A DNA stretch of 64,000 nt from Mycoplasmatales bacterium (lineage in GTDB: Bacteria; Bacillota_I; Bacilli_A; Mycoplasmatales; G965222545): contig OZ244954.1 of NCBI GenBank assembly GCA_965222545.1, forward strand, positions 559,945 through 623,944, read 5' to 3'. This document shows positions 1-64,000 of the stretch, piece after piece. A program made the position numbers and the translations under genes. The notes under the pieces were generated by a model that was not told where the DNA came from, ran no database searches, and was given only the letters and a program-made list of their open reading frames with translations. Every line of letters starts with the position of its first letter. Positions within the stretch are counted from its first letter, which is position 1.

Positions 1-107
1 GTTTTATAATTATTATTCTCAATAATTATAATGGGTGTAATTAATATAATACCAATAATTAAAATACTAATTGTTTTTATTGGGCTTTGTTATTTTATAT
101 TTTTGAT
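1..107 (-). CDS. 5' end of a further member of the beta-propeller-like membrane protein family (gene body lies left of the window); canonical start altered
   Basis: Reverse complement aligns with the first ~35 codons of the downstream copies (..ILITPIIIIENNNYK). The ATG position reads ATC (107) and codon 6 is TAA. An in-frame ATA at 80 could be an alternative start. Confidence 0.35.
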
Positions 108-132
108 AAAACTATTATAATATAAAAATAGT

Positions 133-1821
133 TTATTTACTTTTTGCCGTTTTTATTTTAAGAAGACGTTTTTTCTTTTTAGAGAAATATAGATAACTAC
201 CTACTATAATTCCAATTACTAAAACACCACCAATTAATCCACCAATAATAGCTCCTGTATTATTATTATTATTATGAGAAGGACTATTATAGGGTGTAAG
301 TTCAGTCATAGGAATGTAAATATTCATCATAGCAGGTGTAAGTGTTGTTCCTAAAGTTTCTTTAAAAAGAACTGATTTTCCATCACTTCCAAGTTTAATT
401 CCACCAATTAAAAGAGTACCATTTTTATCTTGAGAAATAGAATAAACACTAGCACCGTCAACTGAACTATATCCATTTCTATCAACAACTACTCAATCAT
501 CACCTTTCCCATCTTTTGAATAAAATAAAGATTTTTGTCCATAACTTGTTAAAAAGGTTCCTCCGATTCAAAGACTTCCATCACTTGCTTGAAATAATGT
601 ATTAAGTTGTTGTTTATTATTCTTATCACTTTTAACTCCAAATTTACTAGTGTCAACTTTTTTTCAAATATGACCAGGACCACCTTTTAGGCAATAAATA
701 TTTTGTGAATAATCATGAAATATAGGAAAAGGTGGTGCAGTATTAGATACTAAAGCTCAAATAGTTTTATCGTTTGTTTGATAAATCAAATTAACTGCAG
801 TATCATATTTAGCAAAAATATCTGATTGTTCATCAGTTCAATCTGTTATTGTATCCCAGCTTTTGCCTTTTTGTAAATAACATAAAGATTGTACGGAATT
901 ATTTGACATTGTAAATCCCCCGATTCAAATAGTACCATCAGTAGTTTGTTTAATCGTATTTATTGATGGACCATTAAAAACCTGGCTATTATATATTGAT
1001 GTTGTACTTTTTGTACTAAATTTTGTTACTTCTACAAATTTACTAGTATTATCTACTTTCCCGTTTTCTGTTCGATATAATGATGATGATTCCGTATAAC
1101 TTCTACAAAATCATCCGCCAAATCACATTGCATTATCTTGTGTTTGATAAATTGTTTTAATAATAGGAACAGGGTCACCATTATTATTTCCTTGGATAGG
1201 TTTTGATGTAATTCCTATTCATGATCCTTTTGCATTTAAATAAAATAAAGATTGATCATTTTCTTTACCAAGATTAACGCCACCAATAAATAATATACCT
1301 TCATTACTTTCAAAAATAGAATAAATAGTTGCTCTAAATCCCACTTTGGCATTACCACTATTACCAGCGCCAAAAAGTGTTGGTTCAACAGGTGCTCAAT
1401 CATCACCTTTTCCGTCATTTGAACAATATAATGAAGAAGGTAAAGTTGCTGGTACATTATTTTTATAATTTAATTTAGGATCTGAAGAATTTATATTGTC
1501 TTTTATATTATCTAATGGTACAGATATTCAAAGTTTTTTATCGCGACTTTCATATGTCGTTAAAATATTATCACTACCAGAACTTTGTAACTTATTATCT
1601 GGATCTGCATTAGATCAGCTATTTTCTAAATCTTTATTTCTTCATTTATTAAAATTATTTTTTATTTTAGAAGAAACATTACCTTTTGTTTGCTTATAAT
1701 TTGTATTTAATGTGTTTGTTTTATAATTATTATTCTCAATAATTATAATGGGTGTAATTAATATAGTAGTAGTTATTAAAATACTAATTAGCGTTATTCT
1801 TTTTTGTTTTATATTTTTCAT
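133..1821 (-). CDS. membrane-anchored beta-propeller-like repeat protein, array copy 1 (562 aa)
   Basis: ATG at 1821 and TAA at 133, 1689 nt in frame with TGA=Trp. N-terminal hydrophobic anchor MKNIKQKRITLISILITTTILITPIII. About six spaced repeats of type DG(T/S)xW(I/F)GG (NEGILFIGG, DNAMWFGGW, TDGTIWIGG, SDGSLWIGG, KNGTLLIGG). C-terminal TM AIIGGLIGGVLVIGIIVGSYLYF plus KKKKRLLKIK tail. Confidence 0.85.
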
Positions 1822-1872
1822 ATAATTATTATAATAAAAAATAAATATATTTTAATGTTTATAAGAAATAGT

Positions 1873-3558
1873 TTATTTACTTTTTGCCGTTTTTATTTTA
1901 AGAAGACGTTTTTTCTTTTTAGAGAAATATAGATAACTACCTACTATAATTCCAATTACTAAAACACCACCAATTAATCCACCAATAATAGCTCCTGTAT
2001 TATTATTATTATGAGAAGGACTATTATAGGGTGTAAGTTCAGTCATAGGAATGTAAATATTCATCATAGCAGGTGTAAGTGTTGTTCCTAAAGTTTCTTT
2101 AAAAAGAACTGATTTTCCATCACTTCCAAGTTTAATTCTACCAATTAAAAGAGTACCATTTTTATCTTGAGAAATAGAATAAACACTAGCACCGTCAACT
2201 GAACTATATCCATTTCTATCAACAACTACTCAATCATCACCTTTCCCATCTTTTGAATAAAATAAAGATTTTTGTCCATAACTTGTTAAAAAGGTTCCTC
2301 CGATTCAAAGACTTCCATCACTTGCTTGAAATAATGTATTAAGTTGTTGTTTATTATTCTTATCACTTTTAACTCCAAATTTACTAGTGTCAACTTTTTT
2401 TCAAATATGACCAGGACCACCTTTTAGGCAATAAATATTTTGTGAATAATCATGAAATATAGGAAAAGGTGGTGCAGTATTAGATACTAAAGCTCAAATA
2501 GTTTTATCGTTTGTTTGATAAATCAAATTAACTGCAGTATCATATTTAGCAAAAATATCTGATTGTTCATCAGTTCAATCTGTTATTGTATCCCAGCTTT
2601 TGCCTTTTTGTAAATAACATAAAGATTGTACGGAATTATTTGACATTGTAAATCCCCCGATTCAAATAGTACCATCAGTAGTTTGTTTAATCGTATTTAT
2701 TGATGGACCATTAAAAACCTGGCTATTATATATTGATGTTGTACTTTTTGTACTAAATTTTGTTACTTCTACAAATTTACTAGTATTATCTACTTTCCCG
2801 TTTTCTGTTCGATATAATGATGATGATTCCGTATAACTTCTACAAAATCATCCGCCAAATCACATTGCATTATCTTGTGTTTGATAAATTGTTTTAATAA
2901 TAGGAACAGGGTCACCATTATTATTTCCTTGGATAGGTTTTGATGTAATTCCTATTCATGATCCTTTTGCATTTAAATAAAATAAAGATTGATCATTTTC
3001 TTTACCAAGATTAACGCCACCAATAAATAATATACCTTCATTACTTTCAAAAATAGAATAAATAGTTGCTCTAAATCCCACTTTGGCATTACCACTATTA
3101 CCAGCGCCAAAAAGTGTTGGTTCAACAGGTGCTCAATCATCACCTTTTCCGTCATTTGAACAATATAATGAAGAAGGTAAAGTTGCTGGTACATTATTTT
3201 TATAATTTAATTTAGGATCTGAAGAATTTATATTGTCTTTTATATTATCTAATGGTACAGATATTCAAAGTTTTTTATCGCGACTTTCATATGTCGTTAA
3301 AATATTATCACTACCAGAACTTTGTAACTTATTATCTGGATCTGCATTAGATCAGCTATTTTCTAAATCTTTATTTCTTCATTTATTAAAATTATTTTTT
3401 ATTTTAGAAGAAACATTACCTTTTGTTTGCTTATAATTTGTATTTAATGTGTTTGTTTTATAATTATTATTCTCAATAATTATAATGGGTGTAATTAATA
3501 TAGTAGTAGTTATTAAAATACTAATTAGCGTTATTCTTTTTTGTTTTATATTTTTCAT
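1873..3558 (-). CDS. membrane-anchored beta-propeller-like repeat protein, array copy 2 (561 aa)
   Basis: Near-identical to copy 1 at 1740 bp offset, 1686 nt in frame. Differs by one fewer AAT (Asn) codon and a few substitutions. Confidence 0.85.
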
Positions 3559-3609
3559 ATAATTATTATAATAAAAAATAAATATATTTTAATGTTTATA
3601 AGAAATAGT

Positions 3610-5277
3610 TTATTTACTTTTTGTCGTTTTGATTTTAAGAAGACGTTTTTTCTTTTTAGAGAAATATAGATAACTACCTACTATAATTCCAATTACTAAA
3701 ACACCACCAATTAATCCACCAATAATAGCTCCTGTATTATTATTATGAGAAGGACTATTATAGGGTGTAAGATCGGTTATAGGAATGTAAATATTCATCA
3801 TAGCAGGTGTAAGTGTTGTTTCTAAAGTTTCTTTAAAAAGAACTGATTTTCCATCACTTCCAAGTTTAACTCCACCAACTAAAAGAGTACCATCTTTTTC
3901 TTGAGAAATAGAATAAACACTAGCACCATCAACTGAACTATATCCTTTTGAATCAACAACTGCTCAATCATCACCTTTCCCATCTTTTGAATAAAATAAA
4001 GATTTTTGTCCAGTTTTACCCATTGAAAAAGTTCCACCAATTCAAAGACTTCCATCATTTGCTTGAAATAATGTATTAAATTGTTGTTCACTTTTATCTC
4101 CAAATTTACTAGTGTCAACTTTTTTTCAAGTATGACCAGTACCACCATCTAGACAATAAATGCTCTGTGAATAATCATGTAATAATGGACTATTTGGTGG
4201 TGTATTAGATACTAAAGCTCAAATAGTTTTATCGTTCGTTTGATAAATTAAATCAACAGCAGTACTATCATTTTTACCAAAAATATCTGATTGTTCATCA
4301 ACTCAATCTGTAGTTGTGTTTCAGTTTTTACCTTTTTGTAAATAACATAAAGATTGTACAGGACTACTTGGTATTGCATATCCTCCAATTCAAATAGTGC
4401 CATCAGTAGTTTGTTTAATCGTATTTACTGATGGGCCTTTAGAATATTGACTATTATATATTGATGTTGTACTTTTTGTACTAAATTTCGTTACTTCTGC
4501 AATAATAATACCACTAACTTTCCCATTTTCTTTTCGATATAATGATGCTGATGCTCCAATAAGATTATTTTTAGGAAATCATCCTCCAAATCACATTACA
4601 TTATCTTGTGTTTGATAAATTATTTTAGTAATAGGAGCAGGATGACCATTACCTATTCCTTGAAAAGGTTCTGATGTAAGTCCTATTCATGATCCATTTC
4701 CTTCTAAATAAAATAAAGATTGATCATTATTTTTACCAAGATTTACACCACCAACAAATAATGTACCTTCATTACTTTCAAAAATTGAATAAATAGTTGC
4801 TCGATATCCCTTTTCCTCTTTACCACTATTACCAGCGCCAAAAAGTGTTGGTTCAACAGGTGCTCAATCATCACCTTTTCCATCGTTTGAACAATATAAT
4901 GAAGAAGGTAAAGTTGCTGGTACATTATTTTTATAATTTAATTTAGAATTAGAAGGATTTATATTATCTAATGGCACAGATATTCAAAGTTTTTTATCGT
5001 GAGTTTCATATGTTGTTAAAATATTATCACTACCAGAACTTTGTAACTTATTATCTGGATCTGCATTAGATCAGCTATTTTCTAAATCTTTATTTCTTCA
5101 TTTATTAAAATTATTTTTTATTTTAGAAGAAACATTACCTTTTGTTTGCTTATAATTTGTATTTAATGTGTTTGTTTTATAATTATTATTCTCAATAATT
5201 ATAATGGGTGTAATTAATATAGTAGTAGTTATTAAAATACTAATTAGCGTTATTCTTTTTTGTTTTATATTTTTCAT
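3610..5277 (-). CDS. membrane-anchored beta-propeller-like repeat protein, array copy 3 (555 aa)
   Basis: Same architecture, 1668 nt in frame with TGA=Trp. Closest to copy 4. Confidence 0.85.
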
Positions 5278-5301
5278 ATAATTATTATAATTAAAAATAG
5301 T

Positions 5302-6954
5302 TTATTTATTTTTTGTCATTTTGATTTTAAGAAGACGTTTTTTCTTTTTAGAGAAATATAGATAACTACCTACTATAATTCCAATTAATACAATATCACC
5401 TATTATTCCACCAATAATAGCTCCTGTATTATTATTATTATGAGAAGGACTATTATAGGGTGTAAGATCGGTTATAGGAATGTAAATATTCATCATAGCA
5501 GGTGTAAGTGTTGTTTCTAAAGTTTCTTTAAAAAGAACTGATTTTCCATCACTTCCAAGTTTAACTCCACCAACTAAAAGAGTACCATCTTTTTCTTGAG
5601 AAATAGAATAAACACTAGCACCATCAACTGAACTATATCCTTTTGAATCAACAACTGCTCAATCATCACCTTTCCCATCTTTTGAATAAAATAAAGATTT
5701 TTGTCCAGTTTTACCCATTGAAAAAGTTCCACCAATTCAAAGACTTCCATCATTTGCTTGAAATAATGTATTAAATTGTTGTTCACTTTTATCTCCAAAT
5801 TTACTAGTGTCAACTTTTTTTCAAGTATGACCAGTACCACCATCTAGACAATAAATGCTCTGTGAATAATCATGTAATAATGGACTATTTGGTGGTGTAT
5901 TAGATACTAAAGCTCAAATAGTTTTATCGTTCGTTTGATAAATTAAATCAACAGCAGTACTATCATTTTTACCAAAAATATCTGATTGTTCATCAACTCA
6001 ATCTGTAGTTGTGTTTCAGTTTTTACCTTTTTGTAAATAACATAAAGATTGTACAGGACTACTTGGTATTGCATATCCTCCAATTCAAATAGTGCCATCA
6101 GTAGTTTGTTTAATCGTATTTACTGATGGGCCTTTAGAATATTGACTATTATATATTGATGTTGTACTTTTTGTACTAAATTTTGTTACTTCTACAAATT
6201 TATTTGTAGTATTTACTTTCCCATTTTCTGTTCGATATAATGATGCCGATGCTCCAATAAGATTATTTTTAGGAAATCATCCTCCAAATCACATTGCATT
6301 ATCTTGTGTTTGATAAATTGTTTTCACAATAGGAGCGGGATCACCATTACCTATTCATTGAAAAGGTTCTCCTCCTGTAAGTCCTATTCATGATTCACCT
6401 GGATTTAAATAAAATAAAGATTGATCATTATTTACACCAAGATTTACACCACCAACAAATAATGTACCTTCATTGCTTTCAAAAATTGAATAAATAGTTG
6501 CTCGATATCCCTTTTTCTCTTTACCATTGCTACCAGCTCCAAAAAGTGCTGGTTCAACAGGTGCTCAATCATCACCTTTTCCATCGTTTGAACAATATAA
6601 TGAAGAAGGTAAAGTTGCTGATAAATTATTTTTATAATTTAATTTAGAATTAGAAGGATTTATATTATCTAATGGTACAGATATTCAAAGTTTTTTATCG
6701 TGAGTTTCATATGTTGTTAAAATATTATCACTACCAGAACTTTGTAACTTGTTATCTGGATCTGCATTAGATCAGGTATTTCATTTATTAAAATTATTTT
6801 TTATTTTAGAAGAAACATTACCTTTTGTTTGCTTATAATTTGTATTTAATGTGTTTGTTTTATAATTATTATTCTCAGTAATTATAATGGGTAATATAGT
6901 AATAGTTATTAAAATACTAATTAATGTTATTCTTTTTTGTTTTATATTTTCCAT
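5302..6954 (-). CDS. membrane-anchored beta-propeller-like repeat protein, array copy 4 (550 aa)
   Basis: Same architecture, 1653 nt in frame. The C-terminal half is almost identical to copy 3 (the 89-aa wrong-frame ORFs 3879-4148 and 5574-5843 are identical). Confidence 0.85.
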
Positions 6955-6998
6955 ATAATTATTCTATCACTTTTCACTTTATTTTAAAAGAAATATTA

Positions 6999-8762
6999 TT
7001 ATTTTTTTATCTTATTTTTAATTGAAGAATGTGCTTTAGTATGAGTCGTTACTTTAGTAAAAAAATGTTTTAATAAAGGAATTTGTTTTAGTTTATGAAC
7101 TACAAAAGCAATAACTTTTTCTCTTTTCCCTTTTCTTTTTTTCTTTAATAAATAAGTTATTCCTATAGCAATAAAACCTAATATAGATAATACAGTTACT
7201 ATAGAAATAATAATAATTAATGAATAACCATTAGCACCATTTAGTTTTATAAGATGTAATATGGGCAAAGCTGGTGTAAGAATACTCATGGCTGGTGTAA
7301 TAATATTTTTTACTATGTTTGCTTTATAAAGGACTATTTTACCAGCAGATCCAAGTTTAAATCCACCAACTCAAAGATAACCGTCATCACTTTGACGTAG
7401 AGAATAAACGCAAGCTCCATAAATTGAACTTGAACTATATCCGTTAGTATCAATAGGTTTTCAATCATCACCTTTTCCATCACCTGATCTAAATAAGGTT
7501 CTCTGTCCACCAGACTTTAATAAGAATGTTCCTCCGATTCACAAACTACCATCGCCTGTTTCAAATAATATATTAAATTGTTGTTTAACATTTCCCAAGC
7601 TTTTATTTCCAAGATCACTTGTATCTTCTAGTTGTCAGTAGTGACCAATTCCACCATTTAAGCGATAAAGTTTGTTAGAAGAATTATAAAATATAGGATT
7701 AATTGCTGGAGTAATAGATACTAATAGTAAAATTGATTTATCTTTTTTTTGATAAATAAAATTAACAGTGCTATTAATATGAGCAAAAATATTTGTTTCT
7801 TCATTAATTCAATTTGCTGCATCTTTTCAACTTTTGCCTTTTTCTAAATAACACAAAGATTCATTAAAATTAATTCCCATTGAGTGTCCACCAACTCAAA
7901 TAGTACCGTCAGCAGTTTGTTTAATTATTTTAATTGATGGACCATTAAAATATGTACTATGGTTAGGTTTTCTTCCGCTGAATTTTGTTACTTTTTCATA
8001 TTCAGTTTCATCATTTATTTTCCCATTATCTGCTCTATATAGTGATGAAGAACCATTATAATCACCATCGGGATATCATCCGCCAAATCACATTGCGTTG
8101 TCTTCTGTTTGAGAAATTGTTTTAACTACCGGCGAAGAACCCTCATCTTTTATTTGTTCAAAAGGATATTGCTTAACTGCTGTTCATTTTCCACCTGAGT
8201 TTAAATAAAATAAAGATTCATTGCCTTGTTCACCAAGATTTTTACCACCAACGAACAATACTCCTTCTTTACTTTCAAAAATTGAATAAATAGTTGCTCT
8301 AATATTTGTCGGCTCATTCCCGTCCTTGCCAGCACCAAAAAGTGTTGGTGCAATAGGAGTTCACTCATTACCTTTTCCATCATTTGAACAAAATAAGGAA
8401 GTAGGTAAAGCAGCAGATGTATTATTTTTATAACCTGGTTTAGGATTTGAAATAGTTCTAATATTTAAATTATCTAATGGTGCAGATACTCAAAGTTTTT
8501 TATCAGCAGTTTCATATGTTGTTAAAACATTATTAGGAGTAGACTTTCATAACTCGTTATTTGCGCCACCGTTAGATCAAGCATCTCCTAAATTATTTTT
8601 TCTTCATTTATTAAAATTGTCTTTTGTTTTAATAGAAACATTATTGCTTGTTCCCGGTGTATTTATTTTATAATTATTTTTCTGAACAATTATAACTGGA
8701 CTAATTAATATAACAATTCCGATCAAAATATTAAATATTTTTAGAATTTTACTTATTTTCAT
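6999..8762 (-). CDS. membrane-anchored beta-propeller-like repeat protein, divergent array copy 5 (587 aa)
   Basis: 1764 nt in frame with TGA=Trp. Hand translation shows the same signal anchor (MKISKILKIFNILIGIVILISPVII), WFGGW/WVGG/WIGG repeats and a C-terminal TM, but a longer basic tail. Confidence 0.8.
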
Positions 8763-8872
8763 AAATTTATTATAATATAATTTTAAATTATTATTATTAT
8801 TTAAATTTTATCAGTTTTTTATATTTTAATAAAAATTAAATTTAAATTTTATAATATTTAAAAAGAGAAAGA

Positions 8873-10669
8873 ATGAATAAATTATTAACAAAATTACCAA
8901 AAATTGGAATAAGACCAATTATTGATGCAAGAATGAATGGAGTAAGAGAAGAAAATGAAAAACCAACAATGGATTATGCAATTTTACTTAAAAAAATAAT
9001 TGAGAAGAATTTGCATCATCCGTCTGGAGAAAACGTTGAATGTGTTATTTCAGATACTACAATTGGAAGATATTCTGAAGTAGCAAAATGTCAAGAAAAA
9101 TTTTCTAAAAATAATGTTGGTGTTTCAATTAGTATTACGCCATGCTGATGTTATGGGATGGAAACAATTGATACAACTCCTGGAATACCTAAAGCAATTA
9201 TTGGGGTAAACGGTACTGAAAGACCTGGTGCAGTTTATTTAGCAGCTGCTGCTGCTTGTCATGAACAAATTGGTGAACCTGTTTTTACAATTTATGGAAA
9301 AGAAGTAAAAGATAAAGAAATGCTAGAATTTGATAAAGATGTATTAGAAAAAATACTTCGTTTTGCAAAAGCAGGATTAGCACAAGCTACAATGAAAAAT
9401 AATGCATACCTTGGTATTGGTGGAACATCAATGGGAATTGCGGGGTCTCAAGTTGTACCAGATTTCATAAATGATTATCTTGGAATGAGGTATGAAGTAG
9501 TTGATATGAGTGAAGTAGCAAGAAGAATTAAAAAAAATATTTTTGATGAAGTAGAATATGAAAAAGCATTATCATGAGCGAAGAAAAATTGTTTAGAAGG
9601 TGATGATTTAAATGCATCAAAAAATCAACAAACAAGAGAGCAAAAAGATAACTCTTGAAAAGACTCTATAAAAATGACTCTCATTATTAGAGATTTAATG
9701 ATTGGAAACCCCAACATAAGTAAAAAATGATATGAAGAATCATTAGGACATAATGCATTAGTTTCAGGTTTTCAAGGTCAAAGACAATGAACTGATTATA
9801 TGACAAACGCTGATTTTTCTGAAGCAATATTAAATTCTACATTTGATTGAAACGGAATAAGACAACCATTTATGGTAGCAACTGAAAATGATTGCATGAA
9901 TGGATTATCAATGTTACTTGGATATTTACTTACTGGAAAAGCACAACAATTTTCTGATGTTAGAACATTTTGAAGTAACGAAGCAATTAAAAGAGTAACT
10001 AAAGAAGATTCTACAGGTATAACTAAAAAGAACGGTGGAATGATTCATCTATGTAATTCAGGTTCTACATCATTAGATTATACTGGTGCACAAATGACAA
10101 AAGATGGCAAACCAACTGTAAAAGAGCACTGAAATGTTTCGCAAAAAAATGTTACTGAATGTTTAAAGGCAACAAAATGATGTGCTGGTCTTTTAGAATA
10201 TTTTAGAGGTGGTGGATGATCTAGTATGTTTATTACAAATGTTAACATGCCAGTTACTATGTCAAGATTAGCTTGAATAAAAGGTCAAGGACCTGTTTTA
10301 CAAATAGCTGAAGGTTGAACTGTTAAAGTGTCAGATAAAATTAATGAAATTTTAACAAAAAGAACAAACCCAACTTGACCAACATCTTGATTTGTTCCAA
10401 AAATTTTAAATAAAAATGGTTTTAAAACTGTTTATGATGTGATGAATAATTGAAGTGCAAACCACGGGGCTATTTCTCACGGACACATTGGTGCAGATCT
10501 TATAACATTAGCGTCAATGCTAAGAATTCCTGTTTCATTTCATAATGTTTCAGATGATAAAGTGTTTCGTCCTAAAGTATGAGGGTCATTTGGAACTGAT
10601 AATTTAGAATCTGCAGATTACAGAGCATGTAATAACTATGGTCCATTATTTGGAAAATGCAAAAAATAA
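8873..10669 (+). CDS. fucI: L-fucose isomerase (598 aa)
   Basis: Codon-by-codon read is continuous with TGA=Trp. Strong similarity to E. coli FucI motifs ([73 protein letters not shown]). Confidence 0.9.
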
Positions 10670-12291
10670 TGAAATATTATTTGGGAGTTGATGTTGGTAC
10701 TGGAAGTGCAAGAGTTGGCTTATTTGATGAAAATGGTTTATTAGTTTCTGTTGCTAAATCAGAAATTAAAACACAAACTTACGCTGGACTATATCACGAA
10801 CAATCATCACAAAACATTTGATCATCTATATGTATAGCAAGCAAAAAAATATTAAAAGAAAGTAAAATACCTATTGATAAAATTGTTAGTATTGGTTTTG
10901 ACGCAACATGTTCACTTGTTGCTTTAGATGAGAATTTCAAACCATTATCTGTTGGAAAACACAATGTAGATGAGTGAAATGTTATTTTGTGAATGGATCA
11001 TAGAGCAAATAAAGAAACACATCAAATTAATTTAAAAAAATATGAATCACTTAAATACTTAGGTGGACGAGTGTCAATTGAGATGCAACTTCCAAAACTT
11101 TTATGATTAAAAAATAATAAACAACAACTTTTTAATAAATTTCGGTATTTTTTTGATTTGCCTGATTTTTTAGTTTTTAAAGCAACCGGAAAAATAGTAA
11201 GGTCAAAATGTTCTCTTGGTTGTAAATGAAATTATATGCCGTTTGAAAAAAAATGAGATGAAAAACTATTATCAGATATTGGTTTAAAAAAGCTACTTGA
11301 TGATAAAAATAAAATTTCTAGTAATAAAATTGAGGCACCAACTAGATTAGCTGGTTCATTATCTAAAAAAGCAGCTGATGAATTAGGACTAAAAGAAGGA
11401 ACTGATGTTGCTGTATCAATGATTGATGCACATGCTGGTGCTCTTTCTATGCTTGGAACAGAATTAGAAAACTTTGATAAAATTGATAGTAGAGTAGCGT
11501 TAATTGCTGGTACTTCAAATTGCTTGATGACTTTAAGTAAAGATAAAAAATTTATTAATGGCTTATGAGGTCCATATTATGAAGTAATATTGCCTGGTTT
11601 TTGAACACAGGAATGTGGGCAATCTGCGTTTGGTTCATTAATAGACTATATTCTAAAATATTCAATTAGTATTAAGACCCATCTTCAAAAATACAGTATT
11701 GAATCTGTCTTTGACTATCTTGAAAAAAAGATTATGTCAATGCCTGACTGAGAAGAACTAACAAGTAATTATCATGTATTGCCATATTATTTAGGAAACA
11801 GATCTCCTTATTCAGACCCTACTTTAAAAGGGGTTGTATCAGGATTACAATTAAATACAAATTATGAATATGAAATAATTCAATATATAGCGACCATACA
11901 AGGTCTTTGTTATGAAGCGAGAGATATTATTGAAACACTAAATAATGGTGGATATAATATAAAAGAGATTGTGTTAACAGGTGGTTTTGTTCATAATAAA
12001 GTTTTCATTTATACATTAGCAAATGTTACTAATCTAAAAATAATTATACCTGAAGAAAAAGAAGCCGTTTTACTAGGTTCTGCATTAAATGCATACCTTG
12101 CTCATAATAATTCTGAAAAAGATTATATAAAAATTACTAAAAAGTTTGTTCGTGCTGATAAGCATAAAATTTATCCACATCCTAAGTTTAAAAAATATCA
12201 TGATAAAAAATATCAAATTTATAAAGAAATGCATAAGGATTATTTGAAATATAAAAAAATTATGAATCCCGAAACTTTAAAAAAATCTTAG
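10669..12291 (+). CDS. FGGY-family carbohydrate (pentulose/fuculose-type) kinase (540 aa)
   Basis: Start overlaps the fucI stop (TAATG). N-terminus is [20 protein letters not shown], plus DATCSLV and LTGGF motifs. 1623 nt in frame with TGA=Trp. Confidence 0.8.
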
Positions 12292-12399
12292 TCAATAAAA
12301 TCAAAAATTCAATTAATGAATGATTAATTTCTAAAATACTTTAATTTAAATTATAAATAATTGTTTTGCTGATCTAAAATAAAAAAAGATTCATTAATT

Positions 12400-13557
12400 C
12401 TAAACTTTTTCTTTTAATCATTTTTCATATGATATATTACTTTTTTTAATATTATGTTCCTTACATAATAATTGAGCATTTGATAAGATTGTTCTTCCGC
12501 CTTCAGATCAAGGATCTTTATGGTCAAGTTCTAATTCATTATATGAGTCAATTCCACAACCTCTTTCATTACATTTTGATTTTATTTTATACATTGTATC
12601 TTTATGAGATTTAGTAAAAAATCTTTGTGAATGACATTGTAAATTCTTTGTCATCAATCTATCATTAAAAATTTTATGTACGTTAATATTTCATTTTTTT
12701 ATATCATTATCTTCTTTTATACAATTTTCATAATTTTCAATAATTTTTTCTATGTTTCATTTTTTATTAATAATAAATGATGAAAGTTCTAATATTAAAT
12801 CATCTCTGGGATTAGCAATTAACCTTTTTAAGATACCAAATAATTCAATTGTTTTGGCATAAATTTCGCCAGAAAAAAAATCATTATTTCTTTGTTTTTC
12901 TAATGAAGATCTTATTCTTAAACTTTTTGCATCACTCTCTTTTTCCTCTAATAATCCTAAATAACAGTATAAAAAATAAATTGTTTGCTCTCCTCTTCTA
13001 ATTTTTTTTATTCCATCGGTTACTCTTGATTTTTCATTTATATATTTTTCAAAGCCTTTAAATCATTTTCCATAAAATAATCCTCGTAAACATTCATATT
13101 CAATTAATGGAATACTATTTTTATTTATAGTATCGAATGATATTTCTTCATCTTCTCTACATCCTTTTCTTACTGTTACTTCAAACTCATATTCTAGTAA
13201 TTTTTGTTTTTGTGCTTGACTTAATGTAATAAAGGTAAATTCATCACTTTTTATTCTTGTAGTTATAACTATATTCTCTTTATTCGATGGATTACAAAAA
13301 TAATATAATGACAATATTCTCTGTTTTCCGTCATGAATATTATATGTGCCATTTTCATTTTTTCAGAAATAAAGTGCAGGAAGTCTTATCCCATATTCTA
13401 AAATGGATTTTATTACATTGCCGGCCTTCGTAATGCTACCATCATATACCCTTATCTTAGGTAAAATATGATAAATAAAATTCCTTTGTGTTGTATTATC
13501 ATAATATAATTTTCCGGATTCAATTCATTCAAAAATTTCCTTTACTTTAATTTTCAT
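12400..13557 (-). CDS. DUF262 (ParB/GmrSD-N-like, HDGKQR motif) - HNH nuclease fusion (385 aa)
   Basis: ATG at 13557 overlaps the methylase stop (TAATG) and TAG is at 12400. 1158 nt in frame. N-terminal ..YNIHDGKQRILSLYYF.. (DGQQR-type). C-terminal [32 protein letters not shown] (HNH). Confidence 0.75.
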
Positions 13558-14651
13558 TATTTTCTCCTTCTTCTTGCGAGTATACCGTGAAATCTAGGTA
13601 CCATTTTATTTGTAAATTTATGTTTACAAGGATTACGTTCTGGTTTTGTAGTGTTAAAAAATTTTTTATAATTTGTTCCATATCACTCAAAATCATCAGG
13701 ATTAAATTTATCAAATAAGCCGATAGAAGAAAAAAACCAATCATAATAATCATCAGGTAAAATTCCTACGTGTTTTATTCATATTGGATTTGAATTATCT
13801 TTCATAATAATGCTTTTTATTTTTTCATATTCACCAATATAATTTTTAGTTAAAAATCCATTATTATGTTTTTCGTAAACATTTTCATCAAAAGTAGTTA
13901 TTCAATCGCATGCAACTTTTTTCTTTTTTATATTTAATTCCATTTTATTAAGATCTCAATTTTCAAATTCGATACTTTTATGTCTCCCATATCCTAAATA
14001 TAATTCTTTTTTTCATAATTTTAATCCTACGCACGGATTTACCCTATTTATAAAAGCGGTTAGACTTATTAAGTTCACTTTTTCATTTACAACCTTATCT
14101 AAAAAAAGTCTCATTAAGCTAAACGGAGGATTAGTTATTATTAAATCATATTCATCAAAATTATATTTAAATGCGTCTATTCCTCTTCCTATAGCGGAAT
14201 TGTATCCACTAAATGTTCATTTTTTTATTTTTCATTCTGGAGCAAATGTTATAACGGCTTTTAAAAAATTACATCTTGGTCCTGATAATATTTTTCCATT
14301 AATTTCAAATTTATTCTCAGCCTTATTATATTTAAAAATTGCAGACTCATCCATTAATTCTGGTTCATTTTGTAAATTACCTTTATAAAGAAAACATTCA
14401 TCAACACCACCATTTTTATTAAACGTTAATGTTAATCCGTGAATTTCTGGAAATTCATCAAATAAATCTCAATCAAAAGGGCTTAAACCTGAAAAATTAC
14501 AAAAAAGCTCCTTATTATAATTAGATAATTCTTCAGTTATTGTTTGTAATGATGTATAAAACTCATCATTTTTTTTTGTTCCAAGGGGGGTAGTTTGACC
14601 ACTTTTATATTTTATTTTATTAATAATTTTAGTTTGTTTATTGTTAGCCAT
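13557..14651 (-). CDS. N6-adenine DNA methyltransferase, EcoRI-methylase-like family (364 aa)
   Basis: ATG at 14651 and TAA at 13557-13559, 1095 nt in frame. N-terminal KKNDEFYT. Catalytic motif DLIITNPPFSLMRLFL followed by ..LYLGYG. The ORF-track start at 14702 is rejected. Confidence 0.8.
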
Positions 14652-14660
14652 TATTTTATA

Positions 14661-14666
14661 ATTATA
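14661..14666 (-). promoter_or_regulatory. candidate -10 box (TATAAT) for the methyltransferase, ~10 nt upstream of ATG
   Basis: TATAAT on the minus strand. The same sequence is carried into the duplicated chimera (~18148). Confidence 0.3.
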
Positions 14667-14687
14667 TAATAAATTACTATATAAATT

Positions 14688-14713
14688 AAAAAAATCAACC
14701 AATGAATGGTTGA
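14688..14713 (-). terminator. rho-independent terminator hairpin (tcaacca-N5-tggttga plus T-run on minus strand)
   Basis: Perfect 7-bp stem at 14695-14701/14707-14713, followed on the minus strand by a T7 run. It lies downstream of the gene ending at 14742. Related hairpins occur at ~16021-16045, ~18182-18200 and ~19510-19535. Confidence 0.6.
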
Positions 14714-14741
14714 ATTTATTTAAATACTTTGATTTAAATTA

Positions 14742-15932
14742 TTAAACTAATTTAAAATTTTGTAAATAACTATAAAATTTATCATTTCCGATTTGTTGTA
14801 TGCTTGGCAATAAACCGTTGTGGAAATTAGTTCCAAAATTATTAAATGATGTTTTTAGATTATCATAGCTTATTACTCCTTCTATATGTCATCCAGCATG
14901 AATTACGTTTACACCAATTTGTGCAAATTGATTAATAATTATTTTAATTGGATTATTTTGATCAGTAAAAATACTTACTACATCTTTTATTAACGATACC
15001 ATTAGACCATCAACAGTTGGCATAAATTGTTTATTTATTACAGTAAAGATTATTTTTCTTTCAATAGTTGCAGGAATTCCTTGAGTTGATCTAAGTCCTT
15101 GAACATTTTTTAAATTAGCAACTGCATTTTTCCCAATATGGGGAATTTCAAAATTATTTAAAATAGTACTGAAATTTTTAACTTGAGTATCAATTGTTGC
15201 TTTAATTACATTAAATTGACCTTCACAGTGGTTTTGAATTGCATCAATCATTTGGTTTCTATTAACAAGTGGATTAAATACACCTATTGAGTTACTAATC
15301 ATTTCTGTAACTTGATGCTTTATTTTAAATTTTAGTCCATATCCATAATCTTCAAATTGATGAATAATTTTAGTTTTCGCGGGGTTTAAAAAGTCAGTGT
15401 TTAAAAAGTCAATTAAACCATTTATTCCTCTAATATTTAATATATCTATAAATTGTTCAGGTGTTAATTTATTGTGAGTTCCTGTTCCAAAACTAGTTAA
15501 TATGCTTACAAGCTTATTAACTAACTCTGTTTGTTCTTTTGCTATATCAGCAATTATTTTTACAAAATCGTCTGTTATTGTCTTATTAATTCCGTTTTGT
15601 AAAGTTTTAGGGAATGCTTTTTTAAAATCATTTTGAAAAGGTGTTTTAATAGCATTTAATGTGTTTGAAATACTTTTCAAAACTGGAACAGTAAAGTTAT
15701 TATTTAAATAATCACTAAATATTTTCCCATTTTCATTTAATCATTCAGGAAGTGTATTACCATCATCACCAAGATTATTATTTTTACTACCTAAATTATT
15801 AGTAATATTTGGAGTAAGTTGACTTGATTTTGAAGCCTGAGTCTTTAATATTGCAACGCTTGATGATGTTAAAATTAAACCACCCATTAGCAAGCTTATC
15901 AATATGTTTTTTTTAGTTTTTATGTTTTTCAT
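14742..15932 (-). CDS. secreted/anchored hypothetical protein, family P2, copy A (396 aa)
   Basis: ORFs 15741-15932 and 14889-15680 join in frame through TGA, and the gene continues past TGA at 14889 to TAA at 14742. N-terminal anchor MKNIKTKKNILISLLMGGLILTSSSVAIL. Core LTSFGTG..LTPEQFI..G.NGLID is shared with family P1. Confidence 0.75.
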
Positions 15933-16066
15933 TTTTTATTTTCCTTTTGTTTATATATATTTATTGTACCATAATAATTAAATATTCCAAATATTATAAT
16001 TTTAAATATAAAATAAAAAATTCAACCAATGAATAGTTGAATTTATTTTAATATACTTAATTTAAA

Positions 16067-17209
16067 TTAATAAGTTAATTTATAGTTTAATAGCTCATTA
16101 TAAAAACCATTATTTTCAATTTTTTTTATGTCTGCTAATAAACCATTACGAAATGAGTTTTCAAAATTAGTAAATGAATCTAATAAATCATTATATTTTA
16201 TAGTAATTCCAGGTGCATGATATCCAACACTTAAAGCATGTATACCAATTCTTGCTAACTGATCAAAAACTGATTCAACTGAATCTTCATGTGTTTTAAA
16301 AACACTTGTTACTTTACCTAATATAGATACCATTGAACGATCAATAGTTGGCATAAATACCTGATTCATTATGTTAAAGACTATTTTTCTTTTAATCATT
16401 CAAGCGCTTTCTTCAGGTTTTCTTTGGTTTTGAAGTTTTATTAAATTAATATTTACTTTTTTATTAGTATGAGGAATTTTAAAATCATATAAAACAAGTT
16501 TAAAGTTTTCTACTTGATAAGAAATTATTTTATAAATTTGACTATATTCACTATCTGATTGATTTTTAACAACATTAATCATTTTCTATTTATTAACATA
16601 CGGAATATTATTTGGAATTGATTCTCCAACTAGTTTTAACATTTCAGCTTTTATATATGATGTAATTTGATCAGCAAAATTTTCAAATTCATGAAGTAAT
16701 TTAATTTTTGCTGGTATTATACATTTATTATTTACAATATCAATTAAAGCATTTACTCCTTTTGTTTCATAAATATTAATGAATTCATCAGGTGTTATAT
16801 TATTATGGCCTTTACCTGTTCCAAAACTAGTTAATAAAGTTTTAAGTTTTTCAACTACTACCATTTGCTCTTTTGCTATTTTATCAAATACTTTTATATA
16901 TAAACGTGGTACTACAGAATCAATTTTTCCTCTTATAGCTTCAGGAAATGCATTTCTAAAATTATTATAAAATGGTACCTTAATGTTATTTAATGTACTA
17001 TCAATACCTTCACACATTGGATTAACAAAGTGACGAGTTATATGATTAGCAAGTCTTCCTCCGTTATCGTTCAATCATGCAGAAAGCGGATTACCACTTT
17101 CACTTGTTAAATTGCTAATAAAAACATTTGTAGTAGTTAGTTTTCTACTTCGAACTGCTTTAGTACTTAATATTGCTACACCTGATGTTGTTAAAATTAC
17201 ACCCGCCAT
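16067..17209 (-). pseudogene. family P1 paralogue, copy A, interrupted by in-frame TAG
   Basis: ATG at 17209 and TAA at 16067, 1143 nt. TAG at 16586-16588 where copy B has CAG (20076-20078). TGA at 16400 is read as Trp. Confidence 0.65.
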
Positions 17210-17360
17210 TGCTATACTTATTATTTTATTTTTTTTACCTTTATATAATTATAATATATTATAAATATTTAATTTAAATATATAAATAAATATAATATTA
17301 ATTTTTAGAAATATCTATTTTTTATTATCATTATCTTTGTTTTCTAATTCATCATTGCTA

Positions 17361-18138
17361 TCAGTATGCCTTTTTTTTAGCTACCTCTCCGGCTGCTGTT
17401 TCTTTAGCAATAACCTCTTTATTTAGATCAGCTTTATTCTTTTCGTCGACATCATGTTGTTTTTGAGCTTTTAACTTAATATCCTCTTTAGTTTCTTTGT
17501 TTAAGCCATAATTCAACAGTTCTGTTGGTTTATTAGCTTTTTGTTTCTTGATGGCTTGATATATTACCACTAGTCCTTTTTTCGCTCCGGGTATTGCACC
17601 TTTTACTAATACATAATTACTATCTACATCGATGTTGATAATTTCCAAATTTTGAATTGTCACTAGATTAGTTCCCATTCTACCTGGCATTTTTTTGTGT
17701 TTAAAAATTCTATTTTGAGTTATTGGTCCCATTGAACCAACCCCGTGGTGATAACCGGAACCATGACCTTTTGGTCCAATTTTATGTCCATATCTTTTAA
17801 TAACACCTGCGAACCCTTCCCCCTTAGTAATTCCTGTTACATCAACAAATTCTCCAACTTTAAAAATATCACTGCAACTAATTTTACTACCAAGATCGTG
17901 CCCAGTCATTCCTTTAATTTCTTTTGTATACTTAAATACATCAGAATTAGCTTTTTTAAAATGGCCAATTTGTGGTTTTATTGCTCTTTGTTTTTTAACA
18001 GGAGATATTGATAATTGTAATGCGTCATAGTTATCTTTACTATCAAACTCATCATTTTTTTTGTTCCAAAGGGGGGGTAGTTTGACCACTTTTATATTTT
18101 ATTTTATTAATAATTTTAGTTTGTTTATTGTTAGTCAT
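17361..18138 (-). pseudogene. chimeric gene: methyltransferase promoter plus first 31 codons fused to rplC lacking its first ~41 codons
   Basis: 18045-18138 matches 14559-14651 (methylase 5' end). 17361-18044 matches rplC 20804-21532. The junction ..NDEF|DSKDNYDALQ is in frame codon-to-codon, but C7/T3/A8 here versus C6/T2/A9 in the methylase puts the ATG (18138) out of frame. A T8 versus T7 run (17371-17378) changes the C-terminal tail. Confidence 0.75.
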
Positions 18139-18228
18139 TATTTTATAATTATATAATAAATTACTATATAAATTAAAAAAATCAACCAATAAATGGTTGA
18201 ATTTATTTAAATACTTTGATTTAAATTA

Positions 18229-19422
18229 TTAAACTAATTTAAAATTTTGTAAATAACTATAAAATTTATCATTTCCAATTTCTTGTATTTTTGGCAGTAA
18301 AATGTTGTGGAAATTAGTTCCAAAATGATTAAATGATATTTTTAAATTATCATAGTTTATTGCGCTTACTGGTAGAGTTCATCCAGCTTTAATTACGTTT
18401 ACACCAATTTGAGCAAATTGATTAATAATTATTTTAATTGGATTATTTTGATCAGTAAAAATACTTACTACATCTTTTATTAACGATACCATTAGACCAT
18501 CAACAGTTGGCATAAATTGTTTATTTATTACAGTAAAGATTATTTTTCTTTCAATAGTTGCAGGAATTCCTTGAGTTGATCTAAGTCCTTGAACATTTTT
18601 TAAATTAGCAACTGCATTTTTCCCAATATGGGGAATTTCAAAATTATTTAAAATAGTACTGAAATTTTTAACTTGAGTATCAATTGTTGCTTTAATTACA
18701 TTAAATTGATCTTCACAGTGGTTTTGAATTGCATCAATCATTTTGTTTCTATTAACAACTGGATTAAATTCACCTATTGAATTACTAATCATTTCTGTAA
18801 CTTGATGCTTTATTTTAAATTTTAGTCCATATCCATAATCTTCAAATTGATGAATAATTTTAGTTTTCGCGGGGTTTAAAAAGTCAGTGTTTAAAAAGTC
18901 AATTAAACCATTTATTCCTCTAATATTTAATATATCTATAAATTGTTCAGGTGTTAATTTATTGTGAGTTCCTGTTCCAAAACTAGTTAATGTACTTACA
19001 AGCTTATTAACTAACTCTGTTTGTTCTTTTGCTATATCAGCAATTATTTTTACAAAATCATTTGTTATTGTCCTATTAGCTCCGTCTTGTAAAGCTTTAG
19101 GGAATGCTTTTTTAAAATCATTTTGAAAAGGTGTTTTAATAGCATTTAATGTGTTTGAAATACTTTTCAAAACTGGAACAGTAAAGTTATTATTTAAATA
19201 ATCACTAAATATTTTCCCATTTTCATTTAATCATTCAGGAAGTGTATTACCATCATCACCAAGATTATTATTTTTACTACCTAAATTATTAGTAATATTT
19301 GGAGTAAGTTGACTTGATTTTGAAGCCTGAGTCTTTAATATTGCAACGCTTGATGATGTTAAAATTAAACCACCCATTAGCAAGCTTATCAATATGTTTT
19401 TTTTAGTTTTTATGTTTTTCAT
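18229..19422 (-). CDS. secreted/anchored hypothetical protein, family P2, copy B (397 aa)
   Basis: Same as copy A at +3490 bp, 1194 nt in frame. The signal segment is identical (ORFs 15741-15932 = 19231-19422). Confidence 0.75.
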
Positions 19423-19556
19423 TTTTTATTTTCCTTTTGTTTATATATATTCATTATACCATAATAATTAAATATTCCAAATATTATAATTTTAAATATA
19501 AAATAAAAAATTCAACCAATGAATAGTTGAATTTATTTTAATATACTTAATTTAAA

Positions 19557-20698
19557 TTAATAAGTTAATTTATAGTTTAATAGCTCATTATAAAAACCAT
19601 TATTTTCAATTTTTTTTATGTCTGCTAATAAACCATTACGAAATGAGTTTTCAAAATTAGTAAATGAATCTAATAAATCATTATATTTTATAGTAATTCC
19701 AGGTGCATGATATCCAACACTTAAAGCATGTATACCAATTCTTGCTAACTGATCAAAAACTGATTCAACTGAATCTTCATGTGTTTTAAAAACACTTGTT
19801 ACTTTACCTAATATAGATACCATTGAACGATCAATAGTTGGCATAAATACCTGATTCATTATGTTAAAGACTATTTTTCTTTTAATCATTCAAGCGCTTT
19901 CTTCAGGTTTTCTTTGGTGTTGAAGATTTATTAAATTAATATTTACTTTTTTATTAGTATGAAGAATTTTAAAATCATATAAAACAAGTTTAAAGTTTTC
20001 TACTTGATAAGAAATTACTTTATAAATTTGACTATATTCACTATCTGATTGATTTTTAACAACATTAATCATTTCCTGTTTATTAACATACGGAATATTA
20101 TTTGGAATTGATTCTTCGACTAGTTTTAACATTTCAGCTTTTATATATGATGTAATTTGATCAGCAAAATTTTCAAATTCATGAAGTAATTTAAGTTTTG
20201 CTGGTATTATATATTCATTGTTTATAACATCAATTAAGGCGTTTACTCCTTTTGTTTCAAAAATATTAATAAATCGATCAGGTGATATATTATTATGGCC
20301 TTTACCTGTTCCAAAACTAGTTAATAAAGTTTTAAGTTTTTCAACTACTACCATTTGCTCTTTTGCTATTTTATCAACTACTTTTATATATAAACGTGGC
20401 ACTGAAGAATCAATTTTCCTCTTATAGCTTCAGGAAATGCATTTCTAAAATCATTATAAAACGGTACCTTAATGTTATTTAATGTACTATCAATACCTTC
20501 ACACATTGGATTAACAAAGTGACGAGTTATATGATTAGCAAGTCTTCCTCCGTTATCGTTCAATCATGCAGAAAGCGGATTACCACTTTCACTTGTTAAA
20601 TTACTAATAAAAACATTTGTAGTAGTTAGTTTTCTACTTTGAACTGCTTTAGTACTTAATATTGTAACACCTGATGTTGTTAAAATTACACCCGCCAT
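19557..20698 (-). pseudogene. family P1 paralogue, copy B, frameshifted
   Basis: 1142 nt from ATG 20698 to TAA 19557, not divisible by 3. T4 at 20414-20417 where copy A has T5 (16924-16928). The N-terminal ~95 codons are out of frame with the rest. Confidence 0.65.
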
Positions 20699-20803
20699 TG
20701 CTATACTTATTATTTTATTTTTTTTATCTTTATATAATTATAATATATTATAAATATTTAATTTAAATATATAAATAAATATAATATTAATTTTTAGAAA
20801 TAT

Positions 20804-21652
20804 CTATTTTTTATTATCATTATCTTTGTTTTCTAATTCATCATTGCTATCAGTATGCCTTTTTTTAGCTACCTCTCCGGCTGCTGTTTCTTTAGCAATA
20901 ACCTCTTTATTTAGATCAGCTTTATTCTTTTCGTCGACATCATGTTGTTTTTGAGCTTTTAACTTAATATCCTCTTTAGTTTCTTTGTTTAAGCCATAAT
21001 TGAACAGTTCTGTTGGTTTATTAGCTTTTTGTTTCTTGATGGCTTGATATATTACCACTAGTCCTTTTTTCGCTCCGGGTATTGCACCTTTTACTAATAC
21101 ATAATTACTATCTACATCGATGCTGATAATTTCCAAATTTTGAATTGTCACTAGATTAGTTCCCATTCTACCTGGCATTTTTTTGTGTTTAAAAATTCTA
21201 TTTTGAGTTATTGGTCCCATTGAACCAACCCCGCGGTGATAACCGGAACCATGACCTTTTGGTCCAATTTTATGTCCATATCTTTTAATAACACCTGCGA
21301 ACCCTTTCCCCTTAGTAATTCCTGTTACATCAACAAATTCTCCAACTTTAAAAATATCACTGCAACTAATTTTACTACCAAGATTGTGCCCAGTCATTCC
21401 TTTAATTTCTTTTGTATACTTAAATACATCAGAATTAGCTTTTTTAAAATGGCCAATTTGTGGTTTTATTGCTCTTTGTTTTTTAACAGGAGATATTGAT
21501 AATTGTAATGCGTCATAGTTATCTTTGCTATCTTTAGTTTTAACTTGAGTAACTGTATTAGGTGTAACTTTTATTATAGTAACCGGTATTGCTTTACCGT
21601 TAATATTAAAAACCTTTGTTTGATTATCTTTTATTCCAATTAAACCATTCAT
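20804..21652 (-). CDS. rplC: 50S ribosomal protein L3 with Lys/Glu-rich C-terminal extension (282 aa)
   Basis: MNGLIGIKDNQTKVFN..GKGFAGVIKRYGH..GSMGPITQNRIFKHKKMPGRMG. Immediately follows rpsJ. Confidence 0.95.
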   Translation of the reverse strand: MNGLIGIKDNQTKVFNINGKAIPVTIIKVTPNTVTQVKTKDSKDNYDALQLSISPVKKQRAIKPQIGHFKKANSDVFKYTKEIKGMTGHNLGSKISCSDIFKVGEFVDVTGITKGKGFAGVIKRYGHKIGPKGHGSGYHRGVGSMGPITQNRIFKHKKMPGRMGTNLVTIQNLEIISIDVDSNYVLVKGAIPGAKKGLVVIYQAIKKQKANKPTELFNYGLNKETKEDIKLKAQKQHDVDEKNKADLNKEVIAKETAAGEVAKKRHTDSNDELENKDNDNKK

Positions 21653-21660
21653 ATTTTTCC

Positions 21661-21975
21661 TTAATTAATTTCAACACTTACACCAGCTGATAAAACTAAC
21701 TGAGATAATTCACTTAATAATGGTTTATTAGCGTTATCAACAACTATTAATCTTTTGTAGGTTCTACGTTCAAATTGTTCTCTACTATCTTTAAATTTAT
21801 GTGTTGCCCTTAAAACTGTAAATTTTTCTGTTTTAACTGGCAAGGGAATTGGTCCTCTTACTTTGGCACCATTTGATTTAATTATTTCAATAATTTTTTT
21901 AGCATTTCTGTCAATTATTTTACTATCAAAGCTGGTTAGCCTTATTTTTACAATTTTATTATTAATTTTACTCAC
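21661..21975 (-). CDS. rpsJ: 30S ribosomal protein S10 (104 aa), GTG start
   Basis: KIRLTSFDSKIIDRNAKKII..GPIPLPVKTEKFTVLRATHKFKDSREQFERRTYKRLI. Confidence 0.95.
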   Translation of the reverse strand: MSKINNKIVKIRLTSFDSKIIDRNAKKIIEIIKSNGAKVRGPIPLPVKTEKFTVLRATHKFKDSREQFERRTYKRLIVVDNANKPLLSELSQLVLSAGVSVEIN

Positions 21976-22075
21976 AGTATAATACTTTATTTTCTATCGT
22001 TATATTTTATATAAAATATAGACAAATCTATTATACATAGTTTTCTGAAAATTTTAATATTTATTTATTAACAGA

Positions 22076-23503
22076 TTAAATTCAATATCCTCTAGTTTTA
22101 AAACCAAGTGGCCCATCATATCAAAAGTTATTAAATTCATTAGAATAATTACTTTTGTTTTTATCATCCTTATCTATGTAAAATAGTTGTGAATTCTGTT
22201 CAATCATTCCCCTTAACGTATGAGAGACTGTGTATAAATTGTTTGATGAAACTGTTTGGTTCAAAGCAAGAGAGTATTTTGAATTTTTTTCTACTTCTTC
22301 TTTACAAGCCTTCTCTTCTCAATCTTTATAAATATTAATTTTAACATAAAATATTGCTTCATTTATTATTGGATTTGGAGGTAAAACGCAATTAGTAAAA
22401 TAATAAGAAAATAATTGACAGGAACTTTTTAAAATCTTTTTTTGTTTATCTACATTAAATATTACAGGATGTGAAATCATAAATGCTATTTGATCATTTA
22501 TTACATAATTAATTCCATCTAAAATTACATTACTTGAATAAAGGTCTCAAATATGGTTAACAAATATTTTAAATAACGGACCATAAAAATCAAAAGCTTT
22601 TTTAACTTGTCCATCTTTTGATTTGTTAACTGTAATGCCTTCTTTTTTATAATTTTCAAATAAATTTATTGGAGCGAAAGCAGCTGGTCTCATTAATGAT
22701 TCACCAATTGTAATTACAATTCTATTATATAAACTAATGATTAGATTTTTTTGTGTAACTACTCCAGAAGCAGCAACATCAACTAATGAATTTTTCATAT
22801 ATTTAACTAAATTATGAATATCAGTACTTTTTTCAGTATCAATACCATTATATGTTGAAAAACTTACTTCTGAACCAATCCCTTCTACAAAAAATTGTTT
22901 AATTGATTGAGCAAAAGATACAGAAAAATCAGTTAAAGCATTTGTATAATTATCGTCTGTTCCTGATCTATCTATTTTGCCGTTTTCATCTTTGTCTATT
23001 GTTGCCATATTTAAATATGTGTTAATTGTTTTAATTGATGTTGGAATAAAATTATTTGCTATTATCTTAATAGGAGTATAAGAAGTAAGATTTGCATCTA
23101 AAATTCTCTGCCTAATATTTTCAAGAACTGGAATTTCTCCTCTAAACTGTTGAAATAAAATATTTTGTAAATCAATTCTAGCTTCTCAAAAATCTTTTGT
23201 TTTGCCACTTTTTAAATTATTTTTAGAAACTTTAAAAAATGCTTTAGCATTTGCACTTAATTTATTAATTCTTTCTATATCCTTAGAAATTCCAGGATCA
23301 AAATTTTGTCCTTTTACATATGGATTTCTATTTGCAACAGCATAAGCAGTTGTAAATTGTTCTTGACTATAATTAAAAAATGAAAATAAATTATAAACTA
23401 AAGTTCCAGCTACCGAAAAGGCAATTATAACTATTGCAATAAAAATATAAGTAATTCTTTTCCCTATTTTATGTTTTTTTATTTTTTTTACTCGTAATTC
23501 CAT
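22076..23503 (-). CDS. N-terminally membrane-anchored hypothetical protein (475 aa)
   Basis: ORFs 23186-23503 and 22547-23008 join in frame through TGA and continue to TAA at 22076. 1428 nt. TM segment ITYIFIAIVIIAFSVAGTLVYNLF. Confidence 0.6.
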
Positions 23504-23530
23504 TTATTTATCTATCATTATTATACTAAA

Positions 23531-25309
23531 TTATATAAGATTTTCAAGATCATTAATCATTTTAGAAAGAAACGAAAAAGCATTATCATAAGTTTTATTA
23601 TTATTTAAATCAATATCAATTTTTTTCAATATATCTAAAGGTCAATCTCTATTACCATTTTTTAAAAGTAAAAGATATTTTTTATAATATGATTTATCCT
23701 CATATATTTTACTAACAATTGCACAAGCACATATCATTCCAATCGCATATTTATAAACATAAAAATCTCTATAAAAATGTGGAACATATAAACCTCAAAG
23801 TCCTTGATAATCATCATCATAATTCATCGTGCTTGGTCTTGGGTAATATTCATTATTTAATTCCTTGCATTTTTTAGATATATTTTCTGCTGTTAAAACA
23901 TTACCATCTTCAACAAAAGTATGTGATCATTGTTCAAACTCTGCAAATTGTAATTGTCTGAAAACTGTTGCTATGAAATCTTTAATACTACTATTAATTA
24001 TTGATTTTTTAAATTCTTTATCTTTATTATTTTTAATTAAATATTTTATTAAAAGCATTTCGTTAGTTATTGATGCTATTTCGGCTAAAAAAATTGGATA
24101 TCCACAATGTTGATAGGGTTGTTTCTCTTGTGAATATAGAGAGTGAATTGAATGTCCCATTTCATGAATAAGCGTTGATACATCTCTAAATTTACTATTT
24201 CAGTTCATTAATATATAGGGTAGCTCTTCTCAAACACCATATGAATATGCTCCTGATCTTTTGCCATCATTTGGCATATAATCAATACACTTATTTTCAA
24301 GAATAAAGTCGATTTTCTTAGAATAATCATTGCCTAGTGGTGCTAACGCTTTTCTCAATAAAGTGTGTGCTTGTTCAATTGTAAATTCTTTTGAACTATC
24401 TTTAAATAATGGTTTATTTAACATTCAAGGTGTTGGATTGGGGATTTTTAATAATTTTAATTTTATTTCTAAATATTTTTTATTTAAATAAGAATATTTT
24501 TTTGAATAGTTAATTAAATTATTATAAAATTTCTCATCTACATTATCGGAAAATAATTCAGATTCTAAAGTGTTTTTAAATTTATAAATTTTGCTAATTT
24601 TATTAGCTGTTAAAACATTATAGTAATATGCATTACTTAAACTATTTCTAAATTGATAATAGGTTTTTCAGAAATTTTTATATGATGTTTCTCTTAATTT
24701 ATCATCTTTTGAATTATAAAGTTTTGCATGTGTTCCTTGTGTTAATTTGTGTTTCTTTTTTTTACTATCAACTGCATCATTAAATTTAAAATCACCATCT
24801 GTTAATGAAGTAAATAATTCGCCTGGAGCTCCTAACGCTTGACTTATTTCACTAACAAGTTTTTCTGATTCATCACTTAAACGATGTTTTTCAGATCTAA
24901 AAATTCTTTCAAAAGTAATCTTATAATCTTTTAATTTGTCAGTTTCTAAATATTTTCTTATTTTCTTTTTATTATTAATTATTTCGTTAGTGGTTCAAAA
25001 TAATTTACTTGAAATTTTTGAGTCTATTGTTTCAAATTTTAATAATTCTTCAGTTGATTTAGCAATTGTTGTATCTTTTGATTGTGTATTATATAAAAAT
25101 GATGAAAGTTTACTAGAAATAATTGATAATTTTTGAGATAGTTGAAGATACTTTTGAAAGTTTTCAATATTAGCTGTAGTTTTCTTTCTTAGTTTATTTA
25201 TTTCGTGTGAAATATCTTCCATTTCTATATAGAACTTATTAATATTTTTGATTTGCAAGATTTTTTTCAAATCTCACTTATATTTATCTGGTATTTCTTT
25301 TCTTTTCAT
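23531..25309 (-). CDS. pepF: oligoendopeptidase F (M3B metallopeptidase, 592 aa)
   Basis: HEMGHSIH zinc motif, 1779 nt in frame with TGA=Trp. Fragments 24995-25270, 24230-24424 and 23927-24160 are all in one frame. Confidence 0.85.
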
Positions 25310-25382
25310 ATTTTATTATTTTATTACTTTTTAATTAATTTATAATTTTGATTATTTATTAAAAATACATCATAATATTTAT

Positions 25383-25715
25383 GTGAAAAGATTAGCACTT
25401 TATATAGATAATATTGATTGAAATAAAACATCAAATAATATTGCCATTGACTTAATAAATTTTATTGAATCAATAGGTTTTTTAAATGAAGATATTAAAT
25501 ATGCAAATGATGATATGTTTGGAATTAAAAAACTTTCTAAAAGAAAAGATTTAACAATGGAACTTTATGAAAAAATTTGGGAATCAATTGAATTATTAAA
25601 ATGTCGGACTGAAATAAATGATTTATCAAAATTACCGCAAACATTAAAAACTAAAGAAGAAATTTTATTTTATAAAGAAAAAATGCTTGAAATAAAATTT
25701 GGAAAAAAAATATAA
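25383..25715 (+). CDS. hypothetical protein (~110 aa, GTG start assumed)
   Basis: ORF 25515-25715 extends upstream in frame through one TGA to GTG at 25383. No recognisable motif. Confidence 0.35.
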
Positions 25716-25736
25716 AAAAACCATACAATGTATGGT
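25714..25736 (-). terminator. rho-independent terminator of tuf
   Basis: Stem accatac/gtatggt (25720-25726/25730-25736), followed on the minus strand by T7. Confidence 0.65.
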
Positions 25737-25763
25737 TCTTAATAAATCTAAATAATTAAATAT

Positions 25764-26948
25764 TTATTTCAAAATATCAACAACAGTACCAGCACCAATT
25801 GTTCTTCCACCTTCTCTTATTGAGAATTTAGTTCCTTTTTCTAAGGCAATTGGATGAATTAATTCAATTTCTAATGTAACATTATCACCTGGCATTACCA
25901 TTTCAGTTCCTGAAGGTAATTTCATTGAACCAGTAACATCTGTAGTTCTAAAGTAAAATTGGGGACGATAATTTCCAAAAAATGGGGTATGTCTTCCGCC
26001 TTCTTCTTTTGTTAAAGCATATACTTGAGCTGTAAATTTAGTATGTGGTGTAACTGAACCAGGTTTAGCAATTACTTGTCCTCTTTCAATATCTCCTCTT
26101 TCAATACCTCTTAATAAAAGCCCAACATTATCTCCAGCAACAGCATAATCTAATAACTTACGAAACATTTCTATTCCTGTCACAACTGTTTTTCTAGTTG
26201 GTTTTAACCCTATAATCTCAACTTCTGAGTTTAATACTAGTTTACCACGATCAACTCTTCCAGTAGCAACTGTTCCTCTACCAGAAATTGTAAATACATC
26301 TTCTACAGATAATAGAAATGGTTTATCAACTTCTCTTATTGGTGTATCAATTCATTCATCAACACCTTTCATCAATGCATTAATTTGTTCAACAGCTTTG
26401 GCATCTCCTTCTAGTCCTTTTAAGGCAGATCCTCTAAATACTGGTGTATTATCTCCATCAAACCCATATTTTGTTAATAACTCACGAATTTCAACTTCAA
26501 CTAAATCAATTAATTCTTCATCATCAACAATATCACATTTGTTTAAAAACACAACCATTTTTGGAACTCCAACTTGTCTTGATAACAAAATATGTTCTCT
26601 AGTTTGAGGCATTGGTCCATCAGTTGCACTAACAACTAAAATTGAACCATCCATTTGAGCAGCACCTGTAATCATATTTTTAACATAATCAGCATGTCCT
26701 GGACAATCAACATGTGCATAATGTCTTTTATCTGTTTGATATTCAACATGAGCAGTATTAATTGTAATTCCTCTTTCTTTTTCTTCAGGTGCAGCATCAA
26801 TGTCAGCATATTTCATTGCTTCTGCGCCTCCTACTTTACTTAAAATTGTAGTAATTGCAGCAGTTAAAGTGGTTTTACCGTGGTCAACATGTCCAATTGT
26901 TCCAATATTAACATGATCTTTACTCCTGTCAAATTTTTCTTTAGCCAT
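25764..26948 (-). CDS. tuf: elongation factor Tu (394 aa)
   Basis: [18 protein letters not shown] and NKCD motifs. The two ORF fragments join through a single TGA (Trp). 1185 nt. Confidence 0.98.
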
Positions 26949-27035
26949 AATTATTCCTTTCTATTTAACAATTTACCATTACATTTTAACATAAATAAAT
27001 TAATATTAATGATTTTATTTTCTCATATGTTGTTT

Positions 27036-27371
27036 TTAGAAATTATTTTCAATCAAAAGATTAACATCATATCCTTTAAAAATTATTTCAGTTCCTTTGT
27101 ATCCTGAATCAGGAATGTTATCTAAAAATAACTTTAATTTATTTAATTCCCATTCATATTCAGCAATTTTTTTAGCTTGTAAGCTTTTTTTACCAATTAA
27201 CTTTTCAAACAAATTAAAACTTTGTAATTTTAAATTATTAATATTTTTATTTATAAACTTAATTCTAAAGGAAATATTTTTATAAGTAATATATGTACCT
27301 GAATTATTATGTAAGCTATTTTGAGGAGCTTTAATTTTATCACCTTGTTTCATTATTTCATCATTATTCAT
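27036..27371 (-). CDS. hypothetical protein (111 aa)
   Basis: Uninterrupted ORF ending in TAA, with no recognisable motif. Confidence 0.4.
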   Translation of the reverse strand: MNNDEIMKQGDKIKAPQNSLHNNSGTYITYKNISFRIKFINKNINNLKLQSFNLFEKLIGKKSLQAKKIAEYEWELNKLKLFLDNIPDSGYKGTEIIFKGYDVNLLIENNF

Positions 27372-27407
27372 AGATTTTTCTTATATTAATTATAATTCTT
27401 TTTAAAA

Positions 27408-27917
27408 CTATAAGGGTTTAGATATCTTATAGAATTCCTGATTAAATTTAATAGCATACTTTGTATTAATATAACATACATATATTTGGTAGAACACTTG
27501 AATAATTAAAGGAATTCCCATAATTATTCAAGAATATGAATAATAAAAATATAGACCAGGAATTTTATCTATATGTCCAACATAATGATTTGCTAGTATT
27601 GGCTGTAAAACAAATAATGTTATCGTTATCCCTGTAAATAAAATTAAACATAAGTAAAGTATAACTGTATATAGGATTTGAAGAGTTCTATTTTGTATTT
27701 TATTTGTAAAAATAATATTAAATATAATTATTATAAAACCAACTAATGAAGCTGATCAACCTATTATTTGATAAATATATAAGATTTTAAAGGGTGTTGT
27801 TATATAACCTGGAGTTAGCCTTCCTACTTCAAAACCATTAAATAATTGTAATCCACTTATTAATATAATAATAATTAGAAAAATATTTTTAAAGAGTTTT
27901 ACTTTTTGGTAGCTCAT
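27408..27917 (-). CDS. polytopic small membrane protein (169 aa)
   Basis: ATG at 27917 and TAG at 27408, 510 nt with TGA=Trp. Four to five hydrophobic segments in hand translation. Confidence 0.5.
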
Positions 27918-27974
27918 CTATCTTCTTTAATCTTAGTATTTTCTGCTTCTTTTCCGTTAAATAAATTTGTTTTC

Positions 27975-28061
27975 ATCCACTAAATCAATAATACCATCAA
28001 GTACCCACAATGATCTTTCTACTTCAAATGTAAAGCAACATACCCTGATATATCAATAATA
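27975..28061 (-). pseudogene. short remnant of a translational GTPase gene (G-domain [20 protein letters not shown] region)
   Basis: Roughly three-quarters nucleotide identity by eye to fusA 33195-33270. Translates as NIID.SGYV..FTFEVERSLWVLDGIIDLVD only with one frameshift. No remaining gene on either side. Confidence 0.55.
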
Positions 28062-29375
28062 TTATTTATGTCTGTATGCATATGTATAATTTTTATCTTT
28101 ATTATATTGTCTCATAATATCGCTATATATTTTATCATGATTTGGCATATCTACTCAATTAAGGTCAATATTTACTACTGCTAATTTTGATGAATAACTA
28201 AACATTGTAGAAATCTCTCATGTATAACCAGGTGAAGGATTAGCAATAATTCCCCTGCCGGGAGTATATTCGTCAATCATTATAGTTATTTTTTGAGCAA
28301 CCCCTCCTTCATTATAAAATGTTCATATACCACTATTTATAAAATTTGTAAAAAGGATAAGAACAGTATCAGAAGATATTTTTTTACCATAATTATTTTT
28401 TGCAATTTGTATATCTATTTCATTTAATTTAAAAGTAGCATCATCTCTATCTTTTCAATCTAAAGTTATATTAAAAGGAGTAAAGCTCAAGTCTCTTGTT
28501 TTTAATAAAGTATCTTGGTCTAATGTTACAATTCAATTAGAATCTTTAGAAATAATAACTTTAGTAGCAATAAACTTATATTGAGTTCGTTTAGAATCAT
28601 TTATTACTCATATTTCATCTGATAAATAATCGTTAACTTCTTGTTTAACCATACTTCTTCAAATTAATGATGGTTTGTTTGTATATCCAGATGCTTTTAT
28701 GGCAGAAACAATCTCATCTGTATTTTCATCTTTTGTTTTTAATCATTTTAATACTAGATGTACATCTTTATTTCCATCTATTGTACTATTAGGTATTAAG
28801 TCTTCAGTAAATGCTCCATCATTATTTATCTTAACATTACTTGTGGTAAAAGTTATCTTATTATTATTTGTTGTTTCATATCAATTTAGTCCAGAAGTTA
28901 AAATTCATTGATCAATATATTTTTTAACATCATTTCCAGAAATTGAATTACTATTATTATGATAACCTAAATTATTAATTTCATTTGTCATTTGGTTTCA
29001 TTCAGTATATCGAGAACCACCAAGTTCTCTTCAATCTAAATTAATAGTGATAGCTTTTATATTGTGCTTTGTACTATTAAATTTTTCTAAATTAATTGTT
29101 GCAAATAATTTATTTTTATTAAAACAATCTTGTCTTATTGAATGTTTTTGAAAACTCATTTTTCATGGTGTTTCATCACTTTTATAAAATCAAAGCGGTT
29201 TTACAAAAATATTATCAGTAAAATAACTACTTATATCATTTTCAACGTTATTTATTTCTTTTTTAATTGTTAAGGCATTTTTAGGAATATAATTTCAAGC
29301 AATGATTCCAGCCCCTGCTCCGACCGCAACTACTGTTAATATAATTGCTATACCAATTTTAAATTTTTTTTTCAT
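28062..29375 (-). CDS. N-terminally anchored hypothetical surface protein, paralogue L (437 aa)
   Basis: ATG at 29375 and TAA at 28062, 1314 nt with TGA=Trp. N-terminus MKKKFKIGIAIILTVVAVGAGAGIIAWNYIPK is identical to paralogue R. Collinear similarity runs throughout (..WNQMTNEIN..GYHNNS.SISGND.., ..DENTDEI.SAIKASGY..). Confidence 0.75.
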
Positions 29376-29381
29376 AAATCT

Positions 29382-29387
29382 ATTATA
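29382..29387 (-). promoter_or_regulatory. candidate -10 box (TATAAT) 6 nt upstream of paralogue L ATG, preceded by A9 tract
   Basis: Mirror image of 29918-29923. The homopolymer is at 29389-29397. Confidence 0.3.
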
Positions 29388-29450
29388 TCTTTTTTTTTAT
29401 TTAATGTATAATTCAATTGCAAAAGATAATATAAAATATTAATTGTTTTT

Positions 29451-29829
29451 ATCTTATAAATTTATATTTAAAATATATAAAAATCATTTTATTTGTAGGA
29501 GTAAATAAATATTTACCTTGGTGATATAATATCCATCAGCATTATATTAGTTAAAATATGTTTTAATATTTTAGCCTTAAATGGTGAAAATCTTTAATTA
29601 ATAAAAACCTCAATATCAAATTAAAATTTCAGTGTTCTTATCTTACAAGTTTATATTTAAAATATATAAAAATCATTTTATTTGTTAGGTGTAAATAAAA
29701 ATATTTACCTTAGTAATAATATCCATCATCATTATATTTGGTTAAAATATCTTTTAATATTTTAACCTTAAATAATGAAAATCTTTAGTCAATAAAACCT
29801 CAATATTAAGTTAAAATTCTATTATTCTC
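29451..29829. repeat. two direct repeats of ~189 bp filling the inverted-repeat spacer
   Basis: Unit 1 is 29451-29639 and unit 2 is 29640-29829. Both open with atctta(t/c)aa(a/g)tttatatttaaaatatataaaaatcattttatttg. Confidence 0.85.
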
Positions 29830-29917
29830 ATTTTTAAAATTAAATTTATAAGATAAAAACAATTAATATTTTATATTATCTTTTGCAATTGAATTATACA
29901 TTAAATAAAAAAAAAGA

Positions 29918-29923
29918 TATAAT
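29918..29923 (+). promoter_or_regulatory. candidate -10 box (TATAAT) 6 nt upstream of paralogue R ATG, preceded by A9 tract
   Basis: aaaaaaaaaGATATAATagatttATG. The homopolymer is at 29907-29915. Confidence 0.3.
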
Positions 29924-29929
29924 AGATTT

Positions 29930-31279
29930 ATGAAAAAAAAATTTAAAATTGGTATAGCAATTATATTAACAGTAGTTGCGGTCGGAGCGGGGGCTGGAAT
30001 CATTGCCTGAAATTATATTCCTAAAAAAGCTACGATAATTAGAAAAAACTTAAATGCTATTGCAGATGATGTAGATAGTTATTTTATTCATAACACTAGT
30101 ATAAAACCACTTTGATTTTATAAAAACGGGGAAACACCATGAAGAATGAATTATGAAGCGAAATCGTTAAAAATAGATAATTCTAATAAAGATCAATTAA
30201 TTGTCAAAATTGACATAAAAGCAATAGGAAGTACTGTTGTTTCAAAAAGTATTGATATTAAATTAAATTGAGCAAATTCTTATAATTATTCTCAAAATGT
30301 TATATGAAATCAGATGACAAATGAAATTAATTACATAGGTTATCATAATAATAGTGATTCAATTTCGGGAAACGATATTATAGAATATATAAATGAATGA
30401 ATTTCAACATCAGATTTAAAATGATATGAAACAATAAATAATCATCAAATAACTTTTACTACTAGCACTGATATTATGATAAATAATGATGGAGCATTTA
30501 TTGTAAAATTAAAACCTAGTACTACAGTAGATGGAAATGAAGATATTTTTTTGAAATTAAAATGATTAATACCAAAAGATGAAAATACAGATGAGATTAT
30601 TTCTGCTATAAAAGCATCAGGATATTCAAATCAACCAGTATTAATTTCAAGTATGGTTGAAAAATATGTTAATGATTATTTAGCTAATATAACGTGAGTA
30701 GTAAAAAATTCTAAACAAACTTTATATAAATTTATTTCTACTAAAGTTATTAAAAATGTAGATTCTACTTGATCTGTAACGTTAGATGAAAATACTTCGC
30801 TAAAAACAAGAAATATGAGTTTTTTCCCTTTTAATATAACCTTAGATTGAAAAAATGAAGAGGATACTACTGCTAAAATAAAGGAAGTAGATTCAGAAAT
30901 TGAAAGTAATAATTATGATAAGGAAATATCAAGTGCTACTGTTCTTGCTATTTTTAAACAATTTCTTGAAAATGGTGATTGAAGGTTTTCTTATATAGGA
31001 ACACCTGCTCAAAAAGTAGATATAAAAATGGACCCAGGTTTTCCCAACGGGGGAATTACTTTTAATCCTTCTGCTGATTATGCATTTGAACTTCATACAA
31101 CATTTGATTTTATAATAACAGGTCGAGGCGGAGAACCTCATACTTTTATATTTAAAAATCAAATTGATATTAATTGAAAATATTACCCACCTAGTGAAAA
31201 TATATATAATGATGTTATGAATCAATATAATAAAAATGGACATTATAAATTTATATACTATACACCACATACTCAATAA
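29930..31279 (+). CDS. N-terminally anchored hypothetical surface protein, paralogue R (449 aa)
   Basis: ATG at 29930 and TAA at 31277-31279, 1350 nt with TGA=Trp. Confidence 0.75.
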
Positions 31280-31412
31280 AATAATTAGAAATTGCTCTCC
31301 GTTATATTAGTAGTCTTATATAGGGTTAGATAGTACTTGATTATACTATCTTAAAAAATTATTTATCAAATAAAGTAACTACTAATAAAGTTTTTACTTT
31401 TTTTAAAAAATC

Positions 31413-33485
31413 TTATTTTTTGGAAGCTGATCTAGCTTCCTTAATTTTAAGAGCTTCAGCTTCTGGTGCTTTTGCATATTTTTCAAATTGCATTGTATAA
31501 ACACCTCTTCCTTGTGTATAACTTCTTAAATTAGTAGCATAACCAAACATTTCATTTAAAGGAACATCTGCTTGAACAATATTAGTTGAACCATCTTTTT
31601 CAGTATTTGTAATGTTACCTCTTCGAGAACTTAAGTCACCCATCACATCTCCAAAATAGTCATCACCTACTCTTACTTCTACTTTCATAATTGGTTCTAA
31701 AATAATTGGTTTACAATATTTAACTGTTTCTTTTAATGCCATGCTTGCTGCAATTTTAAATGCCATTTCACTTGAATCAACATCATGGTATGTACCATCG
31801 TATAGTGTTGCTTTAAAATCAATTAGTGGGTATCCACTAATGACACCAGATTTTAATGCTTCTTCTATTCCTTGTTTTACTGGTTTAATATATTCACGCG
31901 GAACTCTACCACCAACAATTTTATCAATAAATTCAAATCCCTTTAATGGATTTGGTTCAAATTTAATAAAAACATGTCCGTATTGCCCTCTGCCACCTGA
32001 TTGACGAATATATTTTCCTTCACATTTACCAGTTTCAGTAATAGTTTCGCGATATGATACTTGTGGTTTACCAACATTTACACCGACTTTAAATTCTCTT
32101 TTAAGACGATCAACAATAATTTCAAGATGTAACTCTCCCATTCCAGCAATGATAGTTTGACCAGTTTCATGATCAGTGTGTGTTTTAAAGGTAGGGTCTT
32201 CAATATTTAGTTTGTTTAAAGATAATGATAATTTTTCTTGATCTGCCTTTGTTTTTGGTTCAATAGCAAGACTAATAACTGGTTCTGGAAAATTCATTTT
32301 TTCAAGTAATAATCCTTTTTTTACTTCAGTTAATGTGTCACCAGTAACGGTACTTTTCAAACCAACCGCACAACCAATTTCACCAACTTTTAGTTCTTTC
32401 ACTTCTTCTCTTTTGTTCGCGTGCATTTTTAATAATCGACCAACTCTTTCTTGTTTATCTTTAGTTGCATTATAAATGTATGAACCCGCCTTTATAATTC
32501 CACGATAAACTCTAACAAATGTTAGTGTGCCAACGAAGGGGTCAGTCATAATTTTAAATGCTAAACCAACAAAAGAATCAGTTGAGTTTACTTTTATTTC
32601 CTCTTCTGAATCATCATCTTTAATACCATGTATTTTTTTAACATCTAAAGGAGATGGCAAATAATCATTTACAGCGTTTAATAATGGTTTAACTCCTTTA
32701 TTTTTAAAAGCTGATCCGCAAACAACAGGATAAAATAGCCCACCTAATGTTGCGGTTCTTATAACTTTTTTTAATTCTTCATTACTTAAATGTCCTTTTT
32801 CTAAATAAAGTTCCATACTTTCATCACAATGATGAACCGCTTCTTCTTCTAGTTTTGCACGATATTCTTGTGCTTGTTTTAAATGCTCACTACTAATATC
32901 TACAATTTTAAAATCTTCTTCTTTTTTACCATCAAATAAATATGTTTTCATATCAACTAAATCAATAACACCAGAAAAATCATCCTCTGCGCCAATTGGT
33001 AATTGAATAGGGATTGCATCTCCATTTAAACGTACTTTAATTGATTTAAAAGCTTTAAAAAAATCTGCTCCAGTTTTATCCATTTTATTAATAAAAACAA
33101 TAATTGGAACATGATACCTAACTGCTTGTCTTCAAACAGTTTCAGTTTGTGGTTCAACTCCACTTTGGGCATCTAAAACAGTAATAGTACCATCTAAAAC
33201 TCGTAACGATCTTTCTACTTCAACTGTAAAGTCAACATGTCCAGGTGTGTCAATAATATTGATTTGAAATCCTTTTCAAAAAGCAGTTGTAGCAGCTGAT
33301 GTAATTGTAATACCCCGTTCTTGTTCTTGTTCCATTCAATCCATTTGAGCACCGCCATCATGAACTTCACCCATTTTATGGATTTTACCTGTATGATATA
33401 GGATCCTTTCGGTAGTTGTCGTTTTACCAGCATCAATATGCGCTATTATTCCTATATTTCTAATATTATTTAGATTATCTTTCAC
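31413..33485 (-). CDS. fusA: elongation factor G (690 aa), GTG start
   Basis: [26 protein letters not shown] and [10 protein letters not shown] motifs, 2073 nt with TGA=Trp. Follows rpsG. Confidence 0.97.
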
Positions 33486-33499
33486 ATTACTTCCTTATA

Positions 33500-33970
33500 T
33501 TATCAACGATAATGTGCAAAAGCTTTATTAGCGTCTGCCATTTTATGTATATCTTGTTTCTTTTTAAACGCTCCACCTGTTTTATTGGTAGCATCGATTA
33601 TTTCATTAGCTAATTTTAAACTCATACCATTATCACTTCTTAGACGAGAATATGTAACTAATCATTTTAATCCTAAAATAACTTTTCTTCTAGGTCTAAC
33701 TTCAACAGGGATTTGGTAGTTACTTCCCCCAATTCTTCGTGATTTTAATTCTAACACAGGCATAATATTTTCTAACGCTACTTCAAAAACTTCTATCGGA
33801 TTCTTTTTTTCTTTTTCTTTAATATAAGCAAATGCTTCATAAACAATTTTTTCAGCAATACTTTTTTTACCATCTAACATAACTTTATTGATTAATTTAG
33901 CAATTAATTTAGATTCGTAAAGAGGATCTGGTTCAACTTTTCTAGGCTCTGCTTGTTTTTTTCTTGACAT
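33500..33970 (-). CDS. rpsG: 30S ribosomal protein S7 (156 aa)
   Basis: [18 protein letters not shown].., extended through TGA at 33662 to TAA at 33500. Confidence 0.95.
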
Positions 33971-34389
33971 TATTTTTTATCCTTTGGTCTTTTAACGCCA
34001 TATAATGATCGACTTTTTCTACGATTTTCAACACCAGTAGTATCTAATGTTCCTCTAATTATAGTATACCTAACACCTGGTAAATCAGGAATTCTTCCAC
34101 CTCTTATAAGAACAATATTATGTTCTTGTAAGTTGTGTCCTTCACCTGGAATATATACAAGTGTTTCTGTACCGTTACTTAATTTTACACGTGCATATTT
34201 ACGTAATGCTGAGTTTGGTTTTTTAGGAGTCATCGTTCCTACCCGCAAACATACTCCTCTTTTTTGAGGATTAGCACCAATAGTGATTTTCTTTTTTAAA
34301 ACATTATAATTAATATTTAAAAGAGGAGCGGTACTCTTCTTTTTAACTTTTTTTCTTGGTTTTCTAATTAACTGATTTATCGTTGCCAT
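33970..34389 (-). CDS. rpsL: 30S ribosomal protein S12 (139 aa)
   Basis: [36 protein letters not shown]. Confidence 0.97.
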
Positions 34390-34544
34390 TAATTCCTTTT
34401 TCTCTGTATTATATTTTAAATTGTATATTTAAACAAAACTATTATAAATAAAAAAGATAAAATTTATTTTTTAATAGTTTTTATTTATTATAAAATTCTG
34501 TTATTGCCTTATAATTTTTTATAATAAATATATAAGAAGTAAAA

Positions 34545-34958
34545 TTGAAAAAAGAATTAACGACATTTCAAAAAAAAATTGTTAGTGGAGGAACCGAACC
34601 TGCTTTTAATAACGATTATTGAAATGAAAAAAGAGCAGGTATTTATGTTGATATCCAAAGCGGAGAACCACTTTTTATAAGTATTCATAAATATGATTCT
34701 GGCACTGGTTGACCATCTTTTTATAAAAAATTACCTGATACAAGTATTATAAAAATAAAAGATAGTAGTTTTGGAATGATAAGAACGGAAGTAAAAACTA
34801 AAAAAGGTAATACACACCTTGGACATTATTTTAAAAATGATAAAAAATCTCCAAACGGAGATCGTTACTGTATTAATAGTGCTAGTCTAACCTTTATTGT
34901 TAAAGGTGATCTTAAAAAAAATGGTTATCAAAAATACTTAAAATATTTTAATATCTAG
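34545..34958 (+). CDS. msrB: peptide-methionine (R)-S-oxide reductase (137 aa, TTG start assumed)
   Basis: GGTEPAF.N.YW, GTGWPSF, HLGH.F and RYCINSASL motifs. Joined through TGA codons. Confidence 0.8.
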
Positions 34959-35328
34959 ATTCTTTATTAACAAAATAAATTTCTAAAAAATTAATTATGC
35001 TATCTTTATATTCTTTAATCATTTCAAATAAAGTATTCTTTTTAGAAATAGTCGAGTTATCGTTACTATCTAACTTAGGCATTGAAACAATTTTTGCATG
35101 AAAATCATCATTTGCCTTTTCTGTATCAATAATATCTATAATATCTAATAAATCTAATAAATTAATTTTTCAATTATTTATTATTTTAAATTTTGAAAAT
35201 AAAATAGATGGTAAATTAAAACTTTCCTCTTCTAAATTTTCTTTAATTATTATTTGTGTTTTAGTACTATCTATTATTATATTAATGGTTGATAGTTCAT
35301 CATAATTGTTACGAAATATATCTCTGAT
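34948..35328 (-). CDS. hypothetical acidic protein (~126 aa; start uncertain, non-ATG)
   Basis: Open frame with one TGA directly downstream of fba. No ATG near the 5' end (ATC at 35328 assumed). The 3' end overlaps the msrB stop convergently. Confidence 0.3.
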
Positions 35329-35331
35329 AAA

Positions 35332-36222
35332 TTACCCCTTACCTTCTGATCCAAATAATTTTATTTTATGGATTAGAGCTTCTTTCATAACATCGATTCC
35401 TGCTTTATTTATTTTTCTTGGATCATATCCTTTATCTTTTAAGTCCATGCCGTTTGCAAAATATTCTTTAACACCTTTACAATAAGCTTCTTGATTTTCT
35501 GTATTAACATTTATTTTACAAATACCATTTTGAATAGCTTTTTTAATTATTTCATCACTTAAACCAGAACCACCATGTAATACTAATGGTAAGTGAGATT
35601 TTTCTCTTGCTTTTTCCATATTACTAAAACCAATTTTAGGTTCATCAATATATTTACCATGTACTGATCCATATGTTGCAGCTAATACATCTATTCCTAT
35701 AGATTTTATAGCTAATACATCTTCAATTTTAGCATATACAGATTGTTTGTTATAATGACCATCTTCTTCACCACCAACTAATCCAACTTCAGCTTCAACG
35801 CTTACATTATATTTTTTAGCTAAATTAACTACTTTTTGGGTTGTTGAACAATTTTCTTTAATTGGATATTTACTATTATCTATCATAACAGATCCGCACC
35901 CATCCATAATTGCTTTTTTTGCAACTTCCAATGATGAACCATGATCTAAATGTGCTGCTACTGGAACAGTAATGTTTAAATCTTTCATTAAACCAACAAT
36001 CATATTACAAGCTGTTTCATAACCACCAATATATTTTGCAGCTCCTTCACTTATTCCTAAAATGACAGGTGATTGTAATTCTTGACAAACTTCAAGAATA
36101 CTTTTTGTTCACTCTAAGTTATTAATATTAAATTGAGGCACAGCATACTTATTTTCTTTTGCTTTATTACACATTTCTTTAATATTTGTGTAATTTTTAA
36201 CCTTATAATCTGTATATATCAT
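35332..36222 (-). CDS. fba: class II fructose-bisphosphate aldolase (296 aa)
   Basis: VPQFNINNLEW, PVAAHLDHG and LVLHGGSG motifs, 891 nt with TGA=Trp. Confidence 0.9.
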
Positions 36223-36293
36223 TTTAACTCCTAAATATATTTTATTCATTATATTATAATAAATTTTTCTTTTTTATAATTTCCTTTATTAGT

Positions 36294-37922
36294 TTAATTA
36301 TTTTTAACGATTACATTAATAAACTTTGCAAATAAGGGGTTTGGGCGATTATAACGGCTTGTAAGTTCTGGATGAAATTGTGTGCCAATGAAAAACGGAT
36401 GAATCTTATTAGGTAACTCACAAGCTTCAATTAAATTTTGCTTTTTATAAAAAGCTCCAAGTACTAAATCCTTACTAAATAATACTTTTTTATATTCATT
36501 ATTAAATTCATAACGATGACGATGTCTTTCTAAAATTATATCTGTATTATAAATTTTTCTTATATATGATTTTGGTGTTAATTGTGCTTGATATGCTCCA
36601 AGTCTTAATGTACCACCAGCACCAGAATCAATATCTTTACCAATTAAAACTTTAAAAAGGGCATTATTAGTATTTTTATTAAATTCTGTTGAATCAGCAT
36701 CTTTTAAATTTAAAACATTTCTTGCATATTCAATACACATTAATTGCATTCCTAAACAAATCCCAAGTAGTGGAATTTTATTTTTTCTAGCATATTTAAT
36801 TGTTAATAATTTCCCGTTAACTCCTCTTTGTCCAAAGCCACCAGGAATAACAATTCCGTGAAATTTTTTTAAAACTTTTTTTAAATTACTTTGATTAATT
36901 TTTTCAGAATTTAATTGCTCTATTTTAACATTGGTTAAATTTTTAATTCCAGCGTGTTCTAGTGCTTCATATATTGAAAGATATGCATCTTTTGTTTGAT
37001 TATATTTACCAACCATAGCAATGTTTACTTTACCTTTTATTTTATTCAGTTGATTATTTAAATTATTTCATATTTTCATATTAGATTTTTTAACCTTTTT
37101 AAATTCTAGTATCTTAAGAATTTCATGATCAAGTTCTTGTTTATTTAATAATAATAAGATAGCAATTTTGTTTTTTACATTAATTGAACTAATTACTCTT
37201 TTTACACTTACTCCACTAAATAAAGAAATCTTATCTATTGCACTTTTAGGTATCATATCGTTTGAACGTAAAACAATAATATCTGGTTGTATTCCAATTC
37301 TTCTTAATTCACTTACAGATGATTGGGTTGGTTTAGTTTTATATTCATTTGTTGCATCAATATAAGGAACCAAAGTACAATGAACATAACAAACATTTTT
37401 TGGTAAATCATTTTTAATTTGTCTAATTGATTCAAAAAAGATATTTGATTCAATATCTCCTACGGTTCCCCCAATTTCAATAATAACAAAATCAAAATCT
37501 TTTTTCATGAGATTATAAATTTTAGATTTAATTAAATTACTAACGTGAGGAATTAGTTGAATTGTATCACCTAAATATTTACCATGTCGTTCGTTTTCTA
37601 ATATTTCTTGAAAAATTTTACCAGCTGTTATATTTGATTCATGTGTTAGATTGATATCTACAAATCTTTCATAATGTCCTAAGTCTAAATCAGTTTCAGC
37701 ACCATCATTTGTAACAAATACTTCACCGTGTTGATCAGGATTCATTGTTCCGCAATCAATATTTAAATAAGGATCAATTTTTAGCATAAAAACTTTATAT
37801 CCTCTTGCTTTTAAAAGTGCACCAATTGAACTTGAAACAATTCCTTTTCCTAAAGAAGATATCACACCGCCAGTTACAAAAACTAATTTAGTTTTTTTAT
37901 TTTTTATAGCATTAATGGTCAA
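36294..37922 (-). CDS. pyrG: CTP synthase (542 aa)
   Basis: FVTGGVISSLGKG N-terminus. Glutaminase domain GICLGMQ..HRHRYE. The two fragments join through TGA. 1629 nt. Confidence 0.95.
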
Positions 37923-37925
37923 TAC

Positions 37926-38330
37926 CTACTTTTCAGTAGCCATAGTTTTTGCTAATTCTTTTTTTGTATCTTCAATATGTTTTTTTTCTTCTTTAATTAC
38001 TTCTTTTGAGTCTGTACTATAGTCATATATATCATCTGAAAATATTGATGTAACATTATTTTGCTTTTTAATCTCTTTTATTTCACCTAATGAATAAAAT
38101 TTCTTAAGTGATCAAAGTTCTTTTTTATCATTTACAGTAAAAATAAATTTTTTATGCATACAAAGGGTTGTATAAAATTCTCCAACCAAAAGATCAGCAT
38201 CTTCTTTAGAAATTTTTTGACCTTCACAAATATGTCCTCATATTTCTTTAAACTCTAAGGGTTGCCCTTTTTTATTAATAAGCTCTTCTGCTATCTTAAT
38301 AAAGTCATAATTTTTATATTCATTAACCAT
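37926..38330 (-). CDS. rpoE: RNA polymerase delta subunit (134 aa)
   Basis: The N-terminal HARE-HTH-like region (..IKIAEELINKKGQPLEFKEIW..FYTTLC.HKKFIF..ELWSLKKFY) and an acidic C-terminal half both fit delta. The position immediately upstream of pyrG matches Firmicutes. Confidence 0.7.
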
Positions 38331-39014
38331 AAATAATACTCCTAATAAGTATTTATTTTAACTTATTTTATGAAAATAATTCCCTTTATAATTATAATAT
38401 TAATATGAAAATAAATTATAAGTTTTGATTAATGAATGTAGCATTTATATTATTTATCGAAGTTTTTATAATTATGTGAAAAATATTAATTTAAATTTCT
38501 TTGGTTATTATTTTTTTTAAATATATTTTTAATAACCTTAATTTTCCTTTATTATTGACAACTGATAATATTAAAATAAATATAAATATTATGTCTATAA
38601 CTAAAAAAGAAAAACCTAACGACAAAGTAAAATTTGATGATATGCGAGTGAATTTAAATCTTTTATATATGTTTATCTATATAATCATTAAAAATATTGA
38701 AGTCTTTTGTAAGATGAAGTCGTTGAACTAGATTAAAGGATTCCTCATTACCTCTTATGTTAGTATATGAAAAATTCATATAATAACCATAAATAACTTC
38801 AATTACTCCTGCAAGCACAAGATATTTAATTATAGTTATCCATATTAAAAAATGTTTTTTTATTAAAAGACATGTATTATGAAAAATGGAATTTTCTCAT
38901 AAGTATATTTTTTGTTTTGTATTTCTGTCAATATTAAATCATCTTGCATAAACCACATATAATAGTTCTTGATTTATTTTCACTTTTAAAAGATCTGTTT
39001 ATAGAAAAATCATT

Positions 39015-39190
39015 TATTAAATAATTTTTGCATCAATTATTGCTTCAAAGAGTTTTTCAAACGCTATATCATTTTGATGTTTACTTGGATGATATTTTAG
39101 CGAAAGCTCTTTGTAAACGTTATTAACTTAATCCTTTGATGGAAATTCTTTACTAATTTGCAATATATTTAATGCTTCGTTTCATGTCAT
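39015..39190 (-). pseudogene. decayed J-domain (DnaJ-like) gene fragment
   Basis: MTWNEALNILQISKEFPSKD*VNNVYKELSLKYHPSKHQNDIAFEKLFEAIIDAKII. In-frame TAA at 39128-39130 and HPD changed to HPS. Downstream sequence (38590-39015) has TM-like stretches but many stops. Confidence 0.5.
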
Positions 39191-39484
39191 TTTATAGTGT
39201 CATGTCCAGCATCATTAATGTTAAAAAGGCAACTCAAAATACAGATGTAAAAAAGTCATATAATATATATTTTGCATAGTGATGATAATGTACTTTATCA
39301 GAATTTTTTGCTTCTGATAAACTATACAAAGTAAATAAAATATATAAGGAAACGGAATGATTATTTGTGTATGATAATAATTATATCCAGAATCATTTAT
39401 ATATATGAAACTATTTATTAGTATATTTAACATAAAATTATTTTAATATAAATGAATTAAAATAATTTTATAAACAATAAAAAA

Positions 39485-40801
39485 ATGAAAAATAATAATG
39501 AAATAAAAAGTGAAGTATATATCGGTATTAATGGTTGTGGTAAGAGTAATAAGTTACGGGATATAATGGATAAAAGTGATAAAGAAAAATCTATACTAAT
39601 ATCTTATAGTGAAAAAGATAATGCTCCGGATAGCAATATAAATAACAATAAAAACATATTATTTAATAATTTTATAAAATTTTTTAATAATTTATTTAAG
39701 GTAAAAGAAAAAATACTTCTAGATGATATAAAAAATAATAAAATAATTGAGTCTATAAAAAAAAAGAATGATATTTCTATGACTCAGGAAAATCTTGAGA
39801 TTAAATGAGAAAAATTAAAATCTGATAAAACGATTTCGTTTATTCCTGAACAATTTAAGTGTCCAATAATATCAAATAAAAAAAATAATGAATTTTATAT
39901 TGAAAAAAAATTATATGAATTTAATTTTAAAAATTGAAAATTATTAAAAAATAAAAATGATTATTTGAGTAATCACGGAACAGGTAGGTATGTTTATTTC
40001 CAAATAAAATTTTTATGTTCGTTTATAGATCTTATTCCTGCTGAAAATATTGGTGAATATTTTATTTTAATTGATGAGCCCGAATTATTTCTGCATAGTT
40101 CTTTAAAAAAAGAAATAGCAATTATGCTTAGAAAAATTAATAAAAAAATTAATGTGGTTCTTGCAACCCATTCTCCAACATTACTTAATTATTTTTATAC
40201 AACAAACAAAACAAAAATTTATTCAAAAAAACCTGTCAACAATATAAACCCTGATTGAATTAAATTTAGTAACTATATTGAAAAAAATCAATATAAGTAC
40301 CTACATAGGAGTAGGTGATTTGAATTACTCTTTTATAGTAAAGTTATACTTTGCGAAGGAAATAATGACGTTAAATTACTTAATTATATTTTAGAAATTG
40401 AAAATGCTTCTAAAAATGTAATGATACTATCAACACATATAGAAATGGATGAGGGAAAGAAAAGAATGTATGAATTGTATAAAGTTATTGCAATGCCTGC
40501 TGATGGTCAGCAAAATTATTTTTCTGATAATGAAATTTTTATATTATATGATAAGGATTCAGATAAGGATTCAGATAAGGATTCAGATAAAAATAAGGAT
40601 ATAAATAAAAAAATCAATACTATCAACAGTAGTAAATATGGATTTCATGATGACCTAGAAAAATACTTTGGTATAAAAACAGCAAAAAAATCAAAATGAG
40701 ATGAATATGCCTTCTTTGGTGAAAAGGAAAATAAAAAGAAACTTGATGGGTTCATTAAAGAAAGTGGTCTTATGAATTTTCTATCTTCTAAAAACAAATA
40801 A
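39485..40801 (+). CDS. OLD-family nuclease (ABC-type ATPase plus TOPRIM), 438 aa
   Basis: Walker A GINGCGKSN, signature-like SNHGTGRY, Walker B FILIDEPELFLH, and ATHSP. TOPRIM is KVILCEGNNDVKLL and FILYDKDSD. The four ORF fragments are all in frame through TGA. 1317 nt. Confidence 0.8.
40550..40585 (+). repeat. perfect 12-bp tandem repeat (GATAAGGATTCA)x3 inside the OLD gene, encoding (DKDS)3
   Basis: Direct reading of 40550-40561, 40562-40573 and 40574-40585. A partial fourth unit follows. Confidence 0.9.
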
Positions 40802-40826
40802 TAATATAATATATAAGGAGATTATA

Positions 40827-41048
40827 TTTATTTTTTATTTTCCTTTATTTAGAAATAATTTTACTGTTTAAGCTTTAAAATACTATCTAAGTAACAGACA
40901 TTATGAAGACTAAAAATCATTTTTATTTATTTATTACAGGTCATCTTTTATACGGAATAATGTTTTATATTTACTTAAACATTGAAGTTTTATTAATTTA
41001 TACTTGCTTTTAGCATAAACTATAGTTTAACTTAAATGAGACTTTTTT
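40827..41048 (-). pseudogene. internally deleted remnant of the membrane-protein gene found intact at 45010-45996
   Basis: Segments match 45009-45130, 45255-45310 and 45950-46033 in the same order and orientation. The start region reads tag-cat instead of cat. Confidence 0.65.
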
Positions 41049-41069
41049 AAGATATACTAATAATTATAT

Positions 41070-42614
41070 ATGACAAAATGTAAAGCAGTAGAAAAAATAA
41101 ATAAATTATCTAGTGATGTTTTCAATTTAGATGAAAAAAAAATTGCAAAAAAAATAATAATGAATGCTCCTGAAAAAGAAGTGGATCAATGATATAGATT
41201 TGTTATCCAACGTGTTAAATTTGGTTTTCGATTTGAATCGGCGCCAGATGTTGCTAAGGGCAGAATTGCGTATGTAAGTGAAAATAAAGAATTAAATATA
41301 AATTGTGAAAATAAGATATCTGAGGATGAAAATAAACTAATTATTGGTGAAAATTATGATGCTCTTAAAAATCTCTTATTAACTTACAGTCGTAAAATTG
41401 ATATTATTTACATAGATCCTCCATATAATTGTGAAACAACAGCAAAAGAAGGAAACAGTTTGAATTTAAATGATGTAAATATAGGAAATAAATATTTTAT
41501 ATATAGAAATAAATTTGGTCGAACTGGATGATTAAATTTAATGCAAGAAAGAATGATTATGGCAAGAGATCTTTTGAAGGAAACAGGAATAATATTTATT
41601 TCAATAGATGATGTAGAATGTGCATATTTAAAAATATTATTAGATGAAATATTCGGAGAAATAAATTTTATTTCTGATATTATTTGAAAACACAAAGCAG
41701 GCGGTGGACAGAAGTTTATATTACAAGAAACTGAACATATTTTATGTTATGGAAAGAATGTTTTAAACAATAAAGAGATTATAAGCTTTATGAAAGATAA
41801 GCAACTTAATAGAAAAAAATATAAACACGAAGATGCAAATGGTTATTATTTTGAAAGAGCACTTTTCAAAAAGAGAGATGCAAATAAAAATCAGATTTAT
41901 AGTGTATATAATCCTGTTTCAGCCAAAAAAATGATCTTGAAAGCACACCAAAAATGACATTATAGTTATGAGAGTTTTAATGACGAAGTTTTAAAAGGAA
42001 ATATAGTATTTAAGGAAAATAATACTTGTTATAAGAAAGAATACTATAAAATTGAACAAAAAATTTCAAATTTTTATGATGGTTCTAATGTTAGTATTGC
42101 TTCTAATGAACAAAAGGACATATTTAATAAAAAGGTTTTTGATTTTTCTAAGCCGATAGATTTAGTTAAATATTTATGTAAGTCGGTTTCAGTTAAAAAT
42201 AAAGAAAATAAAGAATTTAAAATATTAGATTTTTTTGCCGGATCTGGAACAACAGGACACGCTGTAATGCAACTTAATAAAGAAGATGGTGGAGAAAGAC
42301 AATTTATACTTATAACTAATAATGAAAATAATATAGGTACAGATGTTTGTTACGAAAGATTGCATAGAATTATTAAAGGTAAGGGGACAAAAAATGAATC
42401 ATTCAAATGAATTGAAAAAAATGATTATTATGAAAAAAATAAATTAAGGGTTTTTAATATTAATTATAAAAATGTTGAAAAATCTGAAAATGTAAATAAT
42501 TTAGAAAATATAGTGAGTAATGAACTTAAAAAACTTAATTCAGACTATAATAAAAAAAATATAGATTTATATTATGATTTAAATGCGTTAAATCCATTAC
42601 AAAAAGAAGAATAA
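41070..42614 (+). CDS. mod: Type III restriction-modification methyltransferase (Mod), 514 aa
   Basis: IIYIDPPYN (motif IV) precedes [11 protein letters not shown] (motif I), the beta-class order typical of Mod. 1545 nt with TGA=Trp. Confidence 0.85.
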
Positions 42615-42618
42615 AATA

Positions 42619-44976
42619 ATGCTTACTTTAACTAATGCACAAGAAAAAGCAGTAAAGGAACTTTTAAAGATATATTATGATGAGAAAAATAAGGTTGAAT
42701 TTAAATCACCAACGGGATCTGGCAAAACCTTTATAATTGCAAATTTTATTTCACAAATTTTACAAAATCAACCAACTACTGAAAAAATACTAATTTTTAT
42801 ATCAACAATGTCGTCTGCAGATCTGCCGAAACAATTTAAGAAAAAATTGGATGAATATAATAAATTTTTGACGTTTCAATTTAACACAACACTTCTTGAA
42901 TCTCCTTCTAAAAAACAACAAAATAAATCAAAAGATATGGAGGTACCTATTCACGTTAGAAATAAAGAAGTTATTGTTACTGGTAAATCATCATTTACAG
43001 CATCTTCAATTTTTTTTGCTAAAGGAAAAGGTGGAGCCTTTTTAAAATTTTTAAGTAATTTAGATGAGCCGGATAAATATAAATTAATATATATCCGTGA
43101 TGAAGCACACTGAGGAACAGATTTAACAAAATTTAATAAAAAAGAAAAAAATTTTGAATTAAAGATACGAGAAAGAGCAAATTTTATTCTTCAAATGTCA
43201 GCAACACCAAAAGGAAAATTTAAAAATCAAGTTATTTTATCTAAAAAAGATTTAATGAATGATTGTCTATCTCATAATATTTGTTTATTAAAAAATAAAC
43301 CAATTGAAAATGCTGGATTAGGTAATAAGAAATATGATAAAATATCAAATGAAATCCTAATTGAACACGCGTTATCTAAATTTAAAAATATTAAAAAAGA
43401 ACATGAAAGGGCCGCTGAATGTCAAATTAATCCTGCGGTTTTAATTCAAGTAGATAATGAAAGAAAAGAAGAAAAAGATAAATTTAAAAAAGAACTAAAA
43501 AAATTAATAAATCAAATTGAAAAAAAATCATTAAGTTGAGTAATATATTTTGGAGATAAAACTCAGAATAAATCAAATCTAAAAGAAGATATTAATTTAG
43601 AAAATATATCACTAAATGATTCACCAATTGATGTAATAATATTTAAAGTCGGAGCAGCTACTGGTTGGGATATACCAAGAGCTTGTATGCTGTTAAAAAT
43701 TCGAAATATTAGTTCAAATACATTAATGAGACAAACAATAGGAAGAATTATGAGAAATCCTCACCCTGAGTTAAAAAATAATGTTATGCTGAGAAAATCT
43801 TATATATACACAAATAAACAGTTGCCTAGTAGGGAAATTGCGTATTATAGGTTACAAGATAAGTTTATAAATGAAGAATGGCCAAAAGGAGAAATTTATA
43901 TAAATAAAGAAGAAAATTCTAAAATAGAAAAAGAATATGAAGGATGATTAGAAGGATGATTAGAAAAAAATAAAGAGGAAATATTTGAAAAAATACAAAG
44001 TGAAATACTACAAAAAGATAACCAGAAATTATATTTTATTGAAAAAAAGATTAGATCAACTGGTAAAAATGATGCTCACTTTACTAAATCAATTTATGCA
44101 GAAGGGGGGATGTCTAATGCAATTGAATTATATATAGAAACACAAAAGTTAGTTGCTAAATATGACAAATTTATTAAACCATTATTGCTAATAATTAAAA
44201 ATGATTATAATAGTTATAATTATATTCATGTTTTATTTATAATTTTTAAATACTATATTAATGAAATTAGAGAAGGATATATAGAATTAAAAAATAAAAT
44301 GTTAAATCCGAATTATGTTATTCAGAACGAAAAAGACCTTTTGCCAAAAGATTATACTATTTGAAAATCAAAATGAACATATTTAAATAAAAATAATATT
44401 GAACCTTCTAATGATGAAAATTTTGAGGAAATTAAAGATATCTATGCATATAGAAACAAAAATAATAGTGAAGAATATATTCAATTTTTAGATTCTTATC
44501 CAGAAAAAACAGTAATGAGAAATATTGTCTCAAACTTAATTAACGATAAAGATAAGAAGTTTGTTAAACATATTAAAATAATAGCTAAACTCCCATCTCT
44601 TCCTTCTGACCTGTCATTTGATAGATTTACTGAATTAAAAACAAAAACTAAATCATTTCCTGATTTTATATTTAAAATTATTATAAATGATCAAAATTCA
44701 AAATATATTTTTATGGAAGTAAAGTCAAAAGCAGATTATGATGAAAATAAAACTAAAACTCTAATAGAAGCATATAAAGGATATTCATTTAATAACGACC
44801 ACCTTTTCTTTGTAATAGTATGGGTTTGTAAAGATTTTGAAGATAGAAAAGCTGAATGATACAAGATCAAATGTTTTTCAAACAACGAAACTCTCTCGGA
44901 AATAAATCAAATAACTGATACACCATATACAGTAATTAGAAAAGTAATAAAAAGTTGAACAGAAGAATTAAAATAA
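42619..44976 (+). CDS. res: Type III restriction enzyme Res subunit (SF2 helicase plus C-terminal PD-(D/E)xK-like nuclease), 785 aa
   Basis: SPTGSGKT (motif I), IRDEAH (DEAH), MSATP and TIGRIMR motifs. C-terminal PDFIF...FMEVKSK. All five ORF fragments are in frame through TGA. Starts 4 nt after mod. Confidence 0.85.
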
Positions 44977-45009
44977 AATATTTAAATAATATGGAATTGC
45001 TAAGTATGC

Positions 45010-45996
45010 TTATTTTTTGCTTTCTATTTTTTCTTCTTTTATTTTAGAAATAATTTTAATCGCTTCAGCTTTTGAAATACTATCTAAATAACAAACGTTA
45101 TGAAGATCTAAAAATCATAATTGTTTTTCAGTAGCTTGTTGATATATACTTGTTTTCTTTTTTTTATTTTTAATATTAGAATTAGATTTTAAAGAACTTG
45201 CTATCATTTCTCTTGCATCATTTTTTGATATATCAATTTCATATTTAATATGTTGTTTATCTAAAAATCATTTTTGTTTATTTGTTGCAGGTTCATCTTT
45301 TATATCATGACTAACATAATATTTTTTTAGATAACGTTTTGATTTAATCCTTTTTTCAAGATCTTCTAAGTCAATATTGTTTCACTTGTAGTTAGTATTT
45401 ATTTTATAAATTATTCCATAGATTCTTTGGGTTAGTAAAAAGATAATAATTAACGATAACATTACTGCAAAAAGATATATTATTGATTCAAAAAACAACA
45501 CTGTGTAGCTTATATAAACGTTGTAAACTTTGTGAAGAGTTTTTAAAAAATTAGGATCAGGATTAATATCTTTATATTTACTTAGAGTTTGATATTGATC
45601 ATGTCAATATGCATAAGTATTACTTAAATCAATTGTTCTATAAAGAACATAACCGATAAAAAACATAAAGATACCAAAGAAGACTCAAATAACAATAAAG
45701 TTACGATTGTTATACCCAACATCTTTATATATTGCTCGATAAAATAATAATGATAAACTAGTTAAAATAGTAACAAAAATGCTAACTAAATATATTGCTG
45801 TTATGCTATAAGGAAATGAGTTATTATGATTTGAAGTAATACCTTTAATAAAAGATAATAAACAAGCATGTAATATTAAATCACTAATAGTGATTATTAA
45901 AATAAGTGATATTAATATGATACATATCTTACTGTTAAATTTTAATAAAACATGCATTAATGATTGAAGTTTTGTTAATTTATATTTAATTTTCAT
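45010..45996 (-). CDS. membrane protein with two C-terminal KQ.WFLD..-type repeats (328 aa)
   Basis: ORF 45685-45996 continues through TGA codons to TAA at 45010, 987 nt. N-terminal half is polytopic. C-terminal repeats are NKQKWFLDKQHIKYEIDISKNDAREMI and EKQLWFLDLHNVCYLDSISKAEAIKII. Confidence 0.6.
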
Positions 45997-46486
45997 CTTA
46001 AATTATAGTTTAGTTTAAATGAGACTTTTTTGGGACTTATTAATTATTTATTTTGTTTTATTTATCTTTATATACATATATCTATATAATTTTTTAGAAG
46101 TTTGTTGCTATATAATTATTATATGGCTATTTATAATTCACATTACGTGGCCAATTTTATTTTGAAACGAATTAAAAAGAAGAATTTTTTTCCATCATGA
46201 ATTTTTTTTGTTGATAAATAAAATTAATAAAATAAAAATTGATAAATTGTTTAAAAAAGATAAATTTTTTTCTAGAAAGAGAAATATAAATTCCTTAGAA
46301 GTTGCGGGAAAAATCTTGAAATTTAATGAAATAAATATATAGAAAAACCATTTAATAAATTTGTTATATATATTGGTCAAAATGAAAATAATTACACTAA
46401 ATTAAATAACTAAAATAAAAAAATAAGCAAAAATTACAAAATATATCGTAAGAGACAAAAAAATAAATGATACAATATTTATAATA

Positions 46487-47493
46487 ATGAATAATAAAAA
46501 AAGTGAAAAATCAACTAATAAAACACAGCCTAATGAGTATCCAGATGATTCACGAATGATTTTAAAAAAGCTAAAGCTTTTTTTAATATTGAAAAAGAAA
46601 ACTCATCACTATTAAACAATAAATTAATAGATAACGGCACTAAAGACAAAGCTAAAATAAACGAAAATATTAATATTCATAAAAATGAATTTTTGCAGTG
46701 TCAATTAAAAAGATTTGAAAAAATAGGTGTTATATGTAATACAAATGCTGATAAGATTTGATTAAAATATCAAAGTTTTCTTATTGTTAAAGATATTAAA
46801 AACCTCTCTCAAAAAAATAATATTTCTCTGGAGGATCTGAAACAAATCATCAAATATGAAGAATCGTTTTTACAGTTTTTATTAATTTGAGTCACAAATA
46901 TTGAAAAATATATGAGAACTATTTTTACAGGTTTCTATATAACAAGGGACCAGAAAAAAAGAAATATAATTAGTCAAACTATAAAAAAGGGAATTTCTAA
47001 TAATTGGGGGTGAAGAAATAAAGATAAGCATAATAATTTAATTAAATTACCTACCGAAAAACAAATTCATAATTGTGCATTATCAACATTAACAGTAATA
47101 TTTTTAAAAGCTGGAAAAAATAATAATAGACTATCTAATGAGTTTTATGAATTCTTAGAAATAAAAGATAAATCACTTAATAAGCATTTAACAATGATTA
47201 TTAAATATAGAAATACTCTTTTACATTCATATAATTTTTTATTTACAAAAGAGAGAATTTCAATCAAAAACCACTTTAGTCTCATAATTAAAATTTTAAA
47301 ACTTATTTATCATAAGGAAAAATATCAAAAAGATGAAACAACTAATAAATTTTTAAATGGAATAGATGACTTTAGTCTTCTTAAAGGAAATTCCTATAAA
47401 TCTATGAAGAAAATATTTGGCAATAAATTTATAACTATTAAAGAAGAAAAATATTTAAGACAATACTTAAATCTAAAAAATAATAAAAAGTAA
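46487..47493 (+). pseudogene. Abi_2 (AbiD/AbiF-like) abortive-infection family gene, copy 1, apparent frameshift near 5' end
   Basis: The main frame (..QLKRFEKIGVICNTNADKIWLKY..IIKYEESFLQFLLIWVTNIEKYMR..IIKYRNTLLHSYNFLF..) has no ATG upstream. The ATG at 46487 is in another frame and terminates at ~46612. An A6 run lies at 46564-46569. The 1007 nt length is not divisible by 3. Confidence 0.55.
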
Positions 47494-47529
47494 TAAAAAT
47501 ATAAACTCAATTATAAAAAAAATTAAATC

Positions 47530-48238
47530 CTTTTTAATGTGAAAAAGAAAACTCTACAAATTAAATAATAAAAAAATCTCATAGTATTAAATGTTAAACC
47601 AGTAGATCATAATATTAATACTGTTAAACGTGAATTTCGCGAAACTCAATTAAAAAGATTTATAAAGGAAGGCATTATATATAAAACAAATGATGAAAAA
47701 GTGTGATTAGAAAATCAATGTTTCATTGTAATAAAAATATAGCTGATATTGAGAAATTTATAACAGCACAAATTGAAAAAACAGAGTGTGATTATAATAG
47801 GAAAAGCAAAATAAAAAATTTAAATTTTGAAAGAAAAATTTATCATATTTCGTTAATGTCTCTTAAAAATAAATTTTTTAATGAACATAATTTAGTGTTT
47901 TCTTGCTTTATAGGTATAGAGGCCGGACTATTAACTTCATATTTAAAGATATTGTGGATTATAGAAATGAGTTAGTACATTCACATAATTTTTTATTTGA
48001 AAAAGATAAAACTTCAATAATTAAATATATCAAGCCTATGCTAGAAATTATAAAATTAATTTATAGAGATCAAGAAGATCAGTTAAATACAATATTACAT
48101 AAATTTTGCGAGGAAGTAATTAATTTTAACCTTTTAGAGGAAAATACATATGAATGTATGAAAAAAGTATTTGATGATAAATTTGTAAGTATTAATGACG
48201 AAGAGTATTTAAAACAATGGCTTGAATATAGTAAATAA
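47530..48238 (+). pseudogene. Abi_2-like gene, copy 2, internally deleted with multiple stops
   Basis: The N-terminal piece VKREFRETQLKRFIKEGIIYKTNDEKVWLENQCF ends in TAG, and the middle is scrambled. The C-terminal piece is intact (IVDYRNELVHSHNFLF.., ORF 47903-48238). Confidence 0.55.
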
Positions 48239-48316
48239 TATAACTTTTTATATTTTTAGTTAAAAAATTAATTAGCACCTTAGAATAAAAAATTAAGATA
48301 TAATATTTTTATAATA

Positions 48317-49077
48317 ATGAAAAATAAAGCTGATAGACTTTGGTTAGAAAGACAATGTCTTATTTTAATAAATGAAATTACATCTTTATCAAATAAAGAT
48401 CTTATCCCTGTAGAAGATTTAAAAAAAATAATTAATTATGAAGATGCAATCGCAAATTTCTTAATAATTTGAATCCGAAATATTGAAAAATATATAAAAA
48501 TTCTTATTACTAATTTTTATAACACTAGAGGTGAATGACAACAAAAGAAAATTAATGATATTATAAAAACCCAAATTCTTAATTTTGAGCGTGAAGATTA
48601 TATAATGTCGTTGGCAAAGGAACATAAAAAACGATTGAGATATGAATACTTATTTGCTTTACCCATTGAAGGAAAAATTCATAACACTTCATTATCAAAA
48701 TTACGGAATATATTTTTAAAAGATCATGAAAGAACTAAATTTGCAAAAGATTTTTATACTTTTTAGATATAGAATATAAATCTATAAACAATTATCTATC
48801 TATAATTAATAAATACAGAAATATTTTATTACATTCACATAATTTTTTATTTACAAAAGAAAGAATTTTAATCAAAAAAAATTTTAAACTTATAATTGAT
48901 ATTATAAAGTTAATTTATAAAGAGGATCAAATAAATATAATATTTGAAAAATTCACGGAGGGTATAAATTATTTTGATCTTCTTGACGGAGATAATTATG
49001 AATGTATGAAAACAACATTTGGTGAAAAATTTATAACTATTGAAGGAATAAATATTAAGGAAATGTTTGGAATATAA
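48317..49077 (+). pseudogene. Abi_2-like gene, copy 3, N-terminally shorter, frameshifted in a T5 run
   Basis: ATG at 48317 and TAA at 49075-49077, 761 nt, not divisible by 3. The frame breaks at T5 48760-48764 (..KDFYTF|LDIEYKS..). Downstream is INKYRNILLHSHNFLF. Confidence 0.55.
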
Positions 49078-49096
49078 AAAATAATACAATATTTTT

Positions 49097-49678
49097 ATGT
49101 CTTTAAAAAAAATTAAATTATCAATTAGAGATATTACCTTAATAGGAATATTATTAGGCTGCACTTTATTTTTGAATTTTATTGACATATATATACCACA
49201 TGTCCACGCCCTGCATAAAGTATTTTTAATTCTTGCAATTGGTCTAATAGGGTTTTACAGATCGTTAATATTACTAGTATTATTTTCTGCTTTGGAATAT
49301 TTTATTGGCGGAGGAAAATATATTATTATATGACAACAATTTGCATTACAAACTATAGCATTATATAGCTTTTTATTAATAGTAATTTATAGAAACATGA
49401 AAGAAAAGAACTTAATTTACTTAATATTAAATATAGTACTAATTTTTATAGTTTTTTTATTTATAAAGGTGTTGGGTGATAGTTTTATAACTATCAATAA
49501 TACACATAATTTTATAAAGAGTTTTTGATTAGCTATTATTTGGCCAGGAGATTGATTAGATAGCTTGACTTCTTGTATAGTTACAATATTGGTACTATGT
49601 ACCTCTTATAAGTCTTTATTTATGATATATCAAGATCAATTTATTAATAAGCAAAAATACTATACTTTTTCTAAATAA
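49097..49678 (+). CDS. polytopic membrane protein, possibly an ECF-transporter S component (193 aa)
   Basis: MSLKKIKLSIRDITLIGILLG.. N-terminus and 5-6 hydrophobic segments. 582 nt with TGA=Trp. The family assignment is only a resemblance. Confidence 0.5.
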
Positions 49679-49719
49679 AATATATTTAAAATATTATATA
49701 ATCTTTTTAAGGAGTAAAC

Positions 49720-49938
49720 ATGACTGAAAAACAAACCAAATATATAAATTATTTAAAATCTCAAAAAAAATCTTTTAATCCATTAATGATTCTTTGTATT
49801 TTTTTTCCTATTTTTCTAGTTATATATATAATATATATAATGTTCACTAATAACGGAGTTCAATCTCGTATTAATGAATATCTTTTAGTAAATAATATAG
49901 ATGTTAGTGAATTAGAAGAAACTAATATTACTACTTAA
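49720..49938 (+). CDS. small single-pass membrane protein (72 aa)
   Basis: Uninterrupted ORF with GGAG upstream. TM segment LMILCIFFPIFLVIYIIYIMF. Confidence 0.4.
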   Translation: MTEKQTKYINYLKSQKKSFNPLMILCIFFPIFLVIYIIYIMFTNNGVQSRINEYLLVNNIDVSELEETNITT

Positions 49939-49969
49939 TTTTTATAGATTACAAATACTATATATTTTA

Positions 49970-51544
49970 TTAAAATTTAATTCTCAAAATTTCAAATATT
50001 CTTTGATAATGTTTTTTTAGGTTTTGAACTAATAATCAAGGTGTTTTATCATTTATATATTTATCAACAAACTGTGTATAATTTTTTAAATAATTGAAGA
50101 AAAGAAATGGATCATTTTTTGCAATACAAGAATTTATGACATTATTTATGTCAGAGATTTGAATAATTAATTTTGCATTTTCATTGGTAATTAAATTATT
50201 ATCATTATCAGATTTCAAATCATGCTCTTTAATATTGTTTAATTTTTTTAAACTACTAGTTATTTCTTCATAGGAATTATCAAATAAATTAATGTTATCA
50301 ATATTTATTTTAATATGGCTATCACATGAGCGATTAATTATTAAGAATTTTATGTTGTCAACATTTGGAATAATTTTTTTTAAATCACGAAACGAAATAT
50401 TAGTTCCTAATCTTTTTGACATTTTCATTGTCTTTTCGTCTTTTTCTAGTCTAATCATTTGAAGAATAATAAATTTCATTTTTTTACTATCTCCACCTTG
50501 CGCCTCTATGCCTGCTAGTATTCTTGTCATATAGCTATGATGATCTGCTCCCCATATATCAATACATAAATCATAATCTTGACTTATCTTATCATAATGA
50601 TATATTGCATCTGGTAAGAAATAAGTTATTTCTCCATTAGTTTTAACAATTACTCTGTCTTTATCATCATTATATAATGATGTCTTCATTCATAGCGCAC
50701 CATCTTGTTTATATAAAACATTTTTCTTTTTTAAGTTATCAATAAATTTGTCTTTATTTTCTAAATAATATGATTCATAGTAATATTTATCAATATTAAT
50801 ATTTAATTCATCTAGATCTTCTTTTATTCTAGTAAAGAAAAATTTAACTGAAAACTTGTTTAAAATATCTTGTAAATCTTTGCTAACTTCTTCACTATTT
50901 GAGTTTGGTAAATATTTGTCACCATGTAGATCTTTAAAAGTTATTGCAGCATCATTTATTTCCTTACTTTTATAACAAGCATCAGGTATCTTTCAATTAA
51001 TGTCATAATATGATAAATATTTTATATAAACACTTAAGCCAACCATGTTTATTTGAACACCAGCATCATTTAAGTAATATGACAATGACGTGCTTCATCC
51101 CTTTTTTTTATAAATATTACCTAAAATAGAACCAACAATTCCGTTTCTAATATGACCAATATGAATATCTCCAGTTGGGTTTGCTGAAACAACTTCAATA
51201 TCAACAGATTTACCTTTAATAATATTAATTTGTTCATCTTTTAAAAAGCATTTTAGACAATCATTTAAATAGTTATCAGTAAATTTAATATTAATGAAAC
51301 AATTTTTTACAAATACTTCAGAAATTATTTCTTTATTAGTTGTTAATATTTTACTTAATTCATCAGCTATTTCTTGTGGCTTTTTTTTAATAATTTTAGT
51401 TAATTGAAATGCTGTTTTTAGATCAATATGATATTCTAGTAATGGACTAATATGATACTTAAAATATTTATCACTATTTATTATTTTATTATCAGTGATA
51501 TATTTATTGAATATATTTTTTATAGTATTTTGAATTTTATTCAT
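49970..51544 (-). CDS. argS: arginyl-tRNA synthetase (524 aa)
   Basis: SANPTGDIHIGHIRN (HIGH), MSKRLG (KMSK-type) and WGADHH motifs, 1575 nt with TGA=Trp. The start is taken at MNKIQ rather than the ORF-track upstream Met. Confidence 0.9.
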
Positions 51545-52757
51545 GATTAATATAAAACATCCCGCTACCTGCATATTTATTTATAAGGGCGTTTCTTTTC
51601 TTTAAATGTTCTAAAATAATTGGATTACTTTGAAGTAAATTAATTATATTATTATCCTTGTCATATGAGTTAATTTTATCATTTAAATTATCTTTGTTAA
51701 ATAACATAAGCGTTTTTTCTTCAGAAATATAAATATAATTCTTTTTCTCTTCATCAGTGTAATTTAACTTATTAATAAATTGTTTCATCTCATCATTTGT
51801 TTTAAAGATTTTATAATTATAAAATTTTCTTTTTCTAAAACAATCAACCATTTTATTTAAAATTTTATCTTCTTCAAATGCTAAATTTTTAATAAAAGTA
51901 TTAAAAGTATTATCATCTAAGTATAAGTATTCATCAGCGTTTAAATCTCCTTTTAATAATATCTTTTCTATCAAGGGATGAATAGTGATTTTAAACTTAT
52001 ATTTTTGTAATAAAAGGAACGCAACTCTTTTTATTATGCACAACAAGTGAATGTCAATTGCAGTATTTTTAGGGTTATAGAAAAATTGAACAAATAAATG
52101 ATATCTATTAGATATAAAGCTTTCTAACACAATAGATAAATTTCTAGAAAATACTACTTCATTGTTATCAATAACAATTCCGGTTAATAATTTTCTTCAT
52201 TCTATCTTTTTATAACTAAAACCAGTATGAAAAGAATCCCTTAATACATAGTCTAATCTATCAATATCTATCGTTGAACTAATTATATTTGAAATATATT
52301 TATGTTTATATTTTTTATCTAAAACTAAAACAATATCATTTGCTAATTTAGGATTAATTTTATTTAATATGTTATTTAATTCTTTATTTTCTAATATAAT
52401 TTGTTTAGAATATTCTTCATGTCTAATTTTTGTTATTTTTTCAAAAGTATGACTTCAAGGTCCGTGACCAATATCGTGTAGTAATGCAGATAATATTAAT
52501 AATTTTTTTTTATATTCACTTAGTTTAGAATAAAAACTATTATTTTTTATTAATTGGCAAGCCAAATAAAAAACTCCACAAGAATGAACAAATCTATTGT
52601 GGTTTGCGTTTGGATAATAATTATATAATCCGCCAAGTTGGTTAATATATTTTAACCTTTGAAAAGCAACAGTATCAATAATTGGTATAACAAAGGCTGG
52701 AATCTCAATGTTATTGTAAATACTGTCATGAATTTTAATTGTTTTACCATTAAACAT
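51537..52757 (-). CDS. HD-domain phosphohydrolase (SAMHD1/dGTPase-like), 406 aa
   Basis: NRFVHSCGV...LLHDIGHGPWSH..DIDRLDYVLRDS motifs. 1221 nt with TGA=Trp. Confidence 0.8.
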
Positions 52758-54174
52758 TTTTAAGTAACCTTTTATTTATTTCTTTTTTCCCATAAATATA
52801 AAATAATGAAGGAAGATCGAGTCCATGTGTTTCGCCAGTTAATAATATTCTTATTGGCATATATAGTTGTTCACCTTTTAATCTTGATTTTTCTTTAATA
52901 TTATTTATTATATTTTTTGCATTTTCAACTGTTATAGTCTCAATACTATTTAATTCATTTATAAGGTTTTCTTTAATTAATTTTTTATTATATTTTTTAA
53001 GAACTTGTTTAATTGCATCACTAATTCAAAGTGGTTTAATAATATTATTAATTTCATTATCTGCTTGAGAAAAGTAATCTAATTTTTCTCTAATTTGATT
53101 TAAGCAAAAATCATATTTAATTTCATTTTTAAAGTAATCTTTTTTAATAAACTGTTTAACTTTTTTTAAATATAGTCCTTCACTTAAAAGCTTTATGTGT
53201 TGTTTATTAAATCAAATTAACTTTTGTTCATTATAAATTGATGGAGCTTTTAACATTTTTGAAATATCAAATAATGAAATTAGCTCATTTATTATATATA
53301 ACTCTTTTGCTTTAATAGGAGTTCATCCTAATAATGCTAGATAATTTACAATTGCAGATGATAAAATACCTTTTTCTTTATATTGACTAATAAACTGTAA
53401 AATTAACTTATCTCTTTTTGATAGTTTTTTACCATCTTCTTTAATAATTAAATTAAAATGAGCAAACAGTGGAGAACTTTTATTAAAAGCTTTATATAAC
53501 ATTAATTGTTTACCAGTATTTGTTAAATGTTCTTCTCCTCTAAAAACGTGTGTTATTTCCATTTCAATATCATCTACAACAACTGCAAAATTATAGGTTG
53601 GTGTTCCGTTTGGTCTAAAAATAACAATGTCATCAATATCATTGCTTTGAAATGTTACTTTTCCCCTTACAAAATCAACAAACGAAAATACTTCATCTTT
53701 TTCTGTTTTATAACGTATTGAGTATTCTTTTTGTTTCTTAAGATCTATTACTTGTTGTTCAGATAAGTTTCGACATTTTTTACTATATGTATAATTTTTA
53801 GTTTTATTGTTTTTATAAAACAAATCTCTTTCTTGTAAAATTTCTTCTCTTGTGCAAAAACAACAATATGCCTTTTTACAATCTAATAATTTTTGTAAAT
53901 AGTCTACATAAATAGTTTTTCTTGATGATTGTCGATATGGTCCATACTTTCCTTTTTTTAAAACTGACTCGTCTTCATTAATTCCCAATCAATTTAATTC
54001 ATCAATATGTTTATTTACCATATCTTCTTCATGTCTTGACGAATCTGTATCTTCTGTTCGAATTATAAAAGTGCCCTTTTTATTTTTGGAAAATAAAAAA
54101 CAAAATAAAGCAGTTCTAGCTCCTCCTATATGTAATTTTCCTGTTGGACTAGGTGCAAATCTTGTTCTTACCAT
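52750..54174 (-). CDS. gltX: glutamyl-tRNA synthetase (474 aa)
   Basis: [17 protein letters not shown] (HIGH) and KLSKRD (KMSKS) motifs. 1425 nt with TGA=Trp. Confidence 0.92.
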
Positions 54175-54311
54175 TTTTTTATAAAATTTAATTACCTTAT
54201 TATATATTAGTTTAAAAAAATGGTATTAAACAAACAACACCTGCCTAATTACAATTAAATATTTTCAATATTAAGAATTTTTTTATGATTTTGTAGTATA
54301 TTATTATTAAT

Positions 54312-54446
54312 ATGTCTAAAAAAGAAAAAATACAAGCTAATACTAAGAAAACAAAACTTATATTTAATTATATAGTTCCAAGTGTATGTATATTTATATC
54401 AATTATACTTTTTATGGTTATAATTTTAGTTAAATCTCATAGCTAA
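54312..54446 (+). CDS. very small membrane protein (44 aa)
   Basis: ATG to TAA, lysine-rich N-terminus plus one TM (IVPSVCIFISIILFMVIILV). Short, so weak. Confidence 0.25.
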   Translation: MSKKEKIQANTKKTKLIFNYIVPSVCIFISIILFMVIILVKSHS

Positions 54447-54462
54447 TATTTATTCATAAAAT

Positions 54463-56016
54463 ATGATTTCTATATTTAAATCCAAAATTGATAATAAGAA
54501 GTATAACCTTCCTTATTTTATTTTTTTTGGTTTTAATACTGCTTTTGGATATTCTTTTTTAATAACAATTGGTAACGCTTTTAGTAAAGGTGGTAACTAT
54601 ACCGGATTAATTATCCTTATATCATGTTTTTTAACAATGGGATCTGGGTTAATTTTTGGAAAATTATCAAAAAGATTTAAATATAATGGCGGTGCATATC
54701 ACTATGCTACAAATGCATATTCTAAATATGTAGGTGGTATTTGTGGTATATTTCAATCTTTGATTAATCCCTTTTATAGTGCTGTTGTTCCTCTTGGTAT
54801 AGTTTGAATATTTAATGGTATTGCAATAAACGGAAACAGTAATATATCACATGAATGGTGAATTTATGGTCTTGCACTTTTAATTTTTATTGCTGTTTCT
54901 TTAATTCCCATATTTGGCTTTGCTAAGACAAATAAATATTTAAACGTTATGTTGATTATTAAACTTTCAGTTTTTATTTTTTTAGCAATTGTTGCATTAA
55001 CTAAAATTAATAATTTTAATCAAAATATTTTTCATAACGCTGGTACTGTCAAAGGATATGTATCTAACGGTCAATTTCATTATAAAACAATAAAAGAGAC
55101 ATTTTCAACATTGATTCCTGCAATATTTTTAATTTTCTTTGCATTTGAAGGATCAGAAAATTTAACAACAATGCGAAATGACGTTATTCATCCAGAAAAA
55201 AATATAGTTAAAGCAACAGTGCTTGCTCCATTATTTATAGGCATAGCATATATTATTTATTTTTATCTATTTTTAGGTTCTGTTGGGTCAAATACATCTA
55301 CTGGAGGAATGGTCCACCAAGATGGTTCTGGTAGTGCAGCATCAAATAATATTGGACCAAACGTAGTGAATACATTACTGGGCATAACGATTAAAGTGCC
55401 GGGTTTTGATAATGCTGCCGGCCCTATCGGTATTGTATTAGCTCTTTATTTAATAATTAGTCAGATATCAAATAAATCATCTGGAAGATTACAAGATGCA
55501 TGAGAAACCTCAAGAATTTTTTCATCACTTTCTCGTGATGGGTATTTGCCTAAAACTTTTTATAAAAAAAATAAATATGGTCAATTTAAATTTTCAATAT
55601 ATTTAGATTTACTTATTTCTAGTTCAATAGCAATTTTATTTATAATTTTAAATTATTTTGATAGTATTGTTTTCACAACTATATTAAGTACAACATCACT
55701 AATAACTTTTGTAGTATTTATTATTACAGGTTGCTCATTTTTTAAATTACAAAAAAAAGAGAAGAGTTTTAAACAAACTTCTTTAGTTAATTTTTTTGCT
55801 GGTTTTTCATTGTTCTTATATATATCTTTATTTATTTGTTATTTTATTGTTGGTCTTTTAAATTTAATTGGAATGGCAGAAAATAAATTACCAGCATCAC
55901 CAAATAATTATGGGATATTAATTTCATTATCTATAGTGCTTGTATTTTTCATTATTGGATTATACTGTGGTCATAAAAAAAGAGATAGTGAGCTAATAAA
56001 GAAAGATCATGCATAA
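54463..56016 (+). CDS. APC-family amino-acid permease (517 aa)
   Basis: The three ORF fragments (54463, 54949, 55546) are in one frame through TGA. About 12 hydrophobic segments and a FAFEG..N-type signature ([10 protein letters not shown]). Confidence 0.8.
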
Positions 56017-57874
56017 AAAAGTATATGACATAATTGTTGTGGGTGGCGGTCATGCAGGAATAGAAGCAGTACATGTTGCTTCTAAATATAATTTATCTGT
56101 GCTTTTAATTACATTATCTATTAATAAAATAGGACTTACCCCTTGTAATCCTTCAATTGGAGGTAGCGCTAAAGGAATTGTAGTGAGAGAGGTAGATGCT
56201 TTGGGTGGTGTAATGGGAATATTAGCTGATAAATCATCTATTCAAATGAAAATCCTAAATACAAGTAGAGGACCAGCGGTTCAAAGTTTAAGAAGTCAAA
56301 TAGATAAAATTGATTATCCTTTAAATTCACAAAAACTATTGAAAAGTATTAAAAATATTGATATTTTAGAAGATAAAGTTTTATCATTAATAATTAAAAA
56401 TAAAAAAGTAAACGGAGTTATAAGTGAAAGACATGGAAATATATCTTCAAAATCAATTATTTTAACAACCGGTACTTATTTATCTTCTTTAATTATGAAA
56501 GGTGATAGTTTACTTCATGAAGGTCCAGACAAACAAGAAACTACAACTACTATTACTAGTCAACTTAAGAAGTTAGGCTTTGAAATAATAAGATTAAAAA
56601 CCGGCACTCCCCCAAGAGTATTAGAGTTATCAATTGATTATAAAAAAACAGAAACTGAAGCTGGTGTATATGATCCAAATATATGTTTTAGTTTTATGAA
56701 TAAGAAAATAGTAAGACCAAATATTCCTTCCTATTTAACACATACAAATAAAAAAACCCACAAAATAATTAAAGATAACTTATCATTATCACCTATGTAT
56801 AGCGGCAATAAAAATTTAGGTATTGGTCCGAGATATTGTCCAAGCATTGAAGATAAAATAGTAAGGTTTAATGATAGAGATCGTCACCAGGTTTTCTTAG
56901 AAAAAGAATCTATTCATACAAACTCAATTTATATTCAAGGAATATCTACATCCTTTCCAGATAACATTCAAGATAAGATCTTAAAATCAATTCGTGGATT
57001 AGAAAATTGTACTGTTTTAAGATATGGATATGCAATTGAATATGATTCAATAAATCCATACCAATTAAAAGAAACATTAGAAACAAAACTAATTAACGGA
57101 TTATATACTGCAGGTCAAATAAATGGCACTAGTGGATATGAAGAAGCTGGAGCGCAAGGTTTTATTGCTGGAGTAAATTCTGCATTAAAAATATTAAAAA
57201 AAGCACCATTAGTTTTAAAAAGAAGCGAAGCGCATATTGGTGTAATGATTGATGACCTTGTTACTAAAGGTGTAGTAGAACCTTATAGATTATTAACTAG
57301 TAGAAGTGAATTTAGATTACTCTTAAGATCAGATAATGCTGACAGAAGATTAACTAAAATTGGTTTTAAACACGGTTCAGTATCTAAAAAAAGGTACAAT
57401 GTGTTAATTAAAAAAGAAAGCGAAATTAAAGATTTAATGGAAATATTAAACAAGACTTATTTTCATCAATCATCTAAAATAAATGATCTTTTGTTAAAAA
57501 TTTCATCAGTTCTTAAAACTAAAGTTTTTGCAGTAGAAATTATAAAAAGACCTGAAATCACTATTAATAAAATTATCAAATACTTACCCGGCACTGTTAA
57601 AAAATTTAACAGCACTATTGTTCGTCAATGTGAAATTGAAATAAAATATTATGGCTATCTAAAGTTACAGAAGAAAGATATAAATAAAATTAAAAATATG
57701 GAAAACACTAAAATTCCAATAAATATTGACTATACCAAAATAAAACAATTGTCAAAAGAATCAATAGATAAATTAATTAAATTTAAACCAGAAACGTTAG
57801 GTCAAATTACAAGAATTACTGGTTTAAAACCTTATGATGTTTTAAATATATCATATTATATGAAATCAAATTAG
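56009..57874 (+). CDS. mnmG: tRNA uridine 5-carboxymethylaminomethyl modification enzyme MnmG/GidA (621 aa)
   Basis: [18 protein letters not shown] motif, [11 protein letters not shown] and [13 protein letters not shown] motifs. Uninterrupted ORF. Confidence 0.97.
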
Positions 57875-57912
57875 CACAATAATAGTAGTTAATTTAAAAT
57901 ATACTAATTAAT

Positions 57913-58764
57913 ATGAAATTACTTAATGGTTTAGAATTAGCAAACAAATTAAATAAAATATCAAAACAACAACTTGAAGTTATTTTTAAAAAAGAAAACA
58001 AATTTCCAGTTCTTGGAATAGTTGTTGTCGGTAATAAATATGCAAGTAAAATTTATATAAGAAATAAAATAAAAAAATGTAATTTTTTAGGAGTGAAAAC
58101 AAAACTTTTTGAATTTTCAGAAAATATTTCACAAAATGAATTAGTTTCTAATCTTCAAAAAATAAATAAAGATAACAATATATCAAGTTATATTGTACAG
58201 TTTCCTTTACCAAAACATATTTCAAAAGAAATTATTTGTAATAACGTTGCCTTGTCAAAAGATGCAGATGGATTAAGTACAACCAATAAATCTTTATTAC
58301 TAAAAAACAATAAAAACATGCTAATCCCTTGTACCCCAAATGCAATATTTTTGTTATTAGAACACTATAATATTAATTATAAAAATAAAAATATTGTGAT
58401 TATTGGTAAAGGTGATATCGTTGGCAAGCCGTTGTTTACAATGTTTGGCCATATCCCTTGTAAATCACTTAATATATGTGATAAAAGTACTTTAGATATT
58501 ATAAAATATACAAAAATTGCTGATATTTTGGTTAGTGCTACTGGTAAAATTCACTTAATAAACAATAATATGATAAAAGATAATGTTGTATTAATTGATG
58601 TTGGAATTACATTTGACGCAAATAATAAAATAGCTGGAGATATAAATTTTGAAGATGTAAAAAAAAGGCCTGGTTATGTTACTCCAGTACCAAATGGTAT
58701 TGGTCCAATAACTATCTCTTGCCTTATTCAAAATATTATTAAATTATATAATTTAAAACATTAA
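57913..58764 (+). CDS. folD: bifunctional methylenetetrahydrofolate dehydrogenase/cyclohydrolase (283 aa)
   Basis: YIRNKIKKC, QFPLPKHI, DADGLS, GKGDIVGKP and VTPVPNGIGPIT motifs. Confidence 0.92.
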   Translation: MKLLNGLELANKLNKISKQQLEVIFKKENKFPVLGIVVVGNKYASKIYIRNKIKKCNFLGVKTKLFEFSENISQNELVSNLQKINKDNNISSYIVQFPLPKHISKEIICNNVALSKDADGLSTTNKSLLLKNNKNMLIPCTPNAIFLLLEHYNINYKNKNIVIIGKGDIVGKPLFTMFGHIPCKSLNICDKSTLDIIKYTKIADILVSATGKIHLINNNMIKDNVVLIDVGITFDANNKIAGDINFEDVKKRPGYVTPVPNGIGPITISCLIQNIIKLYNLKH

Positions 58765-58770
58765 AATTTA

Positions 58771-59277
58771 TTAAGATTTTTTAACGGTTCACCCTAACCC
58801 AAAAGTATGTGATTTATTATATACATCTCCGGTTGTAAAAGCTAATTGAATTCTATCTTTATTTATTGAGTTTACATTACTGTTAGGAACAAAACCTATA
58901 ACCTGTTGATATGGTCCTGGAGAAGTTTGCTTATCTGTACTTGAAATAGAAAGCGTGAAAGAAAATTGAATAAAATACTGATAGATTTTACTATCGTTTT
59001 GAGTTACGGTTACAGTTGTAATATAAGAAATATTTGAAGTGGGATATGATGCCGGAAGTGGAATTTCAAAACTATTATTTACCATTAAGATTGATTTAGA
59101 AGATTTAAGTGAGGAGATATAGTCATCAAATTGTTTTTTTAGTATACTTGAATATTTTATGTCAGAAGGATCTTTTGCTAACTTAACACTTGCAAAATAT
59201 CCACCAACGATTACAACTGCACACAGTGGTATAAAAATTAATGCAGGATATATTATTTTTTTTAATGTTTTTTTCAT
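58771..59277 (-). CDS. N-terminally anchored hypothetical protein (168 aa)
   Basis: ORF 58789-59277 continues through TGA to TAA at 58771. TM segment YPALIFIPLCAVVIVGGYF. Confidence 0.5.
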
Positions 59278-59296
59278 AATAATATTTTAATCTTTT

Positions 59297-60823
59297 TTAT
59301 GTAATTCTTGGAAAGAAATTAAAACTTTCTACATTAATGTTGTTATCATTGATTTCAGGTTTATTATTTTTATAATTAAACCCAAACGCTTTACTTATGT
59401 CATTAGATTTTTTAACTAAAACAGGAGAAAGTAAAAAGTTTGTATAATTAATTAAATTCATTATTACCAAAAATAATTCTTTAGTTTTATTTTTATCTTC
59501 ATTTATTAATATTCATGGTTTTTTAAACTCAATTAATTTATTTGCAATTTCTGAAATTTTTAAACTATTTTTAATTGCTTTATCTAATTCACATTTTTTA
59601 TAAAAGTTAATTGCTTCATCATATAACACTTGTGCATTTACTATTGTTTTTTTATATTCGCTAGATATTGAACTAATATTTATTTTTTTTATTAATGATA
59701 GATCATTATTAAAGTATTTTAACATCATGCCAAAATATCTAGAAATTAGGTTACCAAAATTATTTGATAAATGAGAATTATAAGTGTTTGTTAGATTTTC
59801 AATAGTAAATAAGTGGTCGTTTTTAAAACTTATCTCAGATATTAAATAAAATCTAATAACATCAGAACTTCAATTATCTAATAATTTCATTGGATCTATA
59901 ATATTGCCTTTAGATTTTGACATTTTTCCTTCTTTAGTGATTAGTCAGCCGTGATTAATTATTCTATTAGGTTGTCTAATGTTTAAATGTTTTAAAAGCA
60001 TAGGTCAGTATATACAGTGAAACCTTGTAATTTCCTTACCAATTATGTGATAAATTATAGTGTTATCATTTTTTCATATTTCATTATATAATTTGCTTTT
60101 TTCATCATACATATTTGTTGAACTTAAATAGTTAATAAGAGCATCTACTCATACATATAAACCAAAATCTTTTTCAATACTAATAGGAATGGCCCATTTT
60201 AAATTTTTTCTTGAAATACATAAATCAGTAAATTCATTATTTAAAAAATTATGTACAAGTTCGTTTTTTGTTTTTTCAAATATAAATTCTTTATTATCGT
60301 TAAAGTAATCAATTAATCATTTAGCTAAAATTTTAGTTTTTAGAAAAAAAGCTTCTTCAGAAATTTTAAGTAATTTTTTATTACAATTAGGACAGTTATT
60401 TGTTTTATTTTGAAACAAGGTGAAATATTCTTCACATGAGACACAATAGTCACTATCATAAAAACCTTTATATATTAAATTGCTATTACTTAATATTTTT
60501 AAAACCTTTTCTACTGTTTTAAGATGATATTTATCTGTAGTTCTTATGAATTTATCATAATTTATATCATATGATTTTCAAAGTTCTAGAAAATTTAAGA
60601 TTATCTTATCAACATATTTCTTTGGATCTTCATAACCGGATTCCTTTGCTTTATCTAATATTTTTTGTCCATGTTCATCACTTCCAGTTGTAAAAAATAC
60701 TTCATTGCCTATTAGTTTATGAAATCTACTAATTACATCTGCAATAGTTGTGGTATATAAATGACCAATATGTAATTTATCATTTGGATAATAAATTGGT
60801 GTAGTTACAAATATTTTTTTCAT
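59297..60823 (-). CDS. metG: methionyl-tRNA synthetase (508 aa)
   Basis: [16 protein letters not shown] (HIGH), KMSKSKGN, and zinc knuckle CVSCE..CPNC. 1527 nt with TGA=Trp. Confidence 0.93.
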
Positions 60824-60824
60824 C

Positions 60825-61635
60825 TTAATTATTATTAATTATAAGTTTATAAATGTAATTTTTTCTAACATTATACTCTTCACTAACTAATTCAGAAATA
60901 ATTTTTTTAGAAATTCCTTTTTTTAAATAAAAATTAATTTTTCTTAATAAATCACTTTCTGTTGTTTTATCTTGCTGGTTTGAAGGATAAAACACTATTG
61001 TAAACTCTCCCTTTAAATTAATTTTACTAATATCAAAATTAGATGAATTAAAGACATATTTAGTTTCGTTAATCTTAGTTAGTTCCTTACAAATTGATAT
61101 TGTTCATGTTTTTGATATTTTATCAACAATAGAAATTATTTTCAAAATTTGGCTACTTGTAATAAATGCAATAGTTGTAATATTACTATTATAAATACTT
61201 TTAATTTCATCATTTAGTGCCTTATTTTTTTTAGACAAAAAACCATAAAAATTAAATTTATTAATTGGCGCTCCAGATAAAATAAGAGAGTGAATAACTG
61301 ATGTGCTACCATTTATAACAACTATATTAAAATTTAGTAGTTCAAACTTTTTCACTAATTTATAACCTGGATCACTAATTAACGGATACCCAGCATCAGA
61401 TAAAAGACAATAATTTTCTTTTATATTTATTTTAAATTGATTATTTTCGTTTGCTTTTTTTACTAATTGTATGTGTTTGTTTTTATGAGATATTTCTAAA
61501 AGTTTAAATAATTTTAATGTTTTCGATAGGCTTTCAACCAACAAATATTGAGTTTTTTTAATTTGTTCTATAGCTCTTTTATTTATTTCATTAATATTGC
61601 CAATCGGGGTTGCAATTATGAATAAATTTTTATTA

Positions 61636-61664
<29 letters not shown>
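60825..61664 (-). CDS. rsmI: 16S rRNA (cytidine-2'-O)-methyltransferase RsmI (279 aa)
   Basis: [28 protein letters not shown] and the ELTKINE.. region. Joined through TGA at 61104. 840 nt. Confidence 0.85.
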
Positions 61665-62852
<1,188 letters not shown>

Positions 62853-62864
62853 TATTTTTTTGAT

Positions 62865-63161
62865 TTAAAACAATCCCGTTGGCGCTTGTGCTAAAGGTCC
62901 CATAAAAGCTTTATGTTCTTCCTTAACTTTTTCAAGTGTTCTGTTTACTGCAACAATTAAAATATCCTGTAAATCATCTTTATCATCTAATAAATCTTTT
63001 TCATTTATTTTAATTGATGCTATTTTATGATCTCCTGTCATTGTTACTTCAACACCTTGATATTCACATGTAAATTGCTTTTCGTTAAATTCTTTTGTTT
63101 TTTTATCTAACGTGGCTTTCATTTGTTTTGCTTGAGCCATTAAATTATTCATATTAAACAT
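62865..63161 (-). CDS. ybaB: nucleoid-associated protein YbaB/EbfC (98 aa)
   Basis: MNNLMAQAKQMKA..VEVTMTGDHKIASIKINEKDL..DILIVAVNR. Upstream of recR, as is usual. Confidence 0.85.
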   Translation of the reverse strand: MFNMNNLMAQAKQMKATLDKKTKEFNEKQFTCEYQGVEVTMTGDHKIASIKINEKDLLDDKDDLQDILIVAVNRTLEKVKEEHKAFMGPLAQAPTGLF

Positions 63162-63576
63162 TTTCTTTTTCCTCCATAATATTTTTAAAATTATTAAAAA
63201 CTATTTTCCTTTCTTTTGTTATTATTTTACAATCTTCGCTGACGATTTTCTTATTATTTTTTTTAAATTCTTCTTTTGCTTGAGTTTTTTCTTTTGAATC
63301 AATAAAAATAAATTTATAATCAATATCAGTATCTAATATCTCTTGTTTTAATTCATCTATTTCTGCTAAAAGATTGTTGTCTTTTTTTTTGTGAAATAAA
63401 ATAACAACCTCATTGTTTGCTCCAATAATTATTGATTCTCGCAGGTGTTGAATTACTTTTCTTTTTTTAATAGTAAGGTTTTCTTGAAAGCTATATTTTA
63501 AAATTCTTCCATAGATTAGTAATTTTGCAACCTTGTTACATTTTTTTAATTCGTTACTTATTTGTTTTGGGTTCAT
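63154..63576 (-). CDS. hypothetical protein (140 aa) occupying the dnaX position upstream of ybaB-recR
   Basis: Uninterrupted ORF whose stop overlaps the ybaB start. An upstream in-frame TAA (63601-63603) excludes a long N-terminal extension. Resemblance to the C-terminal part of Firmicute DnaX is only impressionistic. Confidence 0.45.
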   Translation of the reverse strand: MNPKQISNELKKCNKVAKLLIYGRILKYSFQENLTIKKRKVIQHLRESIIIGANNEVVILFHKKKDNNLLAEIDELKQEILDTDIDYKFIFIDSKEKTQAKEEFKKNNKKIVSEDCKIITKERKIVFNNFKNIMEEKENV

Positions 63577-64000
63577 AATCAATAAATTGTTGGATTAACT
63601 CGCTATGCGGTTTAAATCCTGCCATAGAAATAATTTGTGAAGTTTTATTATCGTTAAAAGATGCGCCTCAATAAATTTTATCTTTATTTTTGTTAAACAC
63701 TAGAAATGACGCTTCCTTTTCACTTTTTATTTTTTCACATTTTTGCATATCATCTTTAATATCAAGAGGGCTTCCAACTGATGTTAAAACCATATCAAAA
63801 GAGCTATAAAGCACTGGATAAGCTTTTTCTGGATTATAATGCGCCTCTTTACCAAGAATATTATTTGCAACTATTCTGCCTTGCTCTAAAGCTGGAAATC
63901 ATAGCATTTTTGTCATATGTGGGGGAATTTCAATAATGTCTCCAGCAGCATAAACATCATCAACGCTTGTTTTTAAAGTTGTATCAACAACTATTCCTTT
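63554..64000 (-). CDS. FAD-dependent pyridine nucleotide-disulfide oxidoreductase (NADH oxidase/CoA-disulfide reductase-like), 3' part only
   Basis: Hand translation gives KGIVVDTTLKTSVDDVYAAGDIIEIP...ALEQGRIVANNILG. TAA at 63554. The 5' end lies beyond the window. Confidence 0.7.

Follow-up and report, generated by a model that had tools for sequence, protein, structure and literature searches.

Nucleases that couple a DUF262 domain to a His-Me-finger nuclease have, where characterized, proved to be modification dependent (PMC4619093, PMC12707154). In the Type IV enzymes GmrSD, Eco94GmrSD, and BrxU, an N-terminal DUF262 domain of the ParB/Srx type with a DGQQR-type motif leads through helices to a His-Me-finger nuclease at the C terminus (PMC4619093, PMC12707154). 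GmrSD, BrxU, and SspE sense modified DNA, and no DUF262 nuclease sensing unmodified DNA is known; of these, SspE carries out restriction for a host modification module to which it is genetically coupled (PMC12707154, PMC12065111). Whether ParB-DUF262 domains can target nonmodified genomes when methylases are their partners was explicitly left as a question in a 2025 analysis of such systems (PMC12065111). Among Type II enzymes, the HNH-type representatives (for example, KpnI, Hpy99I, PacI, MnlI, and HphI) use the beta-beta-alpha-Me module, and the HNH classifications of 2008 and 2017 mention no ParB/DUF262-containing Type II family (PMC2441816, PMC5714182). The literature that we searched likewise yielded no named, characterized DUF262-HNH Type II enzyme and no recognition motif for the methylase subfamily considered below.

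Here we describe a methylase-nuclease gene pair in a 64,000-nucleotide stretch of a Mycoplasmatales genome (the window). The ribosomal protein L3 of this organism shares no more than 56% identity with that of any named species, which corresponds to the Spiroplasma/Entomoplasmatales level. By sequence comparison, the pair is a divergent new member of a widespread pairing whose architecture is not new and which is already catalogued as Type II, a status that, for the nuclease family, is the label of the curated defense-system library PADLOC and that extends to the window nuclease by homology. We favor, at a probability of roughly 75%, its interpretation as a mobile Type II-like restriction-modification (R-M) cassette of two genes, in which the methylase protects and the nuclease cuts unmethylated sites.

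Gene layout and genetic code

Both genes lie on the minus strand, and only genetic code 4 leaves them unbroken. ORF calling with table 11 broke the cassette region into fragments, and that reading was dropped in favor of table 4, which delivered minus-strand ORFs at 13557..14702 and 12400..13557 and raised the ORF coverage of the whole window from 10,066 aa to 22,885 aa. There are seven in-frame TGA codons in the nuclease gene (codons 11, 65, 165, 267, 289, 350, and 380) and eight in the methylase gene. The assignment of TGA to Trp is independently confirmed, because three of the nuclease codons (65, 289, and 350) and codon 250 of the methylase gene occupy invariant or near-invariant Trp columns in relatives that use the standard code. 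The main features of the locus are as follows.

14652..14741, minus strand: upstream intergenic region, in which a TATAAT box (14661-14666) follows a terminator-like hairpin (14695-14713)
13557..14651, minus strand: methylase gene, 364 aa, ATG to TAA
14121..14132, minus strand: NPPF codons (AAT CCT CCG TTT), residues 174-177, catalytic motif IV of amino-methyltransferases
13564..13569, minus strand: AAGGAG, Shine-Dalgarno sequence of the nuclease gene, 6 nt before its ATG and within the C-terminal Arg/Lys codons of the methylase gene
13555..13559, minus strand: TAATG stop/start overlap with one base in common (TAA, 13559-13557; ATG, 13557-13555)
12400..13557, minus strand: nuclease gene, 385 aa, ATG to TAG, with a DUF262/ParB-Srx-like domain, a helical middle, and an HNH domain
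13078..13557, minus strand: DUF262/ParB-Srx-like domain, about residues 1 to 160
13318-13335, minus strand: HDGKQR codons, residues 75-80
12613..13077, minus strand: all-helical middle region, about residues 161 to 315
12403..12612, minus strand: HNH (beta-beta-alpha-Me) domain, about residues 316 to 385, with core codons at 12451-12525

The most probable start codon of the methylase gene is the ATG at 14651, in agreement with the coordinates of the preliminary description. We rejected an alternative TTG at 14702, which falls within the terminator-like hairpin; homologues, moreover, begin at the Met equivalent to 14651. This hairpin closes the preceding lipoprotein-like gene, and the TATAAT box, 9 nt before the methylase ATG, may be part of a promoter of the cassette's own that would give a near-leaderless mRNA; in a promoter scan of the upstream region, sigma-70-like matches were not commoner than in shuffled sequences. 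The junction of the two genes reads ...AGA AGG AGA AAA TAA TG AAA... on the minus strand. Here, the TAATG overlap reported in the preliminary description is exact when read directly from the sequence, and together with the internal AAGGAG it provides the signals of an operon. In the window, the cassette neighbors a sugar kinase gene and genes for lipoprotein-like products. Neither direct repeats nor an integrase flank it there, and an Rfam search of the window returned no match.

Domain composition of the methylase and the nuclease

The product of the upstream gene is a predicted N6-adenine DNA methyltransferase of the EcoRI family, albeit a divergent one, which bears out its initial description as EcoRI-like. 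It scores 50.6 bits against the Pfam EcoRI_methylase model (PF13651; gathering threshold, 26.4) and carries the (N/D)PP(F/Y) motif of the family as NPPF at residues 174 to 177; it is also matched by the PADLOC MTase_II model PDLC03297 (E = 1e-11), and a profile of its family matches M.EcoRI at 99.8% (E = 2e-30). In the methylase alignment, D29, E30, Y32, and T33 and then N174, P175, and F177 are invariant across the family; NPPF is replaced by NPAF in two Mollicute relatives. The identity to M.EcoRI of an E. coli EcoRI plasmid is only 24%, and the GAATTC specificity is thus not transferable to the window methylase.

For the nuclease, we recovered 227 homologues, most of them full length, and an AF2 model with a pLDDT of 86.7; the wider family amounts to 565 clusters at E <= 1e-10. 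The preliminary description gave this protein a ParB/GmrSD-type N-terminal domain and a classical C-terminal HNH domain. The first assignment held at the level of the motif and the family but not at that of the protein's own Pfam score, which is 28.3 bits against GmrSD_N/DUF262 (PF03235) and falls under the gathering cutoff of 33.2; it therefore leans on family-level results. GmrSD_N is matched at E <= 0.01 in 21 of 22 family members, and profile-profile comparison of the nuclease family with relatives that themselves score 69 to 75 bits on GmrSD_N gave a full-length match (99.9%; E = 4e-31). Moreover, the DUF262 signature is present, with a QR upstream and DGKQR, in which Lys stands for the first Gln, aligning with the QREFVY and DGQQR of the catalogued branch. 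The invariant positions of the domain are Q24-R25, D76-G77-K78-Q79-R80, and E137-E138..F141..N145. These results support a remote membership of the predicted domain in the DUF262/GmrSD_N family. Foldseek searches with the whole AF2 model found only weak matches, the best (E = 2.5e-3) being to ParB-CTP, Noc, Spo0J, and sulfiredoxin structures, and the structures of BrxU and GmrSD were absent from the top 50.

The second assignment, the classical HNH domain, was borne out in full, with motif residues as described: HNH PF01844 is matched at 28.3 bits (cutoff, 21.4) and exceeds the cutoff in all 22 family members. The core takes the form ELDH(343-346)...GG...N360.QLLC365..HN369, within which D345-H346, N360, and N369 are the predicted catalytic residues, and C329, C334, C365, and H368 likely form a zinc site. 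All of these are invariant columns except H368, which is replaced by Cys in the homologue P0023, a substitution that fits a role as a metal ligand. The AF2 model places strands at residues 342 to 346 and 361 to 365 and a helix at 366 to 375, and weak Foldseek matches to the Gme HNH nuclease (4h9d), Cas-HNH, and McrA were obtained for this fold. DUF1524 (PF07510) was not matched in any of the 22 family members. The sole NCBIfam match, to an IscB HNH, was subthreshold and was discarded as spurious, and PDB sequence searches with both proteins and the family profile returned nothing meaningful.

Between these domains, the middle region is modeled as helical from residue 164 to 304, with pLDDT values mostly between 84 and 96. 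It has no Pfam match, and in hhalign comparisons it aligns with the corresponding part of the catalogued branch. We regard it as a candidate for the part that reads the DNA sequence, mediates dimerization, or both.

Catalogued relatives, conservation of the pair, and system type

The PADLOC REase_II model PDLC03418 matches the nucleases of E. coli, Aeromonas, and Sulfitobacter relatives over their full length, with a score of 456 bits; their methylases score 392 to 408 bits against PDLC03297. The representative pairs are as follows.

E. coli A34: WP_240766097.1 and WP_240766179.1
Aeromonas caviae plasmid: WP_202154986.1 and WP_202154987.1
Sulfitobacter indolifex plasmid: WP_243254696.1 and WP_243254695.1

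As the model spans the family end to end in these organisms, the nuclease architecture is less unusual than first suggested. Many such pairs go by generic names in RefSeq ("adenine-specific methyltransferase EcoRI family protein" with "DUF262 domain-containing protein" or "HNH endonuclease family protein"). The homology of the window nuclease to this Type II family comprises a direct PDLC03418 match of 57.5 bits (E = 3e-16) that covers residues 34 to 174 only, in the N-terminal third of the model, and a full-length hhalign match of its family to the branch of 456-bit members (99.9% over 332 columns). At the gene level, too, the locus has the form of a Type II system, i.e., separate adjacent genes for a methyltransferase and an endonuclease that are inherited together.

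Indeed, the methylase and the nuclease are neighbors in every homologous locus that we examined. These loci extend over Mollicutes, Clostridia, Bacilli, Bacteroidota, Alphaproteobacteria, and Gammaproteobacteria, as well as plasmids, prophages, and phage contigs. The pair was present in 4 of 4 loci of distant homologues, where the flanking genes are unrelated, and in 12 of 12 loci from species-representative genomes, and the reciprocal test, starting from the methylase homologues P0128 and P0137, again found it. It resides on mobile elements such as a Sulfitobacter plasmid, an Aeromonas IncP plasmid, an Apilactobacillus plasmid, and a prophage-like region of E. coli A34, and on viral sequences, namely, a faecal phage and three IMG/VR contigs; some of the cassettes adjoin integrases and IS elements. 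The methylase precedes the nuclease in most loci and follows it in L005, L006, L025, and L033 to L035, and since both orders occur, the link between the genes is functional rather than a frozen accident. Their spacing is tight (-4, -1, +2, +8, and +11 nt) in all related loci measured, with the exception of L025 (59 nt). Furthermore, across 13 loci, the pairwise identities of methylases and nucleases are strongly correlated (Pearson and Mantel r = 0.93; none of 5,000 permutations was as high), and a natural fusion protein of 688 aa (P0360) unites EcoRI_methylase, GmrSD_N, and HNH domains. Thus, the pair is strictly coinherited and horizontally mobile, and of the alternatives raised in the preliminary description, a Type II-like R-M pair is the one strengthened by its constant adjacency in both orders, its correlated divergence, and its movement between phyla and mobile elements.

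These observations bear directly on a Type IV interpretation, in which a modification-dependent GmrSD-like nuclease would stand by chance beside an unrelated or orphan methylase. The behavior of the characterized DUF262 plus His-Me nucleases (PMC4619093, PMC12707154) and the weak GmrSD_N match of the window protein would agree with it. However, a chance neighbor would not give rise to such a pattern of adjacency, coevolution, and mobility, in which the same methylase family adjoins in every locus, in both orders, and across phyla and mobile elements; the fusion protein, the C-terminal PF01844 HNH in place of DUF1524, and the filing of the family under Type II in PADLOC also speak against it, and we consider it highly improbable.

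A Type III-like arrangement, in which the nuclease would have no specificity of its own and would be recruited or licensed by a site-reading methylase, with the ParB-like NTPase replacing the helicase motor, deserves more weight, even if we deem it unlikely. The nuclease consists of ParB/Srx-like, helical, and HNH parts only, with no recognizable sequence-reading domain, and the correlated divergence, the near-universal coupling, and the natural fusion are all compatible with such a complex. Against this, coinheritance as a cassette would by itself account for the correlation, the conserved middle region of about 150 residues could be the reader, and the same methylase family also partners the unrelated, self-sufficient EcoRI nuclease.

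Loci in decay offer a further view of the relation between the two genes. The nuclease is frameshifted in L017, and that of E. coli 2015C-3121 is interrupted by IS1 next to an intact methylase; decay thus mostly strikes the nuclease first, which is the pattern of R-M systems. In L007, an IS has broken the methylase just after the NPPF motif, and the downstream nuclease ORF is intact with all motifs kept. This locus counts against a classical Type II system because an intact nuclease without its methylase should be lethal. Such a state could be tolerated where the insertion also switches off the coupled nuclease, where the site is covered by another methylase, or where the insertion happened only recently. 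The paradox would be softened in the Type III-like arrangement, since there the nuclease would be inactive on its own. It would similarly be explained by an SspE-like mechanism, in which the DUF262 domain senses host m6A as a sign that self is present and activates the NTPase and nuclease against unmarked DNA, so that the nuclease falls inactive once the methylase is broken. SspE itself provides the precedent of a DUF262 nuclease coupled to a modification module (PMC12707154, PMC12065111). Nevertheless, the nuclease domains differ (HNH versus DUF1524), and nuclease-first decay (L017 and the E. coli locus L031) suggests that the cost lies with the nuclease, as it does in ordinary R-M systems; this makes the SspE-like mechanism, in our estimate, very unlikely. 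The presence of the cassette on plasmids and prophages and beside integrases and IS, along with the decayed loci, might also point to an element, selfish or in decay, that plays no part in defense at present, be it an addiction module maintained only through postsegregational killing or a silent remnant. Yet neither ORF of the window is broken, all invariant residues and the Shine-Dalgarno sequence are in place, and addiction and defense are not exclusive, their mechanism being common to both. We accordingly give this possibility very little credence.

Under the preferred Type II-like reading, the methylase would place N6-methyladenine at one specific site on the host chromosome, and this methylation would probably protect host DNA. 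The translationally coupled downstream nuclease would cut DNA that is unmethylated at that site, such as an incoming phage or plasmid, by means of its HNH active site, and it probably has a sequence specificity of its own. By analogy to GmrSD, BrxU, and SspE, the DUF262 domain, all of whose signature residues are kept, would most likely bind and hydrolyze an NTP, a role that its weak fold similarity to ParB-CTP and sulfiredoxin softly supports, so that NTP use by the nuclease would gate or license cleavage; it would be wired such that methylation blocks attack rather than triggering it. An analysis of palindrome underrepresentation within the 64-kb window showed no outlier and hence no signal of a recognition site. 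More tentatively, and with the odds against it, this family may provide the first DUF262/ParB-type nuclease shown to attack unmodified DNA and to be blocked by a cognate m6A, with NTP-gated cleavage and a site read by either the helical region or the methylase in a Type III-like complex.

Though unsurprising in itself, the locus represents one intact, probably active restriction barrier in this small Mollicute genome; both genes are intact, and their catalytic and signature motifs are conserved. It has a bearing on the transformation and engineering of this minimal-genome Mollicute and on the reading of its m6A methylome. More generally, the pairing of an EcoRI-type methylase with a DUF262-HNH nuclease constitutes a coherent, horizontally mobile cassette that ranges from Mollicutes to E. 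coli prophages. To our knowledge, DUF262 is otherwise known only in modification-dependent or modification-sensing enzymes, and the family is suited to asking how a ParB-type NTPase domain serves where methylation protects instead of marking for attack.

Comparison with known systems

The DUF262 domain is common to the window nuclease and to the defense proteins NsnA (Menshen system) and PD-T4-2. The PADLOC NsnA model matches the window nuclease in its N-terminal domain only (E = 8e-8; 30 bits) and gives 83 to 94 bits with the relative in E. coli A34 and with three relatives on plasmids. In contrast to Menshen, the partners NsnB and NsnC are absent here and a methylase is the partner instead, so the locus does not have the makeup of that system; a solitary NsnA-like DUF262 protein without HNH in Clostridium perfringens (L029) indicates that the NsnA family is distinct. 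The HNH-type Type II enzymes resemble the window nuclease in their catalytic module and differ from it in their recognition modules.

SspE is comparable in being a DUF262 protein that is genetically coupled to host DNA modification genes. Its modification, however, is a phosphorothioate introduced by a multiprotein machine and its nuclease domain is DUF1524, whereas the window has a single methylase (predicted to form m6A) and an HNH domain; no relationship between SspE and the window nuclease was detected at the sequence level. GmrSD, Eco94GmrSD, and BrxU share with the window nuclease the succession of DUF262, helices, and a His-Me-finger nuclease in a single polypeptide. They differ in their C-terminal domain, which is DUF1524 (PF07510) rather than a PF01844 HNH with a predicted zinc site, and in attacking modified DNA without a cognate methylase, while the window nuclease gene is methylase paired. 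With neither DUF1524 nor a stand-alone gene, the window nuclease lacks these two traits of the GmrSD type, and it has no detectable sequence match to the solved structures of that family.

The EcoRI system is likewise a mobile two-gene Type II cassette, and its methylase, with NPPF, is a member of PF13651 like that of the window. Its nuclease is unrelated, R.EcoRI being a PD-(D/E)XK enzyme, unlike the ParB-like plus HNH nuclease of the window. M.EcoRI shares 50% identity with the Aeromonas methylase, whose partner is a DUF262-HNH nuclease. This methylase family also serves the classical EcoRI nuclease, which shows that it functions as the protecting enzyme of a Type II system.

The closest counterparts are the catalogued pairs. 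The window proteins are only about 23 to 28% (nuclease) and about 24 to 32% (methylase) identical to theirs; in addition, the window nuclease has DGKQR in place of DGQQR, falls under the Pfam GmrSD_N cutoff unlike its catalogued relatives, and is encoded by a host that uses genetic code 4. In both, an EcoRI-family methylase is followed, in the same order, by a nuclease of about 360 to 390 aa with the domain succession GmrSD_N(DUF262)-helical-HNH; the genes overlap by 1 to 4 nt in the catalogued pairs and by one base in the window, and the motifs QRxF.Y, DG(Q/K)QR, and DH..N..N correspond throughout.

Gene pair, code, and domains

The window has a G+C content of 24.8%, and its ORFs of at least 80 aa total 22,885 aa when TGA is read as Trp versus 10,066 aa otherwise; because coverage more than doubles, we assign the window to a Mollicute using code 4. 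Under table 11, 12400 to 14651 is broken into fragments, whereas table 4 yields two intact minus-strand genes.

Features of the cassette
12400-13557, minus: nuclease gene, 385 aa
13557-14651, minus: methylase gene, 364 aa from ATG (381 aa if TTG at 14702 is taken as the start)
13559-13557 and 13557-13555, minus: methylase TAA and nuclease ATG, with one base common to both
6 nt upstream of the nuclease ATG, minus: AAGGAG Shine-Dalgarno sequence, within the methylase RRRRK tail
14695-14713: terminator-like hairpin upstream of the methylase ATG, closing the preceding gene
9 nt before the methylase ATG: TATAAT box, lying after the hairpin

There are 7 in-frame TGA codons in the nuclease and 8 in the methylase. 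Four of these fall on invariant or near-invariant Trp columns of standard-code bacterial relatives (codons 65, 289, and 350 of the nuclease and 250 of the methylase), and the frame and code are therefore verified independently. The junction (AGA AGG AGA AAA TAA TG AAA) bears out the TAATG overlap of stop and start noted in the preliminary description. As the hairpin overlaps the TTG and homologs begin at the equivalent Met, the ATG at 14651 is the likely methylase start. A promoter of its own upstream of the methylase is a prediction, since shuffled versions of this AT-rich region give consensus matches at least as often.

The earlier identification of an EcoRI-like N6-adenine methyltransferase holds: the protein scores 50.6 bits against Pfam EcoRI_methylase (cutoff, 26.4) and retains the subfamily invariants NPPF (residues 174 to 177) and an N-terminal DE.YT motif. 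It also matches the PADLOC MTase_II model PDLC03297, which gives 571 bits with M.EcoRI itself (E. coli EcoRI plasmid); identity to M.EcoRI is 24%, and the family profile recovers that enzyme at 99.8% probability. For the nuclease, described earlier as DUF262 plus HNH, Pfam supported the HNH domain (28.3 bits versus 21.4) but left GmrSD_N/DUF262 below threshold (28.3 versus 33.2); residues 34 to 174 match PADLOC REase_II PDLC03418. Across 22 diverse homologs the invariant positions are Q24-R25, D76-G-K-Q-R80, and E137-E138..F141..N145 N-terminally and D345-H346, N360, N369, and Cys329/334/365 C-terminally. One homolog has Cys in place of His368, as expected of a zinc ligand. An AlphaFold2 model (pLDDT, 86.7) comprises an alpha/beta N-terminal domain, with weak fold matches to ParB-CTP, Noc, Spo0J, and sulfiredoxin, a long helical middle, and a beta-beta-alpha C terminus, with weak matches to Gme-HNH, Cas-HNH, and McrA.

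Pairing, decay, and a proposed mechanism

We recovered 227 nuclease homologs, the best 120 being nearly all full length at 37 to 50% identity; an exhaustive profile search of clusters at 50% identity gave 48 with E ≤ 1e-30 and 565 with E ≤ 1e-10. An EcoRI_methylase gene lies next door in 4/4 distant homologs amid unrelated flanking genes, and the two genes adjoin in all 12 loci found in species-representative genomes (MAGs of Bacilli, Clostridia, Mycoplasmatales, and Ureaplasma and a Parabacteroides). Reciprocally, the close methylase homologs P0128 and P0137 adjoin a nuclease, often with an integrase alongside; the remote EcoRI-family methylase P0146 had no adjoining nuclease in this search. 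The methylase comes first in most loci and the nuclease in L005, L006, L025, and three IMG/VR viral contigs, with spacings of −4, −1, +2, +8, and +11 nt (exception, L025, 59 nt). Over 13 loci, pairwise identities of methylases and nucleases correlate at r = 0.93, a value reached in 0 of 5,000 permutations. The metagenomic protein P0360 (688 aa) carries EcoRI_methylase, GmrSD_N, and HNH on one chain; this single representative may be either a natural fusion or a read-through or gene-calling artifact.

The preliminary description had proposed either a Type II-like restriction-modification (R-M) pair with an unusual nuclease architecture or a methylase that protects against its partner in another way. 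Adjacency in diverse loci, in both orders, together with coevolution favors the former, and the same co-occurrence effectively excludes a stand-alone Type IV enzyme adjoining an unrelated methylase. The best-supported model, to which we give a probability of about 0.75, is ordinary R-M logic, in which the methylase would place m6A at a specific site, protecting host DNA, and the HNH domain would cut unmethylated sites. The ParB/Srx-type signature residues are all conserved, which speaks for a functional DUF262 domain. On the model of GmrSD, BrxU, and SspE (PMC4619093, PMC12707154), this domain would most likely bind and hydrolyze NTP, thereby gating cleavage. Candidates for the DNA sequence reader are the conserved helical middle region and, in a rather unlikely Type III-like complex, the methylase, which would read sequence for the nuclease.

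Decayed cassettes bear on this model. In L017, a Mycoplasmatales MAG locus (221 to 1386), frameshifts have broken the nuclease into three pieces, and in E. coli 2015C-3121 (L031, 2631 to 5742) IS1 cuts it into DUF262 and HNH ORFs beside a whole methylase, on an island that also encodes CcdAB, PemK, and HsdM; STEC2018-553 has the same short methylase match, judged from the match alone. Such nuclease-first decay is expected if the nuclease is the dangerous partner. In L007 (1685 to 5131; a 1.01-Mb contig from a Bacilli MAG), an IS splits the methylase just past NPPF.

Features of L007
2332-3363: 343-aa DDE transposase carried by the IS
4001-5131: intact nuclease ORF

A classical Type II system would not be expected to keep an intact nuclease beside a broken methylase. 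The insertion could have a polar effect on the coupled nuclease or be recent, or a redundant methylase could be present; alternatively, the nuclease could depend on its methylase.

Several neighborhoods differ from that in the window. A tyrosine integrase lies directly beside the cassette in several Clostridia MAG loci (L021 to L024), and in L001 a small divergent HTH_3 gene adjoins it, whose product could be a controller (C) protein; unlike these, the window cassette adjoins neither. Its closest Mollicute relatives (P0002 to P0004, P0009, P0122, and P0123; L009, L012, and L013, Mycoplasmatales/Mycoplasmatota MAGs) have nucleases of ~497 aa, longer by a C-terminal extension of ~110 aa, and methylases with NPAF in place of NPPF.

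Genomic context and a tandem duplication

By sequence, the host is a deep-branching Mollicute, its L3 being at most 56% identical to those of Spiroplasma and relatives; the two proteins lie on a 641-kb contig. Cassette G+C matches the surroundings, and the search of the window showed neither an integrase nor flanking repeats around it; the flank opposite the sugar genes is a block of lipoprotein-like paralogs.

Features flanking the cassette
8873-12291, plus: L-fucose isomerase and overlapping FGGY sugar kinase, one flank
14569-14577 and 14585-14590: A9 and C6 runs, methylase codons 21 to 28 (minus-strand coding)
14742-15932, 16067-17209, 18229-19422, and 19557-20698: paralogous genes, ~400 aa, signal-peptide-like N termini
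17358-18055: truncated second L3 copy left by the duplication
20804-21652: intact rplC
21661-21975: rpsJ (rpsJ/rplC region, 20804-21975)

The module at 6999 to 12291, in which a 587-aa membrane-anchored protein with Reg_prop beta-propeller repeats precedes the isomerase and kinase, is notable for a genome of ~0.64 Mb. A tandem duplication of ~3.49 kb (14569 to 18055 and 18056 to 21544; copies 94 to 99% identical) begins inside the methylase 5' end, and the cassette is therefore the older. Its junction joins the R-M upstream region and methylase codons 1 to 31 (18056 to 18138) to rplC from about codon 41; as the methylase fragment is frameshifted, this chimera is probably a pseudogene. In the remnant at 18 kb the runs are C7 and A8 instead of C6 and A9, so these tracts are indel prone and could act as an on/off switch for the methylase and, with it, the coupled nuclease. 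The paralogs lack a Pfam match; their two types share ~66 to 77% DNA identity in places, and two copies are each split into two ORFs. Downstream of rpsJ and rplC, in the direction of transcription, lie lipoprotein-like genes and then the cassette, the usual S10 operon continuation rplD-rplW-rplB being absent after rplC in the window.

Relation to catalogued systems

We found no description of a DUF262-HNH nuclease with a cognate EcoRI-family methylase in the literature searched; a 2025 DUF262 study poses as an open question whether methylase-paired ParB-DUF262 domains might target nonmodified DNA (PMC12065111). Distant cassettes were recovered by tblastn against plasmids and by using the Aeromonas cassette as a DNA query on E. 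coli genomes.

Distant cassettes
Sulfitobacter indolifex plasmid: 4-nt overlap of the two genes
Aeromonas caviae IncP plasmid: 1-nt overlap
Apilactobacillus kunkeei plasmids: cassette present
E. coli A34 prophage-like region: 1-nt overlap
Faecal phage contig: cassette present

The Sulfitobacter, Aeromonas, Apilactobacillus, and phage nucleases are 23 to 28% identical to that of the window. The three plasmid nucleases reach 69 to 75 bits on GmrSD_N and clear the HNH threshold too. Those of Aeromonas, Sulfitobacter, and E. coli A34 match PDLC03418 along its whole length with 456 bits (305 bits for Apilactobacillus), and their partner methylases score 392 to 408 bits on MTase_II, that of Aeromonas being 50% identical to M.EcoRI. 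RefSeq names for these pairs are generic. Profile-profile comparison aligned the window branch with the plasmid/E. coli branch over 332 columns, both proteins end to end (99.9% probability; E = 4e-31), with DGKQR over DGQQR and the QR and HNH motifs in register. On this full-length match to the PDLC03418-matching branch, the window pair is a divergent branch of the cassette family labeled Type II by PADLOC, a curated defense library. The Type II models of PADLOC already include this family, which is common among sequenced genomes, and the window locus is therefore a divergent member of a catalogued class.

Follow-up and report, generated by a model that had tools for sequence, protein, structure and literature searches.

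The window considered here, that is, the whole stretch of 64,000 nucleotides that was analysed, corresponds to positions 559,945-623,944 of a single-contig genome of 641,330 bp; coordinates below are those of the window unless a genome position is named. The genome contains 24.3% G+C, and 87.9% of it lies within open reading frames (ORFs) of at least 100 aa, with a mean length of 349 aa, when TGA is read as tryptophan. This reading (translation table 4) is required by the in-frame TGA codons present in the methylase gene, in the L4 gene and in most of the long ORFs. In a protein search, the closest named L3 proteins were those of Spiroplasma and allied mollicutes (50-56% identity), and the 30 nearest genomes all belong to other families of the same order, matching only in the conserved L3 core (65-73%). 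The source organism is an isolated mollicute lineage, with neither a close relative nor a second strain among the genomes compared. The genes of the locus follow one another on the minus strand in the order rpsJ, rplC, gene A, gene B, a chimeric ORF, gene A', gene B', a methylase gene and a nuclease gene, and the main features are as follows (a slash marks the breakpoint here and below).

21975-21661, minus strand: rpsJ, directly before rplC
20804-21652, minus strand: the real rplC, encoding uL3 of 282 aa (PF00297, 70.3 bits; aligned over residues 2-207 to solved uL3 chains)
18045-21532, minus strand: copy 1 of a tandem duplication, 3,488 nt, with rplC codons 41-282, frameshifted gene A, gene B, a terminator, and the methylase promoter plus 31 codons (+1 nt)
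19557-20698, minus strand: gene A of copy 1, disrupted by the loss of 1 nt at 20418 (A4 against A5)
18229-19422, minus strand: gene B of copy 1, 397 aa, intact, with an N-terminal hydrophobic segment
18044-18045, minus strand: the sole novel junction, GAG TTT/GAT AGT, from a three-way comparison of rplC, junction and methylase
14559-18044, minus strand: copy 2, 3,486 nt, with the L3 remnant, gene A' (nonsense mutation), gene B', a terminator, and the promoter plus the first 31 codons of the real methylase
17358-18044, minus strand: L3 remnant, uL3 residues 41-264 with N90D, K116E, R140H, S177N and F217L, then KAYW and a stop
16067-17209, minus strand: gene A' of copy 2, broken by CAA to TAA at 16588
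14742-15932, minus strand: gene B' of copy 2, 396 aa, intact
13557-14651, minus strand: the real EcoRI-type adenine methylase, 364 aa (PF13651, 50.6 bits, cut-off 26.4), donor of the promoter and 31 codons
12400-13557, minus strand: nuclease of GmrSD_N/DUF262 type plus HNH (HNH 28.3 bits, cut-off 21.4; GmrSD_N 28.3 bits, below the cut-off of 33.2)

The tandem duplication and its junction

Comparison of the locus with itself by BLAST and MAFFT revealed two head-to-tail copies (21532-18045 and 18044-14559, minus strand) that abut without any spacer and are 97.6% identical, with 77 mismatches and 7 gap openings in 3,495 alignment columns. The repeated unit comprises everything from rplC codon 41 through methylase codon 31, both codons included in full, and both parental genes are intact at its outer ends (rplC at 21652-20804 and the methylase at 14651-13557). 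The real methylase begins with MANNKQTKIINKIKYKSGQTTPLGTKKNDEF/YTSLQ, the 31 codons before the slash occupying 14651-14559, and the real L3 reads ..VKTK/DSKDNYDALQ at the breakpoint, with D41 at 21532. At the nucleotide level the methylase reads ..GAT GAG TTT/TAT ACA.., rplC reads ..ACT AAA/GAT AGC AAA.. and the junction reads ..GAT GAG TTT/GAT AGT AAA... The earlier, sequence-only reading had proposed a codon-to-codon fusion of the methylase, with its own promoter and ATG, to a truncated L3, and this three-way comparison confirms it. Microhomology, which many join-point fusions of tandem duplications show although it is not obligatory, was not found at the breakpoint; the parents, TTT/TATACA and AAA/GATAGC, have no common adjoining base, and the join was therefore illegitimate and homology-free. 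Since neither parent was cut within a codon, the fusion was in frame from the outset, which would have been a one-in-three accident.

Such a junction, in which the end of the unit (the 5' part of the methylase) is joined to the start of the unit (the interior of rplC), fits a join-point fusion produced by tandem duplication. A precedent, at least as far as it is recounted in the pertinent part of a later paper, is offered by the his genes of Salmonella, which became fused to novel promoters at the join points of tandem duplications (Anderson and Roth 1978, as cited in PMC11111574). In both cases the duplication has one novel junction, at which the promoter and 5' end of one gene come to stand before the 3' part of another. 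In contrast to the Salmonella fusions as recounted there, the fusion described here is natural rather than laboratory-selected, is old (approximately 1-3% divergence between the copies) and has since decayed; moreover, its breakpoint has no common bases, and nothing indicates that the fusion was what selection favoured.

The divergence between the copies is uneven, reaching 0.8% in the L3 part, approximately 1-1.5% in the spacers and 2.7-2.9% in genes A and B, and every indel of a single base that separates them is located within or next to a homopolymer run. We ruled out an assembly artefact as the source of the duplication on the grounds of the 77 differences, the 7 indels and the separate disabling mutations in each copy. 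Likewise, loss of recA was ruled out as the cause of the persistence of the repeat, because recA is intact in this genome. The survival of the repeat to approximately 1% divergence in its least diverged parts, despite an intact recA, could hint at selection for the duplication, although not necessarily for its L3 part.

Searches with the junction pattern gave no matches in the collections genome_contigs and metagenome_contigs (from which records of the genome itself may be left out), and a protein search for relatives of the remnant recovered nothing closer than 56% identity apart from the remnant's own cluster, which has 2 member sequences, both on 1 contig. Two sequencing runs of one study, neither of them recorded as RNA, contain the stretch (0.79 and 0.54 of the sampled words), while a third run of the same sample contains next to none of it.

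Genes A and A' were broken independently, by different mutations. No Pfam family was recognised in either A or B, except for one weak match below the cut-off. With protein B as the query, no member of the family was found in the 297 other genomes scored within the order (a further 3 were left without a score), and the family is multi-copy in its own genome, with 6 matches. The A/B pair is lineage-specific; it is this pair that the duplication actually doubled, and the L3 remnant is its scar.

Two further observations concern the B family. Towards the 3' end of gene B (18327-18412 versus 14840-14922), the differences form a dense patch, with 17 differing columns in 86 nt, including a 3-nt indel. 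A third, broken copy of B (genome positions 21,707-22,954) agrees with B' throughout this patch except at one site, where it matches neither, and hence the patch is derived in copy 1; this suggests gene conversion by another paralogue or local diversification. In addition, a further pair of the A/B family is present at genome positions 21,720-24,237: first a broken B-like copy that contains stops and whose two pieces show 89% and 84% identity, and then an intact paralogue of 402 aa (48%).

Present state of the chimeric ORF

The chimeric ORF extends over 18138-17358 (minus strand), with its ATG at 18138-18136, and carries the following small features.

18182-18200, minus strand: terminator-like hairpin with a T-run after gene B, duplicated along with the methylase promoter
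18148-18153, minus strand: TATAAT box, 9 nt upstream of the ATG, the same as that of the real methylase (14666-14661); a putative promoter element, read from the sequence
18055-18077, minus strand: tract cluster C7-T3-GGAAC-A8, against C6-T2-GGAAC-A9 in the real methylase (14569-14590)
18040-18138, minus strand: present ATG-frame ORF, 32 codons, methylase-derived and then frameshifted, with its TAG at 18042-18040
17371-17378, minus strand: A8 run, A7 in rplC (20860-20866), shifting the frame of a lineage-specific tail

The 67 nt preceding the ATG (18205-18139) are those found upstream of the real methylase (14718-14652) except for one base, which lies in the hairpin loop. To judge from this identity, the promoter copy is intact and the region is probably still transcribed. 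Since the TATAAT box is located only 9 nt before the ATG, the junction transcript likely has a very short leader or none. A promoter scan found 82 promoter-like sites versus 69.1 +/- 8.7 in shuffled sequences, a comparison that is uninformative in DNA so rich in A+T.

Downstream of the ATG, the three runs of the tract cluster set the frame. On the plus strand they read G7 (18071-18077), A3 (18068-18070) and T8 (18055-18062) at the junction, and G6 (14585-14590), a 2-base A run and T9 (14569-14577) in the real methylase. The differences of +1, +1 and -1 add up to a net +1, and as a consequence the ATG frame, which now reads MTNNKQTKIINKIKYKSGQTTPPLEQKKWWVW, stops after 32 codons. These findings bear out the earlier proposals that the ATG stands one base out of frame through a net +1 in homopolymers, and that a single rearrangement created an in-frame fusion which later tract changes put out of frame. 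As for the direction of change, methylase homologues from two other genomes (45% identity) have the same N-terminal length and keep the G-T of ..P(L/S)GT.., with ..SGQKTPSGTISNDECYT.. in their N-terminus where the real methylase has ..SGQTTPLGTKKNDEFYT.. here; hence, the tracts of the real methylase are ancestral and the three changes are derived in the junction copy.

At a distance of 62-84 nt from the ATG, the C7, T3 and A8 runs place a frame-setting tract in the 5' coding region, and three length changes have occurred within these 23 nt versus three other indels in the remaining 3.4 kb. The cluster mutates fast, and one change would have been enough to inactivate the gene; in this respect it also resembles a contingency locus. 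G/C runs of at least 6 are rare in this genome (28 in 641 kb).

In the L3 frame, 243 codons are open from a GTG at 18089 to 17358, in agreement with the sequence-only reading. No Shine-Dalgarno-like motif precedes this GTG, the 26 nt upstream of it having no G at all, while the real rplC has AAGGA. Thus, no continuous reading frame starts at a credible start codon: the ATG frame ends after 32 codons, and the L3 frame is entered only at the GTG. The length of the open frame was rejected as a sign of selection, because only 3.8% of the possible substitutions create a stop and six of them would leave the frame open by chance with P = 0.79.

The L3 remnant and its interpretation

The genome has only one full-length match to rplC. 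The remnant resembles bacterial uL3 in that it matches PF00297 (67.1 bits, cut-off 22), and its protein is 97.7% identical to residues 41-261 of the resident uL3 (5 differences in 221 residues). The 221 shared codons carry six substitutions, five nonsynonymous and one synonymous (S42), giving a pN/pS of 1.3 from these small counts; the probability of at least five of six being nonsynonymous is 0.64 at an omega of 1 and 0.0075 at an omega of 0.1. Hence, the L3 part evolves as a neutral sequence. Only two of the five amino-acid changes could be polarised, the outgroups being variable at the other three positions. These two are at K116 (in the KGKGF motif) and R140 (in YHRGVGS), which are invariant in 29 of 29 aligned L3 sequences and at all nine outgroup loci, and where the remnant has E and H, respectively. 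Because both residues are invariant elsewhere, K116E and R140H arose in the remnant, in which the KGKGF motif and the HR..GS loop of a functional uL3 have thus each lost an invariant residue.

The remnant starts at residue 41, and its globular domain is incomplete, with the N-terminal strands absent. In an AlphaFold model of the real L3 (mean pLDDT 68.9, from a 29-row alignment), residues 3-16, 21-28 and 32-38 form strands (block pLDDT 91-94), all three of which are missing from the remnant; the stretch 120-154, modelled at low confidence, is the long loop that carries R140. The part lost is accordingly three strands of a single globular domain in the model, rather than an N-terminal globular part as had been supposed, and without these core strands we infer that the remnant could not replace L3. 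At the other end, the proposed second run stood (T8 at 17371-17378 against T7 at 20860-20866 on the plus strand), but its effect is smaller than the replacement of approximately 26 residues first estimated: the last 18 residues of L3 (RHTDSNDELENKDNDNKK) are replaced by four (KAYW). No counterpart of the shifted tail was found in any of the nine outgroup L3 sequences, and the tail lies beyond the aligned region 2-207. As this second frameshift affects only a tail absent from other L3 proteins, it is not in itself disabling. In sum, the remnant differs from a functional uL3 in the absence of residues 1-40, in E116 and H140, in having no in-frame ATG and in its changed tail.

With regard to the real protein, residues 208-282 of uL3 (20804-21028) form a Lys/Glu-rich C-terminal extension of approximately 75 residues, which is absent in all nine outgroups and is predicted, at low confidence, to be partly helical (226-254). 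A solved L3 chain of mollicute type (7ood_b, 287 residues) aligns to the real uL3 as far as residue 245.

Taking these results together, we consider it probable, at roughly 0.85, that the chimeric ORF is a by-product pseudogene of the tandem duplication, belonging to the known type of join-point fusions. The ancestral order on the minus strand would have been rpsJ - rplC - A - B - methylase - nuclease. In the proposed mechanism, one homology-free unequal exchange joined the first base of rplC codon 41 to the end of methylase codon 31; as the sequence shows, this doubled the 3.49 kb between them and necessarily created at the join point a new gene, in which the methylase promoter, ATG and 31 codons stood in frame with L3 residues 41-282. 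The product of this fusion was presumably useless or harmful, and the gene has since drifted, acquiring the three changes in the C/T/A tracts, the one change in the A-run near the 3' end and the five amino-acid changes, two of them at invariant residues. Its main product from the ATG would now be a 32-residue peptide, and a product in the L3 frame would arise in traces at most, from the unfavoured GTG or by slips of the polymerase or the ribosome on the C7 and A8 runs.

The locus is instructive as a clean natural case in which a tandem duplication yields a chimeric gene that is in frame and already equipped with a promoter, and it shows how quickly such a product decays when it is not useful. 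It is also of practical relevance for annotation, as gene callers will report the 243-codon frame as a second L3 (it is already a called protein in the protein collection); the proper label for this frame is pseudogene fragment, with rplC entered as a single gene. Among the papers listed in a literature search, judged by title and the opening of the abstract, none described an rplC fragment or duplicate in a mollicute.

The duplication might instead have been selected, being kept either for the doubled A/B genes or because it captured the methylase promoter for A' and B', in which case the L3 remnant would be a transcribed leader. Tandem duplications are known to bring about promoter capture at the join point (Anderson and Roth 1978, in the portion of PMC11111574 that cites it), gene B is intact in both copies and belongs to a lineage-specific, multi-copy family (see above), and the repeat has persisted to approximately 1-3% divergence despite the intact recA. 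However, both copies of A are broken, omega between the copies is 0.9 for B/B' and 0.6 for A/A', and A' has retained the spacer in front of it, with 1 difference from the spacer of A in 105 bases, so that no new promoter was needed; nor is there any sign of higher expression. We therefore regard this explanation as improbable, although selection for the duplication as such is possible, and would be compatible with the L3 part being a scar.

It is very unlikely that the homopolymer lengths were miscalled, through sequencing or assembly error, and that the fusion is still in frame in the organism. The position of the single-base indels, in or beside homopolymer runs, is what such errors would give, but the assembly is not riddled with frameshifts, as the high proportion of the genome in long ORFs indicates. 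Furthermore, although one miscall would be enough to bring the frame back, arriving at the parental tract lengths would take three errors within 23 nt, one of them in a run of 2 to 3 bases, where miscalls are unusual, and K116E and R140H are independent of the tract lengths.

Marginally less credible still is a slippage-gated contingency gene, in which changes in C7, T3 and A8, or slippage on them, would switch on a methylase-tagged, truncated uL3 that slows ribosome assembly by acting on 23S rRNA or assembly intermediates and so produces heterogeneity of growth. If true, such switchable expression of an L3 fragment would represent an uncommon way of generating translational heterogeneity. At its origin the fusion was in frame, its promoter and ATG are intact, its frame-setting tracts lie within the first 85 nt and have changed three times, and the G/C runs involved are of a rare length in this genome. 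Moreover, methyltransferase genes of mycoplasmas are switched by changes in the length of poly(G) and poly(GA), according to the section of PMC9465063 that deals with them, and as in these contingency loci, homopolymer runs at the 5' end set the frame of the methylase here, with single-base steps between copies. Unlike the loci treated in that section, the runs here are short (C6-7, A8-9), and the downstream frame is not under purifying selection. A second parallel is provided by the insect endosymbionts Buchnera and Blochmannia, where slippage on long poly(A) corrects 12-50% of transcripts, as stated in the relevant part of the review PMC5009743; here too the genome is reduced and A+T-rich, and a slip of one base could restore the frame. 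In the cases given in that part, however, the downstream gene is needed and conserved, whereas here an intact rplC lies elsewhere and the fragment is degenerate, and the A run comprises 8 bases as opposed to the long runs, and runs of 9, named in the review.

Several points speak directly against a switch. The tracts (7, 3 and 8) are short in comparison with the runs in the cited cases, and the states through which they passed (+1, +2 and +1, in any order) need never have been in frame. The pN/pS of 1.3, the loss of invariant K116 and R140 and the absence of three core strands are not what a maintained fragment would present, and no relatives or strains that could show conservation were found in the collections searched. 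The earlier suggestion that on/off slippage of an interfering L3 fragment might matter hence finds no support, and its own alternative, a dead duplication scar, is the better reading in view of the neutral drift, the lost invariant residues and the broken copies of A. That the junction gene acts as a phase-variable inhibitor of ribosome assembly, its uL3 fragment competing for the 23S rRNA site and throttling assembly of the large subunit in a subpopulation of cells, is the least probable of all the proposals.

Surroundings of the duplication and other loci of the genome

The methylase assignment rests on a PF13651 match that covers residues 167-336 of the submitted protein, a translation in which NPPF can be read. 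The junction copy, consisting of methylase codons 1-31 only, has neither the catalytic region nor the NPPF motif. The nuclease gene overlaps the methylase stop by 1 nt, and a pairing of methylase and DUF262-type genes is also present beside the 45%-identical homologues in two other genomes. The two genes form a conserved module, which is possibly mobile.

The adjacency of rplC and rplD is broken in this genome, rplD (PF00573, 198 bits) being located at genome positions 555,262-555,816, approximately 24.9 kb downstream of the rplC stop, while an L4-like ORF directly follows L3 at all nine outgroup loci. The interval between them (window 1-20803 together with genome 555,262-559,944) contains the A/B genes, the methylase-nuclease pair, a fucose isomerase, an FGGY kinase and five propeller-protein genes, and looks like accessory DNA inserted, or accreted, inside the S10 operon. 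The propeller genes are five tandem paralogues of 550-587 aa (133-8762, minus strand) with 13-15 TGA codons each. Their products combine a hydrophobic segment at the N-terminus with beta-propeller repeats of the Reg_prop type (PF07494, 57-60 bits in three of the five, those tested) and a membrane anchor at the C-terminus; judging by this domain arrangement, they probably constitute a surface-protein array.

Simple-sequence runs also occur far from the duplication. An ORF at genome positions 52,445-53,620 (minus strand), with ..FAGIGSQSLGGGF.. in its N-terminus, is one that we take to be cytosine-5 methyltransferase-like by motif, and it has a G8 run 51 nt from its ATG. Together with an A9-G11 run at genome position 353,993, this G8 run is a candidate simple-sequence switch.
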